Below, in pieces: positions 1 to 64,000 of a stretch of 64,000 bases of DNA. The stretch covers positions 43,893 through 107,892 of the IMG/VR virus record IMGVR_UViG_3300034071_001210; one strand, written 5' to 3'. The stretch's first letter is position 1. Every line of letters starts with the position of its first letter. The DNA comes from a virus (taxonomy: Duplodnaviria > Caudoviricetes). The notes beneath the pieces are model-generated. The model was not told where the DNA came from. It saw nothing but the letters and a program-made list of their open reading frames with translations, and searched no databases. A program made the position numbers and the translations under genes.

Positions 1-1434
1 ATAGGTATTAGATTTGGAAATAAATGACATCAATTCAACAATAATACGCTCATCATTTAATATGATCTTATTTTCTTCAATTAACCGTTTAAGAATAGCA
101 CAACCAATTTTTTTAGTTTGGGCAGTCGTTCTTATACCCATTTCATTTTTTCCAACCCCACCAAAGCCTTGAGACAAAATTTGTCCTTTTCGACCCATTA
201 CTTTTGTCATCAATACATTTTCGTATTCTAGATCGGTGTGTAAAATATTGGAAACCTGTCCACCCAAGTCATTTGTTTCAATTAAAACATATGCATTATT
301 ATATGCTTTGGCTGAATTAAATATAACTGTTGGAAAATTAAATGGGCTAATAGTATTATTTCTATAGGTAGCAACCACTTTGTATGGTGTGCTAGTTCCA
401 TCAATTACCGTAAATGCAGAATAGTCAGACCCCTGTCCACGAGATACGTCAGCCTGTAAAAAATAAATTTTATCGGTTTGTGGAATTTCATATACTCTAT
501 GACCTTCTACATTTTCAGAAATTGGTTCTTCCGGAGCAAGAACATTTAATTTTGTTGATGAAATTAAAGTATTAGAAGATCCTAAGAAACTGCAACCATA
601 CTCTTGGTTAAACTGTTCTTGGCTTGTATTGGCAATCTGTTCTTCTGCCCATTCTTGATTGCGTCTAGGTCCACCTGGAGTTATTGGAACTTGAGTCCAA
701 TCAACTTCAACGGGTACAAATCTATTTTTTGATTTATGTCCTGCAGGTCTATTAGCATCTACCCAAAGTTTATGAAAATGATTCATACCATTTGGAGTTG
801 AAACAATTATTAATTTGGTAGTCAAACCTGCCGAAATGGTTGGATACGTGGAAGAATAGAATTCTTCCGCAATATGCGAAGGTAAGAACGCGTACTCATC
901 CAACAACAATAGGTTATAAGAGCCACCACGGATCGCTGAAGACGATGTTGCATCGCAGACGACTCTAGACCCGTTTTCCAATTTAAAACTCGTCTTGTTC
1001 CATTCTACTACTCCTTGTTGCAGGAAATGTGGTAGATTTTCATAGGCTAATTGAAGTTTAGCAAACAATTCATCTTTTGCTGTTTTTAACTTATTGGCAA
1101 GAATAGCAACATTTACGCTTTGATTAAAAGTAACATAATGGCAAATATACCCAATAACAGAAGTAGACTTGCCAGATTGCCGAGGCCATTTTGAGATTAC
1201 AAAACGATTTTGATGAATCTGTTTTACAAATTCTTCCTGATAATCATACAACTTGAAAGGCATGATACCCTTATCAAGAGTTTTAACTTTTACATATTTA
1301 CTACAAAAATATACAGGATCATTGGCACATTTAACATATTCTTCCAGTTGCTCTTTAGTATACTGAATATCAATGCCAGGTGGCTTTAGTTTTGGGTTAT
1401 TTCTATAACCTTGATTACCGTTGTTTAGACTCAT
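1..1434 (-). CDS. gp17: Terminase large subunit (T4 gp17-like), runs off window start
   Basis: Manual translation from ATG at 1434: MSLNNGNQGYRNNPKLK...KWPRQSGKST (Walker A) and LLLLDEYAF (Walker B); next to small terminase. Confidence 0.95.
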   Translation of the reverse strand, partial: MSLNNGNQGYRNNPKLKPPGIDIQYTKEQLEEYVKCANDPVYFCSKYVKVKTLDKGIMPFKLYDYQEEFVKQIHQNRFVISKWPRQSGKSTSVIGYICHYVTFNQSVNVAILANKLKTAKDELFAKLQLAYENLPHFLQQGVVEWNKTSFKLENGSRVVCDATSSSAIRGGSYNLLLLDEYAFLPSHIAEEFYSSTYPTISAGLTTKLIIVSTPNGMNHFHKLWVDANRPAGHKSKNRFVPVEVDWTQVPITPGGPRRNQEWAEEQIANTSQEQFNQEYGCSFLGSSNTLISSTKLNVLAPEEPISENVEGHRVYEIPQTDKIYFLQADVSRGQGSDYSAFTVIDGTSTPYKVVATYRNNTISPFNFPTVIFNSAKAYNNAYVLIETNDLGGQVSNILHTDLEYENVLMTKVMGRKGQILSQGFGGVGKNEMGIRTTAQTKKIGCAILKRLIEENKIILNDERIIVELMSFISKSNTY

Positions 1435-1861
1435 TATTCACAACCTCTGCTTCGATTACTTTATCGGTGCTTCTATCTTTATTTAAGAGGTTCTGAAGAT
1501 CCTTGGTCGATCCAACAAAAACTGAATTATTTGTTTGTGAAACTTTGGTATTAGATGAGGTAGTATCTTTGGCTTTCTTATGAACATCTAAAACATTGTT
1601 GTTTAGATCTGCCATAGTTTTTAAGAGAATGGCAACAACTTCAAATGCTCTTGGACTATCAGATTCGGTAGCAACCTTTAATGCACTTTCAAGGGCTATA
1701 GTTCCATTCCCAAGCAAATCCTTTAAATTTGATTGAACCAACTCATAATCTTTTTGAAAATTATTATTGTCAAACGTACCACCAGATGTTGCTTTTGGTT
1801 CTGCGATTATTGCAGTATCAGGAACATCAAACAATTTAACCAAATTTTTATTAATATTCAT
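1415..1861 (-). CDS. gp16: Terminase small subunit (cyanophage-type gp16)
   Basis: PRAFEV and TNNSVFVGSTKDLQ motifs; lies between gp15 and gp17. Confidence 0.85.
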   Translation of the reverse strand: MNINKNLVKLFDVPDTAIIAEPKATSGGTFDNNNFQKDYELVQSNLKDLLGNGTIALESALKVATESDSPRAFEVVAILLKTMADLNNNVLDVHKKAKDTTSSNTKVSQTNNSVFVGSTKDLQNLLNKDRSTDKVIEAEVVNNESKQR

Positions 1862-1863
1862 AT

Positions 1864-2526
1864 TTAATCTTCAAAAATTACACCACTGTTGGATGTAGTA
1901 ACCGCTGTTGCTGCCTTTACTTCACCAAATATCCAAGATTTTGCTATAAATTGGAATGATGCAATATTTAATCTTCTGCTACTTAAATCACCTTCATATT
2001 TTTCAGTTAAACTATTTGTTACCATAACAATTGGTATCTGAACATCTTGTTGAGTTTCATTCATATTCATTGTTATAATATGGTCTGGAACAAAATATGG
2101 CATAATTTGTTCTACAATCTGCAACATATCATCTGTGTGTCTGGTATAAACAAACAAATTAAATGATACATTTACAGGAATCTTTGATCCAATTTGAGTT
2201 CCCGAAGATTGACATGTTCCATTAACATTTGTTAAATTCAAGATTGGTGCAATACGATTTAAACGGCGAGTTGGATCTGGAACAATAGTATTAATAATAT
2301 AACTAATAATTGGTAATTGAGTTTCAATACGAGTACCATCAGTTATAGAAGAAGGTTGTAATAAACGTTGAATAAACTTTTCTTGAGGAGAATAGTGAAT
2401 GGGAACACGAATATTAAAACTAGTAGATGTATCTGGTTCAATGCGAGCAACTTCAATCTTGCTAAACAGTGAACCAAAACCAACTACAAGTTTTCTTAAA
2501 TTTTCGTTGTAATAGTGTCCAAACAT
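1864..2526 (-). CDS. gp15: Tail sheath stabiliser/completion protein
   Basis: MFGHYYNENLRKLVVGFGSLF, VPIHYSPQEKF, QIVEQIMPYF; synteny. Confidence 0.9.
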   Translation of the reverse strand: MFGHYYNENLRKLVVGFGSLFSKIEVARIEPDTSTSFNIRVPIHYSPQEKFIQRLLQPSSITDGTRIETQLPIISYIINTIVPDPTRRLNRIAPILNLTNVNGTCQSSGTQIGSKIPVNVSFNLFVYTRHTDDMLQIVEQIMPYFVPDHIITMNMNETQQDVQIPIVMVTNSLTEKYEGDLSSRRLNIASFQFIAKSWIFGEVKAATAVTTSNSGVIFED

Positions 2527-2534
2527 ATTAATCC

Positions 2535-3209
2535 TTATGTGTTACCAGGTTGATCACATTCTGAAAACGGATCATTTGGATCAAATCCATAACAATTGCC
2601 TTCAGTCTGTAGTACGTCATTAATACCAAAGGTGGTACCAAGAACATTATTTAATGGAATATGCAAGGCTCCAGACAACCCTGTTGTAGATGTATATGGA
2701 ACATTGACTGCTGTATTATTTGTTTCAATTTTCTCATAACTGTAAGTGAAGAGTTCTGCAGTTATTTGATATGAATATAATTTTCCTAATGGATATAGGG
2801 GATTTTCATGTTCAACAAAATTAATTTCAAACAATGATTTTGATAAAGGTAAATAGATAAGATCACCTTCACGGGGTCTAATGATAGTAGAATCGATATC
2901 CGTAACTTCTTGTTTAAATCTTTTACGTGCAAAAACTAAAGTAATCTTATCTTTAATTTCTAAACCAAATTGTGTAATGACATCTGTTCCGTCAAAGCTC
3001 TTATATGACTGAATAAACATCTCTAACGTATATGCTTTTTTAAATGAAGATGATGGATCTTCACCAAAAATTTTATCTATTTGAAAATATTTACGAGGAA
3101 CATATACCAAATCTTGACCAATACCTTGAATTAGTTCAACGGTAATATCTTCGATCAGAGTTTGTTCTGGTCCGTACCTGGTACTATTGATGTAAGGATT
3201 AATAGCCAT
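2535..3209 (-). CDS. gp14: Neck protein
   Basis: RPREGDLIYLP, FEINFVEHENPLYPLGK motifs. Confidence 0.9.
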   Translation of the reverse strand: MAINPYINSTRYGPEQTLIEDITVELIQGIGQDLVYVPRKYFQIDKIFGEDPSSSFKKAYTLEMFIQSYKSFDGTDVITQFGLEIKDKITLVFARKRFKQEVTDIDSTIIRPREGDLIYLPLSKSLFEINFVEHENPLYPLGKLYSYQITAELFTYSYEKIETNNTAVNVPYTSTTGLSGALHIPLNNVLGTTFGINDVLQTEGNCYGFDPNDPFSECDQPGNT

Positions 3210-3210
3210 A

Positions 3211-4041
3211 TTAACCAATCATTGGATCTACAGGTAGTTCCTGTGTTTTTAACAACATTGCTTCAATTGTATCAAGTTCGCGTACAGCATCTTGCATTAT
3301 GGCTGGAGCATTTAATTGTGCGCCACCCGGTAAAGGCATACCAGTATACTTCATTAAATTCTGAGCCCATTGTTTTTTCAATAATGCGGCATAGTGTCTT
3401 TGGAAAATACGATCACTCCATATTTTTGGATAATATTCTGGATTTACTTGTACATATGCTTCTACCATAACATATTGATTTTGCTTAATATTTGCCCATT
3501 CACTTTCTAAAAATAAACGATCTGTTGTTTTTGTATATGTAAATGATGATGGGTAATTAAATACATCATTGATCATAGAAATATATGTCATTGCTTCCAT
3601 ATACAAACCCATAGGACCCTGAGAATAACCACTTTGATTAAAATACAAACCAAAGAAGTCAAATAGAGTCATCTGGTATCTCAAATCAAACATATAATCA
3701 CCAACAACAGAACTTGGACTATATACTTTGCTAATAGTTCTAATATCTGCAGCTGCTGGCCAAAATGATGTAACCCCAGTAGTTGAAGATGTAACTGGTT
3801 GTGCACCAATACTATATCCAAAGGTACTAACATCAAAATATTTATTTGCTATGATATTGGATGTGATAGGTACAACAAATTGTGCACGTTCATTAAAGTC
3901 AAAATGACGTTCGTGCATGTATTCTAATGATTCATCTAAACGGTCTTCAGCTTGCTCAGAATCAATATTAATTTGAATTACTGGTGCACCTAGTCGTCTA
4001 TATGTAAAATCAATGAATTCTTGTCTAGTTGTAATTGCCAT
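3211..4041 (-). CDS. gp13: Neck protein
   Basis: RRLGAPVIQIN, KKQWAQNLMKY, LPGGAQLN motifs. Confidence 0.9.
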   Translation of the reverse strand: MAITTRQEFIDFTYRRLGAPVIQINIDSEQAEDRLDESLEYMHERHFDFNERAQFVVPITSNIIANKYFDVSTFGYSIGAQPVTSSTTGVTSFWPAAADIRTISKVYSPSSVVGDYMFDLRYQMTLFDFFGLYFNQSGYSQGPMGLYMEAMTYISMINDVFNYPSSFTYTKTTDRLFLESEWANIKQNQYVMVEAYVQVNPEYYPKIWSDRIFQRHYAALLKKQWAQNLMKYTGMPLPGGAQLNAPAIMQDAVRELDTIEAMLLKTQELPVDPMIG

Positions 4042-4049
4042 AGAAATAT

Positions 4050-4505
4050 TTATGAATTCTCAATGATTTTATTTATTTTTTCAATCATCTCTTCTTTTTC
4101 TTCACTTGAACCTATTGTTACTTGAATAAGTTCCAATTCCTTTGGATCAATTGTTTCAATCATTTCTTTTCGCAATTTAACTTCAATGGGTTTAAAATTT
4201 GGGTCATAATTACTAAATCCTGGCATTTTCATTGGACAATTTAAAACTGGATAATCTAATTTTGAATAATCATCCGAACTCTGTATCAACCATGTGTGTG
4301 CCTTATCCCCACAGCCACACCCACCACAGTAACTTTTGGTTGAATCTACTGCACTAGTTTTTAAAAATACACATGGAGTGGTAATACTACTACTACCACC
4401 AAAACAAGACAGCACTCTAAGCTGTTTTGTTTGAATATCCGTTTTTTTATTGCCAATTCCTCTAGATGTTAGAGAAGCAGCAAACATCATCATTTTTTGA
4501 AACAT
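4050..4505 (-). CDS. Cys-rich hypothetical protein
   Basis: CGGCGCG...KLDYPVLNCP; same motif as ORF 18664. Confidence 0.7.
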   Translation of the reverse strand: MFQKMMMFAASLTSRGIGNKKTDIQTKQLRVLSCFGGSSSITTPCVFLKTSAVDSTKSYCGGCGCGDKAHTWLIQSSDDYSKLDYPVLNCPMKMPGFSNYDPNFKPIEVKLRKEMIETIDPKELELIQVTIGSSEEKEEMIEKINKIIENS

Positions 4506-4509
4506 AATC

Positions 4510-5145
4510 TTATAAAGTTGTATAGTTAACAGCCATACCAGCAGGAACAACATACAAAGCAATAAATGGTTTAAATTTTTCTATATCTGAAAGCAATGCA
4601 CTTGTTACTTTAATGTCTATGTTAGTAAAATTGGAAGTGGTAACAGTAACATCACTGATTGAAAACCCAAGAAGTGAACAGATCAAATATTTAATTGCAC
4701 TTGGTGTACCTTTAATATCAAAATAATTTGAATCAGATTTTACTAAAAATCTTCTTATATTAGGAAGTATTGGGCTTAAATGTGATTGAGAAAAATCAGC
4801 ATTTGGAAAATAAAAATCAGCAACTGCTTCTAAAAATATAGAATTCATAAACAATGGAACTCTAATATTTTCCCAATTTAGTTGTGCACCATACCCGTAT
4901 TCTTGACTTAATAACCATCTTAAATAATTTTTAATTATTGGAATAATTGCAACATTATTTGGATCAGATTGATATGACTTTATAATCCATTGTGGAAATA
5001 AAGATTCTATTGTAAGATTGTCTCCTAACCATTTAGAATCATTTCTATCTTGAAAATCACTACCATATAGACTGCTAGCTCTCGCAGTGGTAATTGCATT
5101 TTTTACATTATAAGAAACAGGTTGTTCTTTAAGAAAGAAAATCAT
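4510..5145 (-). CDS. Putative baseplate wedge-associated protein
   Basis: Directly downstream of gp6-like gene; KGTPSAIKYL motif typical of wedge/tail proteins. Confidence 0.5.
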   Translation of the reverse strand: MIFFLKEQPVSYNVKNAITTARASSLYGSDFQDRNDSKWLGDNLTIESLFPQWIIKSYQSDPNNVAIIPIIKNYLRWLLSQEYGYGAQLNWENIRVPLFMNSIFLEAVADFYFPNADFSQSHLSPILPNIRRFLVKSDSNYFDIKGTPSAIKYLICSLLGFSISDVTVTTSNFTNIDIKVTSALLSDIEKFKPFIALYVVPAGMAVNYTTL

Positions 5146-6221
5146 AGTCGATATACCAAGTTTATACCAGCTACAGATCTAGCATTTAAATATGATAGTA
5201 GTAGCGATTGATTATTAGAAGATAAACCAGTAACATAAATATTAACTGTTCCAGGAACACAGCAATCCGTTGCTACAGTAATAAGTGAAGAATCCGATGT
5301 TCCTGAAATACCAGAAGATAAAATGGCATTAACAAAATCGTTAATTGTTACACATCTATCTTGTCCCGTGGCTTTAAATAATAGTCTACATCTGGCTTCT
5401 GTTACAGAAATTTGACTATATCCACCGGAAGGTGTTGCATTTGTTACAAACGTAACGTCAGATCTTGCGGTTATAGCAGCGTTATTACCAGAGGTTCCAT
5501 TTGATGTTACTGCTTTAATTAATACTGAGTTTGATGTTTGTATTTCCAATGCAGATACAAAATTATTTGTAACAATAAAACCTTTAGGACCATTGATTAC
5601 TGTAAATGTTTTATTATTTCCAACAATACCCGTAGAACTTTTATCTACTCTAGTCCATTCAGAGTATGTGGATCCACCGTTTACATTTTCATAAAAAGAA
5701 ATAGTATCTGGATCAACGGTGTATGGTAGTTCACATGATTGAGTATCGTAGTTATAATTTGTATAAGACACTACTTCAGATCCAGAATACAATTTTAAAG
5801 ATTTGCTTACACCAGAATTTACAGTATCGATATTAAAAAAGAACGTATCAGCACCGGTTGTAGTTTTTGCTTTAAATGAAGTATATGGGTATAAGGTTGC
5901 ACCAGCAGCAGTAACGGTTCTAGTACACGTAGCACTTTGAGATGGTGCTATAAGTACAGAATTATTTGCAGCAATTCCCAAAATACTTGGTAATAAAGTT
6001 GTGGTAGTAGCAAAAGAATTTACATAACCATATTGAGCATATATTCCATTATAAGCGGTAACAGTAGAAAGAATATTTAATATTAAATTTGCAGTACTAG
6101 CATTATTTGTAAAATCAATATCCTGTAATTCTGGTTGATTATTAAAAAATGTTGTGAGTGATGATTTAATCTCACTAAAATCCAAAGAGGCAACATTGAG
6201 GTTTTTGAGTTGGTATGTCAT
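5142..6221 (-). CDS. gp6: Baseplate wedge subunit (short gp6-like)
   Basis: LDFSEIKSSL N-terminus; QDRCVTINDF matches the QxRxVTxxDY motif. Confidence 0.75.
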   Translation of the reverse strand: MTYQLKNLNVASLDFSEIKSSLTTFFNNQPELQDIDFTNNASTANLILNILSTVTAYNGIYAQYGYVNSFATTTTLLPSILGIAANNSVLIAPSQSATCTRTVTAAGATLYPYTSFKAKTTTGADTFFFNIDTVNSGVSKSLKLYSGSEVVSYTNYNYDTQSCELPYTVDPDTISFYENVNGGSTYSEWTRVDKSSTGIVGNNKTFTVINGPKGFIVTNNFVSALEIQTSNSVLIKAVTSNGTSGNNAAITARSDVTFVTNATPSGGYSQISVTEARCRLLFKATGQDRCVTINDFVNAILSSGISGTSDSSLITVATDCCVPGTVNIYVTGLSSNNQSLLLSYLNARSVAGINLVYRL

Positions 6222-6601
6222 TATAGTTCGACTTCAATAAATGTAGAGGTATTTGATTGTTTTATGATGCCATCAGAAGTTGAAAAGTAAATTAAAAATT
6301 GAAATACTGTATCTGATGCATATTGTACATTTACTTTAACATTTGTTAAAGATGGTATAGCAGAATTTATATATGCTGCCATATTATTTTCTAAAAGCCC
6401 AATATTTGCTTGTCCATCAAAAATATAACTAAAATAATCAGATCCAAGATTAATATCGGAAACCAATTCACCTTTTTGTGTTTTACATACATTTTCAATA
6501 TATTGTGAATATGCATTAAAGCCACTAACCAAACCAATATCTTTTTTGGTTGATGAAGAGTTTATCTTTTCCAATAATATTGAAAAATCTTTAATAGCCA
6601 T
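6221..6601 (-). CDS. gp25: Baseplate wedge/sheath initiator (gp25-like)
   Basis: Size, position before gp6, TQKGE...LGSD motif. Confidence 0.65.
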   Translation of the reverse strand: MAIKDFSILLEKINSSSTKKDIGLVSGFNAYSQYIENVCKTQKGELVSDINLGSDYFSYIFDGQANIGLLENNMAAYINSAIPSLTNVKVNVQYASDTVFQFLIYFSTSDGIIKQSNTSTFIEVEL

Positions 6602-6614
6602 TAGAATATTTATA

Positions 6615-7415
6615 TCATGGGTAAATTGGGACATCTAGTGTTATCCCAGTGTAATCGCCAGCAATCGTTGTTAACGCTAATGCGGATTCATGTGTACCAG
6701 AACTAGTAACGACATGTTTAATTCCTGTAATATAATAAACACCATTTAATATAGCACTTTTTGATGCATATGGGTATCCACTTATACCATTAGAATTTAA
6801 ACGAATTGTTTGTCCAACTTTTAACTTAAAATCACCCGGAATAGTTACATCTATTTTTCTTCCATATTGCAGAGCATCTGTAAATTCTGCTCTTTTTACT
6901 GGAGTTTCTACTGGAGTATTCCAAAAAGATGCTACATTTAATCTAAGTTTGATATATGCTTCATACTTCGGTCCTATATCCGGACAACTGCAACTATATG
7001 GTGCGGAAGGAGTTCCCCAAAGACATCCTAACCACTGTTCACCCAACCCTTCTGTGCTATTAATTTTATCACACTCTTCATTAGAAGTATCAAAATACAC
7101 ATCTACTGGTAGTGACGAATTTAATCTATTGAGTGCTGGTGGACACCCAGTTGGTCCTTCCCACAATGATACACCACCGGAACTTCCAGAAACACCTTCA
7201 GATTCTTCTATGGCTGGTTTATAGAATCCAACTGCTTCTGCAATTTCTTTAACTCCAGGAAAACTTTGAAAACATTCTTCAATAGTTCCCGGTGTGCTTG
7301 TAACACCACGTGTAATAGAGGAATTAGCACATTCATAACTATCACGACTAATAACCGGATAGAATGATTCTTGTCCTTGGTTTGTACCGTATGTGTATAT
7401 TTGTTTTGATGACAT
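6615..7415 (-). CDS. Baseplate hub-like protein, C-terminal part (gp27/GPD-like)
   Basis: VTIPGDFKLKVGQTI...LNGVYYITGIKH is typical of hub protein C-termini. Confidence 0.55.
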   Translation of the reverse strand: MSSKQIYTYGTNQGQESFYPVISRDSYECANSSITRGVTSTPGTIEECFQSFPGVKEIAEAVGFYKPAIEESEGVSGSSGGVSLWEGPTGCPPALNRLNSSLPVDVYFDTSNEECDKINSTEGLGEQWLGCLWGTPSAPYSCSCPDIGPKYEAYIKLRLNVASFWNTPVETPVKRAEFTDALQYGRKIDVTIPGDFKLKVGQTIRLNSNGISGYPYASKSAILNGVYYITGIKHVVTSSGTHESALALTTIAGDYTGITLDVPIYP

Positions 7416-7429
7416 CTAATATCCTACCT

Positions 7430-9385
7430 TTAACAGGTTCCATCCAAGACATTTTCAATCCAGAAAGAGGTTACACGTGTTTTTGCATCAATTTGTTCAA
7501 TGCAAACTCTGGCAATATGGTTTATATCACCACCACTAACCCCGATAGTAGAACTTGTAGTGGCACCAATAGGTCTAAACTTAAATGATGCTGATGTTGG
7601 GCTAACCCATCCTGGTGGTAAATAAGAACCAGATAAACCTCGTTCATTTAAGTTGATTGCCCAAGTATCATCTTGTGTTGAACTAGATTTTTTACTGGGA
7701 TCCAAACACCATTTTTCTAATTGGTGACTATATGTTGTACATCCAGATATACCAGCTACAACAGCTGCACCGGAACTACCACATGTTCCACAAGTTACAC
7801 CTTCATGTCCTGGTTCAAATAATATTTTATTCCACTTATATCTGTAAAATTTAGCAGAACCTGGTAATGTTGGATCTGGTGCACACGTTACTCCATAATA
7901 GGTATTATCTGGTTCATATCTTTGAAGAACAGCAAAGAAACAATCTTCATTTTTACCCATACAACATAATGAATACATTACAAAATTTTGTGCTTCGATT
8001 TCTCTAATTTTTTCTAATCTACCAGCAGCGGCTGATGCTCCAGATGCTCCACCAGAAAATATATCATATCTAATATCCACTACCTTTTGTAAATTTGTTT
8101 CAGCTCCAGGAAGGTCATCATTATCAGGATAATCTGGATGTATGGGTGTAACATCAAACATGTTTTTCCACATATCTGGACTATCCAAAAATGGCATAAA
8201 TCCATCAAGACCCATTAAACTTAATGATTTATAATTATTTTCAACACCATATTGATTATAAATTGTATTCGTAATAGATTTACTATTACTAGGAACTTGT
8301 CCATCATAATACCCCCATGAGTTTTCTGGAATTAGTTGATCACCGCCCTGTGGTGCATCGGTTCCTCGCCCCGATACAGTTACAACATCAATATTGTATT
8401 TTTGTCCATCATCTTGAAATTGAAATGTAAGATTTTTTAATGCTGTATTTTTTGTAGTATTTTCTGCATCTAATTCGGCATTTATTTTTGCATCACCTGT
8501 TAACCCATCTGGGATTGTTATCGTTGGAAGTGTGTCCAAATATTTTGGTGTTTTTCTAATATAATAATAGTTTTTAGAAATCCATTGGTATGCTGGATTA
8601 GATGCTAAAAAATATGCTTTTCTGTATTGTTTTTTATCAGACAATTTTTGAATAACTGCATCACCTTTAAATATACCAACATTTCTTACATCAGCATCCA
8701 TCGAGGCATATGATGCGTCATCTAGAATATTTCGTTTAAATGATTTAAAATTAACATCACCAGCCATACCAGTCCAAAATATAAAATTTGGTTCCCCAAA
8801 GTCGTCAACAGCACCAGTAGAAAGATAATTAAACAACTCAATTGCATTATCTGGAATACTTTCTTCACCAGAATTATATGGTGACAGTGGTTTATATAAA
8901 AAATAATTTGATGCAGAATCATTCCACCCAGATCCAGAGGTTACTCCAAAAGTAAATCTTAATTGTTCTACAAGTTCATTTATATGGAATACTTTAGGTT
9001 TCTTAAAACCTAAAAGCGAATTTAATGAATTTGTAGAAAAATATTTATAATAATGATTTGTAAAATTTATAGAAACTAGCGTATCGTCACTATCTGATCC
9101 CGCATTATTAATATAAGAAACGCTAGTAACATCACAATCCCATTTTTTACCATCAAAAAATTCAATAATAACTTTATCAATAGAATTAGTGTTAACATAA
9201 CTAACAATATCTTTTAAATCTGTAACAACCACGGTTCCACGTGGTAAAACCTCTGTAATATTTTCTACTATTTCTATTTTTTCAAATCTGCATTCTGTGT
9301 TTTGTTTGCTTATTTCTAAACCACCAACAAAAACCGATTTAATAGTAGAATATGCTGGGTTAAACTGTGATTGTGTATTTGGCAT
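7430..9385 (-). CDS. Baseplate hub-like protein, N-terminal part
   Basis: IEIVENI...RGTVVVTD N-terminus, FIFW...NFKSF; downstream of gp53. Confidence 0.5.
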   Translation of the reverse strand: MPNTQSQFNPAYSTIKSVFVGGLEISKQNTECRFEKIEIVENITEVLPRGTVVVTDLKDIVSYVNTNSIDKVIIEFFDGKKWDCDVTSVSYINNAGSDSDDTLVSINFTNHYYKYFSTNSLNSLLGFKKPKVFHINELVEQLRFTFGVTSGSGWNDSASNYFLYKPLSPYNSGEESIPDNAIELFNYLSTGAVDDFGEPNFIFWTGMAGDVNFKSFKRNILDDASYASMDADVRNVGIFKGDAVIQKLSDKKQYRKAYFLASNPAYQWISKNYYYIRKTPKYLDTLPTITIPDGLTGDAKINAELDAENTTKNTALKNLTFQFQDDGQKYNIDVVTVSGRGTDAPQGGDQLIPENSWGYYDGQVPSNSKSITNTIYNQYGVENNYKSLSLMGLDGFMPFLDSPDMWKNMFDVTPIHPDYPDNDDLPGAETNLQKVVDIRYDIFSGGASGASAAAGRLEKIREIEAQNFVMYSLCCMGKNEDCFFAVLQRYEPDNTYYGVTCAPDPTLPGSAKFYRYKWNKILFEPGHEGVTCGTCGSSGAAVVAGISGCTTYSHQLEKWCLDPSKKSSSTQDDTWAINLNERGLSGSYLPPGWVSPTSASFKFRPIGATTSSTIGVSGGDINHIARVCIEQIDAKTRVTSFWIENVLDGTC

Positions 9386-9392
9386 AAATGTA

Positions 9393-10241
9393 TCACTTAT
9401 ACTTAGTAGCAACAAAAGAAGATTGAATTAAACCAAGTTGTTTTGGTACATATGCTTGAATATTTTTAGAAGCAGTTGTAATTTCTTGTTGTGCAGTATA
9501 TGTTGTATATGGTACAACTCCACCCAATGGTGTTGATTGTGTTATAATTGTATCAAGAGTTGGTTCACCATCCAAAGCCCTCACGTTTTTATATATTGTT
9601 TTTCCATCAGTTTTATTAACTTGTTTAACCACTTTAGTATTGGCTGTTTGAACAGAAGTTACATATCTGTTATATGGTGCAGCATATGTTCCGTCTGGAT
9701 TTAAAGGAACAACAGTAACATATGCATCCTTAATTAAAAAATTATTTCCACTCGTTACTACACTCGCTGTCATGGTAAGATCATAATAAGAAGAATCCAC
9801 TATAACTGCCATTGCCCCATTCATATTATAAGATCCAGTACTACCATAGAAAGTATCAGTTCCACTATTAGCAATATATGGAAATATTAAACTACCAATT
9901 GGAAATGCCAAATTTGGTCCAAGTATATCTAATGTAGTATCATTTATTGATAAAACAAAACAAGTATTATTTTTATTAGCATTAGTAAAAATATTTACAT
10001 TACTTTCAACTAATGTAAATGGATTGATTACATTATTAGCAGCAACAATAGCCCAGAAACTATCGGGATCTTGATATGTTGCAGCAGCAGCCTCTAATAA
10101 AGTCGTTTTACTATCTATCGATATATTGCTTTCCTGTATTGGGGCATTTTCTACATCAAGGTATGTAAAAAAATCAGAGATATCAAATGTACCAATTGTA
10201 GTTTCAAAAGAAGTTTTAGGTAAATTTTCAAAGAATTTCAT
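9393..10241 (-). CDS. gp53: Baseplate wedge protein (gp53-like)
   Basis: MKFFENLP N-terminus; YQDPDSFWAIVAANNVINP LysM-like motif. Confidence 0.8.
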   Translation of the reverse strand: MKFFENLPKTSFETTIGTFDISDFFTYLDVENAPIQESNISIDSKTTLLEAAAATYQDPDSFWAIVAANNVINPFTLVESNVNIFTNANKNNTCFVLSINDTTLDILGPNLAFPIGSLIFPYIANSGTDTFYGSTGSYNMNGAMAVIVDSSYYDLTMTASVVTSGNNFLIKDAYVTVVPLNPDGTYAAPYNRYVTSVQTANTKVVKQVNKTDGKTIYKNVRALDGEPTLDTIITQSTPLGGVVPYTTYTAQQEITTASKNIQAYVPKQLGLIQSSFVATKYK

Positions 10242-11059
10242 GCTGATGGACCAAAATAATAATTTGAGATTTCTGATTTAGACCAAACAGCATTTGCTTC
10301 TGGAACATATGTACCTGTTTCAAATTCACTAAAAAGTAATCCTAATAGAGTAATAGATGATGCGCCGTTTGGTAGATATCTAATGACTGGATCTATTTCA
10401 TCATTTTTTTGAACCTTAACAGTTTCTAAAACACATACTAAAGGTTCTCCCATCCAGTTTGCTGTTAAGTTTTCTTCACCACCTAATGCAACACCATTAC
10501 CTTTGGATATTTTTAATGCCCATAAATTTTGAGGATATGATCGTTCAGGTAAACCGGTGGCTACTGCTGGATAAGATGCTTTTCTAAATGTTCCTATAAT
10601 TTCTTCAACTTGAATGGTTTCTGCAGCATTTTTGGGAACAAAAACATATTGAAAAAAGTATTTTTTACGTCCTTCGGATACCATTGTTGCTTCAGCAATA
10701 TTACTAAAACGTCTATAAGTTGAGGTTGCAAACATTCTTTCCCAATAAAATGTTGCTGGTTGTATGTTTCTTTTTAATAGATTTATTGCACCTTTCATTC
10801 CTCCACCACTATTAGCTAGTCCAGCTCTATTAATCATAGGTCCAACTGGATTATTATTACTTTCACCATATTCATGTGCAACTTGATAGCCAGGTTCCTT
10901 TGGCATAGGTAATGAAATTTGAGCAAATGCTCTGTTTATAACTCCTACTCTAGTACGTTCATTGTTTTTTAATGAATAATTGGCAGCATAAAAATTCAAC
11001 CAAAGAGGTTGTTCTGCTTGAGCCAAGCCATATGGATATCTAAAGTTATATTGTGCCAT
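10238..11059 (-). CDS. gp48: Baseplate tail-tube cap (gp48-like)
   Basis: ISLPMP, RKKYFFQYVFVPKNAAE, LFSEFE; synteny. Confidence 0.7.
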   Translation of the reverse strand: MAQYNFRYPYGLAQAEQPLWLNFYAANYSLKNNERTRVGVINRAFAQISLPMPKEPGYQVAHEYGESNNNPVGPMINRAGLANSGGGMKGAINLLKRNIQPATFYWERMFATSTYRRFSNIAEATMVSEGRKKYFFQYVFVPKNAAETIQVEEIIGTFRKASYPAVATGLPERSYPQNLWALKISKGNGVALGGEENLTANWMGEPLVCVLETVKVQKNDEIDPVIRYLPNGASSITLLGLLFSEFETGTYVPEANAVWSKSEISNYYFGPSA

Positions 11060-11094
11060 GTAATAATATTTAGATAATTTAACTAAATATTATA

Positions 11095-11532
11095 ATGGCG
11101 TACAGAACAATTTTTAATCCTAAAAATCCAAGAAAATACGCAGGAGATGTATCCAAAATTGTCTGTAGATCTATGTGGGAACGAAATGTATGTGTGTTTT
11201 GTGATGAACACTCAAGTATACTGAAATGGTCATCTGAAGAAATTGCCATACCATATATGAGTCCTATAGATAAAAAGATGCACAATTACTACCCGGATTT
11301 TTTAATACAGTTTGAAAATACAAATGGTATACAAAATTGGATGGTTGAGGTAAAACCAAAGAAGCAAACTATGTTAAAGGAAAATGCTTCTAAAAAAGAC
11401 AAGTTTACTTGGATTGTAAATAATTGTAAATGGAACGCAGCTAAAGCATATTGTGATAAGAACAATATAGTTTTTAAAATTATAACAGAAAAAGAACTTT
11501 TTTCAAATGGCAACACCACCAAATCAAACTAA
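11095..11532 (+). CDS. gp4: Head completion nuclease (gp4, TnsA-like)
   Basis: PKNPRKYAGD, RSMWE, WSSEEIAIPY, YYPDF, VEVKP. Confidence 0.93.
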   Translation: MAYRTIFNPKNPRKYAGDVSKIVCRSMWERNVCVFCDEHSSILKWSSEEIAIPYMSPIDKKMHNYYPDFLIQFENTNGIQNWMVEVKPKKQTMLKENASKKDKFTWIVNNCKWNAAKAYCDKNNIVFKIITEKELFSNGNTTKSN

Positions 11533-12094
11533 TTCAATAACAGCAATCAAAGACTTTTTTGATAGACACAGAGGATTACAAAGACCTAATAGATTTTCTA
11601 TGTCATTTAATGGACTACCACCGGCATTAAGTGGTTTAGTGCCAGCCAATGACTTTCAACCAATCGGAGTAATGATTGGTGCAAGGGCTATTGATTCTGT
11701 TGCAGATAATCTTGCAGGATACGGTTTAGGTAGAAGTGTTCCAAGATCACAAAAGTTTCCACAGGGTATTATGTTAACCTTTGCAGTAACCAATGATCAT
11801 TTTATAACAGATTTCTATGATACATGGTTTAATTTAATTTACTCTGGAGGAAGACAAAAAGGCACATATAAAACACCTTTTCAACTTTCATACTATGATG
11901 ACATAATTGCACCAACACAAATGAAGATTAATATACTTGATCCCAACGGCAACATTAATAGAATATATACATTTTTTGAAATATATCCCATTGAATGTTT
12001 ACCTTTAAAGTTAGATATGATGGAAACTAATACTTACTTAACATATCAGGTTTTGATGATGTTCCGAGATTTTACTTTTAAACCAGGTACATAA
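11507..12094 (+). CDS. Tail tube initiator / tube-like protein (gp54/gp19 family)
   Basis: GLQRPNRF, YYDD, EIYP motifs; precedes gp26. Confidence 0.65.
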   Translation: MATPPNQTNSITAIKDFFDRHRGLQRPNRFSMSFNGLPPALSGLVPANDFQPIGVMIGARAIDSVADNLAGYGLGRSVPRSQKFPQGIMLTFAVTNDHFITDFYDTWFNLIYSGGRQKGTYKTPFQLSYYDDIIAPTQMKINILDPNGNINRIYTFFEIYPIECLPLKLDMMETNTYLTYQVLMMFRDFTFKPGT

Positions 12095-12095
12095 T

Positions 12096-12758
12096 ATGGA
12101 TATACTTAATTCGTTGGAAAGTCTTTTACCAAAATATCAGACTACTCTTCCCTTTTCGAAACAAACTGTTTCGTTTGTTCCATTCCGAGTAAAGGATGCT
12201 AAAAACATCTCTATTATTTTACAGGAAGAGAATAGAAAATTAGCATTAACTAGTTTAGTTGATATTTTAAAAACTAATGTTAAAGATATTAATATTTTAG
12301 ATTTGTGTATGGCAGATGCTGAATTTCTTTTTTTACAAATAAGATCAAAGAGTGTAGATGAACAATTAAATTTGATTCATAATAAAGAAAGAATTCAAGT
12401 TTCTATTTCTGAGATATATGGAAAAAATGACATATCTTCACAAACAATAACTTTAACTAATAATGTTAATATAGTACTAGAAACACCAACTGTAAAAGAT
12501 TTATTAAAATTAAATACACTTAATAAAGAAGATGTTATTCAAGCTTGTATTAAAAAGGTTATTTTTAATGGTGAGATATTTCATGTTAGTAAATATGTAA
12601 CAGAAGAAATTAAATTAATTTTAGATAATTTACCAATGACAGTTCTTCCAAAATTTGAAGAGTTTTTAAAGACACAACCTGATTTGTTTTTAATTATAAA
12701 AACTGAAGAAGGGGATAAAGAGGTAAACGGATTTCTAACTTTTTTTACTTATCGGTAA
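12096..12758 (+). CDS. gp26: Baseplate hub assembly protein (gp26-like)
   Basis: LPKY..TLP, PFRVKD, DAEFLFLQIRSKSV. Confidence 0.85.
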   Translation: MDILNSLESLLPKYQTTLPFSKQTVSFVPFRVKDAKNISIILQEENRKLALTSLVDILKTNVKDINILDLCMADAEFLFLQIRSKSVDEQLNLIHNKERIQVSISEIYGKNDISSQTITLTNNVNIVLETPTVKDLLKLNTLNKEDVIQACIKKVIFNGEIFHVSKYVTEEIKLILDNLPMTVLPKFEEFLKTQPDLFLIIKTEEGDKEVNGFLTFFTYR

Positions 12759-12949
12759 AGTTTTTTGATTTAAAAGATTACTATGTTACAAACTTTACCC
12801 TAATAAATAATTTTAATTGGAATCTGTTTGATTTAGAAAATATGATATGGTGGGAACGCGAAGTCTATGTTAAATTGCTTGTAGATTATCAAGATCAAAA
12901 GAACCAAGAAAATATGTCACATACACCAAACATGCAAGGATTTAATTAA
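12740..12949 (+). CDS. gp51: gp51-like reading frame without an upstream start; probably reached by -1 frameshift from gp26
   Basis: Frame reads DLKDYYVTNFTLINNFNWNLFDLENMIWWEREVYVKLL; in-frame stop at 12716; slippery T TTT TTT at 12740-12746. Confidence 0.75.
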   Translation, partial: FFYLSVKFFDLKDYYVTNFTLINNFNWNLFDLENMIWWEREVYVKLLVDYQDQKNQENMSHTPNMQGFN

Positions 12950-13419
12950 TGGTAGACGATAATAATATTTCATTAGATGTAACTGCAGAACAGCAGCTAT
13001 TTGCTCCTTCTATTAAACCATCAGATCTTAGATCTGCCCAACTTGATAGTAGTATGCCTGAAGATATGGCCTTACCTGAAAGCGTTGTGTTTAAAACTAT
13101 TGTTGATCCACCTTTAATGGAATCAATTGTTTATCAAGCAACAAAAGTAGATATATCTGAAAAAACAAGTGCAGAAGTTGCTGACGTTGGAATAAAATTA
13201 CAAGTTAAATTTGATCCAGAAGCATCATATAAAAAATTAGAAGAAAATGTAGATGGTATACGAGATAGTGTAACAAGTATAGCAGACAATGCTCAGAATA
13301 AATGGATACCCAATCCAAGTCCTGCTTCAAAATTTGAAGAACGACCAACATTAGAACCAACAAATTTGATATTTGATGCTAGAGCAGAAAGATTTGCTCA
13401 GTATCCTAACTGGGCATAA
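12949..13419 (+). CDS. Hypothetical protein
   Basis: ORF overlapping the gp51 stop (TAATG). Confidence 0.65.
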   Translation: MVDDNNISLDVTAEQQLFAPSIKPSDLRSAQLDSSMPEDMALPESVVFKTIVDPPLMESIVYQATKVDISEKTSAEVADVGIKLQVKFDPEASYKKLEENVDGIRDSVTSIADNAQNKWIPNPSPASKFEERPTLEPTNLIFDARAERFAQYPNWA

Positions 13420-13443
13420 AAAAAGCCCCTTACGGGGCTTTTC
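13418..13443. terminator. Bidirectional intrinsic terminator
   Basis: AAAAAAAGCCCC-TTAC-GGGGCTTTT between convergent genes. Confidence 0.8.
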
Positions 13444-14301
13444 TCAATCATTCTCCATTTCGGAGAAGTACTTTAGAGGATCCTTTTCCTCAATGTCTTC
13501 ACGGACTACAGTATCCGTGACATCATCTTCAATACTCTTAGAATCGGTAAACTGAGCACGAATATCGTCTCCGGTTGCCTTCTTGAGTCGAGCCTTGAGT
13601 TCATCATAACTCTTGAACTGACTCTTGTCAGTAAACTCCTTGAGAGCATATTGCTTCTTCCAAAGTTCCTCTAACTTCTTATCATCTCCACCAAGGAGAG
13701 GAGCAGGAGCAGCAAACTCTGAACGATCATAGTTCACATATCCACCAACATTGCGAATCTTGATCTTGAAGTCTGCACCAGTCCAAAAGTTAAATGGATC
13801 AACAGCAGTTTCATCCTGATACTCTGGGTGAGCAAGCCCCTGAATCTTCTGGAAGATCTTAGTACCATACTGATAAAGAAAAACCTTTCCCTTATTCTCT
13901 GGGTTTGCAGGATCTTCCAGAACAAGAATGTTAGAGATGTAAGTCAACTTACGTTTACGGTTTCTTGCAATGTTCTTGTCATCCTCAATTCCACTATTCC
14001 ATAGTTCCGTGTTTGCTTCACAAACTGGGCACTTCTCTCCAAGAGTAGTTGGGCAGTTTTCAAACAACCATCCACCCTTGCCCTTGAAGGCATGACTGTA
14101 AACTGAAACAAAGGGAGTATCTTCTCCTGCAATCTCAGGAAGGAATCGAATTACTGCATAACCGTTTCCAGCCTTGTCGATACCAGGCTTCCAAATACGG
14201 TCATCTTTGTAACTCTCCTTTGACGTGAGCTTATCCATACGCTCGGTTAGGGATGCGACTGAGTTCTTACTCTTCTTCTTAAAATCTGAAAAATTTGCCA
14301 T
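13444..14301 (-). CDS. gp32: Single-stranded DNA-binding protein
   Basis: DDRIWKP, GNGYAVIRFLP, ENCPTTLGEKCPVCE, DPFNFWTGADFKIKIR, NYDRSEF. Confidence 0.97.
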   Translation of the reverse strand: MANFSDFKKKSKNSVASLTERMDKLTSKESYKDDRIWKPGIDKAGNGYAVIRFLPEIAGEDTPFVSVYSHAFKGKGGWLFENCPTTLGEKCPVCEANTELWNSGIEDDKNIARNRKRKLTYISNILVLEDPANPENKGKVFLYQYGTKIFQKIQGLAHPEYQDETAVDPFNFWTGADFKIKIRNVGGYVNYDRSEFAAPAPLLGGDDKKLEELWKKQYALKEFTDKSQFKSYDELKARLKKATGDDIRAQFTDSKSIEDDVTDTVVREDIEEKDPLKYFSEMEND

Positions 14302-14351
14302 ATGTGTCTTTCTTTCCCCAAGGATCTACCTTGGCCTAACAGTTCTCTATC

Positions 14352-14379
14352 ACTATACACTCTGATTTAGATTAGTCAA
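14352..14379 (-). promoter_or_regulatory. Sigma70-type promoter for gp32
   Basis: TTGACT...TGTATAGT on the minus strand. Confidence 0.65.
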
Positions 14380-14605
14380 TCGGTAACTTCTTAGATTTAG
14401 ACTTTTTCATCAAATGTAAACTTTGGGCTTCTTGTTGAATTTTTTCAATAATTGGCTTGGTTAAAAGTTTACCAGAAGCACTTGGATCTAAACCCATTTC
14501 TTCTGTAATTTCTAAAACACAATCCATAAAAGTCATATTGGTCAATTTGACTCTTGATATTACCTTATTTGAAAATTGTTCTTTGGCAGAGTCATCTATA
14601 TACAT
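14372..14605 (-). CDS. gp33: Late promoter co-activator (gp33-like)
   Basis: FSNKVI, KLLTKPIIEKIQQEA, KKLPI; next to gp32. Confidence 0.8.
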   Translation of the reverse strand: MYIDDSAKEQFSNKVISRVKLTNMTFMDCVLEITEEMGLDPSASGKLLTKPIIEKIQQEAQSLHLMKKSKSKKLPID

Positions 14606-14689
14606 AATGTTATTATATCATGGATTTATATTAAATCCAATAAATATAAGAGTATAAATATTGGAGAACAAGGAACACAAGGATAAATT

Positions 14690-15676
14690 ATGTCATTATC
14701 ACCATATTTTGGAAGCACGTATGTTGTTATCGAAACAAGTGGAGTAACCTTTGCTGTTTCGGCTGATCCTGTATTAGTCAGTGGTATAACTAATTACACC
14801 CAAATTTATAAAATGGCATATGGTCCTACTGGATCACTTACAGTAGTAGATACGGCTACCCCCCTTCCTGTCACGGTAGCTGGTGGTATGACTGCTACAA
14901 TTTCTGGTTTCTCTGGAACAATCAATATTCAGGGTGTTGGATCAGGAACTCCAGTTCCAGTATCTGGTACTGTCAATGTTATGGGTCTTACCGCATCTCC
15001 TGTATATGTACAGACTACAACTGGTTGCAGAGTTGAAGTTACTGGTGGACGATATTTAAATAAACTTACAGACAATGTTTCTGTATTTGGTCCAAGTGGA
15101 AATACTTGGATTTATTCTAATATAGTCAATGCCAGTGGTGTTGCTATCGGAACTACTTCAAATCCGATGCAAGTAAGTTTTAGTGGTGTTACAATCACTG
15201 CAAACATTGCATCAACGATTGGTGTAACAAATGACTCTGCTGGTAATGGATTACGCATTCAAGGTATGTCCGGTGGTCTGAGTGTTGCAGTAACAGTAGG
15301 AAATACAGTTGGTATTAATGATACAGCCATTCTTGCTGGTATGACTAGTGTATATGGACAACTGGTTACTCTCAATGCACAAATATTAAGCATTGCTGGG
15401 AGTGTTCCTTCTAGTATTAAGTCAAGTAGAACAGCTCCAACTGCCGTTGTATCACAAATGGATCCAACTGGGTTTACATGCTCATATGGTATAAATCTTA
15501 AAGCTGCCGCAACTAATACAAATTTAGTTTATTTTGCAGGTAATACTGGAGTATCTTCAACAACATCATACGGATTAGATCCAGGTGAAGAAATATTTGT
15601 TAAAGTAAATAATACTAATACAATTTGGACTGTTACTGGAAGTGGTACACAAGCACTATTTTATAATGCATCGTGA
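14690..15676 (+). CDS. Putative virion structural protein (G/S/T/V-rich)
   Basis: TATAAATA late promoter at ~14653; beta-rich composition. Confidence 0.6.
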   Translation: MSLSPYFGSTYVVIETSGVTFAVSADPVLVSGITNYTQIYKMAYGPTGSLTVVDTATPLPVTVAGGMTATISGFSGTINIQGVGSGTPVPVSGTVNVMGLTASPVYVQTTTGCRVEVTGGRYLNKLTDNVSVFGPSGNTWIYSNIVNASGVAIGTTSNPMQVSFSGVTITANIASTIGVTNDSAGNGLRIQGMSGGLSVAVTVGNTVGINDTAILAGMTSVYGQLVTLNAQILSIAGSVPSSIKSSRTAPTAVVSQMDPTGFTCSYGINLKAAATNTNLVYFAGNTGVSSTTSYGLDPGEEIFVKVNNTNTIWTVTGSGTQALFYNAS

Positions 15677-15683
15677 ATAAAAA

Positions 15684-16967
15684 ATGGCAGAAACAGAATC
15701 AGCATATACATTAAATAAAGTTAGAACTTTAAAAAATTATGGTTTGTACGTTACTGGATTAACCGTAGACCCTATTTTTACAAAAGGAATTTTAAATTCC
15801 AAACCAAATATTTTAATAAGTGGTTCCACATGTACAATTGATTATTCGCATGTATATGATGTGTCTGATTCATTATATTTAAAAAGAACTTTTGGTGGAT
15901 TTTCTGGTGCAGGAGAAACATTCTCTATATCAGCATCACAATATTTTGATGAATATAACAATGTTACTACAACGTTAAGTGGAACTTGTAGGTTATCAAC
16001 TACTATTAATGATAATCATATTATTATTGCTACTATTGTTTCCGGTCTTACTGCAACAACTGATTACAATTATTATGGAAAAGATAATTTTGTAGATAGT
16101 CCACAATATACATTCACATCTACAGGAGGAACTATTGGGTATTTTTTAGTAAATTCTCTTCCAAATCTTTCTAAAATAACATTCAATAGTATGGGTATTC
16201 TTGGATCAGCATATGGTTTTGAAGAATATATTGAAATATCAGGTGGTACTTCAAATAATAGTGAACGTATTTTAATAAGTGGAACTACACAACTAAAAGA
16301 CTCTACTGAACTATTATATTTTGCGTCAGGTGGAACCTTTCAAAATTTTTCAACTACTAATACTTCAGTTGATTTATATTTGCGTGGGTATCCATCTTTG
16401 ATGACATTTCCACAACAGTCTAATGTAACCGGAATATATACGATAACTGATGCTTCAACTAAAGATTTAAGAAACTGTTATGAAAACCAAACTCTAAATC
16501 AAGCACAATTAAGAAATTCAAAAATAGCAGCTGGATACTTATCTAGTTTTGTAAATTGTAAATCATGTTATGATTTGGTGTATGGAAGTGGTATATCAAC
16601 TCCATTTAGTGTAATATCTCCCGCATTTAATAATTTAATTTATATTACAATAAGTTCACCAACATCAACTACAAATGTTGCTGCGTTAAATGTAAATGTT
16701 ACAACTTCAGTATCATCAGTAACATTAACACAACCAAGTGGTAATACAACTTTAAAAATTGATTTAAGTCATCCATCTATATTAGGATATTCGTTAGAAA
16801 CCTATAGTGATGCTGCTAGAGAAATTCCACTAGGATCATCTTATAAGAGTTATGGTGTTGCCGGATATAATGGAGCATATGCAATCATAGATTCATACGT
16901 TGTATCCACACCAATATATTGTGTATTGAGTGGACTATCTACAATATACTTTAGTATAAAAACATAA
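15684..16967 (+). CDS. Putative virion structural protein
   Basis: S/T/Y-rich; in the same late operon. Confidence 0.55.
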   Translation: MAETESAYTLNKVRTLKNYGLYVTGLTVDPIFTKGILNSKPNILISGSTCTIDYSHVYDVSDSLYLKRTFGGFSGAGETFSISASQYFDEYNNVTTTLSGTCRLSTTINDNHIIIATIVSGLTATTDYNYYGKDNFVDSPQYTFTSTGGTIGYFLVNSLPNLSKITFNSMGILGSAYGFEEYIEISGGTSNNSERILISGTTQLKDSTELLYFASGGTFQNFSTTNTSVDLYLRGYPSLMTFPQQSNVTGIYTITDASTKDLRNCYENQTLNQAQLRNSKIAAGYLSSFVNCKSCYDLVYGSGISTPFSVISPAFNNLIYITISSPTSTTNVAALNVNVTTSVSSVTLTQPSGNTTLKIDLSHPSILGYSLETYSDAAREIPLGSSYKSYGVAGYNGAYAIIDSYVVSTPIYCVLSGLSTIYFSIKT

Positions 16968-17014
16968 GACCTCCAGTAATGGAGGTCTTAGGTCTAACAA
17001 AAATTTTACAAATT

Positions 17015-17251
17015 TTACCGACTACGTGAGCGAACAACTCGGTAGTGTGCACGACCCTTAACGGTCTCACGAACTACGGTGTACTTTAGGTCCATACGAT
17101 CAAAAGCCTCGCGAAGATTGCTCATCGTTGCGCGCATATTTGCAACCTTAAAACGCTTACGGGCTTCACATGCATTCAGCGGAGTACCATTTCGCATATA
17201 ATCAAACACTCTCTGAATCTTTGTCGGACGGTCAACAGTAGTAATATCCAT
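17015..17251 (-). CDS. Small winged-HTH DNA-binding protein
   Basis: Basic 78-aa protein with HTH-like pattern; TTGACA...TATAGT promoter at ~17283-17310. Confidence 0.6.
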   Translation of the reverse strand: MDITTVDRPTKIQRVFDYMRNGTPLNACEARKRFKVANMRATMSNLREAFDRMDLKYTVVRETVKGRAHYRVVRSRSR

Positions 17252-17347
17252 AGAACTTTCCTTTCTTATAAGAAGTTACTACACTATACACTCTATATCT
17301 AACCTGTCAAGTGATTATTATAAATAATAGTGACTGAGGAGGACTTT

Positions 17348-17947
17348 ATGGAACAGACGAGTCATCAGTTTATAAAATTTGTACGTAAACAACTTGCCCA
17401 ATATGGTATGAAACTTATTATTGGACGTGGTAAATGCGTTAATGTAGACGGTTTTCGCTGTTCTGGGTGCTTTGACGAGTCTGGAAAGGCTATTCGGATA
17501 GCCAGACACTGTAATCAATTTTTACATGTGCTAGTTCATGAATATTGTCATTTTTTACAATACATCAATAGCAGTAAAGTCTATGAAAAGTCATATAAAG
17601 CATCAAATATTGTAGATGGATGGTTAAAAGGTAAAAATTATGCGGCTAAAGATGTTAAAAGGGCATTTTTTATCGTTCGTTCAATGGAAAGAGACTGTGA
17701 AAAACGAGCAGTTCGTTTAATAAATGAATTTAAATTAAAAATTGATACAAAAATGTATTCAAAACGGGCACACGTATACATCTATAGCCATTTCATGATG
17801 GAAAAATCACGAAAGTTCTACTCCTTTAAACAAGATCCATATTATAGCAAATGCGTTTTACGCATTATGCCTTCTAACATGGCTGTTTTAAGTCATGTGT
17901 CTATTCCAACAAAGGTCTATTCTGTTTTAGAATCTTTGATGAAATGA
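17348..17947 (+). CDS. HExxH metallopeptidase-like protein
   Basis: LVHEYCHFLQ and ERDCE; GAGGAGG RBS before ATG 17348. Confidence 0.6.
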   Translation: MEQTSHQFIKFVRKQLAQYGMKLIIGRGKCVNVDGFRCSGCFDESGKAIRIARHCNQFLHVLVHEYCHFLQYINSSKVYEKSYKASNIVDGWLKGKNYAAKDVKRAFFIVRSMERDCEKRAVRLINEFKLKIDTKMYSKRAHVYIYSHFMMEKSRKFYSFKQDPYYSKCVLRIMPSNMAVLSHVSIPTKVYSVLESLMK

Positions 17948-18282
17948 CTCTGAGCATATTTTGCAACAAACTTAGTAAATGGTTGTTCACCATAAGGCCA
18001 GCGATCAATAGGATCCATAAACCCATGTTGAATAAGATCATCAATGTGTTCATCCATCATTGATAGAGTTACATCATCTACATTCCATTTAAGGTCACCA
18101 TCATAATCAATCGATGGTTCATCTGCAGCATTGTGTTCTGCAACAGCAAGATCGGATATCTTTGCAAGATTTCCAAGAATTTCTAATGATTTAGCACATT
18201 GATAAAAAAGATCCTTGTTGATAGGATCTTCTTCTTTGCGTGCTAGTTTTCGGACTTCGTAAACTAGTTCTGAAATTTTCAT
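17917..18282 (-). CDS. Hypothetical protein
   Basis: ORF with RBS (AGGAG). Confidence 0.7.
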   Translation of the reverse strand: MKISELVYEVRKLARKEEDPINKDLFYQCAKSLEILGNLAKISDLAVAEHNAADEPSIDYDGDLKWNVDDVTLSMMDEHIDDLIQHGFMDPIDRWPYGEQPFTKFVAKYAQSHFIKDSKTE

Positions 18283-18290
18283 ATTAACTC

Positions 18291-18653
18291 CTAGGACAAG
18301 GTTAGTAAGTACTTGGTTTGTTGTACCAAAGCAAGCATCTCATCCCTTATATTTAACAATGCAGTTTGATCCCCACCAAGTTCTTTTGGTACTTCTTCGG
18401 TTAAATAATCTTCAAATGAACTCAACACCTGCATAGCAGTTGTTTTATATGGTCCGTTTAAAGTTAACTCATTAATATCTCTTAATTCATCCTTACCAAG
18501 CGTTCCCATATAAGTCTCGGCAAAGGTATCAAGAAGAGCATCAATGCCTGTGTAGGCAGCTCCTAGTGCTATGTGTGCGGAATATGACTTAGTTCCCCAG
18601 TGATGAAGGCGTAATTCATTTTGAAAATTTAAGATTGTTTTAATGCATGACAT
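18291..18653 (-). CDS. Ferritin/Dps-like protein (DUF5856-type)
   Basis: LHHWGTKSYSAHIALG, DTFAETYMG, LLNIRDEML..KYLLTL. Confidence 0.8.
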   Translation of the reverse strand: MSCIKTILNFQNELRLHHWGTKSYSAHIALGAAYTGIDALLDTFAETYMGTLGKDELRDINELTLNGPYKTTAMQVLSSFEDYLTEEVPKELGGDQTALLNIRDEMLALVQQTKYLLTLS

Positions 18654-18663
18654 AGTATACTAT

Positions 18664-19338
18664 TTATTCTTTCTGCTCTGTATTGATTTCTTCATCAGAT
18701 TCTTTTTTCTTAAAAAGGTCACCAACAGATTGAATAATACCTTTAACAGAATCTAATGCATCTGCTGTATTAAATCCTTCACCAACCTCTTTAGTAAATT
18801 TCTTTAAAGGACATTCAAGATCCGGCATCCACAATTTGTGTGAAAGGGCTGCTCTTGGATTTTTTGCACTACAACCACAACTAGAACACCAACCAATAGA
18901 TTCTGAATCTGGTTTAAAATTGTTTCTTCTTGGACATCCCATACACAAGGCTTTTCTTTTTTCAAAAACTTCTTCAGATACTTTACCAGTTAATAACTGA
19001 GATCCTTCAACTTTTGAATATTGTGCTGCCTTAGATAAAAAACTTTGATCAACATTATTTGGTACAGGTACAGCTGTATAAAGATTTTGTTGAGGTATTA
19101 AACTTTGCATATCTTTTATTACATTAGATTTATTGGCTGGTTCTGCAGTTTCAACTAATAGAGTTCTTACATCACATTTAGAACAATCACTTGCTGATAC
19201 ATGCTTAGATTTTAAATTACAATATGGAACACATTTTCCAGCATTTTCTACAACCCATTGAGTACAATTAATTCTATAAAAAGCTTTAGATTTATTTGTT
19301 TCACAGTAAACAATTTGTTTTAAAGAAATATTTTGCAT
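18664..19338 (-). CDS. Cys-rich hypothetical protein
   Basis: RKALCMGC, CSSCGC, KLWMPDLECP. Confidence 0.7.
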   Translation of the reverse strand: MQNISLKQIVYCETNKSKAFYRINCTQWVVENAGKCVPYCNLKSKHVSASDCSKCDVRTLLVETAEPANKSNVIKDMQSLIPQQNLYTAVPVPNNVDQSFLSKAAQYSKVEGSQLLTGKVSEEVFEKRKALCMGCPRRNNFKPDSESIGWCSSCGCSAKNPRAALSHKLWMPDLECPLKKFTKEVGEGFNTADALDSVKGIIQSVGDLFKKKESDEEINTEQKE

Positions 19339-19341
19339 ATA

Positions 19342-22300
19342 TTAATATGGACCTTGTGCGTTTATTATAATATGATTTCTACCATATGTCAATCCACTTC
19401 TTGCTGAATTTGGTTCATATGTTGTATCCCATGGACACAATTCTGTATCTCTGTTTATTTGATCAAATACAGCATCAAACTGTATATTATATTTTTCAAA
19501 TTTAACATGATAATTTGGATCCAGATTACTAACCTCTTTAAGTCGATCTATTGTAGTAGATAGTGAATTAATTGGTATATTTGCTTGAACACAATCTGCT
19601 ACTGACCATGCTACATCGCATCCGTTTGCAGTTGTGCTTCCCGTGATTCCATCTTTTGCACCACATCCCCATTCAAATTTTCCCATAATATCAGGTGGAA
19701 TTTTATAACCATCTACTGAACGTTGGTGACATAAATATTTTTTCCAATTAATCATCATATTTCTTGGAAAACCAAATCCAATACCACTTCCAGCACCTGC
19801 ACAAAATTTACATGATCCATCGTCATTATAACAACCAGTTGGTGGATCGGGTGCTGGGCAAGAACACCTTGCAGCACATCCTAACTCGCCAAGACCAGTA
19901 TACGCATTTACTTGTCCAAATGCTGTAAAATAAAATCTTTCAGAGTCCAATCCAAATCTATGTGGTATAGCGTCATTATCTGTACATGTAGCTTCATATA
20001 CCCCCTGTGGAATTGCAGGAAAACAAGTATAATTGAAATCTGCTGCGCCATATCCGTTTATTCGTGATAAATTAGTATTACATCCATAACTTGGAAATAG
20101 TTTTGGAAGATCATCGCATGGGCATTGTTGAAACCCACCAGCACCAGCACAGTATCCACCGTTACCTAAACCAATACATGGTTTACCAGGAGATGGAAAG
20201 GATCCATCCCAACATGGTTGACCTGGTTCTGGTTGTTCTGGTTCTTCTGTAGTATTTGATGCACCACACGGACAGTTTATATAACAATAACCCACTTGCG
20301 CTCTAGTTGGCCACTTATCTACAAATATTCTTGCATTTTCAAAAATATACTTTATGGGTGCAGTAGATTCATAACCACATATAGCTGCAGAACTACATAT
20401 ATAATCTTCATATTGATGAGTATATGTACCATATACATTACTTCCATCTTGGTATTGTGCTATGAGTTCTGTTTCCCTTGCAGATTCTGATTGATATATT
20501 GGCATATAAGAACTTCTATATCTTAATATACCAACATAACCTTTATGTCCACCAGCGCGTGGAACATCAGCAATCGCATCATCAAATCGTGCTCCATGTT
20601 CTTTAAAGATTGCATATACACTGTCTGGTGGTTGAATTATTTTACCACCATCGGTATCATAAATTAAAGCAGGAGAACATCCTGCACCCAAGAAAGTCCA
20701 ACATTTAGTAATACATGTTTGTACCGGTGCCGTAGGCCAAGTACCCCATTTAGGAAATTCAATCGGACATTCGGTTGGACATGCAACACTAGAACTATTG
20801 ACAATCATCAATTGTCCACCCTTTGGGTTTATATTATCTATTGGATGTGTTCTTGATCCAAATTTTTCTGCACATACTGTATATTCTTGATCATTTGGTC
20901 CAGAACAATTAGAACATCCTGTTTCATCAGTTTCAACTATTGCTCTAATAATAATTGGACCACGTTCAGCAAAAGATACACGTCCACCAACATTAGTAGA
21001 ATTTGGTCCATCTATATTAGATTGCCAACAAGAAGCAAATGGTGATTCTTCATACTCACCAAATATAACATGATCATCACATGCATCCTCGATGCTTACA
21101 ATTTTACCATCTTCATTTATTGTAGTTCCTGATGGGCAATCACAACCAAGGCTTGAAAACTGAACTTCTTCTACTTTTTGTTTTAAACTAACTCTAAATT
21201 TAGTTTCTTGTGGAGTACCTACATTAAACGTCTTTACTCTATTACATACTGTAACATCCCAATCTCTAAAAACTCTCCACACTTTTCCTGGAGCTATATC
21301 ACTATGATCTAAAGTAAATAATACTCTTAATGCACTTGTTGGTGTTTGATGAATCCATATACCATCCGCTTCTCTTCCATTAGACCACTGATATCCAGCA
21401 AGTTCTAGTGCAATAATTTCATCAGTTGCTTCATAATCCATACCAAAACACCATTCACCAAATCCTAAACCTTGTATAGATGAATCTGGGCTACAAAAAG
21501 CATTTTTGCCCATTTCAGCTGATCCGAAATCATATTGAGTTGGGACAATTACGTTTAAACTTACTTTTTTGCTTGATAAACCTAAAGTATATCCTTGAGG
21601 ACCACATGCTCCACAAAATCCAGATGGCGCACATGTATAACCAGTTCCATCACAACTACAAATAGTTGTAGTACTTGATCCTGTTGGACCCTCATATAAA
21701 TCCCACTCAGGTGTGGTGTATCTATTGAAAGGATTCATCCAACCAAAGAAATGCATATTGGCTGTACTACCATCAAACGGTATACTTCCTACAAAGTTTG
21801 GATTTGAATTTGAATATGGTGCACAATCGGCTGGAATGTCTTCCCAACCAAAAGGAGTTCCATTATCTGGGTCTAATTGAGTACATAATTGATCAGTATC
21901 TAAAAAATCAGTATTACAACAACCATCAGCATCTTGACCAAATGTACCAGAACATTTAGTTTGAACGAATGGGCATTGTCTTATCCATGGAGTGTCGGGA
22001 TATGACTCTGGATCTGCAAGAGCTTCTTCAACCTGTTCTTTAGTAAATAAGGATCCATCAAAAACTGCATTATTAGAATAACATGCTGCAGCATTTTTAT
22101 CTACATCCATATATTTTTTAAATCTATATGGCCAGGGTCCACGAGGCATACGAGCAAAATCACGTGTACATATAGCAGGAATTCCATCATCATTAAATGT
22201 ATCAAAAAATACTTCACAATTTGATAATTCTCTCCAAGGATAATTTTCATTTACATTGAATGAGTGGCAAGCATCTGGATGTGGTCTTACATTTCTAGCA

Positions 22301-22929
22301 GGACCAGTACGTTTAATATCAATAACTGTTGAATATGTATTTCCTTGAATATTATATTTTTCTATTTTTAATTCAAATGTAAAATTAAAAAAATGATTAT
22401 CATTATAATATAATGATTGGCAACATCCAGTAGGTCCAGCTGGTCCCGGACCAGATGTCCCAGAACACCCTGGATTCCCAGAAAAAAGATCAACATTTGT
22501 CATATTGATCCCATTAAACCAACATGGAGAAATATCTCCATAGAATATAGCATCACCCCATCCAAATGATGGTATATCTAATATGTTAGAAGGAGTTCTG
22601 AAAGAACTTGTAAAACCTGCATTTGGATTTTCTGGATCTATTATTCTTACTTGAGCAACATCTTCCGTAGGACCAATATCACAACAACTTTGAAAATCTT
22701 GTCCTTGAGATGTACATTCATCACAATTAATTAACCTTACAAAAGGCATTGGATGACCAACACTTGGTAACTCTGTAGTAATAGTACCGGTAGATGCCCA
22801 ATTTGGTTGAGTTGGTTGTTCTAATATGCCTTCATTTGCAAAAGGATCTTGTGGATCATATGTATTTCGATACCAATGATCTCTATCGCACCAACTACAT
22901 TTATTACAACAGCACGCTTTTTTTGGCAT
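19342..22929 (-). CDS. Very large Cys-rich protein, possibly tail fibre/virion surface protein
   Basis: 1195-aa ORF beginning MPKKACCCNKC, Cys throughout. Confidence 0.6.
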   Translation of the reverse strand: MPKKACCCNKCSWCDRDHWYRNTYDPQDPFANEGILEQPTQPNWASTGTITTELPSVGHPMPFVRLINCDECTSQGQDFQSCCDIGPTEDVAQVRIIDPENPNAGFTSSFRTPSNILDIPSFGWGDAIFYGDISPCWFNGINMTNVDLFSGNPGCSGTSGPGPAGPTGCCQSLYYNDNHFFNFTFELKIEKYNIQGNTYSTVIDIKRTGPARNVRPHPDACHSFNVNENYPWRELSNCEVFFDTFNDDGIPAICTRDFARMPRGPWPYRFKKYMDVDKNAAACYSNNAVFDGSLFTKEQVEEALADPESYPDTPWIRQCPFVQTKCSGTFGQDADGCCNTDFLDTDQLCTQLDPDNGTPFGWEDIPADCAPYSNSNPNFVGSIPFDGSTANMHFFGWMNPFNRYTTPEWDLYEGPTGSSTTTICSCDGTGYTCAPSGFCGACGPQGYTLGLSSKKVSLNVIVPTQYDFGSAEMGKNAFCSPDSSIQGLGFGEWCFGMDYEATDEIIALELAGYQWSNGREADGIWIHQTPTSALRVLFTLDHSDIAPGKVWRVFRDWDVTVCNRVKTFNVGTPQETKFRVSLKQKVEEVQFSSLGCDCPSGTTINEDGKIVSIEDACDDHVIFGEYEESPFASCWQSNIDGPNSTNVGGRVSFAERGPIIIRAIVETDETGCSNCSGPNDQEYTVCAEKFGSRTHPIDNINPKGGQLMIVNSSSVACPTECPIEFPKWGTWPTAPVQTCITKCWTFLGAGCSPALIYDTDGGKIIQPPDSVYAIFKEHGARFDDAIADVPRAGGHKGYVGILRYRSSYMPIYQSESARETELIAQYQDGSNVYGTYTHQYEDYICSSAAICGYESTAPIKYIFENARIFVDKWPTRAQVGYCYINCPCGASNTTEEPEQPEPGQPCWDGSFPSPGKPCIGLGNGGYCAGAGGFQQCPCDDLPKLFPSYGCNTNLSRINGYGAADFNYTCFPAIPQGVYEATCTDNDAIPHRFGLDSERFYFTAFGQVNAYTGLGELGCAARCSCPAPDPPTGCYNDDGSCKFCAGAGSGIGFGFPRNMMINWKKYLCHQRSVDGYKIPPDIMGKFEWGCGAKDGITGSTTANGCDVAWSVADCVQANIPINSLSTTIDRLKEVSNLDPNYHVKFEKYNIQFDAVFDQINRDTELCPWDTTYEPNSARSGLTYGRNHIIINAQGPY

Positions 22930-22956
22930 AGATAATCACCCTTACGAACTTAATAT

Positions 22957-23331
22957 TTATAGAATATGTACACCCTCATCATCGGTGTAGTATATTTTAT
23001 GAAAAGCTTCGTTGCACCACTTGGCACACACTGGACAGGGCTTAGAATTTCTATAGTTACCAAATCTATTAAAACGAAAATTAAGAAGAGTTAATTTTTC
23101 TCCTCTTAACGATTTTGGAATTTTTCGGTAGGCATCGAGTTCTGAGTGCATATCAGAACCACGATATCCCAAACGAAAAGTATCGGGGTGGGTCTTGAAT
23201 ACATTTTGACCCACCGCGATAATTTTGCGCTTATAGATTACTAATGAGATATGTTTTTTTTGTCTCTCCATTGCCATCGAAAGTGGCTTGGCAATAGGAA
23301 CAAAATTTTCAATCACATGATCTATATTCAT
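22957..23331 (-). CDS. Cytidine/deoxycytidylate deaminase-like protein
   Basis: HSE and SKPCPVC Zn-binding motifs. Confidence 0.8.
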   Translation of the reverse strand: MNIDHVIENFVPIAKPLSMAMERQKKHISLVIYKRKIIAVGQNVFKTHPDTFRLGYRGSDMHSELDAYRKIPKSLRGEKLTLLNFRFNRFGNYRNSKPCPVCAKWCNEAFHKIYYTDDEGVHIL

Positions 23332-23334
23332 AAT

Positions 23335-23646
23335 TTACACAGATAACTTCAGCTGAGATAGTGGATCCACTCCCTTGCCAGAAGTAATAATTCCCTTATT
23401 GAGACTACTATCATACTGAGCCTTGAGTTCATCAAGTGGCTCAACAGTAAAGGCAATAAATGCATTAGGAATTGTTACACCCTTTGCAGCCTTACTGTAC
23501 ATCATCCAAGGCATAAGACCAATTTGACCTTGTTGCATAGGTACAAGAATTGCAGGATCCTTTAAAGTCCACGATGTTTCATTTTCAGTAAACCGTGATA
23601 AAATCTCTTCGCCAGAATTAAGTCTAAATATTTTTACATTACTCAT
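23335..23646 (-). CDS. Conserved T4-like small Sm-fold protein
   Basis: VKIFRLNSGEEI, IGLMPW motifs. Confidence 0.65.
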   Translation of the reverse strand: MSNVKIFRLNSGEEILSRFTENETSWTLKDPAILVPMQQGQIGLMPWMMYSKAAKGVTIPNAFIAFTVEPLDELKAQYDSSLNKGIITSGKGVDPLSQLKLSV

Positions 23647-23708
23647 AGTGGGTTCCTTTGTATAATATAATTATATCACTCTTATTACTAATAGCAAGCA
23701 ACAATAAT

Positions 23709-24305
23709 ATGAAAACATTTAAACAATATTTGGCAGAAGAAAATCAAAATATGCAATGTGATATTAATGGAATATGCAAGGTTATTAAAGGATATGAGTC
23801 TGCTGGAAATGAAAAGAAAATTTTAGGTGTATATAAAGATAGTAAAAAATTAGATACTATTGGTCATGGACATTTAGTTACACCACAATCAGAAAAAATT
23901 TTTAAAGAAGTGTTTGCAGATGAACACAAAAAAGATCCAAATTTTGGATCTACTGTTTTGCGTAAAGGTGGAAGAATAACACCAGAACAAGCTGACCGAT
24001 TATTAGCAAGAGATGTTACTGTACGAATTCCACAAGTTGAAAAACTTGTTCCAAATTTTAAAACCTATTCTCCTGAACTACAAGCTCAATTAGCATCAGA
24101 ACAATTTAGAGGAATGTTAGGTAAATCACCAACTGCATTAAAACATTTAAATGCTGGTAAATTTGCTGAAGCAGGTAAAGAATTTTTAAATGCATCCGAT
24201 TATAGAAATTCTATAAAAGAAAAAACCGGTATTGCCGCAAGAATGCAAGCATTATCAGATGCTATGGTGTCTGAACCAACTCGTCAGAAGAAACCTGCGA
24301 AGTAA
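23709..24305 (+). CDS. Lysozyme (GH24-like) with capsid-targeting leader
   Basis: MKTFKQYLAE leader; YE...VYKD....TIGHGH catalytic pattern. Confidence 0.75.
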   Translation: MKTFKQYLAEENQNMQCDINGICKVIKGYESAGNEKKILGVYKDSKKLDTIGHGHLVTPQSEKIFKEVFADEHKKDPNFGSTVLRKGGRITPEQADRLLARDVTVRIPQVEKLVPNFKTYSPELQAQLASEQFRGMLGKSPTALKHLNAGKFAEAGKEFLNASDYRNSIKEKTGIAARMQALSDAMVSEPTRQKKPAK

Positions 24306-24774
24306 ACCACTCAGGTGCATTACCGAGTTTCCATTTAGCAAATCTGGCTTTCTCTCCAAGGTAATATGCCCGATATGCGGCTACACCATCAACGTTCTTA
24401 TATTGTTCTGGCATTGCTTGTGCAAAGTCAGTACAAATAGTATTTGGAAGATTGCTTGGTGCGTTGTGTTTAAACCAATGTGCCATACTAGTAGACTTAT
24501 GAACCTTTTCATATCTAGCAGTATATTCTTCTGTCAATTCAAAAGTATGGTTGGCTAACCAGTAATAATTGGACTTAGATGCTCTTGCCCAAATAGTACA
24601 TGGGTGATTATGAAAACATGGCTTGTATAACGTAGGCTTATTGTCTTGTACAACATCTAAAGAATGAACCGTTGAAAGCATCTGACAGCCTTCAAGAATC
24701 ATTTTTACAACATGCTTGTCACACATCATTTGTGCAGCAACATACGGATCTTTATCTAAAACAAAAATGTTCAT
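24262..24774 (-). CDS. Pyrimidine-dimer DNA glycosylase-like protein
   Basis: MNIFVLD, DKHVVKMILE, HNHPCTIW, FAQAMP, AYRAYY. Confidence 0.8.
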   Translation of the reverse strand: MNIFVLDKDPYVAAQMMCDKHVVKMILEGCQMLSTVHSLDVVQDNKPTLYKPCFHNHPCTIWARASKSNYYWLANHTFELTEEYTARYEKVHKSTSMAHWFKHNAPSNLPNTICTDFAQAMPEQYKNVDGVAAYRAYYLGEKARFAKWKLGNAPEWFTSQVSSDELVQTP

Positions 24775-25805
24775 ATTTCATGTTCCTCAAAAATGTTATT
24801 GATTGTACGATTAACCTTTACCAATGTACCATTGGAGTATAGAGAAGGCAAATCAAAAGCACCAACATAAGAACAAGCCGAGCGCAAACCACCAAGAATT
24901 TCTTGTATCGTATTGTATACAGGTCCACGGTAAGGAACCTCCACTGTGCGTCCCTCTGACGCACGATATGTGGATAGACCACCATTGTATTTGTCATTTG
25001 CAGTTTTGCTGCTCATTCCATAATGCAACATTGTGAGCTGTCCATGCTCTTTATTACGAATTTCACCACCACACTCATCGTGCCCTGCAAACATTCCACC
25101 AACCATAACAAATGCTGCACCGGCAACGAATGCTTTTGCAATATCTCCGGAGTGTACTACGCCACCATCAGCAACGATCCCAATATCTAATGCTGCCGCG
25201 GTTTCTGCACACTCTACTACTGCGGACAACTGGGGGTATCCCACTCCCGCTATTCTCCGTGTCAGACACATTGATCCGGCTCCGATTCCTATCTTCACTA
25301 AGTCTGCACCAGCAAGCGACAAGGCTTCCACTCCTTCTGGTGTCACCACATTCCCTGCTACAATTATTGACGTTGGACATTTCTCTCTTACCTTTCTAAC
25401 AAAAGAATGAAACTCTTTCATATAACCATTTGCTACATCTAAGCAAATAAACGTTGGATCATTTGTGATCGGTGTATCTAACCACAATTTACTTTGTGCA
25501 TCTAGTCCCAGACTTAGTGCAACATTATGTTCTTTATCGGAATATTGTGTTACAAAGGAATCATAATAATCAAAACCTTTTTTAAGACAAGTTACCATGT
25601 TATACTTGGAAAGAGCAAGTGCCATCTCATGTGTACCAATTGTAGACATGTTAGCAGCCATGACGGGCGTACCTTTCCAAACTCTACCACATTTAAAAGT
25701 TGTTGAAACTTCTAAACTTACATCGTTTCTAGATTTTACCTCAGAAAGTTGTGGAACAATCAGAACATCAGAATAATCTAGTTTTGGTTCGTAATTAATA
25801 GTCAT
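24771..25805 (-). CDS. guaC: GMP reductase
   Basis: KLDYSDVLIVP, LDVANGY, GIGAGSMCLTR, YRASEGRTV, GGLRSACSYVGA. Confidence 0.93.
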   Translation of the reverse strand: MTINYEPKLDYSDVLIVPQLSEVKSRNDVSLEVSTTFKCGRVWKGTPVMAANMSTIGTHEMALALSKYNMVTCLKKGFDYYDSFVTQYSDKEHNVALSLGLDAQSKLWLDTPITNDPTFICLDVANGYMKEFHSFVRKVREKCPTSIIVAGNVVTPEGVEALSLAGADLVKIGIGAGSMCLTRRIAGVGYPQLSAVVECAETAAALDIGIVADGGVVHSGDIAKAFVAGAAFVMVGGMFAGHDECGGEIRNKEHGQLTMLHYGMSSKTANDKYNGGLSTYRASEGRTVEVPYRGPVYNTIQEILGGLRSACSYVGAFDLPSLYSNGTLVKVNRTINNIFEEHEI

Positions 25806-25840
25806 CTGCGTTAGTATATCACCAACACAATATATGTCAA

Positions 25841-26020
25841 TTATTTATTTGAGTCTTCTATACGAAGTACTGCATCTCGAAGAATTAACATCTTTTGTGC
25901 CAATTCTTTAGATGTGATTTTTTCTTTTAAATATTTTTCGTAACTGGAGACAATAATCTTTGACTCACGAAAGAGTATTGCATACAGATGATCAATACGT
26001 TTTTGTTCTTCCGTGGACAT
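25841..26020 (-). CDS. Small hypothetical protein (59 aa)
   Basis: Manual translation MSTEEQKRIDHLY; preceded by ATAAATA. Confidence 0.6.
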   Translation of the reverse strand: MSTEEQKRIDHLYAILFRESKIIVSSYEKYLKEKITSKELAQKMLILRDAVLRIEDSNK

Positions 26021-26031
26021 GATATTATTAT

Positions 26032-26604
26032 TTATTCTAATCCAGTTGTGTCATCACGAATAAACTTAATAACCGAAGACATGTAAAAAGATTTCCAACC
26101 TTGAGCATTTATATCCCATACAACTACACGATCACCTTTTTGTGGAGAAAAGAAATTTTGTCTTGTATTTGATTGAGATGTTGGAATACTATTTTGCTGT
26201 AATGTACAGGTCAAACGCCTAGATGCTCCGTTTGATTTTTTATTAAAATATACAGTACAAAGACCTGTCAAATTTTCCATTATAACTTCTTGTGTGGAAA
26301 TATGATCTGTTTTGTATGAAGTATCTTTTGTAATAACAGTAACATCCATGATATAATCAGTCATTGGATCAAATACATTGATGTTTTGATTAATTTTGTT
26401 TTGTGCAAGATAATTTTCATATGAACCATAGGTACGTGTAATAAATTGTTTATATGCAAGATCATCATTTTCTAGTGATGCATATGTTTCTTTTTGTAAA
26501 TCCGAACCTCGATACAAAGTTTGTAATTTACTGGTACTGGTACCAGAACTTAATAGTTGATTAAGAATCTGATCATTAAAACTTAATTCGTTCTCTTCTG
26601 CCAT
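26032..26604 (-). CDS. Protein with C-terminal WYL_2/SH3-like domain
   Basis: VYFNKKSNGASRRLTCTL...VVWDINAQGWKSF. Confidence 0.7.
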   Translation of the reverse strand: MAEENELSFNDQILNQLLSSGTSTSKLQTLYRGSDLQKETYASLENDDLAYKQFITRTYGSYENYLAQNKINQNINVFDPMTDYIMDVTVITKDTSYKTDHISTQEVIMENLTGLCTVYFNKKSNGASRRLTCTLQQNSIPTSQSNTRQNFFSPQKGDRVVVWDINAQGWKSFYMSSVIKFIRDDTTGLE

Positions 26605-26846
26605 TAGAACTCCAGTATGTAATTTTGATTATCGCTAACCATATTTTTTACTTTTAATTTTGTAGTTTGTATATACTCCATGACGGGCTGAATATATGGA
26701 GGAGGAATCAATACAAAAATTTGAGCAAAGGGTTCTTTCTTTTTCACAGCAATTTTACAAATTAACTCAGATAAAGTCTTTGGACCATTGTTTTCCATGG
26801 TCAGAGTATAGAAAGTTTTAAGCAATTTGCTTTTTTCAAGAATCAT
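26604..26846 (-). CDS. Hypothetical protein
   Basis: ORF after a late-type ATAAATA. Confidence 0.55.
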   Translation of the reverse strand: MILEKSKLLKTFYTLTMENNGPKTLSELICKIAVKKKEPFAQIFVLIPPPYIQPVMEYIQTTKLKVKNMVSDNQNYILEF

Positions 26847-27015
26847 ATTATTATTTATTTGACTATTAAAGTTCAGTTGATATACTTACAGAAACTTTAA
26901 GTTGTTAGAGGGACTAAGTTCTCTAGAGAACTATAAAGTAAACTATAAAAGAATATATAAAAGAATATCTTAAGTACCTTTAAAGTACTAGTACTATAAA
27001 GACTCTTAGAGTATA

Positions 27016-27225
27016 TTAACTAAATCTAGAATTTGTTGGTATAAAATTATTCAAGAGTTGATCTCGAATATTTGGAGCCTGTCTCATGTTATCTGGAATC
27101 TGAGTAGGACTCATATGAATATTACTGTCTTCTCGAATCATTAAGAGTGGACTTGGACGATTTTTGTGCTGATTATGGACAGCACGAATAGTATCTTCTA
27201 AACTAAGAGGTTTATTATTTCTCAT
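27016..27225 (-). CDS. Hypothetical protein
   Basis: ORF after a late-type ATAAATA. Confidence 0.55.
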   Translation of the reverse strand: MRNNKPLSLEDTIRAVHNQHKNRPSPLLMIREDSNIHMSPTQIPDNMRQAPNIRDQLLNNFIPTNSRFS

Positions 27226-27275
27226 ACATTTATTTATGCCTTTTTTCGGGTTTGTTTGTTTTTATAAATAATTTC

Positions 27276-27968
27276 ATGGCATACTCATTTTTCCCAAACG
27301 ACTTTCACAATCTTCCAAATTTACAGGACAATGCAACTATGAATTACCTAACACAACATTACAAAAATTTATCGGAACAACTTCAAGCCAAAGTTAATCA
27401 CCTTCAGAACCTTCTAGAGGCATATCCAGGTGGAATGACTCCAGCAAGAATGGATGTATTTAATAAAGGAGTTAGAATACCATTCACTAATGCTACTCCA
27501 GAACAGGAAGCAAGAGCTGATCGTGCACGTGGCCTACGAAACCGAGCAAATGCAACAGATCGCCGAAGAGCCGCAGAAGACCAGGCAAGAGACGAAGCAA
27601 CCGTATCGGGTATGCCAGACTTCCATAATACTGTTATTGCTCACATGGCTACTGCCTTTGGTGATAGATATGGACAAAACACAGGACACGGACGAAAGCT
27701 TACTCTACAGGTTGCCGAAGACCTTCACAAAAGGGCTGGAGAAGGTGGATTCAGAGATTATGCTCATGCAAGTGGTGTCTTGCATGATTACATGCAAGAT
27801 AGTGATCACGTAAGAGATCACAAAGAAGAACAAGCAATTTTAGATCCAACAAAATATGGTGTTCATTCTGACGATATTATGGATGTTGATATGTCAGATG
27901 AAATTAGTGAAGATCATGCAGAGATTTCAGATGATATTATGCAAGGATTGTTAAGAAAGAAACCGTAA
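27276..27968 (+). CDS. Putative internal head protein
   Basis: TATAAATA at 27263; contains MNYLTQHYKNLSEQLQ...LLE segment shared with ORF 48477. Confidence 0.6.
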   Translation: MAYSFFPNDFHNLPNLQDNATMNYLTQHYKNLSEQLQAKVNHLQNLLEAYPGGMTPARMDVFNKGVRIPFTNATPEQEARADRARGLRNRANATDRRRAAEDQARDEATVSGMPDFHNTVIAHMATAFGDRYGQNTGHGRKLTLQVAEDLHKRAGEGGFRDYAHASGVLHDYMQDSDHVRDHKEEQAILDPTKYGVHSDDIMDVDMSDEISEDHAEISDDIMQGLLRKKP

Positions 27969-28075
27969 CCTTTTCGAGGCTCTCACAGCCTTTCACAATA
28001 CATAAGGGGTTCTGACTCAGATAATGAATCAGAACCCCTTATAACCAATCGTAGGGCTATTGGAAGCCCTTTCAG

Positions 28076-28234
28076 TTACTTGGCAGGAGCAACTACAGGT
28101 GTCTCTTGAGGATACCCAGGATGACCCTTGGCTTCCGAGACCTTGAAGATGATGAGAGCAGCAAGAACTACTCCAACAACAACCCAACCGATAAGTGGCA
28201 CATTCTTAACAAACTTTTTAATTTTTAGTAGCAT
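28076..28234 (-). CDS. Small single-TM protein (52 aa)
   Basis: MLLKIKKFVKNVPLIGWVVVGVVLAALIIFK; AGGAG RBS. Confidence 0.6.
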   Translation of the reverse strand: MLLKIKKFVKNVPLIGWVVVGVVLAALIIFKVSEAKGHPGYPQETPVVAPAK

Positions 28235-28266
28235 AGTATCTCCTTACAATTATTTATAAATAATCT

Positions 28267-29178
28267 ATGCACGATTCCTTCTTCCCATCCGACAAATTTT
28301 TTGGTCCTGACAACATGTATTTTCAACAAAACCGTCAAAACCTTGAAGAAGGTATGATGGGAGATTTAAGACGAGGAGCCGGAAATATGCTCACAGGTCT
28401 TGGACGGAGACTTGCTGGTGGAGCTCCGGTTGATAATGTCGTAGACCCACAAATTGCCATAGACACCAAAAATAAAGAAATGGCCAGATCCACTCATATT
28501 GGTAGAACTATTAAAAAATTGAGTACAGTATTTGCACTGAATAAAAATACCATTCCTATGGCAATTGCTCACCATAAGAAAAATAGTGAAAATGCACTAT
28601 ACTATGACAGTTCTGAGGTTCCAGACACAGGTATGCCGACAACCAAAAAAGAATATAAACAAGCCAGCAAAGAGAATGCTGCTTATGAGAAGTCTCAAGC
28701 CGGAAGGGTATTATCAAGTGGACATAATTCTATTTTGGGACATTTAGCATCTATGATACATAGATCTTCACAGTCTGCTGCACAACATCCAGATAATAAA
28801 CCAGACGTAGTAATGGATCCAGTACACATAGGACATGGATTTGATTCAGAAAATGTTGCACTTCACAATATGTCAGATGGAGCAAATGGTCGAGGTAGTA
28901 TTTCACACCCGGATCATGAAGCCTATCACAGATGGCAGAGCCGTCCACAAAATGCAAATTATCCATCAGTTCAATCATTCTTCGGACCAAACTCTGGTAC
29001 CTACCATGTAGGAGAAGATTTTGAGCATCTCTTACCGGCTGGTGGTGGTAAGAGTGGTATTCGTGCAGTGAATGCAGCTAACCGTGAAAGGTATCGTGCA
29101 AGAATGCAGGATATCAATACTTTGATGAACCCACAGGATATTCCAGCCGAGTGGAGAGCACCCGGACGAATGGGATAA
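28267..29178 (+). CDS. Putative internal head protein
   Basis: TATAAATA upstream; N-terminus (MHDSFFP) resembles ORF 27276; NLEE possible protease site. Confidence 0.55.
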   Translation: MHDSFFPSDKFFGPDNMYFQQNRQNLEEGMMGDLRRGAGNMLTGLGRRLAGGAPVDNVVDPQIAIDTKNKEMARSTHIGRTIKKLSTVFALNKNTIPMAIAHHKKNSENALYYDSSEVPDTGMPTTKKEYKQASKENAAYEKSQAGRVLSSGHNSILGHLASMIHRSSQSAAQHPDNKPDVVMDPVHIGHGFDSENVALHNMSDGANGRGSISHPDHEAYHRWQSRPQNANYPSVQSFFGPNSGTYHVGEDFEHLLPAGGGKSGIRAVNAANRERYRARMQDINTLMNPQDIPAEWRAPGRMG

Positions 29179-29434
29179 AAATACTTTAAAATTTTTGAAT
29201 AAACTTTCTGGGTCTCTTTGGGGCCCAGAATTTTTTATGGCATATCGTGTATTTTGAGGTATGGGGTACATACCCCCTGCAAAAATTTTATGGCATATCG
29301 AGTGTTTTGAAGATATTTGAGAAAATTTGAGGGCGATCTAGCCGAACCCATGTCCGGTATTTCTAGTGTGTCCAAATTCACTGTTTGGACACTCTGAAAT
29401 TCTCACAAATAATAATTTAAATTTATTTAATAAA

Positions 29435-29461
29435 CAACACAGCCCCTTGCGGGGCTGTGTT
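29435..29461. terminator. GC-rich hairpin ending the leftmost cassette
   Basis: AACACAGCCCC-TTGC-GGGGCTGTGTT. Confidence 0.75.
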
Positions 29462-29468
29462 GGGTCAC

Positions 29469-29726
29469 TCATTGCACCTCGGGTGGTTCGTATCCCTTGC
29501 GGTAATCGCCCCCGCCGTTGCGGTCCGAGTCATCCTCGGGTGCCGAGTAGTCGAATGGGGGATCGATGTCGCTATCGTCCCCCCACACATCGTGCATGTC
29601 ATACCGCATCTTCTCGCGTTCCATAGCTTCAACCTCCCTATCCCAACAGGCAGGGCAGGCGCATGCAGCGGAACCCAGTGTGCAGGTGCGAGGAGTTTGA
29701 TCGTTATTGGCGTTGGTGCAGCTCAT
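29469..29726 (-). CDS. Leaderless early protein, Cys/acidic
   Basis: ATG 33 nt after promoter motif; CTLGSAACACPAC. Confidence 0.7.
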   Translation of the reverse strand: MSCTNANNDQTPRTCTLGSAACACPACWDREVEAMEREKMRYDMHDVWGDDSDIDPPFDYSAPEDDSDRNGGGDYRKGYEPPEVQ

Positions 29727-29759
29727 ACGAGAATTATACACGAATTTGTCGTGACTGCA
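29727..29759 (-). promoter_or_regulatory. Cassette promoter P1
   Basis: TGCAGTCACGACA-N8-TATAAT-N6-ATG. Confidence 0.85.
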
Positions 29760-29877
29760 GCATAGCAGCACGAATAAATTTATATTCGCGTAACCTGGCA
29801 AACCTGGCCCCACCTGGCAAACACAGGCAACAGCCCCCCTTTCGGGGGGCTGTTGGTTCCCTTCCCTCCCTCGAGGG

Positions 29878-30174
29878 TTATCCGCGGTTCAGGTAGCGTT
29901 CGTATGACTCGTCGTCCATCCGTTCGCCTGTACCGCTGTAGTAGCGGTCATCATCCCCTTCGCGGGGTTCATCCTCATCGTGGCAGGCGGGACCTGCATC
30001 ACAGGCACCCTCGCATGACTCACGATCCGCCTGTGCGTCCAAGTGTTCCTTCAAGTCCGCATCGCGGTCTGCGGCTTCGGTGCATCCGGGGCATAGCCCG
30101 TCTACGTATTGATCCATGCTCGTGCAGGTGCAGGGTAGGTCTGAGTGATTGACGGTGGTGGTGGTGTTTGCCAT
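29878..30174 (-). CDS. Leaderless early protein, Cys/acidic
   Basis: MANTTTTVN; CTC...CPGC. Confidence 0.7.
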   Translation of the reverse strand: MANTTTTVNHSDLPCTCTSMDQYVDGLCPGCTEAADRDADLKEHLDAQADRESCEGACDAGPACHDEDEPREGDDDRYYSGTGERMDDESYERYLNRG

Positions 30175-30207
30175 GTCGGTATTGTACTCGATCTTGTCGT
30201 GACTGCA
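30175..30207 (-). promoter_or_regulatory. Cassette promoter P2
   Basis: TGCAGTCACGACA-N8-TACAAT-N6-ATG. Confidence 0.85.
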
Positions 30208-30223
30208 GCGCAGGGGGTGAAAT

Positions 30224-30424
30224 TTATTTGTTGCAGCGCAGGGTTTCGCAGAACGCATCGTTGTCTGCCAAGTTCGCAGCGAGTTGATCGAGTTCCTGCG
30301 GAGTCATCGCGGCAAACTTAAACGCGGCAACTTCGGCTTCCAATTTGTTGATGCGAGCGTGCAGCGCAGCGATATTGTCCTGATTGACTTTCCATTCCGA
30401 GGGTATGTAGTTCTTTGGGTGCAT
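30224..30424 (-). CDS. Leaderless early small coiled-coil protein
   Basis: ATG at the fixed distance from P3. Confidence 0.7.
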   Translation of the reverse strand: MHPKNYIPSEWKVNQDNIAALHARINKLEAEVAAFKFAAMTPQELDQLAANLADNDAFCETLRCNK

Positions 30425-30457
30425 GGCGGTATTGTACGATACTTTGTTGTGACTGCA
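30425..30457 (-). promoter_or_regulatory. Cassette promoter P3
   Basis: TGCAGTCACAACA-N8-TACAAT-N6-ATG. Confidence 0.85.
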
Positions 30458-30505
30458 GGCCGCAGGCCGTCACCAATTTATCTAAATTTATTTGTGCTCC
30501 CCATC

Positions 30506-30538
30506 TGCAGTCACAACAAACTATCGTACAATACACTC
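30506..30538 (+). promoter_or_regulatory. Cassette promoter P4 (divergent from P3)
   Basis: TGCAGTCACAACA-N8-TACAAT-N6-GTG. Confidence 0.85.
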
Positions 30539-30928
30539 GTGCTACAGAACACCACCTCCACCCGTCCGATCCACTTCCACCTCCAAGCCTCGACTTTGCC
30601 GCTCTCCGCAATTCTGCTCGACCTGCCTGCTAACCTCCCTGCACGCTCCGCGTTCTTGTACAGCGTTCTCGACTCCGGTTGGATTCGTGTTGCGTTCCGC
30701 AAGGATGACGGCACCTGCACGATTCGACTCTGCACTCGCAACCCTACGCTTGTTGCCAAGTTCGGTTCGCGTTACGATGTTCAGGGTATCAAGAATTCGG
30801 AGTTCAATTCAAACGGTCTTGAAACCATCGTGTACTTCGACCATGCGGCAGGTGCGCTCCGGTGCTTCCGTGTGATGCGAGTCGATGGCTGCGGCATCGA
30901 TGCCGTCAGTATCGAGAACAACCACTAA
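30539..30928 (+). CDS. WYL_2/SH3-barrel protein
   Basis: IRVAFRKDDGT..IRLCTRN...YFDH....RCF; in-frame GTG at the promoter-defined position. Confidence 0.7.
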   Translation: MLQNTTSTRPIHFHLQASTLPLSAILLDLPANLPARSAFLYSVLDSGWIRVAFRKDDGTCTIRLCTRNPTLVAKFGSRYDVQGIKNSEFNSNGLETIVYFDHAAGALRCFRVMRVDGCGIDAVSIENNH

Positions 30929-30973
30929 CCCGAACGGGGGGGAGAATTTAAATATTCTCTCCCCCTCCGCGGC

Positions 30974-31006
30974 TGCAGTCACAACAAGATCGCGTATAAT
31001 GCACTC
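30974..31006 (+). promoter_or_regulatory. Cassette promoter P5 (no start codon at +1)
   Basis: TGCAGTCACAACA-N8-TATAAT-N6-ATA. Confidence 0.85.
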
Positions 31007-31090
31007 ATACCTACCCCGCCCGAAGCACCGCCCCTAAGTGGACAACCCCACTTCGAATGACAATGGGCACGCAGAGGCGGGGTAGGTTTC
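31007..31090 (+). ncRNA. Putative structured RNA or 5' leader
   Basis: 12-bp closing stem ACCTACCCCGCC/GGCGGGGTAGGT starting at the predicted TSS; inner helices GCCC/GGGC and AAGTGG/CCACTT. Confidence 0.5.
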
Positions 31091-31124
31091 CCGGTCACTC
31101 AAACTTAACTGAAAGGTCACAACA

Positions 31125-31322
31125 ATGCTCAAGATGATTATCGATGGTGGCTACCAAATGGTTTATGACGCTCAAGGATTGTGGGCTACCCTTGCTCACG
31201 GGTACACGATTGCCCCGGGACAAGAGTTGCAGTTTGCAGAACTCTTTCACTCCGGTACGGACGAGGAACGATTGCTGATCCGCAACAACTTGCTTCACCA
31301 GAAGCAGATGGAACTAATCTAA
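31125..31322 (+). CDS. Hypothetical protein
   Basis: GAAAGG RBS. Confidence 0.7.
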   Translation: MLKMIIDGGYQMVYDAQGLWATLAHGYTIAPGQELQFAELFHSGTDEERLLIRNNLLHQKQMELI

Positions 31323-31377
31323 CGAGGTGGTGCTCGAGACAAGATCCACGCCCCTTCGGGGGCGTGGATCTCATTGA

Positions 31378-31419
31378 TCTACTATCAGCACAGCCCTCTG
31401 GGGCTGTGCTGATAGTTGT
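31378..31419. repeat. ACTATCAG hairpin element H1
   Basis: 16-bp perfect stem 31381-31416 with TCT/TGT flanks. Confidence 0.9.
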
Positions 31420-31478
31420 GGTGGACGGTATGGATGCCGCCGATAACAAGAATATGAAATAAATTGTACACCCTACCC

Positions 31479-31511
31479 TGCAGTCACGACAATATCGCTT
31501 ACAATACGCCC
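31479..31511 (+). promoter_or_regulatory. Cassette promoter P6
   Basis: Consensus motif; ATG at 31512. Confidence 0.85.
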
Positions 31512-31964
31512 ATGCTCTGCACCACTTTCAACAGCGTCTTTGACCTCTTCGCCTCTAACTTCCGTTTCGCCGAGTGCCTGCGTTCCCCCCTCAAGACTGA
31601 GGTCGTGGATGAATTCACGATCCGCAACCGTTCCAACTACACTCGTGTTGAGTGTGGCAATACTTGGGGTTGGGTTGCAGACCTGAATGTCGGTGGCTTG
31701 CGTATCGCTCACACGAACGGATCGAACATGGCTGATGTGTCCACCCGTTCGCTCGATACCGATCACCAAGTGCGTTGCTCATATACTGCGGACGAACTCC
31801 GCAAGATGGCGTACACGATGTTGGCTGCGGCTAACCACATCGACACTCGCGATTCGGAGAAGAATCAACTACTTCGCCGTCCGAACGGTCAACCGCTCCG
31901 TAAGGAGTTCGTATCGTCCCCCGACTTTGACGAATACCTGAAGTACGAACTGAAGGCAGTCTGA
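31512..31964 (+). CDS. Leaderless early hypothetical protein
   Basis: Start set by P6. Confidence 0.75.
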   Translation: MLCTTFNSVFDLFASNFRFAECLRSPLKTEVVDEFTIRNRSNYTRVECGNTWGWVADLNVGGLRIAHTNGSNMADVSTRSLDTDHQVRCSYTADELRKMAYTMLAAANHIDTRDSEKNQLLRRPNGQPLRKEFVSSPDFDEYLKYELKAV

Positions 31965-32017
31965 ACCCTGGAAGGGAGGGACTAGAAAGAAATGAATAAT
32001 TTCTAGTCCCCCCCGTT

Positions 32018-32050
32018 TGCAGTCACGACAAACTAAGGTACAATACGCAC
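32018..32050 (+). promoter_or_regulatory. Cassette promoter P7
   Basis: Consensus motif; ATG at 32051. Confidence 0.85.
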
Positions 32051-32188
32051 ATGGCAGAGAACACCACCAAACCGGATGAAACCCCCCGCAAACCAATTCG
32101 CTGCAACGAAGGCACAGCCCGGGAAGCACGGCTGCGCGACTGCATTCGACTGCTCACCCCAATGAAAGTTCGCAAGGTATCGACATGA
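32051..32188 (+). CDS. 45-aa leaderless protein (absent from ORF track)
   Basis: MAENTTKPDETPRKPIRC...; ATGA overlap with next ORF. Confidence 0.7.
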   Translation: MAENTTKPDETPRKPIRCNEGTAREARLRDCIRLLTPMKVRKVST

Positions 32189-32421
32189 ACAGCACCCTCG
32201 AAATTACCCGGATCCGAAAGACAACCCGGACAATTGAACTGAACCCCAAAGAAATCGCCATCCTCCAGGATATGATCTTTCGCAGGAAGGTAGAGACAAG
32301 ATTGGAAATGAACGGTTACACCTACCGTGATGAATACGGTTCAGACTTTCAAATCGAAGCGGACTTCTACTATAAAGCGTTGGGATTTCTTCAGACCAAA
32401 CTTGACAACCTCACCAAGTAA
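32185..32421 (+). CDS. Hypothetical protein
   Basis: Translationally coupled ORF. Confidence 0.7.
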   Translation: MNSTLEITRIRKTTRTIELNPKEIAILQDMIFRRKVETRLEMNGYTYRDEYGSDFQIEADFYYKALGFLQTKLDNLTK

Positions 32422-32436
32422 AGGTAGACTACCAAC

Positions 32437-32700
32437 ATGAAACACGTTCCCAAGTCTCTGCTGTATGCTCAAGTGGACAACATCAACGCCGTATTGCAGA
32501 CCAAGCCCGGTAACCGATTAGTTCTGCAACACGCCTTCGGCGGGTTTCAGTTGCAGCAAGAGGTTATGTACCCTCCGTCATGTAGTGTAGGATTCATTTC
32601 AATCTCGACCGACTATGTGAGCAAGCGTGAAATGAACGATTATCTGAACGCACTTGTGGTGGGCATGGCACTCCGTGCTAACCAAGTGCAACCGATCTAA
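32437..32700 (+). CDS. Hypothetical protein
   Basis: AAGG RBS; LQHAFGGFQL. Confidence 0.7.
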   Translation: MKHVPKSLLYAQVDNINAVLQTKPGNRLVLQHAFGGFQLQQEVMYPPSCSVGFISISTDYVSKREMNDYLNALVVGMALRANQVQPI

Positions 32701-32771
32701 CGAGGTGGTGCTCGCAACAACTGAAGAGGATTCGTCCCTGCCCACCCTTCGGGGTGGGCTAGGTTGTTATA

Positions 32772-32810
32772 TCTACTATCAGATTTGGCCCCCCCAAATC
32801 TGATAGTTGT
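32772..32810. repeat. ACTATCAG hairpin element H2
   Basis: 14-bp stem 32775-32807, CCCCC loop. Confidence 0.9.
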
Positions 32811-32828
32811 GGATGGGACGGGACGGCC

Positions 32829-32848
32829 TGTGGATAACTTGTGGATAA
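32829..32848 (-). promoter_or_regulatory. Two tandem perfect DnaA boxes
   Basis: TGTGGATAA (= TTATCCACA) at 32829-32837 and 32840-32848. Confidence 0.55.
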
Positions 32849-32877
32849 GTATTTCAAATAATTTTATGCTCACTTGC

Positions 32878-32910
32878 TGCAGTCACGACAATATCGCTTA
32901 CAATACCGAC
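32878..32910 (+). promoter_or_regulatory. Cassette promoter P8
   Basis: Consensus motif; ATG at 32911. Confidence 0.85.
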
Positions 32911-33495
32911 ATGAACACCACCACCACCACCAACGTCCGAAACCGAGCCTACTACGCCGCAGAGAATGCTATCCTCAACTGCCGTGCTACTATGAACTTC
33001 CGCTCTCTTGCCGAGTGTGCTACGCCCGATGTCCGTGCTGCTGCCGAGACATGGTACGCCGAGGCGGGTCAGTTTGCTCGAGACCTCCCGCGTCACGATT
33101 GGTCATTCGAAACTGCCTGCGCTGTAGTCGCGGCATTCTCGCCTCGGATCCGATGGGATCAGAATAAGCGTAAGGCGTTCCAATACGCTCATGGCATCAT
33201 GCCAAAGGGTCTGCGCTCCCATATTGCCGCCGCAGACCGATGCGTAGCCAAAGGATTCGATGGCTTGGATGGTCTGAAGACAAACGCCTTTGCCCGGGCT
33301 ATTGCCGGGGATCTGAATGCGGTCGTGATCGACATTTGGATGTGTCGGGCTGCGGGGCTCGGTAAGGATTCGCTGACAACCGGACAGTACCGTGCAATTT
33401 CCGATGCCGTGCGAACGGTAGCCCGGGAGCACAACATGGCTCCCGCCGTTATGCAGGCACTGATTTGGATCGTGGTCAGGGGGAAGGCACAATGA
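32911..33495 (+). CDS. Conserved phage protein, possibly HhH DNA-glycosylase-like fold
   Basis: WY, AAFSPR..W..N, GLKTNAF, VVIDIWM, MQALIW motifs. Confidence 0.6.
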   Translation: MNTTTTTNVRNRAYYAAENAILNCRATMNFRSLAECATPDVRAAAETWYAEAGQFARDLPRHDWSFETACAVVAAFSPRIRWDQNKRKAFQYAHGIMPKGLRSHIAAADRCVAKGFDGLDGLKTNAFARAIAGDLNAVVIDIWMCRAAGLGKDSLTTGQYRAISDAVRTVAREHNMAPAVMQALIWIVVRGKAQ

Positions 33496-33629
33496 ACCAC
33501 CGCCCCGGCAAATTCGTCCACGATGCCTTTCGCGAAGGGATTCGCCTGCGCTCCAAAACCTGGGGCAAGAAAACGCGGGATCCCCGGAAGGCTCGGAGGG
33601 ACGGGAAACAGGAACTCCGTTCAATCTAA
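33492..33629 (+). CDS. Small basic protein (45 aa)
   Basis: ATGA overlap; MNHRPGKFVHDAFREG. Confidence 0.55.
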   Translation: MNHRPGKFVHDAFREGIRLRSKTWGKKTRDPRKARRDGKQELRSI

Positions 33630-33662
33630 CAATATCACCGGAAACGGTGATATTTTTTATTA

Positions 33663-33703
33663 TCTACTATCAGGATTTGGCCCATCTAAATCCTGATAGT
33701 TGT
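33663..33703. repeat. ACTATCAG hairpin element H3
   Basis: 13-bp stem plus G-T/G-C pairs, 33666-33700. Confidence 0.9.
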
Positions 33704-33762
33704 CCAGGACGGGATGGACTTGACCGATAATAATAATATGAAATAATTTGTACACCCTGTGC

Positions 33763-33795
33763 TGCAGTCACGACAATTTGTATTACAATACCGAC
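33763..33795 (+). promoter_or_regulatory. Cassette promoter P9
   Basis: Consensus motif; ATG at 33796. Confidence 0.85.
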
Positions 33796-34191
33796 ATGAA
33801 GAACGCCACCTCCATCATCTCCGTCCTCCTCATTCCCGCAGACCTCACCAAGCCATGCAGCATGGTCAACATCCGTAAGGGTGACTACGCTCTGATCGAT
33901 ATGTACAAGTGGATGGACTGCGACTATGTGCAACGCCTCGAAACTCCCAAGAAGAACATGATTCTGTGGGTTGACGAAGAGGGAAGCATCGAGTCGCTCA
34001 AGCGCAAGCCTGTACTCAATGTTCGCGGCAGTATTCTTGCCGGACAGCCAATCATGGGCAACGTGATTCTTGCCGGACAAGATTCCCTGTACGGTGTTGA
34101 CGGTATCGAGTTTGGTACCGTCAAGGAAATGATCAAGCGTCTTGAGAACAGCGCACAGCAAGTGATTGCCGAACATCCTTCCCTGAAATAA
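33796..34191 (+). CDS. DUF3846-like protein
   Basis: LWVDEEG, LNVRGS, IMGNVIL motifs. Confidence 0.7.
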   Translation: MKNATSIISVLLIPADLTKPCSMVNIRKGDYALIDMYKWMDCDYVQRLETPKKNMILWVDEEGSIESLKRKPVLNVRGSILAGQPIMGNVILAGQDSLYGVDGIEFGTVKEMIKRLENSAQQVIAEHPSLK

Positions 34192-34263
34192 TGAGGTGGT
34201 GCTCAGGGGGATGGGATTCGTTCCCATCCCCTACCGCCCTCAAATAAATCTTTCTTTCTTCTG

Positions 34264-34296
34264 TGCAGTCACAACAAACCCAGGTATAATACTCAT
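34264..34296 (+). promoter_or_regulatory. Cassette promoter P10
   Basis: Consensus motif; ATG at 34297. Confidence 0.85.
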
Positions 34297-34596
34297 ATGA
34301 CAATGACAACCACCGACATCTCTGAACTTCGTACTCTCCTCTCAGGAGGATATGTCGTAAATGTTTCCTTCACAAAGAAGGACAGGACAATACGCGAAGC
34401 CCAGATCACTCGTAACCTGCGATTGATGCCGATGACATCTCATCCAAAGAATGTTCGTAAGGTGGATCCGAAATACATCTTCGCGTTTGATATTGATAAG
34501 CAAGATTGGATTTGCTTTCACGAATCACAGTTCGTTTCATTGTCTCATCCTTGGCGCTTGGAGAACGAACAACTAGCATTATGCCAGGGGGCTTGA
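34297..34596 (+). CDS. WYL_2/SH3-barrel protein
   Basis: VSFTKKDRTIREAQITRN...FDIDKQDWICF. Confidence 0.75.
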   Translation: MTMTTTDISELRTLLSGGYVVNVSFTKKDRTIREAQITRNLRLMPMTSHPKNVRKVDPKYIFAFDIDKQDWICFHESQFVSLSHPWRLENEQLALCQGA

Positions 34597-34706
34597 TCAG
34601 CCCTATAACCGCCATCGGTGCAACGAGAAGCGGCAGTATGAGAGTCTCAATAGAGTCCTGGGCTTATACTAATAGCCACCCTTCTTTAAGGGTGGTTATT
34701 TTATTA

Positions 34707-34748
34707 TCTACTATCAGGAAGTCGCCCCCTCGACTTCCTGATAGTTGT
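34707..34748. repeat. ACTATCAG hairpin element H4
   Basis: 15-bp perfect stem 34710-34745. Confidence 0.9.
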
Positions 34749-34803
34749 GGACGGCATGGACGGTACCGATAACAAGAATATAAAATAATTTGATATACCT
34801 GTT

Positions 34804-34836
34804 TGCAGTCACGACAGGATCGTATACAATACCGTC
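34804..34836 (+). promoter_or_regulatory. Cassette promoter P11
   Basis: Consensus motif; ATG at 34837. Confidence 0.85.
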
Positions 34837-35028
34837 ATGACCACACCCGAACCTTATAACACCGTTGAAGACTTCATGGATACCGATGAACCCACCGAGG
34901 CTGAAATGATTGCCGAACTGATGGAGGAAGGCTACACACAGGACGAAGCCAAGCGTATGATCGGTGACGAGTACGATGCCGATGATGAAGACTCCTACGA
35001 GCCACTCGAAGACGAGGATTCAGAATGA
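34837..35028 (+). CDS. Very acidic small protein (possible DNA mimic)
   Basis: 63 aa, D/E-rich, leaderless. Confidence 0.7.
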   Translation: MTTPEPYNTVEDFMDTDEPTEAEMIAELMEEGYTQDEAKRMIGDEYDADDEDSYEPLEDEDSE

Positions 35029-35339
35029 GTTACAAGATGACCATCCATATGAAGAAAGCCAGGGCAAGCCCCTTTGAGAAGACCTTTGAAAGACGAGCAG
35101 AGAGAATGCTCGCTCTTGTGATGCGTACTCTTGTCAGAGTAGACTTTGGTGACAAGGATGTAGGAATCTTTATTGAGAACTGCCCTATGGTTAACATCCC
35201 GATGGGATTTCTAAAGTTTGATGACAAGCGTTGGACGGGAAAAGAAATTGCTCAGTTTTGCAAATATATTGATCTTTCTTCTGAGTTTGGCGTTAATGTC
35301 ACCTTCCTCGACCCCGAACCTGTTACAATACCAACATGA
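35025..35339 (+). CDS. Hypothetical protein
   Basis: ATGA-coupled. Confidence 0.7.
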   Translation: MSYKMTIHMKKARASPFEKTFERRAERMLALVMRTLVRVDFGDKDVGIFIENCPMVNIPMGFLKFDDKRWTGKEIAQFCKYIDLSSEFGVNVTFLDPEPVTIPT

Positions 35340-35554
35340 TCCCATCCACCACCAACATCTCCGACCTGATTGAAACCATTCGCAAGTTTGTCGATGAGAC
35401 TCCGGATTGGATGGAGAGCGACAAATATGTTGCTAGGCTTGGAGTTGCATACCACATTCTCACAACAATGTCTGACCCGGATATGGTCACAGACGAAGAG
35501 TACGAGTTCATCATCGCCATTCACAACACCATCAAGGAACGGAACGCACAATGA
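35336..35554 (+). CDS. Hypothetical protein
   Basis: ATGA-coupled. Confidence 0.7.
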   Translation: MIPSTTNISDLIETIRKFVDETPDWMESDKYVARLGVAYHILTTMSDPDMVTDEEYEFIIAIHNTIKERNAQ

Positions 35555-35895
35555 GTACAAACAAGTTTGAAGGATTCTTCGAGAGTGACAACCACCCCGC
35601 CATGAAGATGGTTGTTCCAACACCATCACAGATCATTGAGACTCTGATGATGATCTGCGGACAGAATCATCAGTTCTACAAGGATGCAAGCATTCGCCTT
35701 ATCATCTGTGGTGGACTTGATGTTGTCGAGAAGCACATCATCAAGGCTCGTGATGAAGGACGGGATCCCGGCATTCATGTTGGCTACGCAGCCTTTATGA
35801 TGCTTCTTGCGGATCGCATGGTGGATTCGTATGATGACTACGCAGGTGACAAAGAACGCGAACTGTTTCCTCTTCAGTATGATGAGGATGAATGA
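35551..35895 (+). CDS. Hypothetical protein
   Basis: ATGA-coupled. Confidence 0.7.
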   Translation: MSTNKFEGFFESDNHPAMKMVVPTPSQIIETLMMICGQNHQFYKDASIRLIICGGLDVVEKHIIKARDEGRDPGIHVGYAAFMMLLADRMVDSYDDYAGDKERELFPLQYDEDE

Positions 35896-36054
35896 TTTCA
35901 ATACACAGCCTCACATAAGTCAGTTAAATTAGAGCGCAGTAGATGCTTCGAAATTACGACTGCCGTGGGGCAACCGTAGCAGCCAATTTCCTGGCTTGCC
36001 GTATGAAAAAAGGTATGCGGGTGGAGACCCGGCTACAACAGGGTCTCCAAGTTT

Positions 36055-36127
36055 GGGAACGTAGCGCAGTTGGTAGCGCAAATGACTTTTAATCATTTGG
36101 TCGTGGGTTCGAGCCCCACCGTTCCCA
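36055..36127 (+). tRNA. tRNA-Lys(UUU)
   Basis: Cloverleaf GGGAACG/CGTTCCC, anticodon loop CTTTTAA, TTCGA T-loop. Confidence 0.93.
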
Positions 36128-36137
36128 CTAAGGAGAT

Positions 36138-36383
36138 ATGATGAAAACGGCAGAAATTAAAACCTTGCAGAAGACATTGAAAGCCATCAAAGACAATGAC
36201 GTTAAAGATGCTGTTCACTATATGATTAAGTTTCTACATGAACACGGTCATGCAGTTGCCATCTTCACGCCAGAGGAAATGGTTGAAACTACAGCCACAG
36301 ATGAGGAGATTGAAGAGTCGATGATTACTGCTGGGTTTATGACAATGGATTGCTTTAAGATCAACAAAGAAGAAGACGAATAA
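36138..36383 (+). CDS. Hypothetical protein
   Basis: AAGGAG RBS. Confidence 0.7.
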   Translation: MMKTAEIKTLQKTLKAIKDNDVKDAVHYMIKFLHEHGHAVAIFTPEEMVETTATDEEIEESMITAGFMTMDCFKINKEEDE

Positions 36384-36392
36384 GGAAACATC

Positions 36393-36689
36393 ATGACAGA
36401 TCGAGATCATTGTATGGAAGTCGTGAAGGCGTATGACAAAGTAACCATCGTGATGGATTGCATCATGGAGCATTGGTTAGAAGGCAACTGCAATCCACCC
36501 AAGGAACTGATCGATGAGTACTTCGAGACAAAGGATGCAGCCCTTCAGGCGTTGTATAATGACTTCGAGAACATCAAAGCGAATCAAGTCTTTGCTGAAC
36601 GAACTCGTGGTATGAACAGAGCATTTTATAAAAAAATTGATAAACAATTTGGAGTAACTGAAACGCCCATGTTGTTTGAAGAGGATTGA
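36393..36689 (+). CDS. Hypothetical protein
   Basis: AAGGA RBS. Confidence 0.7.
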   Translation: MTDRDHCMEVVKAYDKVTIVMDCIMEHWLEGNCNPPKELIDEYFETKDAALQALYNDFENIKANQVFAERTRGMNRAFYKKIDKQFGVTETPMLFEED

Positions 36690-36694
36690 TTTAC

Positions 36695-36767
36695 GGCACG
36701 GTAGTCCAAAGGCAGAGACAAACGACTTAAAATCGTTCAAGTGTGGGTTCGACTCCCACTCGTGCTA
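36695..36767 (+). tRNA. tRNA-Leu(UAA), short variable arm
   Basis: GGCACGG/TCGTGCT acceptor, AACGA-CTTAAAA-TCGTT. Confidence 0.88.
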
Positions 36768-36772
36768 CATCT

Positions 36773-36846
36773 ATTCCCGTAACTCAGTTGGATAGAGTAA
36801 CAGATTTCTAATCTGTAGGTCGTTGGTTCGAATCCAACCGGGAATG
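36773..36846 (+). tRNA. tRNA-Arg(UCU)
   Basis: ATTCCCG/CGGGAAT acceptor, ACAGA-TTTCTAA-TCTGT. Confidence 0.92.
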
Positions 36847-36977
36847 CTTGACTTGATTGAAAGGAGAGACATAATGTATTCAATACCATATTTTATGTTT
36901 GACGGTGTTCATAAAACCGTATAGCGGTAACCTACGGTTGCACGGACAAAGAGGCATCCGTATGAAGGCTTCATTAC

Positions 36978-37052
36978 AGAAGGGTGGCTGAAATTAGATA
37001 TAGCGCACACCTTATAAGTGTGAGTATATGGGTGCAATTCCCATCCCTTCTA
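36978..37052 (+). tRNA. tRNA-Ile(UAU), non-canonical T-loop
   Basis: AGAAGGG/CCCTTCT acceptor, CACAC-CTTATAA-GTGTG, T-loop TGCAATT. Confidence 0.8.
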
Positions 37053-37054
37053 TT

Positions 37055-37366
37055 ATGAAAACTATTAAAACTCATATTCCCCAATTTCACTTTGAACCAT
37101 TACTAATGATGTCTTGGCAAGTAGACCATGATGTGATCCATTTCAAGATGGAAGATGCTTTTGACATTGAAGAAATTGATCTTCGTTTAGTCGTTGGTCT
37201 TACTGATGATGGGATGCCTTCTGTTGATGAAGATGACATCATTGAGGCTGTTGCTGAATCCGTTTACGGTCATGAGTATGAGGTGTATCCGTACAAGGCA
37301 ATTCGTTTTCTGAAAAACGATTTGATTCCATATATAAACGAACATTTTCCAAAACCCATTTCATAA
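37055..37366 (+). CDS. Acidic hypothetical protein
   Basis: ATG directly after tRNA-Ile. Confidence 0.65.
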   Translation: MKTIKTHIPQFHFEPLLMMSWQVDHDVIHFKMEDAFDIEEIDLRLVVGLTDDGMPSVDEDDIIEAVAESVYGHEYEVYPYKAIRFLKNDLIPYINEHFPKPIS

Positions 37367-37466
37367 GTTCCTGCCCGTGAGAGTCGTCTGGGTCATACCA
37401 TCTTAATCTTCTTTAAGATTAAGATAACATGGGATATGACGCTCCTACACGGGCAGGAACTTTTTT
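37365..37466 (+). terminator. Long (~100 nt) hairpin followed by U-tract
   Basis: AAGTTCCTGCCCGTG/CACGGGCAGGAACTT outer stem, ATCTTAATCTT/AAGATTAAGAT inner stem. Confidence 0.65.
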
Positions 37467-37474
37467 ATTAATAA

Positions 37475-37516
37475 TCTACTATCAGGAGTTCCTTTATTGG
37501 AACTCCTGATAGTTGT
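37475..37516. repeat. ACTATCAG hairpin element H5
   Basis: 15-bp perfect stem 37478-37513. Confidence 0.9.
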
Positions 37517-37573
37517 GGATGGGACAGGACGTGACCGATAATAATAATGTCAAATATTTGCTCAACCCAATCT

Positions 37574-37606
37574 TGCAGTCACAACATTTGCGGTTACAAT
37601 GTACAT
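37574..37606 (+). promoter_or_regulatory. Cassette promoter P12
   Basis: Consensus motif; ATG at 37607. Confidence 0.85.
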
Positions 37607-38551
37607 ATGAACAGCGACAACTACAATTTCTTATCGTCTGATGTCTCCCTCGTCCCTGCCAAGAACGACACCTTCGTTCCGTGGGGTCACTTCGAGGACA
37701 TCGCAACCATCCTCGCCTCCAAGCACTTTGCTCCCGTGTACATCACGGGTATGTCGGGCAACGGCAAGACCACTATGGTCGAGCAGATCTGTGCGTCTGC
37801 CGGACGCGAGATCATTCGCGTCAACATCACCGCCGAGACTGATGAAGATGACCTCATCGGTGGATTTCGTCTTATCAACGGTGAAACCAAGTTCGTGTTC
37901 GGTGGCGTGATTCAAGCCATGCAGCGTGGAGCGATTCTGCTCTTGGATGAGATCGACCTTGGTTCGGAGCGCATGATGTGCTTGCAGCCTGTGCTTGAAG
38001 GCAAGGGCATCTATGTGAAGAAGATCAGTCAGTATGTGCGTCCTGCTGCCGGGTTCAACATTGTTGCTACTGCCAACACCAAGGGCAAGGGCGAGTCTGA
38101 TCGGTTTGTCGGTACTCGTGTTATGAACGAAGCGTACCTTGATCGGTTCTCGTATTGGTTCGAGCAGGACTACGCGGACAAGACCATCGAAGCCCGTATC
38201 ATCATTCGCAAGATGGGTGCATTCGGCAAGGTGGACAAGGAGTTTGCTCAGTACCTCACGAAGTGGGCGGATACAATTCGTCTTGGCTTCAAGGAAGGTG
38301 GACTCGATGACATTATCACGACTCGCCGACTCGAAGAGATCTGCAAGGCATTCGCCATCTTCGGCAACAAGGAGAAGGCAATCAAGTTGACTCTGACGCG
38401 ATTCGATGCGTCAACCAAGGAGGCGTTCTACAATTTGTACACGAAGATCGACCCAACAATTCTGCCCGTGCCTGAAGGCATGGACAAGCCAATTCAGTAT
38501 GCAGGACAGCAGCCTGTTGCTCCGGACACTAACTACGCCGTTAACGCCTAA
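37607..38551 (+). CDS. MoxR/CobS-like AAA+ ATPase
   Basis: GMSGNGKT Walker A, LLLDEID Walker B, ATANTKGKG, NEAYLDRF, ITTRRL. Confidence 0.92.
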   Translation: MNSDNYNFLSSDVSLVPAKNDTFVPWGHFEDIATILASKHFAPVYITGMSGNGKTTMVEQICASAGREIIRVNITAETDEDDLIGGFRLINGETKFVFGGVIQAMQRGAILLLDEIDLGSERMMCLQPVLEGKGIYVKKISQYVRPAAGFNIVATANTKGKGESDRFVGTRVMNEAYLDRFSYWFEQDYADKTIEARIIIRKMGAFGKVDKEFAQYLTKWADTIRLGFKEGGLDDIITTRRLEEICKAFAIFGNKEKAIKLTLTRFDASTKEAFYNLYTKIDPTILPVPEGMDKPIQYAGQQPVAPDTNYAVNA

Positions 38552-38569
38552 CCGAAAGAGGACACTACC

Positions 38570-38848
38570 ATGCCATATCTTAACAAGCGCAATCGTTTCA
38601 TCGCAGCCGCAAAGCAGTACGCCGAGGATCACAAGAAGAATAATTTCTTCTTCACCAAGGACGAACTCAGGACAATCGCTTCTTCCATCAACATGAAAGG
38701 CGCACCAACCTGGGTGTTGAATGAATGCAAATGTGATGTTCGTACTCTTGCTCACAGCAAGAAGTGCTACGACATGAGTGCTTTGATTCAGCCTGTTTCA
38801 GTTCCCGTGATGGTTCCAAGTATTGTGGTTCACCCAGTCTCAGTCTGA
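38570..38848 (+). CDS. Hypothetical protein
   Basis: GAGG RBS; lies between AAA and VWA genes. Confidence 0.7.
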   Translation: MPYLNKRNRFIAAAKQYAEDHKKNNFFFTKDELRTIASSINMKGAPTWVLNECKCDVRTLAHSKKCYDMSALIQPVSVPVMVPSIVVHPVSV

Positions 38849-38914
38849 CGCTGTTTGTAGTGTTTAATGTGACATAGACACGACCTCTCCCACTCGTTGT
38901 GGGTGAGGTTGCTG

Positions 38915-38955
38915 TCTACTATCAGGATTCGGCCCCTCTGAATCCTGATAGTTGT
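38915..38955. repeat. ACTATCAG hairpin element H6
   Basis: 13-bp stem plus G-T/G-C pairs, 38918-38952. Confidence 0.9.
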
Positions 38956-39014
38956 GAAGGACAGGATGGGACTGGCTGATAATAATAATATGAAATAATT
39001 TGGTGGGTATGGTT

Positions 39015-39047
39015 TGCAGTCACGACAGTATCGGTTACAATATGCAC
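39015..39047 (+). promoter_or_regulatory. Cassette promoter P13
   Basis: Consensus motif; ATG at 39048. Confidence 0.85.
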
Positions 39048-41126
39048 ATGAACACATCTCTCTCCATCTTCGCCAAGGCACTCGCGTCCGAAAACCTCTC
39101 GTTCTCCTTTAGCAACAAGGCTGAGACTGCATCGTTCGATGTCAAGTCCCGGCACCTCGTCATGCCCATTTGGAAGGTTTCCGAAACGGTGCAGACCATG
39201 TTGATCGCCCATGAGATCAGTCACGCCCTGTGGACTCCTTACGAGTTGTCCCGTACTCTCCTTGATGCTGCCGAAGCCGAGGGGTACAAGATCGACAAGT
39301 TGCAGCGTATCGCCAACATGATCGAGGATGTTCGTATTGAGAAGTTGATGAAGCAGAAGTTCCCCGGTACTCGCCGTGACTTCTTCTTGGGGTACAAGGA
39401 GATCAACGACCTTGACCTCTTTCAGTTCAACACCTTGGACTTGAGTGCCATGACTCTCAACTCTCGCCTCAACATTCACTTCAAGTGGGGTGTTCCGGGA
39501 TTCATTGATGTTCAACTCTCTGCCCAAGAGCAGGAGATCGCGGATATGGTGGACAGCGTTGTCACTTTCGAGCAGTGCATCGAATTGGCAAAGTACCTGT
39601 ACGGTGATCCGGATGCTGATGGCAAGAAGCATGAAGTCGAGGACAACAACAAGGGTTTGGCATTAGGAAACTCTATCGATGGTTCTCAAGATCCTTCGTT
39701 TGAGAATATGTTGAGTGGATTGGCAAGTCGCAAGGGTTCGCCGTTGGCTTCCACGACTGTGGTCATCGGTGGAGTGAAGGACTTGAACCGACAGATCATC
39801 AGCACCGAGCAGGTGTTGGAATCGTTCACCATTCATCCTTGGGCAGAAGAGACTCTCAACAACACCCCTGACCTCACGGCATACCGTACCTTCGTCCGTG
39901 AGTCTGATGCATTCGTTCGTCAGTTGGTTGCTCAGTTCGAGCGCAAGAAGGCAGCGGACGAGATTCGCCGTGAACGCCCAAAGCAGACGGGTCAGTTGAA
40001 CCTTGATCGTCTTCATCAATACCGCACCCATGACGATATCTTCCTGTCGAAGATCGTTAAGAAGGATGGCAAGAATCACGGGGTCATCTTTATGATCGAC
40101 TTCTCCGGTTCGATGCAGCCTACGCTCAATCACGCAATCCTTCAGGTTCTTCAGTTGGTTTGGTTCTGTGAGAAGGCAAAGATTCCGTTTGAGGTGTTTG
40201 GCTTCACCGATGTTGGTGAGCATTACATTCCGAACCAACCCGGTTTCGTCAAGGGTCAGGATTCACTTGCGAATGAAGCGCATACTTGCCGTAACAGTAT
40301 TCGCTACGGTGATGCTCGACTGATTACGCTTGCTTCATCCCGTGACGATGCGGCAAAGCGTGAACAACTTCTTGCCCTTGTCTACGAGACTTTCGTAACC
40401 AACACCCGTATGACTCCTGCAACGCTTCGTCTGAGCGGAACCCCAACGGTGGAAACTGTGGCTGTTGCTTCACAGTTTATGAAAGAGTGGATTGTGGCAA
40501 ACAATGTGCAGATTCCTACGCTCATGGTTGTCACGGACGGTGAGCCAAATGGTTTCAACCTTGTGAACGATGCCACAGATTACACCACCTATGGTGATGC
40601 AGGAAGTCTGACTGTGGTGAACCATGTTGCCGATACCGTGACTCGAACTACGATTACGAATCGTGACAATCTGTCGAACGCAGTCATCAGTACGATGCTT
40701 GATTCGATGCGGACAAAGTTTGGTGCGAGAATCGTTGGAATGTTTGTTGGTGGTAACAAGGCATTGCCTACCGGGATTTACAATAAGTTCTGCATTGCAT
40801 ACAACGAGAACAACTCGTACCAAGATCACGAACGATACTTGGCTGCAAGTGAGATGTACAAGTCTGAAGGTTGCATTCTTGCTCACTCCGAATGCTCACA
40901 AGGATACGATGAGTTCTTCATCATCAAGACTCCGCAGATCGTCAAGGACGAGGACGCGATTGCCGATAGCGGAACCTTCACCAAGATCAAGAACACCTTC
41001 ATTCGTACAATGGGTAAGCGTTCTTGCAGTCGAGTGTTCCTCTCACGGTATGTGGACATTGTGTCCGGACAGCCTATTCGTAAGGGGGCTGATGCTCTCT
41101 ACGGAAAGAAGACGGCTAATGCATAA
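39048..41126 (+). CDS. CobT-like protein: N-terminal HExxH domain and C-terminal VWA domain
   Basis: AHEISHALWTP, NMIEDVRIEK, MIDAS DFSGSM, LSGTP, VTDGE. Confidence 0.88.
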   Translation: MNTSLSIFAKALASENLSFSFSNKAETASFDVKSRHLVMPIWKVSETVQTMLIAHEISHALWTPYELSRTLLDAAEAEGYKIDKLQRIANMIEDVRIEKLMKQKFPGTRRDFFLGYKEINDLDLFQFNTLDLSAMTLNSRLNIHFKWGVPGFIDVQLSAQEQEIADMVDSVVTFEQCIELAKYLYGDPDADGKKHEVEDNNKGLALGNSIDGSQDPSFENMLSGLASRKGSPLASTTVVIGGVKDLNRQIISTEQVLESFTIHPWAEETLNNTPDLTAYRTFVRESDAFVRQLVAQFERKKAADEIRRERPKQTGQLNLDRLHQYRTHDDIFLSKIVKKDGKNHGVIFMIDFSGSMQPTLNHAILQVLQLVWFCEKAKIPFEVFGFTDVGEHYIPNQPGFVKGQDSLANEAHTCRNSIRYGDARLITLASSRDDAAKREQLLALVYETFVTNTRMTPATLRLSGTPTVETVAVASQFMKEWIVANNVQIPTLMVVTDGEPNGFNLVNDATDYTTYGDAGSLTVVNHVADTVTRTTITNRDNLSNAVISTMLDSMRTKFGARIVGMFVGGNKALPTGIYNKFCIAYNENNSYQDHERYLAASEMYKSEGCILAHSECSQGYDEFFIIKTPQIVKDEDAIADSGTFTKIKNTFIRTMGKRSCSRVFLSRYVDIVSGQPIRKGADALYGKKTANA

Positions 41127-41147
41127 GGCTTAGTAATACAAAGCACA

Positions 41148-41185
41148 GACCCCGTACCTGGAAGGAGAGAGCCAGGTACGGGGTT
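41148..41185 (+). terminator. Hairpin after VWA gene
   Basis: ACCCCGTACCTGG/CCAGGTACGGGGT. Confidence 0.65.
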
Positions 41186-41196
41186 ATGTCATTGCA

Positions 41197-41235
41197 GCTA
41201 CTATCAGATCCTTCTTTTCAGGATCTGATAGTTGT
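41197..41235. repeat. ACTATCAG hairpin element H7
   Basis: 13-bp perfect stem 41200-41232 followed by GGACGGGATGGACGG. Confidence 0.9.
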
Positions 41236-41368
41236 TATCGGACGGGATGGACGGTACGGACGATAACCGCGGATGGCCTCAAAGATTCTGTAATAAATTC
41301 GAGCTAATCTGAATTGTGGTACAGTTGCTTGACTACCCCCATATATGGTGTATAGTATAAGTCTGTTC

Positions 41369-41674
41369 ATGCGCCCTATAATCCCCGAGTCCTACGTGAA
41401 ATATTCTCGTCCTTATAGGACTCGGGGTTATGGGACGTTACATGTTATCGGTATGTCATTTCTTCTCAGTATTCTGAGCCTTGCATTGGTTATAGGCTGT
41501 GCTATACTATTCATGATACTCGCAGGTATTATTCACCCTTCCAGAATACTCGGACAGTATTCAGCTGGACAAGATTCTCAAAAAATTCTGAATATTTCTG
41601 AGGGCCCAGAAGAAAAAATCTACTATCAGGGCTTCCTGGATGTCTACCGTATGCGTAGGCCGGACGGGATCTAG
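41369..41674 (+). CDS. Possible membrane protein (doubtful)
   Basis: Hydrophobic stretch; TTGACT promoter at 41329; 3' end overlaps a degenerate hairpin element. Confidence 0.35.
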   Translation: MRPIIPESYVKYSRPYRTRGYGTLHVIGMSFLLSILSLALVIGCAILFMILAGIIHPSRILGQYSAGQDSQKILNISEGPEEKIYYQGFLDVYRMRRPDGI

Positions 41675-42072
41675 ACTCGGACGGGACCTGGAGAGGGTTC
41701 GGCTACTCTCCTCTCTGGGTCCTGGACGGGATATAGCGTTTTGTAAGGCTATTGCAGTTTTTTAAGAATATTTGCGTACTTCCAGGTACTTCCTGGATGG
41801 CGTTTGTCAAATTCTCTAAGAAATTGCAAATATTTAATAAAATTTGTAGTATTTACTTGACTCGTAGAATCGATTCTAAGCCCTTGGGGGGTCTTGGACG
41901 CGATTTGATGCCTTGAAGGTGCTCAAAGGGCTCTAAGGGGGGTTCAGAGACGATTAGAGGGGGTTTGGGTGACACTCACTAACTGTACATCCCTCAAATT
42001 TTCTTTAAATTTCTTCACCCACTTAGTAATTTTCATTCCCCACAATGCCCCATAATACCCCACTCCATTATT

Positions 42073-42474
42073 TTAATCTTTTTTCTTCTCTTCTCCATCA
42101 ATATTTTCTAAATCTTTTTGAGTAATTACATATGCCTTGATACTCTTCTTATGTTCTATATCGTGTGCTTTCTTTACTCTATTCAATCCGTCTGCTACTG
42201 ATATGGTTCCATCCTTGAGTTTGATTCCCAATATTGGATAACTGGTATCTGCATCCATCATTCTTTTCTTGTGATTCTTATTATCCATATCGTATTGCTT
42301 GTTCCACCATTTTAATGCGTCTGTATCTTTGATGTCTACAGTTACTTGTTTAGTATGTTTTTTAGCCCATGCGTATACATCAGCAACTTTGTAATCCTTA
42401 TTGGTTACATCAGAATGCATTTTCTGATCTTTCCAATTTTCTGCTTCTGCTAAAAATTCTTTAAATTTCTTCAT
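42073..42474 (-). CDS. ParB/Srx-like protein with capsid-targeting leader
   Basis: MKKFKEFLAE; ADTSYPIL...VADGLNRVKKA. Confidence 0.7.
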   Translation of the reverse strand: MKKFKEFLAEAENWKDQKMHSDVTNKDYKVADVYAWAKKHTKQVTVDIKDTDALKWWNKQYDMDNKNHKKRMMDADTSYPILGIKLKDGTISVADGLNRVKKAHDIEHKKSIKAYVITQKDLENIDGEEKKKD

Positions 42475-42478
42475 GGTA

Positions 42479-42676
42479 TTACTCTCCTCCACCACCATCT
42501 CCACCACCTTCACCACCACTCTCTCCCTCTGTATTATGTTCATGTCCATAGAAATTAAACCCATAATATGGTGATGTATATCTCTTTGCTTTCTTCTTGG
42601 TTCTTTTCTTTTTCTTTTTGGGCATATCAAGATAAACATCATAGTTTTCTTCTAAAAATTCTTTAAATTTCTTCAT
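42479..42676 (-). CDS. Small basic protein with capsid-targeting leader
   Basis: MKKFKEFLEE; K-rich core, G-rich tail. Confidence 0.7.
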   Translation of the reverse strand: MKKFKEFLEENYDVYLDMPKKKKKRTKKKAKRYTSPYYGFNFYGHEHNTEGESGGEGGGDGGGGE

Positions 42677-43209
42677 TGTTTTGTTCCGTGTATAATTCCC
42701 TTTTCCAATTTTGCATCAGGAAATGTTACTTGTACTGTCTTTAAATAATCTCTTAATCTTTGATTTCGTTGCCATGAGTCTTTTCCAGTCTGCTTTCCTG
42801 CTCCCGATCTATCTCCTTCGTAAACATCAACATAGACTCTTCCACCCGGTTTCAGGGCATCGTGGGCTTGTTGAAGTACTGTATGATGATCTGTCTCATC
42901 CTGTATGACATTCAGTACATTGAAGAGTGATGCGGTATCTGCCTGCCCTGATCCGGCTGTTTGTAATACTCTTTCATTGTGGTCGGCTGGTCGATTGTAT
43001 GGATCATAAACATAAGCACGTACTTGACGATCTCCCAAGAAGTCTGTTCCCATATCATGTTTACCACCACCAATGTCAATATGAGTCGTATCTTTTTGCC
43101 AACCATGAAGTTTCTCTACAGTTTTAAAGGCTTGGGCTACTTGAGGTCTTGAAGTTGCCGCAGAAGTAATATTCTGGTCTTCTAACAAAAATTCTTTAAA
43201 TTTCTTCAT
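42673..43209 (-). CDS. Class I SAM-dependent methyltransferase with capsid-targeting leader
   Basis: MKKFKEFLLE; IDIGGG, YDPY, NVLNVI, LKPGG. Confidence 0.8.
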   Translation of the reverse strand: MKKFKEFLLEDQNITSAATSRPQVAQAFKTVEKLHGWQKDTTHIDIGGGKHDMGTDFLGDRQVRAYVYDPYNRPADHNERVLQTAGSGQADTASLFNVLNVIQDETDHHTVLQQAHDALKPGGRVYVDVYEGDRSGAGKQTGKDSWQRNQRLRDYLKTVQVTFPDAKLEKGIIHGTKQ

Positions 43210-43265
43210 GGTATAATATTTATTGAATAGTTGACTTATTGGTATTATGTTCTATAATTAATCCC

Positions 43266-43805
43266 ATGAGAAATGCAAATTTACCTTATCACCTATATGT
43301 AAATGTTAAAAATTCATTTCTTGGGCAGAATATGCCTGATGGGTATACACCTGCCATGTGGCACGCTGTGTATTCTCGTCCCGGTCAGTTGATCTGCTGC
43401 CATGTGATTCTTCAATCAGGTGCTCATTGGTCAGGTCTTCCGTTGTCTGCCTTATCGACTACTGATGTATTTGATGATAATAGTAATATTAACATTCAAC
43501 CTTGGGGTGGAATGGGAAATAATATTGAAACTTTTATGGCAACCTACTTAGAAGGGCTTTCCGTGAATGTCTTTCGTGCAGAAAAAGAGGGTAGGCACAC
43601 CGGAATTATACTTGATTGGGAAGATGGGTATTCTCGTTACCCTGCTGAACATAAGCCTCTAAGTCTTATTGCTCTTGACTGTGGATACTTTGCTCTCGTT
43701 CCCAATAATTACTTTACGGTGAAGGATAAGCATTTTGTGAATGATAAACATTCAAATAATTTAAAATTTTATAAACGTGGTGAGACTGTCTATTGGGAGC
43801 GTTAA
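43266..43805 (+). CDS. Conserved phage hypothetical protein
   Basis: TTGACT...TATAAT promoter; SGAHWSGLPL, EHK, PNN motifs. Confidence 0.7.
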   Translation: MRNANLPYHLYVNVKNSFLGQNMPDGYTPAMWHAVYSRPGQLICCHVILQSGAHWSGLPLSALSTTDVFDDNSNINIQPWGGMGNNIETFMATYLEGLSVNVFRAEKEGRHTGIILDWEDGYSRYPAEHKPLSLIALDCGYFALVPNNYFTVKDKHFVNDKHSNNLKFYKRGETVYWER

Positions 43806-44206
43806 GTATTTCTCTTTGTAGGGGATACTTTGTTTCCTGATGCTCCATGCATTCCTACTCTTGACTTCTCTGCCTTCTTACTCTTGAGTTCCTTTGATGA
43901 CATCTCTGAGGCTGTCTTTGGGGTCTTCTTGCTGACTCTCTTGCTTGGTCTGCAATACTCATTCTTTCCCCCTGCACCACAATCCTTGCCAGTCTTGGTA
44001 TCTTTCCACTCCTCTGCCTCCCAGCGTTTCAGATTGGCTCCCTCTTTCGACTTCTTGACATCACCCTTGCCTTTGCGGCATTTGGCGGTTGCTTGGGCTG
44101 CTCTGGCTGACCACTTACCATATGAGTTCATGGCTTGTCGGTAACAGGCATCCTTCTCTTCATAGAGATCATTTGATTCTGCTAAAAATTCTTTAAATTT
44201 CTTCAT
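43802..44206 (-). CDS. Basic protein with capsid-targeting leader (DUF5872-like)
   Basis: MKKFKEFLAE; KDACY, WSARAAQ, LKRWEAEEW, CRPSKRVSKKTPKT. Confidence 0.7.
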   Translation of the reverse strand: MKKFKEFLAESNDLYEEKDACYRQAMNSYGKWSARAAQATAKCRKGKGDVKKSKEGANLKRWEAEEWKDTKTGKDCGAGGKNEYCRPSKRVSKKTPKTASEMSSKELKSKKAEKSRVGMHGASGNKVSPTKRNT

Positions 44207-44262
44207 GGTACAATATTTATTGATTTAATTGACACACATCTTGAGTGTGTTATACTACATCA

Positions 44263-44721
44263 ATGCCAAATCCATATTACTCTTTAAATAAACAAAGCAC
44301 GACTGTTGCTTTGCCATTTGATGATGATGATACACAAAACACAAATGTAATATACAGAGTATGTAGCAATTGCAACACCAGAAAACCATTGCAAGATTTT
44401 TATAAAGATCGTGATGGGCATTCTTTAAAATGCAAAATCTGTAGTCACAGAATTAATAAAATTACTAAAAATCTTCATAAGACTGCTCCCCCAAGACCAC
44501 AAGCCTGTGAATGTTGTGGCAAAGTTTCAGACTCTCCATTGGTATTAGACCATGACCATGAGACTGGAAAGTTTCGTGGTTGGATATGTGCAAAGTGCAA
44601 TCTAGGTTTGGGAAGACTGGGAGATACCGTTGAGTCTCTGTTGAGAGCCGTAGAATATTTGAAAAAAAGTGCTTCTAGAATTTATGGCACTTCTTTGTTT
44701 GATGAAGAACCTACAGAGTAA
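44263..44721 (+). CDS. Endonuclease VII-like HNH protein
   Basis: CECC, LDHDHETGKFRGWICAKCNLGLG; TTGACA...TATACT-N6-ATG. Confidence 0.85.
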   Translation: MPNPYYSLNKQSTTVALPFDDDDTQNTNVIYRVCSNCNTRKPLQDFYKDRDGHSLKCKICSHRINKITKNLHKTAPPRPQACECCGKVSDSPLVLDHDHETGKFRGWICAKCNLGLGRLGDTVESLLRAVEYLKKSASRIYGTSLFDEEPTE

Positions 44722-44758
44722 TACTTTACTGTTGGTGATCTTGATGTATACTAACTCT

Positions 44759-45193
44759 ATGATTTCTAGACTCTACTCTGCTGGTCAGATGTTTCATGAT
44801 TCTGTATATGAGGGATCTATGTATGTGGAAGTTTCATATACAAACAGACTTACATTTGATTCTGCGTATACCATGATGGAACCTTGGGCTGAAGCCATTG
44901 AGCCTCCTACTGTTGCCGTTACAAGTTTTTCATCAAATTTGTTCATGGGAACGGCTGATGGTCTATGGATCTATAAAATCTACAATGGTGGAGTGTTGGT
45001 CAAGACCATTCAAATGGTTGATCAGCAGTTTGCTATTCCTATCATGTATGATCGAATCGAGAGTATCGCAATGGGTTCATTACAGATGACAGAATCGAGT
45101 GGTGTTGCTCCTACTCCCGTTCCTTCTCCGGGTATGGGGTTGATTTTAGGAATGGCTGCACTTATTTCATTAAAACGTAAACGAGTTGTTTGA
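44759..45193 (+). CDS. Protein with PEP-CTERM-like sorting tail (start uncertain; GTG 44669 possible)
   Basis: C-terminus VPSPG + hydrophobic helix + KRKR. Confidence 0.65.
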   Translation: MISRLYSAGQMFHDSVYEGSMYVEVSYTNRLTFDSAYTMMEPWAEAIEPPTVAVTSFSSNLFMGTADGLWIYKIYNGGVLVKTIQMVDQQFAIPIMYDRIESIAMGSLQMTESSGVAPTPVPSPGMGLILGMAALISLKRKRVV

Positions 45194-45223
45194 CATTTAC
45201 CCTACATAAGGTATCATATTGGT

Positions 45224-45460
45224 ATGAACACGACAATCAAGACATCAAAGATTGGGAGTAACCATGCCACCTTTAGCGGCAATGAATATATGTTCATTGA
45301 GTGGATGTATAAGGTGAAGCCTGAGTTTGAATACAACTACATTAGGCTTGAAGATTCCTTCACCATTCTTTTTGATGGTAACAAGAAGTTTGCTGATGAC
45401 ATTCTTAAGTTCATTCGTAATGACGGACACTATACTCTTATCAACAAGAATTGGAACTAA
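45224..45460 (+). CDS. Hypothetical protein
   Basis: TTGACA...TATCAT-N6-ATG. Confidence 0.65.
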   Translation: MNTTIKTSKIGSNHATFSGNEYMFIEWMYKVKPEFEYNYIRLEDSFTILFDGNKKFADDILKFIRNDGHYTLINKNWN

Positions 45461-45462
45461 AA

Positions 45463-45726
45463 ATGATTACTAAAACAATTAAAAAAGTTAAAGCCAAGAA
45501 GTATTACTACTCATTCATCTACAATCGTGGAAATTATTTTCAAATTTCTCGAGGACTTGAGAATCGTTATCCAAAACAATTTATGGGTTCGGGTATGATG
45601 ATGGGTAAGAATAGTTTTGATCTTGGTTTTGAATGTACTGCTCTAGAGTACAAGAAGATCGTTGCATGTGCTCGCCGCCGTTATGGAAGAATTCAAAAAA
45701 TCAGAAGGAATAAAATTGACTACTAA
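45463..45726 (+). CDS. Basic hypothetical protein
   Basis: ORF in operon. Confidence 0.6.
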   Translation: MITKTIKKVKAKKYYYSFIYNRGNYFQISRGLENRYPKQFMGSGMMMGKNSFDLGFECTALEYKKIVACARRRYGRIQKIRRNKIDY

Positions 45727-45727
45727 A

Positions 45728-45910
45728 ATGAAAAAGAAAACTACCAAGACTGCTCCTAGACGTTATACTCTATCACTAATGCCCCCACCGGGTACGTTCT
45801 CTGTACTGCTTGACGTGGCTATTCTAGCCATGCTCACGTTTGCTGCAAGTACATTGTTTCTCATGAGTCTGCAACTTTGTCAGAAGGTTACCATTACAGT
45901 AGGTAAGTAA
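45728..45910 (+). CDS. Small membrane protein
   Basis: Basic N-terminus and a hydrophobic helix. Confidence 0.55.
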   Translation: MKKKTTKTAPRRYTLSLMPPPGTFSVLLDVAILAMLTFAASTLFLMSLQLCQKVTITVGK

Positions 45911-46042
45911 TATGACTAACTTTGTAAGTTTTGTTGCTATTATGGCTGCTCTTGTACTTGGACTTGCAATACTTTCAATTGGTTTTGCCGTTGTATTATC
46001 AATTGCTATTCGTGCATTTGAAGCAAATTAATAAGGATTCTA

Positions 46043-46462
46043 ATGGCTATTAACTTTGTAGGCGACAATGATCACGGTGATAAAGTTCTTCCTCTCTCAG
46101 ATTTGTTATGGGTAGAGGTTACAAAACTTCGTCAAGAGGTTGTCAGACTTAACAATGTAATCACAGAAATCAAAGAGGGCTTTGAGGGTTGCTGCAACGC
46201 CTGCGAACCTGTTGGATTGATGAACAAGAAGTTGCGAGAAGAGCGTGATGAGGCTAGGTTAAATCTTTGTGATATGTATACACGAACACAACCAACAGGT
46301 TGCCAAATGAAAGCAGAAGATTATGCCCATGACAATGACTGGGATTGCTTCAAAGCGTTAGATGAACGCAATAAATCTATAGCCAATATTCACAAAAGTA
46401 TTATGACTAACCACAACGATCTTTTTCAAAAGTTAGCACAGAAAGAAAAGACCAATGGCTGA
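46043..46462 (+). CDS. Hypothetical coiled-coil protein
   Basis: AAGGA RBS; EERDEAR motif. Confidence 0.7.
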   Translation: MAINFVGDNDHGDKVLPLSDLLWVEVTKLRQEVVRLNNVITEIKEGFEGCCNACEPVGLMNKKLREERDEARLNLCDMYTRTQPTGCQMKAEDYAHDNDWDCFKALDERNKSIANIHKSIMTNHNDLFQKLAQKEKTNG

Positions 46463-46691
46463 TGGAGAATTTATAAAACACGGAATGACTCAAGCACGAT
46501 TTGACTTTCTGATGCAGCCATTTGACGATGAAGATTTTATCGTCATGCTCACAGCAGAGGAACTCAAAAATGGATGGCATTGGTGTGATGAATGGGATGG
46601 TCTTCTCATTCACACTGATGACGTTGAGTTTCAGCATTGTAAGTGTGAATTTATGAATAAGTTTCGAAAGGAAAATACCAATGAGAATTAA
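46455..46691 (+). CDS. Hypothetical protein
   Basis: GWHWCDEWDGLLI. Confidence 0.7.
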   Translation: MADGEFIKHGMTQARFDFLMQPFDDEDFIVMLTAEELKNGWHWCDEWDGLLIHTDDVEFQHCKCEFMNKFRKENTNEN

Positions 46692-47007
46692 ACCCCCTAC
46701 TGTTGGAGAAAAGATTGCTATGACAATGACAAACGACAATGCGCCTATTGCTGATGCATCAACTCTTGTGGCTCGGTTGGAGGAACACTCCGACTTTGCT
46801 CACAAGGTAGTTCGTGATCTGTTGCGTGAAGCATCAGAACGAATTCAGTTTCTCACAAAGGAACGGGATTACTATGAGATGAAGATGACTTTCTATGCCA
46901 AGGATGCACAGCGTGAAGCTGATGGCAGCTCAGGGAATGCATGTAAAAAAGATATTATTAATAATTATAAACATGGAACAGGATGGGGTAAAGGCAGTGA
47001 TGAGTAA
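46681..47007 (+). CDS. Hypothetical protein
   Basis: Overlapping operon ORF. Confidence 0.65.
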   Translation: MRIKPPTVGEKIAMTMTNDNAPIADASTLVARLEEHSDFAHKVVRDLLREASERIQFLTKERDYYEMKMTFYAKDAQREADGSSGNACKKDIINNYKHGTGWGKGSDE

Positions 47008-47443
47008 TAATATTAAAAAACTTGCAGATAAGCATCCACTCATATTTGCAAATATGTCAGAAGCAATGTGGTCTGATCTACCTGATGGTTGGGTAGATCT
47101 TGTGGATGAACTATGTTCTAAACTGACTCCACTACTTGTTGAGTCATATGCCAAGTATCCACCGAATGAAGAAAACTTTATGATTGGTATCACTATTGAT
47201 CAGATTAAAGAAAAGTTTGGTGGACTTCGATTCTATTGTAGTTTTCTCACCGAAGATACTGATCTGTGGGGCAAGGCTACTGATATAATCAATGAATATG
47301 AAAATAGATCATATAGTGTCTGCCAGATAACAGGAAAATCTGGAACACAATGTTCTGCAGGAAGCCAAGTTATTACTCTCTGCGAAGAAGAACGTGTTCG
47401 TATGAAGGCTATAACTATGAAGGAAGCACCGTTCAGATTTTGA
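47000..47443 (+). CDS. Conserved phage protein
   Basis: DGW...QIKEKFGGLRFY...CQITG motif. Confidence 0.75.
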   Translation: MSNNIKKLADKHPLIFANMSEAMWSDLPDGWVDLVDELCSKLTPLLVESYAKYPPNEENFMIGITIDQIKEKFGGLRFYCSFLTEDTDLWGKATDIINEYENRSYSVCQITGKSGTQCSAGSQVITLCEEERVRMKAITMKEAPFRF

Positions 47444-47451
47444 GAAAATAT

Positions 47452-47709
47452 ATGGCAAATTTTAAACCTATCGGCAAATACATTTGGGTCAAGACTACTT
47501 TTGGTGGAGAGAAGACCAACGAGTTTGGTATCATTTACCAAGAGCGTTCTAAGTCTAAGTTCATTTGGAGTACTGTGCTTGCCATCGGTGATAAGTTAAC
47601 CGAAGACATCAAGGTTGGTGATGATATTCTTTGGGATGTCTCACAACTCAAAGGTGGATATGGTGGAAACCATTTAGTACATCAAGATTGGGTTCAAGCA
47701 ACCAATTAA
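47452..47709 (+). CDS. groES: GroES-like co-chaperonin
   Basis: FKPIGKYIWV, GII, VLAIG, IKVGDDIL. Confidence 0.75.
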   Translation: MANFKPIGKYIWVKTTFGGEKTNEFGIIYQERSKSKFIWSTVLAIGDKLTEDIKVGDDILWDVSQLKGGYGGNHLVHQDWVQATN

Positions 47710-48098
47710 GGTTGTTGAGCATCAAACATATCTCTCAACTCATCATGTCGTTTTCTAAGAGAATCTCTTACTTCTCTTGGAGCATCTACATTGTGTGCAT
47801 GTAGTGTATTCATATTTAATTGATCAAATATTTCTTGAGGACTAACTCCCATTAGTCCATCAAGTACTGTTGCCTTTTCAATAAAAGAATCAAAATGTTT
47901 TTTATTTTCTGGTTTTAATAGTGTATCAATTTGAGATACCATATTTTGATCATGTGGATGAATATCACCTGTTTGACCTGTGATAAATTTCTTTAAAGAG
48001 CCAAGCATAGTAGCAACTGGGTGCACTTCTTGTTTCACACTTGGGTTTGCTGGAACTATATCATTTTCTTCACGTAAATATTGTTTAAAACTTTTCAT
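47706..48098 (-). CDS. Protein with capsid-targeting leader
   Basis: MKSFKQYLRE. Confidence 0.65.
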   Translation of the reverse strand: MKSFKQYLREENDIVPANPSVKQEVHPVATMLGSLKKFITGQTGDIHPHDQNMVSQIDTLLKPENKKHFDSFIEKATVLDGLMGVSPQEIFDQLNMNTLHAHNVDAPREVRDSLRKRHDELRDMFDAQQP

Positions 48099-48391
48099 TA
48101 GCAATTCCACTTTCTCAAAGACAATGCTTTTCTAGTTGGTCTACCCTTTTCATCCTTCATTGGTCCGGGCATTCCACCCATTCTTGCACAAAAAGATTTT
48201 CTTCTTTTTGCTGCTTTTGATCCAGGCTTAAGTTTAGATGGTTTGGTGGTAACTGCTGTTTGTAATTTAGAACCAGGATTCTCTTTACGATATGATGCAA
48301 CACCTTTAGCATTCAATCCACCTTCGGGATTCTTGCCTTCTTTGCGTTGCCATGCAGCAGATTCTTCTAGAAATTCTTTAAATCGTTTCAT
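48098..48391 (-). CDS. Basic conserved phage protein with capsid-targeting leader (DUF6321-like)
   Basis: MKRFKEFLEE; AWQRKEGKNPEGGLN, RRKSFCARM, SLRKWNC. Confidence 0.8.
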   Translation of the reverse strand: MKRFKEFLEESAAWQRKEGKNPEGGLNAKGVASYRKENPGSKLQTAVTTKPSKLKPGSKAAKRRKSFCARMGGMPGPMKDEKGRPTRKALSLRKWNC

Positions 48392-48476
48392 ACTATATTA
48401 TTTATTAAAAGAAACAACCCCCGAACTTCTCGGGGGCTGACATACTAAAGGTTCAAATTTTAGTAAGATTTTATAT

Positions 48477-49316
48477 TTACGATCCCAAGTTTCCACGAGT
48501 ACCATAAACTGAATCTGACGTTGATTGGGCTCGTTTCATGAATTCTTCATGATCTGGGTGTGATCGTCTTGCTTGGTATGCTGCATCTGAAGCAGCACGT
48601 GAAGTCTCTATAGTCGCTCTTAACTCTCTCATATCTGGATCTCTAAGCATTCTATGTGGCAACTCTAACATATGTTTACCTCTATCTGCGAATCCAGCTC
48701 TTCTGCGACCACTGTTACCCAATGCTCTATTATATGCTGGAGCATTATCAAATATTGCACCCCATTCTTTGGCTGCATTTTGATGAAATTTTGAAGCCGC
48801 TGTCTGAGCGACAGAAAGAGCCTGACCTGCAGCATCAGATGCTTGAGCTAATTTGGCATATTCTACACTTGGATACATCGTACCATCTCTACTACGCATG
48901 ATAACATCTTCTACATCAGCATCACCATCACCATCAACATCTGTTGGTTCATTATCTGGTGTTTCATTTAAAAAAATTTTTGGGAATCCACCATAAGTGA
49001 ATTGACCACCAGAAATTTCTCTACCTTCTTTGAGGTTCTTCTTTTTCTTCTTATCGGCAATAGACTTCTTAATAGCCTTATCCTTGGATCCAAAGTATTC
49101 ATCCTTTGATGATTCTACTTCACCATCGCCATCGTAGTCCTTGTCAGACTTTTTATCGGCTTTTTTGCCAGACTTCTTGTCGTCTTTCTTCTCATCCTTC
49201 TTGTCACCCTTTTTGGATTTCTTGAATTTACTAATATCAAATCGCTTCTCTAGAAGGTCGATTTGGGACTGAAGTTGTTCGCATAAATTTTTGTAGTATT
49301 GTTCTAAGTAATTCAT
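48477..49316 (-). CDS. Putative internal head protein with DxDGDG motifs
   Basis: MNYLEQYYKNLCEQLQ leader; KDYDGDGEVES, DVDGDGDAD. Confidence 0.6.
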   Translation of the reverse strand: MNYLEQYYKNLCEQLQSQIDLLEKRFDISKFKKSKKGDKKDEKKDDKKSGKKADKKSDKDYDGDGEVESSKDEYFGSKDKAIKKSIADKKKKKNLKEGREISGGQFTYGGFPKIFLNETPDNEPTDVDGDGDADVEDVIMRSRDGTMYPSVEYAKLAQASDAAGQALSVAQTAASKFHQNAAKEWGAIFDNAPAYNRALGNSGRRRAGFADRGKHMLELPHRMLRDPDMRELRATIETSRAASDAAYQARRSHPDHEEFMKRAQSTSDSVYGTRGNLGS

Positions 49317-49324
49317 ATTATTAT

Positions 49325-50170
49325 TTATAAACTTAATCGTTTATCCTGTGTTGATTTGATGTACGCATTCATTTTATCCAGGTAACCCCTATTTCGGAGT
49401 TCCTTGAATACCATATTCTCAATACTCACTTCTCCAGACTTCTTGAGTCCAGAACTTCTCATATTTCTAATTTTTTCTTTTAATTTATCAAAAGATTCAT
49501 CTTCGGCTGTTGAAGCAATAAGGTCATCAATTTTTTCAATATATTCATTGACCTTCTTTTCAATACTAGGATCATTCAAATTTACCTCTTGATGCTTCGG
49601 CTCAGTGATCCATTGGTCGTTATTAAGGCTATAAACCCCCTGGTCAGGTGGCACAGGTTCTTTGATGTCTTGAGCGTATACTTCAACATCATGTCCTAGA
49701 ATGGTTATATCGTGTGTAAGTGACCAAAGTTGTTTCTTATCTTTAAGATAGTCATCTATTAAATTTGGGCAATTATCAATTTTTCTTTTATCAACAAGAA
49801 TATGAAGATCAATATCTGAATATGATGTATATGCGTAACTTGCATTACCACCAACAAGAATATAATCTTTTACAGCACTTTGGGGAAGTCCAACCCATTC
49901 AACCCATGTTTGTCCGATATCGATAAGTTTAGATCTAATGTCTTTCTTCAATTGCATACCATCCCAGATCTGTGGGTTTAGTTCAGTATGATATGCTAAT
50001 GTTAGAGAAGTTCCTTCTTCAAGATGTTCCTTGAATGATTTTCTCTTTTTCTTTGAAATTTCAATAGCCGCAAGTTGAGCTTGGGCTTCTTGTTGAGAAC
50101 TGTGTGTTCCCAATACTTTCGTACCAGTAGAGTTTTTTACAACCCATTTTTTACCTTCATGGGATATCAT
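49325..50170 (-). CDS. Pol-beta superfamily nucleotidyltransferase
   Basis: LVGGNASYAYTSYSDIDLH, VEVYAQD, ENMVFKELR. Confidence 0.8.
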   Translation of the reverse strand: MISHEGKKWVVKNSTGTKVLGTHSSQQEAQAQLAAIEISKKKRKSFKEHLEEGTSLTLAYHTELNPQIWDGMQLKKDIRSKLIDIGQTWVEWVGLPQSAVKDYILVGGNASYAYTSYSDIDLHILVDKRKIDNCPNLIDDYLKDKKQLWSLTHDITILGHDVEVYAQDIKEPVPPDQGVYSLNNDQWITEPKHQEVNLNDPSIEKKVNEYIEKIDDLIASTAEDESFDKLKEKIRNMRSSGLKKSGEVSIENMVFKELRNRGYLDKMNAYIKSTQDKRLSL

Positions 50171-50176
50171 TAAAGA

Positions 50177-50392
50177 TTATTTTTTAATTGTTGGAAAACC
50201 ACCATAAACAGTATTCTCAGATAGATTTTGGATACGTGATCCTTCGCTACCTTCAACATGCTTACTTGGGGTATTTACTTTTTTATTCTCAAGATAACTA
50301 GCAGCCATGGTTACAAAATTACTTGTACCATTTTTCTTGATATCTTGGGCAATCTTTGAAACACCGTAATTGAATTGTTGTGAGTTACTCAT
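50177..50392 (-). CDS. Small hypothetical protein
   Basis: CTAAATA upstream; YGGFP motif shared with ORF 48477. Confidence 0.6.
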   Translation of the reverse strand: MSNSQQFNYGVSKIAQDIKKNGTSNFVTMAASYLENKKVNTPSKHVEGSEGSRIQNLSENTVYGGFPTIKK

Positions 50393-50425
50393 AAAAATAT
50401 TTAGTATTTTATTATTGTAGTAATA

Positions 50426-53077
50426 TTATGAAAGGGGGTCATATGAAGATGTGGGGATATACTGGAATGGAATATCAACAAATGTTGGTAATACCGCTTG
50501 AATATTCGCTAAACCCTGTGGGGTTAATTTAAAGTTTAAAGCAGTGTAACCAATAAATCCAGGATCAGTAGCAGTAATCATTTCTAATCCCATGCTAAAT
50601 CCACCAACTGTAAGTCCTGCACCTACAAAAGTTGCGGATCCTGTTGGACCTTTAACTAGAACATTTGTCGAAATAGTATTTTTAATTGTATTAATGAAAT
50701 TAACATCAGTTGTTAATGATATTCCACCACCCGATACATTGTACATAGTTGTATAATATGGGTTTGCTGTTGTGTAAACATCACTTTTTAAGTTTACCGT
50801 AGGCATTATACCATTTCGATTTGCATCAGTTTGATATCCAAAACCCCCATAATTAGTTTGATTATATGTATAGGGATTATATCCTGTGGCAAAACAGATA
50901 CCTCCACTCGGACCGAATGGACCACCATCTACATCATACCATGTAAAATTTTCTGGATTTATAATACCCCATTTTTGTGAATCCAATGATGTATTCCAAT
51001 ATGATGTAGTATATTGTGTTGCATTAACTGAGTTACTACATTCAATAAAAATATTATTTGTTATGGTATGAAATACTCCACCATTAAAGAATATTGCGCC
51101 ACCACTACCCGCTCCACAATTATAAAATACATTACCATATATATTTGAATAACTTTCTAAATCATCATAGTAAATAGCCATCGTAAGAGCTGTTCTTGGT
51201 CCAGTACATCCTGTCGCATCAGAATAATACGTTCCACCCGGCAATTGACTTTTTATATTATTAAAAAAATTATATCTTATAGTTTTTCCAAAATGAGACG
51301 CATTTCTTCCAGAATATATTCCACCAGCATCATCGCTTTCAGATATTAAATTATATAAATGGTTGTATTCAATGACATGATTATTTCCACTTTGTAGAAT
51401 ACCATATGTTCCTTCTCCAATTAAATTATAAGATGCAACATTTCCAACACCATTGATACAAAGTCCAAAATGTTTTGTGTTATTCTTAAGTCCAAAGCGT
51501 TTTATTGAACACCCTGTTACAATATTATTAGCTGGAACCAATGTTTGTCTATTACCACCAATATTAACAATACCAACCATTCCAATATCATGTATCTTGC
51601 AACGATCAATGATATTATTTCGCCCACCCATACATTGAATACCAGTATGATTAATATTATAGATATGACAGTTTTTTATTGTAACATTTTGACACAGATT
51701 TAATTCTATACCAGAACCAGCACTATCTCTAAAAATTAACCCATCAATAGTAAGATTTTTAACTTTATAAAATTTAAATAATGATGTTATTGCATTTTTA
51801 GTATTCTGTGCATATCTAGATTGCAATCCAGAAACTGACGAATAACCAACTCCCTGTATGTCTGCACCTGTCCATCCAACATATGGAAATATACCAGTAC
51901 CAGTTGTAGCTGGATTTCCAACCAATGGATTAAAGCCAATTTCACCGGTATTTCCAGTAGTGGTTGTAAATTCTCCTTCAGTATATGCAGCTGCTCCATT
52001 TAATGCTCTATGTGTTAATTTAATCGATGAAGTCGAACCAATTGTAGCGGGAGGCCAAAAATATAACATTTTGGTTGTGCGATCAATATAATATTCTTTA
52101 GGAGAATCCAATTCTTCTAGTGTATTAAATGCAAACCACCTTCTTGGTGTTGGGTTTGAATCATATACATTGGTTGTAGGGGGTGAATCACATGCAGTAT
52201 ACTCATTTAAAGGATATGTTGCTTGATTAGACCGTACTGTAAGTTGTCTAGTTGCAGTATTGATAGCTAATAGTTTAAAAACATCTGAACTCCAATCCCA
52301 TTGCCAATATCCATACAACCATATTCCAGCACTGAGACCAGCAGCAGTCCAACCTGCAATAACACTGTCAAACTCTGAAGGATATGTAAATATTCCATTT
52401 ACTCTGGGTGATGGATATCCTCCATCAGATCCACCAGTTACTACAGTACTTATTGTTGCGTATTCAGAAAATACAGATGATCCTAACGTTGTTTTATTGG
52501 GCCATCTAGCCAAGGTCATTAAGTTATCATCAAAAATTAAATCAGGTATTCCTGGTAAACCTCCAACATTACCATTTTCTGAATTATTTACAAATGTTCC
52601 ATGCCAATTATCTGGAACCCATCCTAAATCAAATTGCGATACACTTGCCTGATACACATTACCTTGTGCAGCTGGTTTTAATCTATTCCAAATAGGTGAT
52701 CCAGCAGTTACTTGGGTAAATGCAGTATAAGAAATATTTTCTGCACCAGAAATAACAACATTTTCATTATTGTATGCTTTATAGGTAATACTTTTAAAAA
52801 CAATACTATTGTTGCTATTATCCAGATAAAAAGCTGGGCTAGATGTAGTACCCAAAACCGAGTAAGTTCCTTCACGAATATTAATTACAACATTTAATAA
52901 AGTATTGTTTAATGCTTGTGAGAGTTTGGATACACGATCTAATGTTTTTACTGGCCCCGAAATACCATTCACATCAGGATATTCACCACTCCAAGCATCA
53001 TTACCAATTGTTTCCGATACATAAAGGTTCTTAATTCCAAAATTGTTTATACTGATTTTACTTAAAGTTTGAGGCAT
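50426..53077 (-). CDS. Right-handed parallel beta-helix protein (putative polysaccharide-degrading enzyme)
   Basis: GPVKTL, IREGTY, LARWPN, EELDSPKEYY, DAGGIY, IYYDD; repeated xNxxIxxCxI turns. Confidence 0.8.
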   Translation of the reverse strand: MPQTLSKISINNFGIKNLYVSETIGNDAWSGEYPDVNGISGPVKTLDRVSKLSQALNNTLLNVVINIREGTYSVLGTTSSPAFYLDNSNNSIVFKSITYKAYNNENVVISGAENISYTAFTQVTAGSPIWNRLKPAAQGNVYQASVSQFDLGWVPDNWHGTFVNNSENGNVGGLPGIPDLIFDDNLMTLARWPNKTTLGSSVFSEYATISTVVTGGSDGGYPSPRVNGIFTYPSEFDSVIAGWTAAGLSAGIWLYGYWQWDWSSDVFKLLAINTATRQLTVRSNQATYPLNEYTACDSPPTTNVYDSNPTPRRWFAFNTLEELDSPKEYYIDRTTKMLYFWPPATIGSTSSIKLTHRALNGAAAYTEGEFTTTTGNTGEIGFNPLVGNPATTGTGIFPYVGWTGADIQGVGYSSVSGLQSRYAQNTKNAITSLFKFYKVKNLTIDGLIFRDSAGSGIELNLCQNVTIKNCHIYNINHTGIQCMGGRNNIIDRCKIHDIGMVGIVNIGGNRQTLVPANNIVTGCSIKRFGLKNNTKHFGLCINGVGNVASYNLIGEGTYGILQSGNNHVIEYNHLYNLISESDDAGGIYSGRNASHFGKTIRYNFFNNIKSQLPGGTYYSDATGCTGPRTALTMAIYYDDLESYSNIYGNVFYNCGAGSGGAIFFNGGVFHTITNNIFIECSNSVNATQYTTSYWNTSLDSQKWGIINPENFTWYDVDGGPFGPSGGICFATGYNPYTYNQTNYGGFGYQTDANRNGIMPTVNLKSDVYTTANPYYTTMYNVSGGGISLTTDVNFINTIKNTISTNVLVKGPTGSATFVGAGLTVGGFSMGLEMITATDPGFIGYTALNFKLTPQGLANIQAVLPTFVDIPFQYIPTSSYDPLS

Positions 53078-53117
53078 TAGTTGACTTTTAAAATTGGAGC
53101 TGTATAGTATTTATACT

Positions 53118-53315
53118 ATGACCAATAAGAAATTAGAAGAAATGATCTATGACTATGGTGAAACTTTAAAGCACATCGGTAAATGTGAAACCGATGGAAA
53201 AACTAGTTTAAAAGAATATAATAAATTAGTTGACCACAAAGAAAAGTTAATAGAGCAGTTCAATGAACACTTTAATAACAATTCAAAAATGGCACAAACT
53301 TTAAATATTTTCTGA
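53118..53315 (+). CDS. Hypothetical protein
   Basis: TTGACT promoter at 53081. Confidence 0.6.
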   Translation: MTNKKLEEMIYDYGETLKHIGKCETDGKTSLKEYNKLVDHKEKLIEQFNEHFNNNSKMAQTLNIF

Positions 53316-53504
53316 ACTCATAACATTACCAAAAGTAGATTTAATAATTTGATCTACCTTTTCTGGGGCGTATCCACGTAATTTTTCCATTACTTGTTTA
53401 CGCATTTCGGAAGTCCATTGATCTAATCCAGTTTTTGAAGAATCTGGTTTCAAGCCACTAACTTGCTGAACGTCATAAACATTACCTTCAATCAACTTTT
53501 TCAT
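53301..53504 (-). CDS. Hypothetical late protein
   Basis: CTAAATA then MKKLIE. Confidence 0.5.
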   Translation of the reverse strand: MKKLIEGNVYDVQQVSGLKPDSSKTGLDQWTSEMRKQVMEKLRGYAPEKVDQIIKSTFGNVMSSENI

Positions 53505-53520
53505 GTAAATATTTAGAATA

Positions 53521-53808
53521 ATGGCAAAAATAAGAAAAACATCAAAATACGGTAAAAGAAAGTCTAAACCACTTCCTCCTGTGGTCAAACCAGTATATCC
53601 TGAATATATTCAAAATTTTATTGATAAGGTTGAATCTACAACACCATATGTTGTGAAAGTTGATCAGTATACTGAAACCAATTCATATCATGTCGGAATA
53701 CTAAAAAAGATTGATAAAGTGCACAGATGTGTTTGGATGGCAAGTTTTGTTGATGAACCTAAATGGTTAGAAGTATTTTGGACAAGTGAATCATTTAAAA
53801 ATTCCTAA
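53521..53808 (+). CDS. Hypothetical protein
   Basis: TAAATA upstream. Confidence 0.6.
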   Translation: MAKIRKTSKYGKRKSKPLPPVVKPVYPEYIQNFIDKVESTTPYVVKVDQYTETNSYHVGILKKIDKVHRCVWMASFVDEPKWLEVFWTSESFKNS

Positions 53809-53819
53809 ATATTTGTATC

Positions 53820-54065
53820 ATGTACGACAAATACTTCCAAGCAAATCCAATTACAATCGGTTCAAAAATTCCTAAGCACAAAGGTATTTTATTCTCTGGT
53901 GCATTAGCAGCAGGAGTTGGAGTTACTTTGAGTATGGTGAATGGTGCGGGTGCAACTTTTAATACAGCTATTACAGTTAATAGCACTCCATTTATTTTAC
54001 CTATGCAGGTATATGCTATTCCATCTGCATTACCAGCTGGTCTTACTGCATTCTATGTAAATTAA
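53820..54065 (+). CDS. Small putative virion protein
   Basis: CTAAATA-N6-ATG; ILPMQV beta-rich. Confidence 0.6.
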   Translation: MYDKYFQANPITIGSKIPKHKGILFSGALAAGVGVTLSMVNGAGATFNTAITVNSTPFILPMQVYAIPSALPAGLTAFYVN

Positions 54066-54066
54066 T

Positions 54067-54273
54067 ATGTCTAAAGACATTCGATGTCTCATTACCAACA
54101 ACCTTCTTAAGAAGGGTGAATGGTTTTGGCTATCGTGGGAAATGGATGCTGCTATCTCAGCACCGGGTCTAGCAGAATTAGAAATGCGCCGTCATGATCC
54201 TGACGATGACTTTGCTAGAATGTTGTGGCAAGAATGGGAATGGACTCGAGAAATAGGAAACCCGGATCTTTAA
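54067..54273 (+). CDS. Hypothetical protein
   Basis: Trp-rich ORF. Confidence 0.65.
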   Translation: MSKDIRCLITNNLLKKGEWFWLSWEMDAAISAPGLAELEMRRHDPDDDFARMLWQEWEWTREIGNPDL

Positions 54274-55163
54274 TCTTTACGTAATTGTTTTTGCATTGTT
54301 TCTAATGCACTTTTTGCCCAACTATGTTTTTCTTCACCATGTTCTTCTGGACCATCACGCACAATTTCTAAAATTCTTCCAACTTTTTCACTAGGAGATT
54401 CTGTTCCTCTGAAAATTCCTTTTGGAGCACCTTCGCGGTTTGGTGTTCTTGAAGGAACATCTGAGTCATCTCCCTTGGCTATACGTCCACGAACAGCCTT
54501 TTTACCTTCATTCATCATTTTTGAAATCTTAGAAGTTATTGATTCTAACTTTAATGATTTCCAGTTTGCAGTTGGAATTTCATATTTGCCTTCATCTTCT
54601 GGCTCTTCTTCATCGCCGATTACATTGTCAGATGCATCTAGTCGTACATCCTGAGCATCAGCGTCACCATCTTGATCTGCATCAGTTGGTTTAGAATCAC
54701 GAGCCCAAGGAAATGAAGGTAGTCTTCCATATGGAACTTCTTCTGTACCTGAATCTGGATCTGTTGGGTCGTATGAATCATCAACATCATTGGCTCCATG
54801 AAAACCAGTTTCTACACGTTGAACACCACTACCAGAAGCTTGTTTTTCAGCTCTAACTTCTGCAACTCTATCTTGAAATCCACCAAAATCAAAATCACTT
54901 AGTTCTCCACCACCAGAACTTTTAGCGGCGGCAGCTGCTTTAGCAGCAGCTTCTCTATTCTCACGCCGCTTTACAGTATCTGCAGCCTCACGAGCTCTTT
55001 TTGCAGCTATTCCTTCTGGGCTGCGATTTGGCTTCTTAGCTTCCGTAAGCATTTCGCCTTTACGTGCGGCTTGTTCAGCTAGCATATCAATCCCATTTTG
55101 CTGAGATTGCATAGCGGCTTCGTTTAAGGAATGAATCCAACCGTAATAACCTTTATTCTTCAT
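54270..55163 (-). CDS. Putative internal head protein
   Basis: Repeated LxE sites (LNE, LAE, LTE); PTDADQDGDAD. Confidence 0.55.
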   Translation of the reverse strand: MKNKGYYGWIHSLNEAAMQSQQNGIDMLAEQAARKGEMLTEAKKPNRSPEGIAAKRAREAADTVKRRENREAAAKAAAAAKSSGGGELSDFDFGGFQDRVAEVRAEKQASGSGVQRVETGFHGANDVDDSYDPTDPDSGTEEVPYGRLPSFPWARDSKPTDADQDGDADAQDVRLDASDNVIGDEEEPEDEGKYEIPTANWKSLKLESITSKISKMMNEGKKAVRGRIAKGDDSDVPSRTPNREGAPKGIFRGTESPSEKVGRILEIVRDGPEEHGEEKHSWAKSALETMQKQLRKD

Positions 55164-55209
55164 ATTATTATTTAGTTGACACAAAAGTTCTATATGCTAT
55201 ACTTCCCCT

Positions 55210-55344
55210 ATGACTTATGGTTCACACGGTGCAGGTAAGGGAAGTTCCCCCAGACACGTAAATTTGGAACAATATGGCAAAAATTATGAAGCAATTTTTA
55301 AAAAGAAGCCAGTAAAGAAAAAGTCTAAAAAATCACCTAAATAA
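55210..55344 (+). CDS. Small basic conserved phage protein (44 aa)
   Basis: GAGKGSSPR..NYEAIF; TTGACA...TATACT-N6-ATG. Confidence 0.7.
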   Translation: MTYGSHGAGKGSSPRHVNLEQYGKNYEAIFKKKPVKKKSKKSPK

Positions 55345-55349
55345 CCTAC

Positions 55350-55432
55350 GCAAAAGTACTCAAGTGGTCAACGAGGTCACACTGTAAATGTGATGATTAA
55401 TTTCTACGAAGGTTCGAATCCCTCCTTTTGCA
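55350..55432 (+). tRNA. tRNA-Tyr(GUA)
   Basis: GCAAAAG/CTTTTGC acceptor, TCACA-CTGTAAA-TGTGA, long variable region. Confidence 0.85.
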
Positions 55433-55474
55433 TTTATTATTTGACTTCTCGTTAGATATGTGTATAATATGAGC

Positions 55475-55876
55475 ATGAAAACATCCCCAAATCCACTTAA
55501 AAAAAATAAACTTTCTATGGAAGATATTGTTTTAGATCCAATTAAAAAAAATTCATATCATATTTCAGAGTCTGTATTAAAACAGATGGATGAAGCCAAG
55601 CGAGTTAAAAAAATGTATAAATCCCCTAAACATTATGAATATGATCCACATCTAAATGGTTTACATGAACCTGGGTCAAACCAAGTTGCTATCAATCAAG
55701 CACTCAATGATAGGATGAAAGCATTAGAGGCTCAAAATCTTGCTTTAGAAAGCAGACTTAAAAGGCTTGAAGCAGTTTTAAGTTCTAAACACTTTCTTGA
55801 CTTTACTAGTAAGTTAGAAGAAATGACTGACAAACTAGATGATCTTCAATCTAAAATCGATTTACTTGACGAATAA
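55475..55876 (+). CDS. Coiled-coil hypothetical protein
   Basis: TTGACT...TATAAT-N6-ATG. Confidence 0.65.
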   Translation: MKTSPNPLKKNKLSMEDIVLDPIKKNSYHISESVLKQMDEAKRVKKMYKSPKHYEYDPHLNGLHEPGSNQVAINQALNDRMKALEAQNLALESRLKRLEAVLSSKHFLDFTSKLEEMTDKLDDLQSKIDLLDE

Positions 55877-55896
55877 ATAAACAGGAGTGTATTATT

Positions 55897-56070
55897 ATGC
55901 CTAACTCAAAACAACGTATTACTAAGCGTGCTCATAAGAAGCGCGAAGAACGCATGAAGCGCAATCGTATTCAGAGCCTTATGAAGGCTCGTGTTGGTAC
56001 ACTTCGCAGTCTTGACGCGAGTGGACAACTTCCTGTATGTGTCAAGGAAAAGAGACTGCCCAATGGCTAA
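55897..56070 (+). CDS. Small basic protein
   Basis: AGGAG RBS; MPNSKQRITKRAHKKR. Confidence 0.6.
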   Translation: MPNSKQRITKRAHKKREERMKRNRIQSLMKARVGTLRSLDASGQLPVCVKEKRLPNG

Positions 56071-56359
56071 AACTGCCACAATGATGTCGTTTGATGAACT
56101 TCGAAAGAAGTATGATCATATTGATTGTTTTTTCACATATTACAATGGAGAGAAATCTTCTTTTGATTTTTATGGCACTGATGCAAATGGAACTGAGGTT
56201 CGTATTTCCATCGGTGGCTGTCCTGCATGGATTAAGACCATTGAGTTTGGTCCTAAAGATCCTATAAATATTAGTGATTCAATCGAACGTCATGTTCGTT
56301 TTGTCTCTGTAACCGATAACCGTGGTAAGCAAGTTTACGAACAATTTTTTGATGTCTAA
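56063..56359 (+). CDS. Hypothetical protein
   Basis: Overlapping operon ORF. Confidence 0.65.
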   Translation: MAKTATMMSFDELRKKYDHIDCFFTYYNGEKSSFDFYGTDANGTEVRISIGGCPAWIKTIEFGPKDPINISDSIERHVRFVSVTDNRGKQVYEQFFDV

Positions 56360-56368
56360 AGGAAACTA

Positions 56369-56803
56369 ATGGGAAATTCAGATCATAACGATTTTAGAAA
56401 TTGGCAAAATGGTGACGATAACGAAGAGAACAATCCAAATAACGGATTCTTCTTCTTTGGTAATACTAGCCCAGAGTTTAAGAAAATGTGGGAGCAAATG
56501 CGTAATGGTGAGAATCCTGCAGATAGTCTTCGTGACTATCTTAACATGGATGACATTTTAAATCAATGGACTAAAGAAAATCAAAAAAAGCCATTTAATC
56601 AAAATAATCCACCAAAGCATTCTCGTAGACCTATTCGACATAAGCCTAAGACTACTCCATTTAGTCAAGAAGAATATTTTAAACTTATTGAGATTCGTGG
56701 ATACCTTGCTATTCAAGAACAGTTTGCACACGTCAAGGCACTAGATAAGTTACTTAGTCAAATTATCATTAAGCCAGTAGATAATTCAGGAGAATTTCAA
56801 TGA
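56369..56803 (+). CDS. Hypothetical protein
   Basis: AAGGA RBS. Confidence 0.7.
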   Translation: MGNSDHNDFRNWQNGDDNEENNPNNGFFFFGNTSPEFKKMWEQMRNGENPADSLRDYLNMDDILNQWTKENQKKPFNQNNPPKHSRRPIRHKPKTTPFSQEEYFKLIEIRGYLAIQEQFAHVKALDKLLSQIIIKPVDNSGEFQ

Positions 56804-57012
56804 CATATATTCCAGGTGAAGCGTATCAAAAAGGTTATGCAGCCCGTATGGGTGGTGCAGAAAGAGCATCGAATGTAAATGAGTCTACCAGTGTATATTG
56901 GGAAGAATGGGCTACTGGTTGGGACGATGCTAATACTAAGGTAATTACAGAAGCCAGACAAAATGCTGGTTGTTCAAAGCCTAAGTGTTGTAAGAAATTT
57001 ATTCAAGAATAA
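56800..57012 (+). CDS. Ribosome modulation factor-like protein
   Basis: AYQKGYAA..GG...WATGWDDA resembles the RMF pattern AxxxGYxA...WxxGW. Confidence 0.55.
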   Translation: MTYIPGEAYQKGYAARMGGAERASNVNESTSVYWEEWATGWDDANTKVITEARQNAGCSKPKCCKKFIQE

Positions 57013-57038
57013 AAAAAATCCCCGAAAGGGGATTTTTT
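57010..57038. terminator. Bidirectional terminator
   Basis: AAAAAAAATCCCC-GAAA-GGGGATTTTTT. Confidence 0.85.
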
Positions 57039-58773
57039 AATCTGTTGTATGTTGTAAAAGCAATTTGTCTAAATGTTCATGTAAACTTGGATCAGTTGCT
57101 GCTTTAATAGTTTTATAAGCTCTTTTTGACATTGTAAGTCTACGAGCAGATTTTTGTTTAATTGCTGCAGATATAAATCCCGTTAATGGGGTTACTTCTA
57201 CACTATGTCCTGCTGTTTCAGACTTACCCTGTTCTTTCCCTTTTCCTCTAGTTTTTCTTTTTATGGATGGATATTCAAGACCATTAGCCCAGTGTTCTAT
57301 TACATCTGGTGTATCTATTTCATAAAACTTACCAGTTTCTGCTTTTATAATTGTTATTGGTCCAGATTTTTTACCATATCTAACTAATTGTGTTGCGGCT
57401 TCACGACTCAATTCTTGAGCCGTTTCGGGTGGTAATTGTATTCTATATCTTCCTCTAGTGGTTTTTTCTAAATCATCTAAACCTACACCTTGTTTTGCCC
57501 AGTCAGCTTTTATTAATTTTTTACCAATTGAAGGCCATTCAGTCGGAAACGTTCCAGAAGCTTTTGATGTTTTTACTTCTCCATGAACGGTAGTTTGTGT
57601 TGTTGGATCATAGACAAATGTATCTGGAATAATATCTGTAGAAAGTTTTCCTCCTGGTCTATCCGAAGCTGAAGGAGATTTTTTAGATCCTTTTAAATGA
57701 CTTGTTACAAAAGTAGAAATTGCTTCATGTTTTTTATCATGATCTTCAATTTTATGCAATTCATCCAATCCTCTACCAAGAGATAATAGTCTTGCATGAA
57801 GTTCTGCATGATGTCCTGTTGGGGACTTTGGATTTTGTAAAATACCTAATTTTTGTTCTGTTGGATCGGCCCCATTATTAAACAGATTTGTTACTACTCT
57901 AGAAATATTAGCATGATGTTCTCCATCTGGAGATCCATTTAAATCTTTATCTTGAAAATATGTCATCACTTCTTCAACAGATGTCTTACCATCTAAATTT
58001 TTATCTGGTGTAATTTCTTCACTTTCTTCATTCAAAATATCTAAAAACCCTAATTCAAATTCTTCAGCAAAACTTTGTTTAGAATAATCAACCCAATGAA
58101 TATCTTGTTTACCAGTATCTGGATCTACAGAACGAAGAGCTATTTTTCCTTTTGGATTTCTAGCTTGATATCTTTGTAAATATGTTTTAGTTTCACTAGC
58201 TGGAAGATGTTTCCATGCTTTAGCTAATTTAAATTGTCCCATTTCTTCTGCGCATACATCAAACATTTCACAGTTGTCTAGACCTACTGGTGGTTTTCGT
58301 CTCTGCATTGGAGCCATAACAGGATCAAATCCAGCAACACCACCCTGATTGTTGGATACCACAGGTGTACCAATGGTTCCAGCACCACCACCTCCACCAC
58401 CTACACCCATATCTTCGCATAATGCAATATAACTGGTGTTTGGATTTTTATTAAGAGCGATATAACCTTCAACTAATCCTGCAAATTGAGCATCACTAAT
58501 CTCATAGGCTTGAACCGCTTCACTAAACAATTGAAGTGTACTAAGGTAATTTGTTAGTTGTGCTTTAGTTAATCCAGCAGGTAACTGTTCAAAGATCTTC
58601 TTTAATTTAATAATCAGATATTCAAATGAATCAATACTACTTTCTGCCTTTAATACATTACCACTAGAATCAATTGCACCAGCACTATATGCAGATAATT
58701 CTGTATATGGTGAAGAAATACCTTGCGCAAATTTATAAAAATAAAAAGATGGAATGTATTGTGGTGTATTCAT
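57037..58773 (-). CDS. T4-like conserved N-terminus fused to a variable C-terminal domain
   Basis: YKF...PYTELSAYSAGAIDSSG N-terminus; C-terminal PD...EVK suggests a nuclease-like fold. Confidence 0.55.
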   Translation of the reverse strand: MNTPQYIPSFYFYKFAQGISSPYTELSAYSAGAIDSSGNVLKAESSIDSFEYLIIKLKKIFEQLPAGLTKAQLTNYLSTLQLFSEAVQAYEISDAQFAGLVEGYIALNKNPNTSYIALCEDMGVGGGGGGAGTIGTPVVSNNQGGVAGFDPVMAPMQRRKPPVGLDNCEMFDVCAEEMGQFKLAKAWKHLPASETKTYLQRYQARNPKGKIALRSVDPDTGKQDIHWVDYSKQSFAEEFELGFLDILNEESEEITPDKNLDGKTSVEEVMTYFQDKDLNGSPDGEHHANISRVVTNLFNNGADPTEQKLGILQNPKSPTGHHAELHARLLSLGRGLDELHKIEDHDKKHEAISTFVTSHLKGSKKSPSASDRPGGKLSTDIIPDTFVYDPTTQTTVHGEVKTSKASGTFPTEWPSIGKKLIKADWAKQGVGLDDLEKTTRGRYRIQLPPETAQELSREAATQLVRYGKKSGPITIIKAETGKFYEIDTPDVIEHWANGLEYPSIKRKTRGKGKEQGKSETAGHSVEVTPLTGFISAAIKQKSARRLTMSKRAYKTIKAATDPSLHEHLDKLLLQHTTD

Positions 58774-59168
58774 TTTTCAACCTGTAGTAATTTTCTATCT
58801 ACTCTTGGGTCAGTATTCAATTCTGAATATTTTACTTCTGGTAAATTTTTAATATTAAAATTTAAGAATACAGTAAATGATTTTAAATACGAATATAGTC
58901 TTGGTTCAACTTTAAAAAACAAAATGCGTATGGCATTCTCTTCGCCAAACACATTTCTTAAAATTATTATATGATTTATTATAAGTCGTTCACGTATTGA
59001 CTTTAAAGTTTTATGTTTGTGAATCTTTTGTAAAAGTCTTTTTACATATTTGATTCTCTTTAAGTCGTCCATGAACTCAGCTTTACCTGTGCACTCACTG
59101 TTGAAATAACAGCCCTGACAGAATTCGAGAAATAGTTCTTCTGTCAGGGGAGTATTTTTATCAACCAT
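58770..59168 (-). CDS. Conserved T4-like hypothetical protein
   Basis: EFMDDLKRIKYVKRL, ERLIINHIIILRNVFG. Confidence 0.8.
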   Translation of the reverse strand: MVDKNTPLTEELFLEFCQGCYFNSECTGKAEFMDDLKRIKYVKRLLQKIHKHKTLKSIRERLIINHIIILRNVFGEENAIRILFFKVEPRLYSYLKSFTVFLNFNIKNLPEVKYSELNTDPRVDRKLLQVEK

Positions 59169-59175
59169 TATTATC

Positions 59176-59733
59176 TCAGTGTTGGCAACCGCAACCATTT
59201 TGATCTAGTTCCATATTATATGAAGAAGTGGCTGTTGGAACGATTACCAAACTAACTTTACGTAAATGGTTTGGTTGCATAGTTACAGTAACTTGAAGAG
59301 CCAAAGAATGACCAATTTTCTCTTTGATACCGTCACCTTGCTTAAACCCAGCCTTATTGACATCATCGTATGGATTTTGACCATATACACCCAATTGCGG
59401 GCTACCGTATTGAACTAGTTCAAAGGTGCTAACACCATCTGGAATTTGCATTTTTGGGGCTGCAAAGTCTAAACCAACCATATTCAATTTTTGTTGTACA
59501 ACACCCATAATAGCATCTGGATTGATGTAATCTCTTGAGGAGAATGTGTACAACATAGCGTTAATAGCGTCTATCTGCCTTGGGAGGGCTAGGTTGAACG
59601 TTCCCTTGTCTGTGAGGGGAGACTGACCAACTTTGCCTTGTGGGTCACCTATATAAAGACCACCACCAAAGGTGTGTTCACCCGCATTTTCAACGAGTTT
59701 GGTAATTCTGGATACGAGTTGTTTAAATTTCAT
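59176..59733 (-). CDS. Hypothetical late protein
   Basis: MKFKQL...LVE leader. Confidence 0.65.
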   Translation of the reverse strand: MKFKQLVSRITKLVENAGEHTFGGGLYIGDPQGKVGQSPLTDKGTFNLALPRQIDAINAMLYTFSSRDYINPDAIMGVVQQKLNMVGLDFAAPKMQIPDGVSTFELVQYGSPQLGVYGQNPYDDVNKAGFKQGDGIKEKIGHSLALQVTVTMQPNHLRKVSLVIVPTATSSYNMELDQNGCGCQH

Positions 59734-59742
59734 GGTTGTCCT

Positions 59743-59910
59743 CTATTTAGTCCTGTTTCTTATTAGCCCATATAGATCTGGATTGTATACTTGTTCATTG
59801 AGAGATCTAAGGGTGTTCTTGGCAATATTTTCTTGAATTTTCTTCAATCCACACTTATGTTTAAATGATGGATTTTCCTTTACAATTTTACTAGAAGTAA
59901 GCTTTTTCAT
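59743..59910 (-). CDS. Small hypothetical protein
   Basis: Manual translation MKKLTSSKIVKE. Confidence 0.5.
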   Translation of the reverse strand: MKKLTSSKIVKENPSFKHKCGLKKIQENIAKNTLRSLNEQVYNPDLYGLIRNRTK

Positions 59911-59912
59911 TA

Positions 59913-62297
59913 TCAGTGCCTATTTTGATGTTCACCCTTATGGTGTCCGTTATCAGCTCGGTTATCTGATTTATCACGAACTCTTAAATTATTTATACCT
60001 TTTGAACCACCGCTACGAAGTGGTTTCTTGTGGTCAATATCTTTGCCATCACCCTTTTTGGCTCTACCCTTTTTAATCATTAAATCTCGTGCAGCACCTC
60101 TTGCAGCTCGTTCTTTTCTTTGCTTCTTCTTACCGTGATAATTTTTATATTCTTTTTTGTAATCTCGCTTATATTCTTCAATAATAAGATCATTGATTAA
60201 ACCAATTATACACACAGGATTTTCATACATGCGTATAACTGCATTTTCATAAATTGAATTTACATTTAACATAACATATTCAGCATTTTCGGTTAATAGA
60301 CTTGATGAATCTTCTATTAACTCTGCTTCAACATTGGTTATGAGTTGATTACGAACTAGATGAGCAAGAACGAAATTATTACTCAAGGATTCTACTAAAA
60401 GATCATTTAAGAAAATCACAGATTCTCCTAAAACTTCAGAACTGATATTCTCACCCTTCATAACAGGAATTCTGATTGTTTTCTTACCAATTGTAACATA
60501 ATTGTATTGTACAGAATTTAAATCTTTATTATTAAATCCTGGAAGAAGACTTGCATTTAAAAGGAAGTCATGATTCTTAACGAGGTAGTCAACCATCAAC
60601 TGAATAGGTTCAATAGAATCTTTAGGTACTAGAATTCCATCTCCCTTTTCTTTTTGCTTTTCTTTTGGTTGTGCTTCTTCGATTATTGCAGTATACTTCT
60701 TTAACGTCTCAGCAGCTGATGTCTTGTAATTTGATATGTTGGAAGCTGTCATAGTATCTTTAGCTTTGGACATATCAAAATTTGATTCAGCTGAAATAGT
60801 ATTAAAATAATCATCTGTCATTGGAAAAATACCATTTACAGTAATGAGATGATTAGGAGCCATTTTTGGATCAGCAATATTATCACCACGTAATACAGTT
60901 TTTAAAAGTGTACTAATAATATTTGTCTTTAAAGCTGATTTACTACCTCCACGCATAATTTCAAGAGCACCCTCTTGCCATGCTTTAATATATCTTCCCA
61001 TTGATGCTAATGGATTTATATTACCGTCTTCATCAATAACAGTACCAGTAACATTTCCAGATTCATCTTTTACTGGTGTAGATTGTAACTTTTTTAACAT
61101 TGCTGGATCAGCTTTAATCTGACTCAACATTTCATCTGGAATCAAAACATCGGAAAATGCCGCTTTTCCTTTTTGCATCTTTTGAAATACTGCTGCAAGT
61201 TTTGGATCTGAAGAAATTAAATTGGGATTAGATAAGGATTGCGTTAATGCACTAGCAACAAATCCTTTAAAGTTTTTATTTGATTGATCAAATTGATTTG
61301 TAGATAGAGACATCTCTCCACCTGCTGCAACTTTAAATCTATATTCACCACATTGCATATCGCTAGCACCTTCAGAGTTAACTGGCTTGCCACCATTCTC
61401 TACATTTGTTAATAGATTCTGAATGCATTCATCTCCAATTTGAGATAAAATCTTTCTAGCGGTAAAGAATGCTGCTCGTGTGAAATCATTTGCATCTTCG
61501 GTCATGGCTCCGTATGTTAACATTTCTTGCCTACTTGCACCAGATTTCAACTTTGCTATGAACACTAATGCATTCATTACTTGTTGATTATATGGAGTAG
61601 AAGAAGTATCATTGATACCATATTCGACAGTTAGATTTTCATAAGATAGCTGATCAAAATCCGTATTTGCCGGAGGCTTACGAATCATCTTAAAATATTC
61701 ATTGCGTAATTCTTGTGGCATACCCAGTAATTGATCTGGTTCCATTTCACTCATTGCTTGGAACATTTGATCTTTAGAAAGTTTCTTGGCTTTCCCAGAT
61801 TCTTTCTTTTCACCAGAAGAAGATTTACTTTTTTCTTTATCTTTTCCTTCTCGTTTTCCCTTAGACTCTTCCTCTTTTTTGCCTTCTTTTTTACTACCTT
61901 CTTTTTCTTTAGTATCACCAAACAAAAGTTTAGATGCACGGGTTTGTTCAAACTCTTTAGAGTTTGTAGCCTGTTGTGCTTCTTCAATGGTTAAAACATC
62001 TTTATTTAATTTTTTATGCAAACTTGCATTAAAGGAATCTTTAAAGATTAGTTGAATACGACCGCTTTTGGTTTCAACCAAAATTACTTCTTTAATAAGT
62101 TCTTGTTTTGGTTTACGATCTCTCGGAACTTGTTTACTACGTTCTATGCGTTTACGCGCAGCATCCTTTGCAAGATTGTTTCCTGCACCTGATTTAGCCC
62201 TATCTTTTTGTTCTGAAGCCCCCAATTTGGGTGATGCAGTTACTTCATTAAGTGTCGAAGGGTTTAAAATTTTTGATAACAGTGTTTTAAAGTTCAT
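59913..62297 (-). CDS. Large late protein with C-terminal HNH domain
   Basis: RDYKKEY...GDGKDIDHKKPL..GG...NLRV...NR. Confidence 0.7.
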   Translation of the reverse strand: MNFKTLLSKILNPSTLNEVTASPKLGASEQKDRAKSGAGNNLAKDAARKRIERSKQVPRDRKPKQELIKEVILVETKSGRIQLIFKDSFNASLHKKLNKDVLTIEEAQQATNSKEFEQTRASKLLFGDTKEKEGSKKEGKKEEESKGKREGKDKEKSKSSSGEKKESGKAKKLSKDQMFQAMSEMEPDQLLGMPQELRNEYFKMIRKPPANTDFDQLSYENLTVEYGINDTSSTPYNQQVMNALVFIAKLKSGASRQEMLTYGAMTEDANDFTRAAFFTARKILSQIGDECIQNLLTNVENGGKPVNSEGASDMQCGEYRFKVAAGGEMSLSTNQFDQSNKNFKGFVASALTQSLSNPNLISSDPKLAAVFQKMQKGKAAFSDVLIPDEMLSQIKADPAMLKKLQSTPVKDESGNVTGTVIDEDGNINPLASMGRYIKAWQEGALEIMRGGSKSALKTNIISTLLKTVLRGDNIADPKMAPNHLITVNGIFPMTDDYFNTISAESNFDMSKAKDTMTASNISNYKTSAAETLKKYTAIIEEAQPKEKQKEKGDGILVPKDSIEPIQLMVDYLVKNHDFLLNASLLPGFNNKDLNSVQYNYVTIGKKTIRIPVMKGENISSEVLGESVIFLNDLLVESLSNNFVLAHLVRNQLITNVEAELIEDSSSLLTENAEYVMLNVNSIYENAVIRMYENPVCIIGLINDLIIEEYKRDYKKEYKNYHGKKKQRKERAARGAARDLMIKKGRAKKGDGKDIDHKKPLRSGGSKGINNLRVRDKSDNRADNGHHKGEHQNRH

Positions 62298-62303
62298 CTT
62301 AAA

Positions 62304-62903
62304 TTATTTAGGCTCTGAAGAATCCTTATATTCTGCCAGAGGATTGTATAATTTAAAATTTTTATGGGTTTTTATCTTCCCATTTACTAAACTTTTAATT
62401 CCAGTGTAAGAGAGATTGTTGTTCCGTGCAAATTCTTTTAAATTTGTCACCGGAATAACTTGATTTGTTGTCATCTCTACCAGAATAGTAGATTTGGTCT
62501 TTATGACCTTTTTTCTAACTGGTTCCTTTAATTTTACCCGTGGACCAACTTCCATAATTGGTCTTATTTCTACTGCAGTCCAACCTTTATAGGTTTTACG
62601 AGTACCATTTAAAAGTTCACATATTTTATTTGAGGTCATGCCATTGGCAGTTGCGAATTCTCCCATATTAGAAAAGAAGACTTTTTCTTCTGTTTCTACT
62701 CTCTTTAGCCAATAGCCATTCTTTGTAGCAACATCCGTAATCCATCTCCAGTATCTACCTTCTCGCCGAAAGAATCCACCGTGATCTTGAACAAATTGAT
62801 TTCTGGCTTTTACAGATTTAGAATTATCATTCATCTGTGTCCACAATTTGGTTCCACGAGTATTAACACTTTCTTCTAATGAACGAGATTCATACTGTGC
62901 CAT
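62304..62903 (-). CDS. NUMOD-type DNA-binding repeat protein
   Basis: Two copies of NxxEFAxxNxx...LxNGxxKTxK. Confidence 0.6.
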   Translation of the reverse strand: MAQYESRSLEESVNTRGTKLWTQMNDNSKSVKARNQFVQDHGGFFRREGRYWRWITDVATKNGYWLKRVETEEKVFFSNMGEFATANGMTSNKICELLNGTRKTYKGWTAVEIRPIMEVGPRVKLKEPVRKKVIKTKSTILVEMTTNQVIPVTNLKEFARNNNLSYTGIKSLVNGKIKTHKNFKLYNPLAEYKDSSEPK

Positions 62904-63558
62904 GATATTTCCTATAATCTGTAATCAAGAATTTTAAATGTTTAACATGGTTAATGGGTTTATCTTGAAATACTTGATGTAGACCATCTTCGCATGCAAT
63001 CATTATTGCAAAATTATCAATAATAATACCAGTTCTTTCTTGAAACATCAAAGAATATGCTGTAGCCTGAGCAAAGTAATTATCAACATCCTTTGTTCGT
63101 TTTTCTTTTGTGCTTGCTTTAAAATCAATAATAGAAAGTTTTCCATCATATTCAGCAATACAGTCGGTTCTTCCTGCTAGCCCAAGTATCTTGGACCACA
63201 GTGGAGTTTCTAATGCTATAATATTATCAATCTTGTCAATTTCTGGTCGTAGAATTGAAAATAAAGATTTGATTCCAGAATGAAGATTGTCATAGTCTAG
63301 ATCTTCATTATTTAAATATTTTTCAATAAGACTATGAAATTTAGTTCCTCTAGCAAGAACTCGTTTACTTTCTTCTGGATTCTTTCGTCTCCATTCAGCA
63401 AAAAACTCTTGTTTGCGAAACCCTACGACTGTAGTTACAGAAGGAAAAATTCCTTCTGGTGTACTGTACATTCTAGGTCCAGAACCAGATACTTCGTTTA
63501 AAGAACCTTCAAGTAATAACGGCTTATGAACAAATTGTTTAGTAGATATAATAGCCAT
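62890..63558 (-). CDS. PD-(D/E)XK exonuclease (Cas4-like, T4-like phage type)
   Basis: PSVTTV, RGTKFH, AGRTDCIAEYDGKLSIIDFK, QATAY. Confidence 0.88.
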   Translation of the reverse strand: MAIISTKQFVHKPLLLEGSLNEVSGSGPRMYSTPEGIFPSVTTVVGFRKQEFFAEWRRKNPEESKRVLARGTKFHSLIEKYLNNEDLDYDNLHSGIKSLFSILRPEIDKIDNIIALETPLWSKILGLAGRTDCIAEYDGKLSIIDFKASTKEKRTKDVDNYFAQATAYSLMFQERTGIIIDNFAIMIACEDGLHQVFQDKPINHVKHLKFLITDYRKYHGTV

Positions 63559-63606
63559 AGAATTTCACCAGATGAGTATACCACAAATTAACAAATATAC
63601 AATTAT

Positions 63607-64000
63607 TTATATTGCTTTAAATAACTTAGCAAACTGACCCATTGCTTCGGCTCCTAAGCCAACATCAATGTTCTGGCCTTGTCCTTTAAATCCATATTCT
63701 TCTGATCCACGTGTGGGACTACCACCAAACCCAATAATTGGAGGAGTGAACGGTGGCTTAAATGGTTCTATGGTTTTGGTTCCTCGACCAGTTTTCTTTG
63801 TATTTTTGGTTTGGCTTTTAGTCTTGGTTTGGGTCTTTAGTTCAGTCTTTGGCTCAGTCTTTGGCTTAGTTTCTGGCTTAGTTTCTGGCTTAGTTTCTGG
63901 CTTAGTTTCTGGCTTAGTTTCTGGCTTAGTTTCTGGCTTAGTTTCTGGCTTAGTTTCTGGCTTAGTTTCTGGCTTAGTTTCTGGCTTAGTTTCTGGCTTA
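63607..64000 (-). CDS. C-terminus of a protein with KPET repeats (runs off window end)
   Basis: Open frame (KPET)n...GQFAKLFKAI*. Confidence 0.75.
   Translation of the reverse strand, partial: KPETKPETKPETKPETKPETKPETKPETKPETKPETKPETKPETKPKTEPKTELKTQTKTKSQTKNTKKTGRGTKTIEPFKPPFTPPIIGFGGSPTRGSEEYGFKGQGQNIDVGLGAEAMGQFAKLFKAI
63863..64000. repeat. 12-bp tandem repeat GGCTTAGTTTCT (>=11 copies)
   Basis: Direct reading; encodes KPET on the minus strand. Confidence 0.95.

Follow-up and report, generated by a model that had tools for sequence, protein, structure and literature searches.

Within the window, by which we mean the whole 64,000-nucleotide stretch of viral DNA that was analyzed, a GC-rich island extends from 29340 to 41980 (12,641 bp, unstranded), with borders set by contig starts at 29340, contig ends at 41980 and GC content. 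The GC fraction per kb is 0.43-0.54 over 29-42 kb versus 0.26-0.41 in the rest of the window, and the average between the borders is 49% compared with 37-38% for the 5-kb flanks. A preliminary description of this DNA had already noted a GC-rich block of about 12 kb, placed at 29435-41700; the block is confirmed, while its exact borders are corrected to 29340 and 41980. Each genome has one island, and its motifs are found nowhere else in that genome. GC3 is 0.59 inside the island and 0.20 outside, and use of AAA, TTA, AGA and ATA codons is 2-21% inside versus 30-71% outside (p<1e-19), a codon usage that suits a GC-rich host. The island's four tRNAs, tRNA-Lys(UUU), -Leu(UAA), -Arg(UCU) and -Ile(UAU) (36055..37052, + strand, with small genes in between), decode codons favored in AT-rich genes. 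The rest of the cargo is also as first listed, with small genes, two WYL_2 genes and an AAA+/VWA pair that consists of a CobS-like MoxR AAA+ ATPase (37607..38551, +; AAA_5, phrog_249) and a peptidase/VWA partner (39048..41126, +; HExxH and DxSxS motifs; phrog_459, phrog_5298), to which we add one DUF7178 and one DUF3846 gene. The protein atlas assigned no family to the 92-aa gene at 38570, and in Rfam searches of the window and six relatives only tRNAs reached the gathering score.

A promoter box, TGCAGTCACRACA-N8-TAYAAT, occurs 13 times in the window with 0 mismatches, the expected number being 0.01 even with two mismatches allowed. It had been described as a non-sigma70 box, a view that is not supported, since its TGCA falls at -33..-30, 17 bp upstream of a TAYAAT that is itself at -12..-7 relative to the start codon (nnTGCA-N17-TAYAAT), and since in distant relatives TTGAC takes the -35 place in 90 of 115 equivalent promoters and the window's box in none of the 115. 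Judged by this placement, the box is the -35 element of leaderless sigma70-type promoters. The distance from the -10 to the start codon is exactly 7 nt in 126 of 143 distinct promoters, so that there is no space for a Shine-Dalgarno sequence, and the element further includes an AT-rich tract upstream of the -35 and a stem-loop. Contigs from RNA runs were uninformative for transcript starts or strand. Seven of the copies are promoter-only units, three on the minus strand, P1 (29733..29759, gene 29469-29726), P2 (30181..30207, gene 29878-30174) and P3 (30431..30457, gene 30224-30424), and four on the plus strand, P4 (30506..30532, WYL_2 gene 30539-30928), P5 (30974..31092 together with its predicted transcript), P7 (32018..32044, where the first gene varies among relatives) and P10, which together with the second WYL_2 gene spans 34264..34596 and at which four relatives have an extra cassette inserted. 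From P5 we predict a structured non-coding transcript of ~85 nt (31007-31092; z -5.5, conserved), the hairpin of which has one compensatory change in relative L045 and no Rfam match.

The other six promoters are each paired with a hairpin, ACTATCAG-N-CTGATAGT, that is present in seven copies in the window (0.00 expected), the hairpin/promoter pairs starting at 31381/31479, 32775/32878, 33666/33763, 34710/34804, 37478/37574 and 38918/39015. All six complete units are on the plus strand. Unit 1 (31343..31514) contains an upstream hairpin, the ACTATCAG hairpin (31381-31416), a GGA tract, an AT-rich UP region and P6; unit 2 (32739..32913; hairpin 32775-32807, P8) precedes the DUF7178 gene (32911-33495) and unit 3 (33634..33798; hairpin 33666-33700, P9) the DUF3846 gene (33796-34191); unit 4 (34686..34839; hairpin 34710-34745, P11) heads a conserved operon of small genes and tRNAs; unit 5 (37365..37609; hairpin 37478-37513, P12) has an upstream hairpin of 95 nt; and unit 6 (38877..39050) joins hairpin 38918-38952 to P13. 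The seventh hairpin (41200-41232) is full but without a box, and belongs to a plus-strand stretch (41148..41440) in which it follows a terminator and precedes first a conserved TTGACT-type promoter (41328-41356), then a long hairpin (41360-41440). Counting this hairpin and a half site at 41620, we arrive at the original tally of 6 complete, 7 promoter-only and 1-2 hairpin-only units. The repeated unit as first drawn holds for its hairpins and boxes but not in every part: CCGATAA is replaced in unit 2 by DnaA-box 9-mers at 32829 and 32840, P5 (30974) heads the non-coding hairpin with no gene directly behind it, and a U-tract follows some upstream hairpins and not others.

The hairpin stems are 99.6% paired, with 48 double changes and no one-sided changes in 13 of 14 pairs, and invariant feet enclose a free interior. 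Hairpins occupy fixed positions at operon heads throughout the clade. In L077 the GATAGTAG arm is kept as direct repeats, the long stem being absent. A contrast between hairpins and terminators in G.T versus A.C is marginal (p 0.03-0.07, from non-independent observations). We dropped a REP/RAYT identity because on both strands GTAG is 3' to the stem, not 5' as in REP/RAYT, and because no Y1_Tnp, the REP/RAYT-type HUH nuclease, was found. The GGA tracts sit between terminator and promoter, and we considered them as a candidate CsrA sponge.

The carrier is a freshwater myovirus, placed by its gene content in the T4 superfamily, of a clade widespread in lakes and estuaries, with related genomes of ~126-141 kb. 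Its T4-superfamily core, with head, tail, replication and recombination genes, includes gp13-23, gp32, gp41-47, gp55, UvsX/Y/W and a cyanophage-like gp17, which in the relative G003 shares 46-51% identity with its cyanophage counterparts; in the window, gp16, the small terminase (1415-1861, phrog_445), and the start of gp17 lie on the minus strand at 1..1861, and this terminase locus encodes the candidate trans-acting cutter. The near-complete relatives G002 and G003 were used for genome-wide searches, and both of these sequences start and finish within the island. PEP-CTERM was the sole host lead from the protein atlas; a Pfam search for it was negative, and neither genome scans nor the Lake Biwa paper gave a match. 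Our guess is a GC-rich host, perhaps from the Phycisphaerales.

The borders of the island look like physical genome ends, a reading that is new here and is drawn from assembled contigs, as distinct from virion DNA. Eight whole contigs from eight independent assemblies share a first base, that of AGC at 29340, and a ninth (L437), from a distant lineage, starts at the equivalent position, while within 15 nt there are no contig ends other than at 29340 itself. CT precedes AGC in all sequences that cross the site, which does not coincide with a repeat or a hairpin; a branch in the assembly graph therefore fails as an explanation. The left end (29300..29400, +) has a phased A-tract outside, the cut CT^AGC at 29339/29340 and CCG...GGAC motifs inside; its motif is conserved in distant relatives as well, and as a fixed terminus this end is well supported. 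The right end is less so and only partly shown, by two contigs that end exactly at 41980 (L161, 80% identical, and one from run X2), one near miss and the symmetry of the motifs; a search for further right ends among relatives' contigs gave site-crossing contigs and the near miss, 8 nt short. Here a non-coding block (41560..42030, +), conserved in ~13 relatives, contains half a CTACTATC site (41620), which is retained as a lone half site in all relatives, together with GGAC(A/G)GGAT repeats, A/T tracts and a G-rich strand, and the putative cut CT^AAC at 41980/41981 has a mirrored A-tract outside. In the window and in four relatives, the right flank, once reverse-complemented, is a mirror of the left. 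Both cut sites read as T^AG behind a mirrored A-tract motif, clade-wide, and the cut-to-cut length among relatives is 11.5-13.1 kb. An excised or invertible island was rejected, as 57 flank joins are all in normal order with 0 empty sites and 0 inversions. Contig depth in run X2 is 5.1 at the left edge, 8-15 inside and ~1 to the right, such depth being a poor, not read-level, measure; scanning viral contigs with 14-mers lacked specificity.

Alignment of relatives' contigs shows that cargo genes are gained, lost and re-paired, as the preliminary description had anticipated in proposing a module in which repeats co-regulate the genes and serve as shuffling points. Its further suggestion that the repeats may be excision points is not supported for the hairpins, as these are seldom breakpoints and the majority of crossovers map to promoter boxes or terminators. 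We observe the hybrid promoters P3>P2, P4>P6 and P5>P6, insertions with a duplicated promoter at P5, P7 and P10, and terminator-to-terminator deletion, against a single hairpin-to-hairpin deletion (L206) and two further changes that abut a hairpin foot. Run X20 has one low-depth joint that goes back from unit 4 to unit 3, a 32701>31111 joint is a gene move also present in L216, and contigs of four runs gave no convincing circle. A scan of the rest of the genome for a tyrosine or HUH recombinase had been suggested; searches of five relatives and of 70 non-core ORFs of G003 turned up no recombinase of the tyrosine, serine or Y1-HUH type. Because a family search with a RecA model missed UvsX, which tblastn recovered at 50% identity, these negatives were backed with direct Pfam scans. 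The recombination genes found are UvsX, UvsY, UvsW, gp46 and gp47.

We consider it probable that 29340-41980 is a long direct terminal repeat of a T4-superfamily phage and that it carries an immediate-early module. A similar picture would result if headful packaging started at a precise pac site at 29340, or at two inverted ones; the island would then be packaged first and form the usually redundant end, with no exact repeat. This reading derives some support from the imbalance of contig ends (9 left versus 2 right), from a gp17 of the T4 headful type and from S-PM2, where read density steps 2-3-fold beside an ORFan region (PMC4503421). A single pac site would not, however, be expected to give two contigs that end exactly at 41980 or a mirrored cut motif there throughout the clade, and we regard such packaging as unlikely, preferring the terminal repeat. 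Far less plausible still is that the coincident contig starts arose as an artefact of assembly, in which case the island would be an ordinary hyperplastic region inside the genome, with PeSLs. Contigs do repeatedly end at hairpins too (31384, 33669, 34742, 37481), an assembler effect, but 29340 is single-copy with no hairpin, and the same base recurs in six alleles, across several studies and in a lineage only distantly related, for which a naive uniform model gives ~1e-19, an approximate count as the ends are not fully independent.

The role of the hairpins is a separate question, and here we lean, at somewhat short of even confidence, toward an inverted repeat that acts at the DNA level, bound at the fixed operon heads by some phage protein which recognizes the end motifs as well. 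It is possible, if rather doubtful, that the hairpin is instead a second (tandem) terminator or an RNA insulator, whose perfect pairing is maintained by palindrome correction and whose feet have no binding role; this would be compatible with the terminal repeat. The hairpin invariably has a terminator before it and the next promoter after it, a T-tract follows the inner stem in 21 of 42 distant copies as it would in a terminator, and PeSL stem-loops function as terminators (PMC2839356). Weighing against termination are the lack of a U-tract in window-type copies, the invariance of the feet beside a free interior, the L077 repeats that persist without a long stem and the lone half site at the right end in all relatives. 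An integron-like arrangement, with attC-like single-strand sites at which a dedicated recombinase excises and reorders cassettes, is very improbable. It would accommodate invariant ends with a free paired interior, the L206 deletion, the two changes at a hairpin foot and the X20 joint. Against it, the site does not travel with each gene, hairpins staying at operon heads in clade-conserved positions with cognate flanks on both sides in 50 of 70 scored copies; promoter boxes host most events; and neither integrase, resolvase nor Y1 gave a hit in the five relatives and 70 ORFs scanned. The stems of attC sites typically carry extrahelical bases, which the island stems do not.

Returning to the terminal repeat, the terminase, presumably gp16/gp17, would cut at the two mirrored sites (A-tract, then T^AG), giving virion DNA that starts and finishes with the block. 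At entry, unmodified host sigma70 polymerase may fire the 13 UP-element promoters, as their anatomy suggests, with transcripts starting at the A of the start codon to yield short leaderless messages in host-like codons. The four tRNAs would likewise be transcribed early and serve the AT-rich later genes. Cargo turnover, the breakpoints of which are observed, would proceed by homologous crossover in the repeated promoter box, in terminators and occasionally in a hairpin, with UvsX/Y/W as the likely enzymes, while one phage protein would bind both the hairpin feet and the end motifs. As a set, the invariant feet, CCGATAA and GGAC repeats recur all the way from the left cut, past every operon head, to the right-end block. 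A bolder extension, to which we give little credence at present, is that in this clade the gp16/gp17 headful motor became a two-site sequence-specific cutter and that these motifs are sites of one protein that organizes the repeat during packaging or during a staged entry of the DNA, the model being T5 first-step transfer, thereby tying early transcription to injection.

T4-like phages are the textbook example of random headful ends (PMC5557969), and fixed ends are unexpected here because phages of this type normally cut DNA at random positions. A clade with base-precise mirrored cuts round an early block of 11.5-13 kb would offer a defined substrate for studies of DNA recognition by gp16/gp17 and of the formation of long terminal repeats, GC-rich variable islands in uncultured T4-like genomes could be explained as chromosome ends that have been collapsed, and the termini of uncultured phages can be mapped from contig ends that coincide in public assemblies. 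The island most likely represents swappable early genes in a repeat with which the packaged chromosome both begins and ends, cassette shuffling itself being a design already known.

Long direct terminal repeats with early or host-takeover genes are described for SPO1 (13,185 bp), CampHawk, T5, the Rak2-like CBB (22 kb) and XacN1 (66 kb, including tRNAs) (PMC5852040, PMC5259590, PMC5557969). The SPO1 precedent had been named at the outset and is apt. The island resembles this group in its ~12-13 kb of dense small early genes with strong host-type promoters of their own, in its tRNAs for phage-preferred codons and in a motif-rich end block without genes. It differs in that its carrier is a true T4-superfamily phage with a T4-type terminase, its two cut sites mirror each other, its promoters are leaderless and its ends are inferred from contigs and not from virion DNA. 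PeSL cassettes are known from RB49/phi1, T4/PST and KVP40/nt-1, with -35 variants such as TTGYVH in nt-1 (PMC2839356, PMC4122927). The island units work like PeSLs, with a stem-loop, AT-rich tract and sigma70-type promoter before ORFans, genes that are gained, lost and exchanged and crossovers between the -35 and the start codon, but are set apart from that class by the lack of a Shine-Dalgarno sequence, by an additional hairpin, invariant in its feet and fixed in position, and by their confinement to a single block with apparently defined DNA ends. Like T4-like DLP6, which has a 229-bp repeat (PMC5349666), and S-PM2, both of which give hints of defined ends, the island is a case from the T4 superfamily that departs from random circular permutation; its proposed repeat is ~55x longer than that of DLP6, and unlike both it is gene-rich and base-precise, with mirrored cut motifs conserved clade-wide. 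Finally, the T4-like cyanophage S-MbCM7 has, at ~42-52 kb of NC_023587, a cluster of sigma70-like promoters that is slightly richer in GC and partly leaderless, in which each early promoter has a repeated non-sigma70 upstream motif, A[CG]TG[TG]C[AC]C. The early-promoter cluster and the AT-anticodon tRNA strategy (PMC3152331) are shared with the island, whereas the upstream motif is a different one and the CobS/peptidase pair lies in the replication block of S-MbCM7 and in the early block of the island.

The virus is a T4-like myovirus: the window holds neck and baseplate genes together with gp32 and gp16, and the beginning of gp17. Its nearest named relatives are cyanophages (below 60% identity), and it is present in lake metagenomes. 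We compared it with ∼70 contigs of closer relatives, defined by a common promoter box, and with ∼16 more distant loci whose CobS-like AAA+ ATPase is 79-85% identical. Counts, coordinates and cargo of the repeated units in the preliminary description were all correct on recount, and shuffled sequences yield nothing comparable to the 13 exact boxes and 7 hairpins of the window. The island is a genuine feature; each relative has exactly one such block and the repeat motifs occur nowhere outside it. GC3 is 0.59 for island genes and 0.20 for genes outside. The four island tRNAs decode AAA, UUA, AGA and AUA, with usages of 21, 3, 4 and 2% within the island versus 71, 44, 51 and 30% outside, in agreement with how AT-rich myoviruses are known to use tRNAs when their hosts are GC-rich (PMC3152331). 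A PEP-CTERM-like sorting tail on the protein at 44741-45193 (+), together with dockerin-like proteins encoded by the near-complete relative G003, hints at a Planctomycetota host.

Each promoter in the window has TAYAAT at -12..-7 and TGCA at -33..-30 relative to the start codon, with an AT-rich tract near -50. An ATG or GTG lies at exactly that spacing in 126 of 143 distinct promoter copies from close relatives, the remainder being copies of promoter P5 that head a structured leader or RNA. The upstream box had been described as non-sigma70, a view not supported by comparison with the distant relatives: TTGAC occupies the equivalent -35 place in 90 of their 115 promoters and TTGCA in 13, while the window's box is absent from all 115. 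Because the geometry is identical, the box is best read as the lineage-specific -35 element and adjoining spacer in a leaderless promoter of sigma70 type. It has probably been homogenised through recombination, and a dedicated activator is conceivable but not needed to explain it. P5 itself would start an ∼85-nt structured RNA (31007-31092, +) with a conserved interior and no match in Rfam; since three contigs (L041, L045, L193) have no gene behind it, this is possibly a small RNA in its own right. Two perfect tandem DnaA-box 9-mers (32829-32848) are conserved in close relatives only.

The hairpin lies 92-104 nt upstream of the start codon in the window and at orthologous operon heads clade-wide. 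Its 8 outer base pairs are invariant, while the 6 inner pairs vary freely, giving 25 distinct inner stems and 48 double changes with hardly any wobble. Distant relatives have arms CTACTATC and GATAGTAG plus inner stem and spacer, and in one distant lineage direct repeats of the right arm alone replace the hairpin. G.T and A.C pairs number 35 and 15 in terminators versus 10 and 12 in these hairpins, a balance that weakly hints at a role at the DNA level. We tentatively favor an inverted repeat bound by a putative protein, at somewhat under even chances; a second terminator is a less likely reading. Early promoters of cyanophage S-MbCM7 likewise carry a repeated non-sigma70 motif upstream. Two contigs (L160, L166, first 150 bases) fold back at hairpin 3 and a copy of hairpin 4 has an inverted loop (L194:1041-1084), reflecting either loop flipping or assembly chimeras. 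In L077 (6560-6980 and 9380-9800) promoters stand in tandem, the first without a gene, and the hairpin has shrunk to right-arm direct repeats.

Close relatives vary in gene content with junctions inside units, and the DUF7178 cassette is deleted between hairpins 2 and 3 (32775, 33666) in L206; even so, we consider it very improbable that the hairpin is itself a recombination site. Other changes include hybrid promoters in which one unit contributes the upstream part and a different one the gene (P3>P2, P4>P6, P5>P6), additional promoter-gene cassettes at P5, P7 and P10, a variable gene immediately behind P7, and terminator-to-terminator deletion of the leftmost cassette. The suggested shuffling at units holds for gain, loss and re-pairing of cargo and not for further indels in the tRNA cluster, which are unrelated to units. 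UvsX, UvsY, UvsW, gp46 and gp47 were all identified, and searches for an integrase, a resolvase or a Y1 nuclease were negative in five relatives and in 70 scanned ORFs of G003, with limited sensitivity (the RecA model of the genome search missed UvsX). The pattern is that of PeSL (promoter/stem-loop) cassettes, whose crossovers map between the -10 and ATG (PMC2839356); the present cassettes work like PeSLs, yet are leaderless. A 12-nt repeat, GAGGTGGTGCTC, lies immediately 3' of stop codons at 31324, 32702 and 34193, and the gene at 31125-31322 is copied or relocated beside one in L216, L143 and L209.

Long stable hairpins or structured stretches at 37365-37465, 41360-41440 and 35905-36050 (z of -8.6, -5.9 and -3.2), partially conserved among relatives, are candidate non-coding RNAs. 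Small conserved proteins adjoining the CobS-like ATPase (38570-38848, and the gene preceding it in L076-L088) look, on visual inspection, like the N-terminal portion of cyanophage CobS and are candidate DNA binders; an Arg/Lys-rich 45-aa peptide (33492-33629), which is conserved in 13 of the 17 islands, might be an arm peptide that binds RNA or DNA. Several otherwise unrelated genes at 42073-50170 (-) have a common leader, MKKFKEFL, of a type typical for head-packaged internal proteins. Sugar-nucleotide, glycosyltransferase and methyltransferase genes form a large cluster in G003 (L250, 40-57 kb).

The block ends were discovered while contig ends of relatives were being mapped. Eight whole contigs from eight assemblies (L154, L155, L157, L180, L191, L193, L226, L229; L426, a duplicate of L154, was left out) start at the base equivalent to 29340, as does L437 of the distant G002 lineage. 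This base is preceded by CT within a clade-conserved motif. Further contigs run across it, as expected if a second repeat copy continues into the flank. At the right border, L161 and one contig of metagenome run X2 end at 41980, where the strand turns from G-rich to C-rich at a conserved point behind a gene-free, motif-rich stretch; the right flank, read as its reverse complement, is a mirror image of the left one, with phased A-tract, short spacer and T^AG. The cut-to-cut length is 12,641 bp in the window and 11,461-13,058 bp in four relatives, and flanks join in normal order in every case. A direct terminal repeat gives one peak per orientation, the forward peak leftmost (PMC5557969).

Such fixed, mirrored ends, inferred from contigs, are a surprise in a T4-type phage; the clade's gp17 is a normal, cyanophage-like terminase. 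The T4-superfamily precedents for defined ends that we found in the literature are the 229-bp repeat of DLP6 (PMC5349666) and a step in read depth in S-PM2 (PMC4503421). Long gene-rich repeats carrying takeover genes and tRNAs are described for SPO1, T5, CBB and XacN1, the last two being only distant kin of T4. The block works in like manner to the SPO1 terminal repeat and is probably a terminal repeat of that kind.

Follow-up and report, generated by a model that had tools for sequence, protein, structure and literature searches.

The window analysed here is a 64-kb stretch of DNA from an uncultured lake-water T4-like myovirus (33% GC), assigned as T4-like through Pfam matches to gp32, gp15, the neck protein, gp33, baseplate and TerL. 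It contains an island of GC-rich DNA that is transcribed divergently, outward from 30457/30506, and one of the island units includes four tRNA genes.

29435 to 41700, no strand assigned: GC-rich, putatively early island of about 12 kb, about 50% GC, GC3 0.58 versus 0.20 elsewhere
36055 to 37052, plus strand: genes for tRNA-Lys(ttt), tRNA-Leu(taa), tRNA-Arg(tct) and tRNA-Ile(tat), within the P11 unit

The island lies about 25 GC points above the genome, and about 38 in GC3. The four phage tRNAs read codons that are rare in the island but used often elsewhere in the phage. Island proteins are mostly orphans in Pfam scans, and the gene content of the island varies among relatives. Megablast of the island and of a 20-kb stretch of backbone found no match among GenBank phages, nor did tblastn with a 1195-aa protein, and a protein Atlas query with the two late proteins adjoining the island returned nothing. 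A search for related loci with the island-flanking 303-aa late gene recovered close relatives only, each ending at the island edge. Repeated promoter modules, described below, explain assembly breaks at the island in these phages.

An earlier note on this DNA had described thirteen copies of a promoter with an unusual upstream box in the island. An exact search for the box, TGCAGTCACRACA, gave 13 matches in the window and none in 100 shuffles; copies with one or two mismatches are absent from the window. The ten plus-strand starts in that note are correct, and the three numbers it gives for the minus strand (29759, 30207 and 30457) mark 5' ends on that strand. In the first promoter, position -1 falls at 29727 and the ATG occupies 29726-29724. 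The promoters are as follows.

P1, 29724 to 29759, minus strand: box, eight nucleotides, TATAAT, six nucleotides and the ATG of an ORF (29469-29726) for an 85-aa Cys-rich acidic protein
P2, 30172 to 30207, minus strand: predicted leaderless ATG of a 98-aa ORF (29878-30174)
P3, 30422 to 30457, minus strand: predicted leaderless ATG of a 66-aa ORF (30224-30424), adjoining P4 back to back where transcription of the island diverges
P4, 30506 to 30541, plus strand: predicted leaderless GTG of a 129-aa WYL_2 protein (30539-30928)
P5, 30974 to 31124, plus strand: ATA at +1, then a predicted structured GC-rich leader or small RNA before an ORF (31125-31322)
P6, 31479 to 31514, plus strand: predicted leaderless ATG of a 150-aa ORF (31512-31964)
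P7, 32018 to 32053, plus strand: predicted leaderless ATG of a three-gene unit (32051-32700)
P8, 32878 to 32913, plus strand: predicted leaderless ATG of a DUF7178 protein (32911-33495)
P9, 33763 to 33798, plus strand: predicted leaderless ATG of a DUF3846 protein (33796-34191)
P10, 34264 to 34299, plus strand: predicted leaderless ATG of a WYL_2 protein (34297-34596)
P11, 34804 to 34839, plus strand: predicted leaderless ATG of a long unit including the four tRNA genes
P12, 37574 to 37609, plus strand: predicted leaderless ATG of a CobS-like AAA ATPase (37607-38551)
P13, 39015 to 39050, plus strand: predicted leaderless ATG of a CobT/vWA-like 692-aa protein (39048-41126)

The invariant spacing held in every case, TAYAAT standing exactly 8 nt past the box in 13 of 13 copies. 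A start codon follows 6 nt past TAYAAT, 33 nt from the first box base, in 12 of the 13 (ATG in eleven, GTG at 30539), as the note had also reported. The lone exception, at 30974, has ATA at +1 and a predicted GC-rich structured leader of about 115 nt before the ORF at 31125. This leader RNA matched no family in an Rfam search, and similar +1 variants (ATA and TCA) also occur in relatives.

Each promoter belongs to a module that spans approximately -60 to +20. It consists of a UP-like A/T block (-55 to -47), a C-rich linker, the box (-33 to -21) and TAYAAT (-12 to -7), and in an information profile it ends in ACC-rich first codons, with (ACC)n following the ATG. The share of ACC is 24% among codons 2-7, against 1.9% in gene bodies. 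The extended -10 motif TGn is missing in most box promoters. The box occupies the -35 position and the upstream half of the spacer, and is conserved far past what a promoter of the sigma-70 type needs, as had been claimed. The label "non-canonical" was an overstatement, since the -10 is consensus, the UP-like block is present and YTG stands at the first three -35 positions; this YTG, at -34 to -32, lies in the same 16-nt register as in the canonical promoters of the phage. Terminator hairpins lie upstream of the promoters, and a second hairpin with a conserved foot was found in six of the 13 copies. A hairpin as a phased part of the promoter was considered and rejected, as its distance to the box varies from 66 to 78 nt.

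Ordinary promoters do occur outside the island, as TTGACW-N16-TATAMT sites.

43231 to 43268, plus strand: TTGACT-N16-TATAAT-N7-ATG, example of the second class, predicted leaderless
44229, 45190, 55176 and 55441, plus strand: other TTGACW-N16-TATAMT promoters
25840, minus strand: other TTGACW-N16-TATAMT promoter

T4-type late promoters (TATAAATA) are present in the window too, and the box promoters are thus supported as a third class beside these two. With TTGACW-N16 promoters retained outside the island of this phage, ordinary -35 elements are still read by the host polymerase. Nor is the box class special in its leaderless geometry, which is found generally in this phage, a point that the earlier note had missed.

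Neither a leader nor a Shine-Dalgarno site is found at 12 of the 13 box promoters in the window, and the geometry of -10, six nucleotides and ATG recurs in 39 of 44 gene contexts. We infer from this arrangement that transcription starts on the first base of the start codon and yields mRNA without a leader. RNA contigs from two studies start at 37618-37621, 11-14 nt inside cobS; contigs cannot show starts, and these ends are a weak hint at most, while gaps in contig cover over parts of the island carry no weight as evidence. One metatranscriptome contig spans P13.

The box is almost invariant in nature. All its bases are kept in 227 of 229 copies from 58 related metagenome loci, and it is accompanied by its -10 in 227 of 228. 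Positions -35/-34 and -19 to -14 vary between sites, so the 13-bp block is sharp-edged on both sides; this indicates selection, as gene conversion would not give such edges. Half-box scans of IMG/VR returned chance matches only and no intermediate variants. These figures bear on the possibility that the box is an operator through which a phage repressor shuts the whole early island off, initiation needing the UP block and the -10 only. The overlap with the -35 position and spacer is typical of operators, and a site common to all island units would suit coordinated shut-off. However, loss of repression at one unit in 13 should be tolerable, yet only two of 229 copies deviate, and the box lacks dyad symmetry (four of six symmetric pairs are complementary, with the motif read by eye). 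We regard an operator as distinctly improbable.

The modules are also places where genes are exchanged, a cassette nature that the earlier note had overlooked. In the metagenome relatives 16 protein families stand behind the box; four upstream contexts each carry two or three unrelated families, and one family stands behind seven contexts. One deletion scar, in locus L079, ends right after the box. The idea that one upstream context carries eight different genes was rejected, because these are mostly N-terminal variants of one WYL_2 family. Gene exchange and the scar would suit a box that serves chiefly in recombination, as a crossover point for cassettes, with only an incidental promoter role, and promoter-early stem-loop (PeSL) cassettes have been proposed as recombination substrates (PMC2839356, PMC4122927). 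Against this, cassettes of this kind are also shuffled in sister phages, which lack the box, no linked recombinase gene was found, and the fixed distance to the -10 and ATG is a constraint of transcription. This explanation is hardly credible.

Our main new result is the comparison with those sister phages, which have ordinary promoters at the cassettes where this lineage has the box. The three sister contigs (G001-G003) are syntenic with the window and share the same GC-rich island and cassette plan. Their promoter form is TTGACW-N17-TGn-TAYAAT, including at the orthologous cobS and cobT promoters; 24 of their 28 promoters are TTGACW-N17, with T-15 at 0.88, G-14 at 1.0 and a normally degenerate spacer. 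They are predicted to be leaderless too. In G001 the cobS promoter (orthologous to P12) is TTGACT-N17-TACAAT-N6-ATG and the cobT promoter (orthologous to P13) is TTGACT-N17-TACAAT. At P13 the -10-proximal half of the spacer is common to both lineages, and in both pairs of orthologues only the -35/upstream-spacer part differs. A relic of the sister type survives in the window.

35311 to 35338, plus strand: sister-type promoter relic lying within coding sequence, with the ATG of the gene 35336-35554

Its spacer, TACAAT, six nucleotides and ATG differ hardly at all from those of a working TTGACA promoter in G001, and its -35 is lost. Since the syntenic sisters keep TTGACW-N17-TGn-TAYAAT at the same cassettes, the lineage of the window lost the -35 and TGn and gained the box, in a lineage-wide swap. 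A repressor site would leave the simultaneous loss of TTGACW and TGn unexplained. The analogy with the T4 MotA box, which the earlier note had drawn, thereby gains real comparative support.

We searched for a factor that could read the box. No box-binding protein, activator, sigma factor or virion-delivered protein of this kind was found within the 64-kb window. Neither MotA nor AsiA is among the Pfam matches listed for 95 different ORFs of the 64-kb window, where the summary scan of 55 ORFs listed 25 of 27 matched families. Literature searches with the motif string found unrelated primers only, and "leaderless" in cyanophage papers led only to reference-list entries. To our knowledge, the box fits none of the consensus sequences for sigma-28, sigma-54, sigma-32, CRP, LexA, PhoB, NtcA or lambda cII, a comparison made by eye and useful for leads only. 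The full pattern occurred in 185,579 bacterial genomes as seven single matches, with about 17 expected by chance, and never in multiple copies. With several copies in none of these bacterial genomes, there is no sign of a host regulon or prophage with the exact motif. One match in a 1.3-Mb metagenome contig was rejected as chance, lying inside an opposite-strand ORF.

These searches also bear on an alternative sigma factor, phage- or host-encoded, for which the box would be the -35-type element beside a TAYAAT-like -10. Redirection of polymerase through a class-specific upstream element is known from phage sigma factors, SPO1 gp28 among them, and here such an element does stand at a fixed distance from the -10. 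Nevertheless, the window showed no sigma-like gene other than the T4 late system, we know of no alternative-sigma consensus that the box resembles, and the pattern is multi-copy in none of the 185,579 bacterial genomes. We give this possibility very little credence.

An identical 27-nt pattern was found in two Alkalimonas genomes, at an apparent promoter of the rrn P1 type, which shows that an ordinary sigma-70 promoter can accommodate this sequence. Polymerase alone might suffice, because YTG stands at -34 to -32 in the canonical 16-nt register and the UP-like block is present. On this account the box promoters would be plain, very strong host-polymerase promoters with no extra factor: YTGCAG would act as a weak -35 at 16 nt, strength would come from UP and a perfect -10 as at rrn P1, and the rest of the box would be fixed by tuning of strength or DNA shape in a huge phage population. 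The UP-like block is correctly placed, the register is shared with the TTGACW-N16 class, and extra consensus positions are known in T4 early promoters (PMC2988021). On the other hand, no known sigma-70 contact would make -28 to -21 as invariant as -11A and -7T, the -35 and spacer show normal degeneracy in the sisters and in the phage's own non-island promoters, and a promoter read by polymerase only would lose strength along with its consensus -35 and TGn. We consider this account unlikely.

The explanation we favor, and hold to be probable, is that these are early promoters carried as reusable cassettes of the PeSL type, whose box is read by a dedicated factor replacing the -35 contact. The early timing of the box promoters is presumed, and both the existence and the identity of the factor are inferred. 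Judging from the consensus and the sister phages, the -10 would be recognized by the core RNA polymerase and primary sigma factor of the host, and the UP-like block would be bound by the alpha subunits. The box would substitute for the contacts that the sisters make through the TTGACW -35 and the TGn extended -10: a sequence-specific protein on it may take over the sigma region 4/-35 contact, following the logic of MotA or a class II activator. Such a protein could be phage-encoded, virion-delivered or host-encoded, and would place the GC-rich island under control of its own, as a distinct class. More tentatively, and with somewhat less than even confidence, we suggest that a branch of T4-like phages lacking MotA/AsiA independently evolved a second replacement of the -35, in which a highly specific adaptor for the 13-bp box would direct host polymerase to a codon-partitioned, entirely leaderless immediate-early gene set.

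Only for a few model phages is it known in detail how host transcription is taken over. A whole promoter set changed its upstream element here while the sisters did not, which points to a specific and findable factor, and orthologous promoters with and without the box provide a clean comparative system. If the adaptor exists, the sister lineage would be a natural before/after pair for finding it. The module unites specificity of transcription, predicted leaderless translation from a coding start that is conserved and A/C-rich, and codon usage matched to whether phage tRNAs are present or absent. It is a compact, portable unit of early-gene expression in uncultured freshwater phages.

The closest known systems are found in T4-type phages. 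PeSL cassettes (Arbiol et al. 2010, PMC2839356; Comeau et al. 2014, PMC4122927) likewise consist of numerous, nearly identical modules that lie between genes and cluster in a variable (hyperplastic) region. Each combines a stem-loop/terminator with an early promoter that adjoins the start codon and is preceded by an A/T-rich block, and genes are inserted, deleted or replaced at these modules between relatives. PeSLs, however, have a sigma-70-like -35 at N17 and a Shine-Dalgarno site, whereas the box promoters lack a leader, a Shine-Dalgarno site and an ordinary -35; the sister lineage matches the -35/-10 part of PeSLs but is leaderless. The island of the box phage is also GC-rich relative to its genome, and the first codons of the genes belong to the module. 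T4 middle promoters, which use a MotA box and sigma appropriation by AsiA (Hinton 2010, PMC2988021), share a consensus -10 and a class-specific box near -30 in place of the -35, which marks a separate temporal or regulatory class. The distance from box to -10 is similar (about 12-13 bp) when only the first eight bases of our box are counted, and both boxes begin with TGC. The TGC alone is common, and the MotA consensus (a/t)(a/t)TGCTT(t/c)a (PMC2988021) is not matched; the MotA box is about 9 bp long and tolerant of change, while this box has 13 bp and is essentially invariant, and its promoters have a UP-like block and predicted leaderless transcripts. MotA and AsiA are reported absent from phages of this marine/freshwater branch (PMC7029224). 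The "uber" UP/-35/TGn/-10 early promoters of T4 (PMC2988021) are closely matched by the sister lineage. The box promoters retain their UP and -10 parts, without the consensus -35 and TGn. Leaderless initiation itself is familiar from lambda cI, whose transcript from PRM starts at the A of AUG with a -10 ending 6 nt upstream. The same arrangement is predicted here, but in lambda it concerns one regulatory gene, while in this phage early and canonical genes, and part of the late ones, follow it as a rule.

The 13-nt box TGCAGTCACRACA was found in 13 exact copies in the window (29747-39027), 3 on the minus strand and 10 on the plus strand, and its count was 0 in 100 dinucleotide-preserving shuffles. 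The coordinates listed for it in an earlier note on this DNA proved correct in an exact motif scan, and so did the claim of a fixed geometry. TAYAAT lies exactly 8 nt 3' of the box in 13/13 copies, and a start codon (ATG, or GTG at 30539) follows exactly 6 nt past TAYAAT in 12 of them. Variants with one or two mismatches are absent from the window. The sole exception is the copy at 30974 (P5), which has ATA at the start-codon position and a GC-rich, self-complementary leader of ~115 nt (31007-31124) ahead of the ORF at 31125. Counterparts of P5 in relatives have ATA or TCA at the same position. Judged by its sequence, P5 would yield a GC-rich structured leader or a small RNA; the leader RNA matched no Rfam family.

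Other elements lie near these promoters. Two perfect DnaA-box-like 9-mers (TGTGGATAA), in direct orientation and 2 nt apart (window 32829-32848), precede the P8 box (32878) by ~30-50 nt. The pair is kept in relatives and could indicate DnaA regulation or a link to a replication origin. Upstream of six promoters stands a second hairpin, whose feet are fixed (CTACTATCAG ... CTGATAGTTG) and whose interior covaries freely. A GGA-rich tract comes next, and the distance from hairpin to box varies (66-78 nt). The six sites are:

31390-31440, second hairpin, conserved feet
32775-32815, second hairpin, conserved feet
33675-33710, second hairpin, conserved feet
34705-34745, second hairpin, conserved feet
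37480-37515, second hairpin, conserved feet
38920-38955, second hairpin, conserved feet

The window phage is of the T4 kind, with Pfam matches to gp32, the gp15 tail-sheath stabiliser, a neck protein, baseplate proteins, both terminase subunits and the gp33 late co-activator. Its large terminase shares ~53% identity with the counterparts in marine cyanomyoviruses, pelagimyophages and the Melnitz methylophages, and for CobS the identity to the cyanophage protein is 55-60%. No close DNA-level relative was found among GenBank phages. At least half of the island's sampled words are present in 18 public lake-water or freshwater metagenome runs, so this is an uncultured freshwater phage. All box promoters of the window lie in this island, which is 12 kb long (29.4-41.7 kb) and reaches 45-53% GC, whereas the genome has 31-38%. 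Island genes (29435-41700) show a GC3 of 0.58 versus 0.20 elsewhere in the phage. The encoded proteins are orphans or carry domains of unknown function (WYL_2, DUF7178, DUF3846). The island also harbors tRNAs (36055-37052) for AAA, TTA, AGA and ATA, codons that take 24%, 3%, 4% and 5% of their own families in island genes, compared with 71%, 45%, 54% and 31% outside. This suggests that host tRNAs serve island translation before phage tRNAs exist, and that the phage tRNAs, made early, afterwards serve the AT-rich genes. If the island is translated on host tRNAs, it would be immediate-early and the reader of the box host-derived or virion-delivered.

Outside the island the promoters are ordinary, as the earlier note had it: TTGACW-N16-TATAMT was found at six sites (43231, 44229, 45190, 55176, 55441 and, on the minus strand, 25840). 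The start codon lies 6-7 nt past the -10 in each, which suggests that these promoters are leaderless too. The host polymerase evidently reads ordinary -35 hexamers. The genes behind them have a GC3 of 0.19-0.35, with one gene at 0.52; thus GC-rich codon usage is associated with the box class. T4-type late promoters (TATAAATA) are also present in the window, and some have an ATG close behind:

27263, plus strand, late promoter with ATG 4-5 nt downstream
28255, plus strand, late promoter with ATG 4-5 nt downstream
49329, minus strand, late promoter with ATG 4-5 nt downstream
6614, minus strand, late promoter with ATG 4-5 nt downstream

Other late genes have leaders with Shine-Dalgarno sites. Given the gaps of 6-7 nt and 4-5 nt in these two classes, leaderless geometry is general in the window phage. 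Since both classes occur beside it, the box defines a third promoter class, in agreement with what had been proposed. Two leaderless late-promoter genes at the left island edge (27276-27968, 230 aa; 28267-29178, 303 aa) encode proteins with a common N-terminus, M..SFFP.D, and neither has a family or protein Atlas match. In the sister contigs described below, the 303-aa protein has no homologue, and the 230-aa protein matches weakly and in part (41-51% over 55-71 aa). One speculation is that this N-terminus would direct injected proteins to the capsid.

Information content was computed from an alignment of 229 copies of the module, taken from the window and related contigs and reduced to 44 different downstream contexts. 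An A/T block lies at -55..-47, with the position and composition of a distal UP subsite as given by the UP consensus. It is joined by a C-rich linker to the box, where -33..-21 is invariant except for one R. Conservation is partial at A-20, T-17 and G-13. TAYAAT follows at -12..-7, then A-6, C-5, C-1 and the ATG, after which a clear ACC three-base periodicity reaches ~+20. ACC makes up 24% of codons 2-7 versus 1.9% in the bodies of island genes, and the codons 2-7 stretch is 79% A+C. From this profile, the functional unit extends from about -60 to +20, taking in the first codons, which fits selection for an unstructured 5' end of a leaderless mRNA.

A metagenome scan for the box returned 98 loci. 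The 58 loci with at least two exact copies, which include the window and some records present in both collections, hold 227 exact copies and 2 variants, carrying one and two mismatches respectively. Positions -35, -34 and -19..-14 vary among sites and stay site-specific across genomes, so the invariant block is sharp-edged on both sides. Because gene conversion would homogenise the flanks too, we attribute the invariance to selection acting directly on the 13 bases. The -10 stands at its fixed distance in 227/228 copies. The only copy without it (L079, Ga0208088_1013594) has the box joined to TAATGAGGTGGTGCTC, a short motif that normally follows stop codons; this fusion, which replaces the -10 and the gene, is apparently a scar left behind when a cassette was deleted.

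Sister contigs were retrieved from IMG/VR by a scan for the hairpin feet (CTACTATCAG ... CTGATAGTTG) found ahead of six window promoters. These contigs have no box. Among them, G001 (91.8 kb) and G002 (64 kb) show synteny with the window for tens of kilobases, with a nucleotide identity of 66-82%. They share an AT-rich backbone like the window's and an island of 50-57% GC; their CobS and CobT are 80% and 56% identical to the window proteins. Their islands follow the same plan: hairpin, T-rich block, C-run, promoter, 6 nt, ATG and ACC-rich codons. The hairpin is therefore independent of the box, since here it precedes ordinary promoters. These are TTGACW-N17-TAYMAT, with T-15 at 88%, G-14 at 100% and low information in the spacer; TTGACA is matched at four or more of six positions in 24/28 candidates, a filter that inflates the -35 figures. 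The UP/-35/TGn/-10 layout is that of T4 early promoters (PMC2988021). In G001 the cobS and cobT promoters have TTGACT, 17 nt and TACAAT, where the window orthologues have the box, 8 nt and TACAAT, and the -10-proximal half of the cobT spacer is identical in both. In addition, window 35311-35338 (spacer, -10, 6-nt gap and the ATG of gene 35336) is almost base for base a working G001 promoter. Its -35 is missing, and the element sits in the end of an upstream ORF. This apparently decayed promoter is evidence for TTGACW-type ancestral island promoters. Most box promoters have no TGn. Together, the exchange at orthologues, the relic and the absence of TGn show that the window lineage dropped two contacts with sigma throughout the promoters of the island and gained one rigid 13-bp element. 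A 1195-aa protein (19342-22929) matches nothing in GenBank phages or the syntenic sister contigs and may be a host-range determinant differing between box and TTGACW lineages.

The consensus -10, the UP-like block, the fixed start-codon distance, the sister promoters and the T4-like variable region make it very probable that the box elements are promoters giving leaderless early mRNAs. A dedicated protein, not sigma region 4, would read the box. Four observations argue for such a reader: only critical -10 bases are otherwise as invariant, the conserved block ends abruptly on either side, the consensus -35 disappeared jointly with TGn, and promoters of the ordinary, degenerate kind exist alongside in this phage and in its sisters. 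That more than a dozen promoters changed in concert implies that the reader changed. We lean towards the two claims combined, leaderless early promoters with a dedicated reader. The same points weigh against plain host-polymerase promoters working with no extra factor, which we regard as unlikely. In favor of these, the first half of the -35 hexamer is still YTG in the box promoters, and its register (16 nt) is that of the canonical class. Moreover, orthologous sites in two Alkalimonas species (L015 and L017:319-345) carry the exact 27-nt pattern, with TTGCAG at 16-nt spacing, where it leads a series of three tandem promoters ahead of an apparent rrn boxA antiterminator, recognised by the boxA consensus. 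This copy is probably an rrn P1-type promoter, and the box sequence would then be able to work as an ordinary promoter. Across 185,579 bacterial genomes the full pattern gave 7 single matches, the two Alkalimonas sites among them, against ~17 expected by chance. The favored dedicated reader is more probably an activator or specificity factor than a repressor, because losing repression at one unit would be tolerable, yet almost no copy deviates. Among the families listed in Pfam scans of window ORFs there was no candidate box-binding protein; a small winged-helix protein (17015-17251) is common to box and sister lineages.

Contigs of island genes, 90-99% identical, were found in 4 lake metatranscriptome runs. 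Those from two studies start at 37618-37621, 11-14 nt inside cobS (predicted +1, 37607), and one contig spans the cobT promoter, P13; as contigs cannot show starts, the former are at most a weak hint of a leaderless start. The 203 complete first ORFs behind box promoters encode 146 distinct proteins of 16 families in 32 upstream contexts. Two or three unrelated families occur in 4 of these contexts, and one family stands behind 7 different ones. Contigs of relatives very often end within the island, consistent with assembly breaks at repeats.

The closest known kind of element is the promoter-early stem-loop (PeSL) cassette, for which gene shuffling has been described (PMC2839356; PMC4122927). 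The mixing of families and contexts and the L079 scar match this behavior. Box modules share three of its four defining features and differ in the fourth, a sigma-70 -35 with Shine-Dalgarno. The closest known mechanism is sigma appropriation by MotA/AsiA. At T4 middle promoters a MotA box centred at -30 substitutes for the -35 and the -10 stays stringent (PMC2988021), the logic proposed here for the window. The analogy drawn earlier with MotA thus holds for the architecture, a box in place of the -35 with the -10 kept, but the box sequence differs, and neither MotA nor AsiA is among the matches listed in the Pfam scans (in one scan, 25 of 27 families listed), so the box promoters are probably not members of that family. 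Both proteins are reported absent from relatives in this phage branch (PMC7029224). Set beside these systems, what is new here is the lineage-wide swap of -35 and TGn for an invariant box.

Follow-up and report, generated by a model that had tools for sequence, protein, structure and literature searches.

Localized nicks have been mapped in the DNA of several phages, at the consensus TACT/RTGMC in Pseudomonas phage tf and CCTA/CTCCGG in phiKMV-like phages (PMC3517423), and the DNA of T5 and BF23 breaks in the laboratory at pre-existing nicks (PMC10644984). What programmed nicks in phage DNA are for has been an open question since T5 (PMC3517423). A second related system, the PeSLs of T4-like phages, combines a repeated terminator, an AT-rich tract and a strong sigma70-type promoter in the variable early region; its one stem-loop is the terminator, a Shine–Dalgarno site is present and no cut site is known, and whether a dedicated protein targets PeSLs has been left open (PMC2839356, PMC4122927).

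The stretch of DNA analysed here (the window, 64,000 nucleotides) comes from an uncultured T4-like lake phage whose group comprises at least 80 contigs with a major capsid protein at least 73% identical. A host search in GTDB genomes returned one unrelated contig, in which the motif described below is absent. Within the early-gene island of this phage, hairpin elements of 33–36 nt sit between a terminator and the next early promoter, in PeSL-like cassettes (Table 1). The original prediction placed seven of them, at 31381, 32775, 33666, 34710, 37478, 38918 and 41200; all seven are exact matches, compared with 0 of 100 shuffled controls. On balance, these elements are probably paired inverted recognition sites for sequence-specific strand cutting between early units; a tentative function is proposed below.

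Table 1. Elements and neighbouring features of the early-gene island (window coordinates; cuts and overhangs are those predicted from the broken bond)
Feature	Position	Strand	Predicted cut or overhang	Exact contig ends	Remarks
Element 1	31379..31418		cuts 31383/31384 (top) and 31413/31414 (bottom); 30-nt overhang, fold-back	L228, L234 and L238 begin at 31384	exact match; arms CTACTATC / GATAGTTG; overhang fold -16.2 kcal/mol
Element 2	32773..32809		overhang 32778-32804	L229 and L243 begin at the ATC of the orthologue	exact match
DUF7178 protein	32911..33495	+			HhH-GPD glycosylase/lyase fold (Pfam; structure model)
Element 3	33664..33702		overhang 33669-33697	L226, L240, L244, L246, L247 and L248 begin at ATC	exact match
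Element 4	34708..34747		overhang 34713-34742	L226, L231, L234, L237 and L243 stop at 34742, the bottom-strand cut	exact match; loop present in both orientations
Four tRNA genes	36055..37052	+			cassette between elements 4 and 5
Element 5	37476..37515		overhang 37481-37510	L216, L222, L223 and L224 begin at 37481	exact match; contigs 100% identical to the window
CobS-like AAA+ ATPase	37607..38551	+			PHROG 249; cassette between elements 5 and 6
Element 6	38916..38954		overhang 38921-38949	L222 stops at 38949	exact match
CobT-like / peptidase-vWA protein	39048..41126	+			PHROG 459, 5298; cassette between elements 6 and 7
Element 7	41198..41234		overhang 41203-41229	none among contigs of the window's lineage; right arm of the orthologue is an exact end in L190	exact match
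Single arm	41620..41629	+	cut 41624/41625	L255 starts at 41625	no hairpin or partner
Conserved ~800-bp block	41235..42040	+			mostly non-coding; closes the island; same layout in relatives read
Early promoter, 13 copies	29700..39050	10 on +, 3 on -			TGCAGTCACRACA, then TAYAAT

The early promoter, predicted from its consensus, is usually followed by an ATG 6 nt past the -10 box, so that the mRNA is probably leaderless. Six of the seven hairpins end 89–101 nt ahead of a start codon, upstream of this promoter, with GGAC/GGAT repeats and an AT-rich tract between element and promoter; seven further copies of the promoter stand without a hairpin. The block that closes the island holds a promoter at 41329, TTATNGGAC and GGACRGGAT repeats, the single arm and AT-rich tracts, and may be origin- or pac-like. 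Cassette order is fixed in 17 genomes, and content varies. With PeSLs the locus shares its location in a variable part of a T4-like genome, a repeated sigma70-like promoter, an AT-rich tract and a stem-loop. It differs from them in its second, DNA-type hairpin with invariant arms, a mapped break, a fixed cassette order and seemingly leaderless starts, the ATG 6 nt after the -10 box taking the place of a start preceded by a Shine–Dalgarno site. As had been predicted, none of the seven hairpins in the window has a U-tail or is terminator-like, and a separate hairpin, which fits the terminator role, lies upstream of every one.

The conserved unit of the elements is the 8-mer C(T/A)ACTATC, one per strand. 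The fixed 8-bp outer arms noted originally are indeed conserved but extend further outward (CTACTATC / GATAGTTG), where position 2 is a T:T mismatch, and the supposedly constant TGT on the right flank holds only in the window's lineage, whereas most relatives carry GATAGTAG. Among 23 relatives, the right arm is mostly displaced outward by 4–61 nt; a perfect stem of ~12 bp nonetheless begins at the ATC of the left arm. What had been taken for a degenerate copy near 41620 is instead a single conserved arm, kept at the corresponding place in nearly all relatives read.

Evidence for cutting comes from the ends of assembled contigs. Of 77 true contig ends that belong to the window's lineage, 22 lie exactly at CTACT^ATC (expected 0.07), as do 11 of the 33 ends near an arm in relatives (expected 0.08), in a sample in which many contigs share lakes or series, so that P values overstate independence. 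Relative to the bond, offsets are 0 for 32 ends, -1 for one and +2 for one, and exact ends number 33 in all. Both strands are hit, as contigs start at left arms and end at right arms, and whole cassettes are recovered as single contigs with a cut at both ends (L222, L226, L234 and L243); L222, for example, spans 37481-38949. A protein acting at the stem base, as first envisaged, agrees with strand ends that map to one bond. Because exact ends occur on both strands, and also where there is no hairpin, we infer sequence-specific strand breaks, which appear staggered, with 5' overhangs of 27–30 nt here and 34–92 nt in relatives that are able to fold back. All of this is indirect evidence, as assembly ends look the same for a nick and for an abasic or otherwise labile site, for virion and infected-cell DNA, and whether or not both cuts fall on one molecule. 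Two contigs (L233 and L235) fold back at element 4 and are possibly two-strain chimeras.

Elements are confined to the early-gene island, with a maximum of 6–7 per genome, and the 8-mer is not depleted elsewhere. An isolated copy at 13045 is unbroken in those contigs that extend to it, in look-ups that favour long, gene-intact contigs. Together these two observations suggest that context or pairing matters. G002 is the only lineage in which sites at element positions stand in tandem on one strand, and among its 9 contigs, sampled with a bias towards long ones, there is no exact end.

Such ends could in principle be library or assembly artefacts at hairpins, with the elements serving as RNA signals (terminators or RNase III sites) or operators; repeats and strain variation are frequent causes of breaks in assemblies, and T-runs follow the stem in many relatives. 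We regard this as extremely unlikely, as base-exact ends also occur where no hairpin starts, recur in JGI and ENA data across different assemblers, and are absent from the foot of every other hairpin, terminator hairpins included. Two loose viral scans gave mostly chance hits, and in the one used as a control, 0 of 80 chance matches to the pattern start at base 1. The stems themselves also argue against RNA. Inner stems differ between copies yet remain complementary, as originally listed: in 19 uninterrupted copies all 240 cells (100%) pair, with 41 two-sided and no one-sided (G-U) changes, which 0 of 500 shuffles match and to which no probability is attached because the copies are related. 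G-U pairs number 5 of 1173 in element stems versus 147 of 1725 in upstream terminators, UUCG/GNRA loops make up 1% versus 15%, and an Rfam search matched tRNAs only and none of the element hairpins. The stems are perfect, 10–16 bp long and free of bulges (0 of 96). They begin at the new 5' end: of 81 interrupted copies, 78 have the start of the stem at ATC or TC. Purely Watson–Crick stems, with loops that invert between strains, mark a feature of DNA rather than RNA, and covariation may partly stem from nick-directed fold-back copying, beyond selection alone. The stem is followed by a T-run in 45 of the 81 interrupted copies, where it may also serve as a terminator.

Originally, the recognized feature was thought to be an extruded structure, and a cruciform whose base is cleaved by a RuvC-like or endonuclease VII junction resolvase would suit the perfect stems, the symmetrical cutting of the window's copies and a conserved protein with a RuvC-like N-terminal motif, seen by eye and without Pfam support. 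That model is hardly credible, because the same bond is cut at the hairpin-less 41620 arm (1 contig) and at right arms of interrupted elements that lie 15–25 nt from any stem (L187, L189 and L190), which points to recognition by sequence; an endonuclease VII open reading frame at 44263 is missing from five relatives. Folding most probably comes into play once the cut has been made.

The other analogues originally named for the hairpins (attC, REP/HUH, N4 promoters and RNase III sites) fail their tests. Integron attC sites and REP/RAYT elements do share fixed ends and a variable paired interior. However, the arms differ from the RYYYAAC/GTTRRRY cores of attC, extrahelical bases are absent, cassette order is fixed, and five partial records contain no tyrosine integrase (PF00589); GTAG lies 3' of the stem rather than at its 5' foot as in REP/RAYT, and the same five records contain no Y1 HUH transposase (PF01797). 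N4 hairpin promoters have a short stem and a conserved 3-nt loop read by the virion RNA polymerase, whereas here stems reach 10–16 bp, loops are free and flip, and a separate sigma70-type promoter lies downstream. An RNase III or other RNA element is contradicted by the scarcity of G-U pairs, the lack of a fixed loop strand and the lack of an Rfam family. Hairpin telomeres and flip-flop termini (N15 protelomerase, parvovirus, poxvirus) have in common with the elements the cut, the fold-back geometry and two loop orientations, but the sites described here are internal, and neither a protelomerase (PF16684) nor an HUH gene was found in five partial genomes. Further ideas, namely a Chi-like site (GATAGTAG against GCTGGTGG), a CsrA sponge (GGA repeats), a primase site and a Cas12a repeat, do not predict base-exact ends.

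Lambda cos is one site per genome with a 12-nt, non-folding overhang, which at cosN has 5' polarity. The elements share with it staggered nicks, a cohesive overhang and flanking repeats, and differ in being seven, self-complementary and internal. They could be multiple cos- or pac-like sites at which the terminase (gp16/gp17) cuts to initiate packaging, with small-terminase binding at the GGAC and TTATNGGAC repeats. Both proteins are present, repeats lie on one side of the elements, and the staggered nicks with a 5' overhang recall lambda cosN (PMC3896407). A start cut, however, should affect only a small fraction of molecules at each of the seven sites, whereas encounters with elements across contigs gave 21 breaks against 65 spanned. 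Ends fall at seven positions and on both sides, the two sides of a cut are recovered about equally, contigs longer than reads carry cuts at both ends, and no defined pac site is known for T4 (PMC9958956), all of which makes packaging cuts very unlikely.

Conserved candidates for a nickase are HNH_5 (L199, 6695-7231), a gp4 TnsA-like protein (11095-11532), gp17 and the DUF7178 protein, the last a minor candidate. Its structure model (pLDDT 91) best matches the 8-oxoG glycosylase 3n0u (Z 12.6, rmsd 3.4, 167 aligned), and K123 and D141, 18 residues apart, are invariant across 20 relatives. These features, and a gene position immediately following an element in 13 of the 17 genomes that were compared, would also fit a base lesion. 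The T ahead of ATC would be excised or marked by this glycosylase/lyase or by a modification, and the strand would come apart at that point, either in vivo or while the library was being prepared; lyase cleavage would produce a 5' end at ATC. We consider such a lesion highly improbable: L041 ends in CTACTA and so retains the T, the family is widespread (2295 representatives, mycobacteriophages among them), and the HhH-GPD fold is not known to have 8-bp specificity. A NUMOD-repeat protein (62304-62903) gave a poor model (pLDDT 50), and no nuclease domain was found in it.

Breaks made inside infected cells, as starting points for replication or recombination, would also fit the exact contig ends. 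In that case, 3'-OH ends would serve as primers for strand displacement or for fold-back synthesis, and double breaks would initiate recombination-dependent replication of the T4 type as well as the exchange of alleles at the borders of cassettes. DNA synthesis or strand transfer has taken place at the site, as loop flips show, the island closes with an origin-like block that has iteron-like repeats and the single arm, and UvsX/UvsY/UvsW/gp46/47-like genes are recognized by sequence and position in G003. Of two mosaic cases, one has a tract across element 4 (L244), but the other has its breakpoint at an uncut promoter (L231). As fill-in from both nicks would run off after 27–90 nt, and cassette order does not vary, we regard this origin of the breaks as rather unlikely. 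It is compatible with cutting at paired recognition sites.

Under the preferred reading of paired cutting sites, an activity that is most likely phage-encoded would make one break in each strand at C(T/A)ACT^ATC in a large fraction of genome copies. By analogy with T5, phiKMV and tf, the breaks are likely to be nicks in mature DNA that a ligase can seal; no phage ATP-dependent ligase was found in five partial genomes. Like the nicks of T5/BF23, phiKMV and tf, they are sequence-specific, follow a short consensus, fall on one bond of it and cluster in part of the genome, and TACT/RTGMC and CCTA/CTCCGG share letters with CTACT^ATC, which may be chance. Those nicks, however, are unpaired, lie on one strand without a fold-back end, and belong to sipho- and podoviruses, whereas here both strands of a T4-like myovirus are cut, in pairs 27–92 nt apart, at terminator–promoter junctions. 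Within the limits of incomplete literature coverage, we found neither the motif nor any paired nicking of T4-like phage DNA described.

With staggered breaks, neighbouring early units (promoter, genes and terminator) would be joined only by an overlap of 27–30 nt here and 34–92 nt in relatives. In the window's elements, the duplex is more stable than two hairpins by 11–21 kcal/mol, so the overlap should remain paired until a helicase-nuclease or a fork unwinds it and the pieces separate. Each freed 5' end could then fold into a hairpin cap, and degradation would halt at the cassette border, leaving the next early unit intact. We tentatively propose that the elements act in this way as nuclease firebreaks with self-capping, re-joinable ends, a function that is possible but somewhat short of probable. 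Differing interiors would let ends re-pair in the correct order, freed ends may also feed T4-type recombination, and fold-back copying at the nick would explain flipped loops and perfect stems. A bolder and more doubtful version is that the early region in the virion is a chain of self-contained transcription units, linked by individually labelled cohesive overlaps, that can detach after entry as hairpin-capped mini-chromosomes, withstand nucleases of the host and subsequently be put together again through annealing or recombination. If true, this would in effect be a pre-segmented dsDNA phage genome.

Programmed nicks were previously known on one strand only and in other phage groups. Sites at fixed regulatory junctions, on both strands and with a built-in folded end, make specific functions testable. 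The elements would extend nicking to an abundant T4-like group, point to a new 8-bp nicking activity and may supply the targeted activity left open by the PeSL work (PMC2839356). In uncultured phages, the positions of DNA breaks can be read from assembly breakpoints, and such breaks would explain why these genomes are fragmented in assemblies.

By sequence, the window belongs to a T4-like phage; it carries a baseplate wedge, gp32, gp4 and a CobS/CobT-like pair, and gp23, found in three relatives, has only ~53% identity to that of the nearest named phages. GC content is higher in bases 28–42 kb, an early-gene island that holds 13 copies of one promoter, with the ATG mostly 6 nt past the −10 box. 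A cassette order recurs here: a stop codon, a terminator-like hairpin, the hairpin element under study, GGAC/GGAT repeats, an AT-rich tract, a promoter and short genes. This is the layout of the promoter/stem-loop (PeSL) cassettes of T4-like phages, plus one added part (PMC2839356, PMC4122927). In a relative (G003; contigs L015 and L077), a contig of 126 kb shows a self-overlap at element 1 and carries the core genes, so that genome may be near complete at ~126 kb; CheckV says 70%.

All seven predicted hairpins were found, with none in 100 shuffles. Their interiors differ and are perfectly complementary in every case, none of the seven has a U-tail, and the separate terminator-like hairpin said to precede them recurs in the cassettes, all in line with the original prediction. 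Where a degenerate copy had been proposed (~41620), the conserved arm is present, but singly and without a hairpin. Rfam searches of the region matched tRNAs only and none of the hairpins.

Features of the window and associated observations
Position	Feature	Observation or reading
31381, 32775, 33666, 34710, 37478, 38918, 41200	Elements 1–7	Uninterrupted type
41620	Single arm	No hairpin
37481–38949	Contig L222	Single cassette, both termini at cuts
30429–30534	Back-to-back pair of promoter copies	Divergence point of the island
26032–26604, 30539–30928, 34297–34596	WYL_2 (Sm-like) genes	Two inside the island; might recognise GGAC repeats or RNA motifs
31322, 32700, 34190	GAGGTGGTGCTC directly after stop codons	Conserved, also in relatives
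32829–32848	Two perfect tandem DnaA boxes (TGTGGATAA) directly after element 2	Possible variants of the spacer GATAA motif
41329–41480	Promoter, then conserved start; relatives add a long hairpin on CCGATAA/TTATCGG	No Rfam match; candidate non-coding or primer RNA
42073–48391	Several minus-strand ORFs (repeat families D5, D11, D14) sharing an MKKFK(E/D)FL(A/E)E-type N terminus	Possibly directs internal proteins to the capsid
44669–45193	ORF with C-terminal PEP-CTERM-like sorting signal (score <0.9)	Weak lead to a PVC-group bacterial host
62304–62903	Conserved NUMOD-repeat DNA-binding protein, no evident nuclease domain	Candidate specificity factor

Parsing of relatives at 50–60% protein identity gave 97 copies, of which one is a chance match; the invariant part is the arm C(T/A)ACTATC, on each strand. 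The right arm is displaced outward by 4–61 nt in 81 copies, and in 78 of these a perfect stem (9–14 bp, mode 12) still begins at the left-arm ATC or TC; in uninterrupted copies, CAACTATC occurs in one arm of 14 of 15. Elements are confined to the island at fixed positions, the cassette order is constant in 17 genomes, small genes are gained or lost, and the hairpin-less arm is retained ~400 bp past the last element. The G002 lineage has tandem arms on one strand, and a stem remains 5′ of the predicted cut. The interior of element 3 in contig L248 (bases 1–32) is similar to that of element 2 of the window, which suggests conversion between paralogous elements. A hairpin with loop AAGGAGAGAG lies 3′ of the CobT-like gene (17 copies); it and the GAGGTGGTGCTC motif are possible RNA–protein or ribosome-binding elements.

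The element stems behave as DNA, not RNA: G–U pairs number 5 of 1,173, against 147 of 1,725 in the upstream terminators, RNA tetraloops occur in 1% against 15%, and near-identical strains differ in loop orientation. The analogies first drawn, with attC sites, REP sequences, N4 promoters and RNA sites, fall away, as the elements are none of these. An identity as cos sites was rejected.

Two viral contigs start exactly at the left-arm ATC. Metagenome contigs were then searched with a pattern omitting CTACT, which allows starts at ATC to show, and gave nine further exact ends, three of them on the bottom strand at the right arm, 15–25 nt away from any stem. In total, 11 of 33 ends near an arm are exact (0.08 expected), and no end starts at the foot of any other hairpin. 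Contigs of the window lineage were retrieved through their proteins, a route that takes no account of the motif; 22 of 77 ends are exact (0.07 expected; P values throughout are indicative only, as several samples share a lake or series), comprising 15 starts at left-arm cuts, 6 ends at right-arm cuts and 1 start at the hairpin-less arm. Offsets from the cut bond (CTACT^ATC) are 0 in 32 cases, −1 in one and +2 in one; the ends indicate that the CAAC arm is also cut. No chance pattern match starts at base 1, and exact ends recur over sequencing centres and assemblers. The cut bond, its presence on both strands, its sequence dependence, its position and the fold-back stem at the new 5′ end are shown.

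It is accepted practice to take read ends as a signal of pre-existing termini (PMC3896407), and T5 and BF23 DNA breaks at its own nicks during handling (PMC10644984). We conclude that both strands are very probably broken, or prone to break, at CTACT^ATC in a sizeable fraction of molecules, with 21 element encounters that are breaks against 65 spanned. Neither the isolated 8-mer at 13045 nor the one-strand sites of G002 has an exact end in the biased contig samples; this points to one of two causes, that library preparation seals single nicks or that the cut requires context. At element 4, contigs L233 and L235 fold back on themselves; the arms of L233 differ, which makes a chimera of two strains more likely than a closed end.

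In their mode of action the elements resemble the localized nicks known from T5, phiKMV and tf, the consensus sites of which have letters in common with CTACT^ATC (PMC3517423), but they depart from the one-strand character of those nicks; they sit in a PeSL-like cassette yet differ from the PeSL stem-loop. The literature searched holds no description of them.

Conserved candidates for the cutting enzyme are an HNH protein, gp4 (TnsA-like), gp17, a RuvC-like protein and DUF7178. DUF7178 is predicted to adopt a glycosylase/lyase fold and has both of the catalytic residues, yet it occurs widely among unrelated phages. A nearby endonuclease VII gene was rejected as not conserved. Phage HNH nickases exist, and by analogy our first guess is the HNH protein (73–78% identical in three genomes, absent from the window).

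By analogy with T5, phiKMV and tf, a phage nickase would make ligatable nicks in mature DNA, where we consider nicks likely. Staggered cuts would leave 27–30-nt 5′ overhangs. The overlap is more stable as a duplex than as two hairpins, by 11–21 kcal/mol in the window and 24–71 in interrupted copies, so the genome would stay in one piece until unwinding or heat parts it. With a distinct interior at each element, the ends would be able to re-pair in the correct order, and fold-back copying from the 3′-OH would explain the inverted loops. The main alternative is that the breaks serve replication or recombination, which can coexist with a firebreak role. Folded ends and ends with long overhangs are poor loading sites for RecBCD-type enzymes. 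As firebreaks, a role we propose tentatively, the elements would act when a processive helicase-nuclease or a fork unwinds the overlap: the DNA would separate at the terminator–promoter junction; each freed end would fold (computed 5′ stem, −8 to −16 kcal/mol) and the next transcription unit would be left whole.
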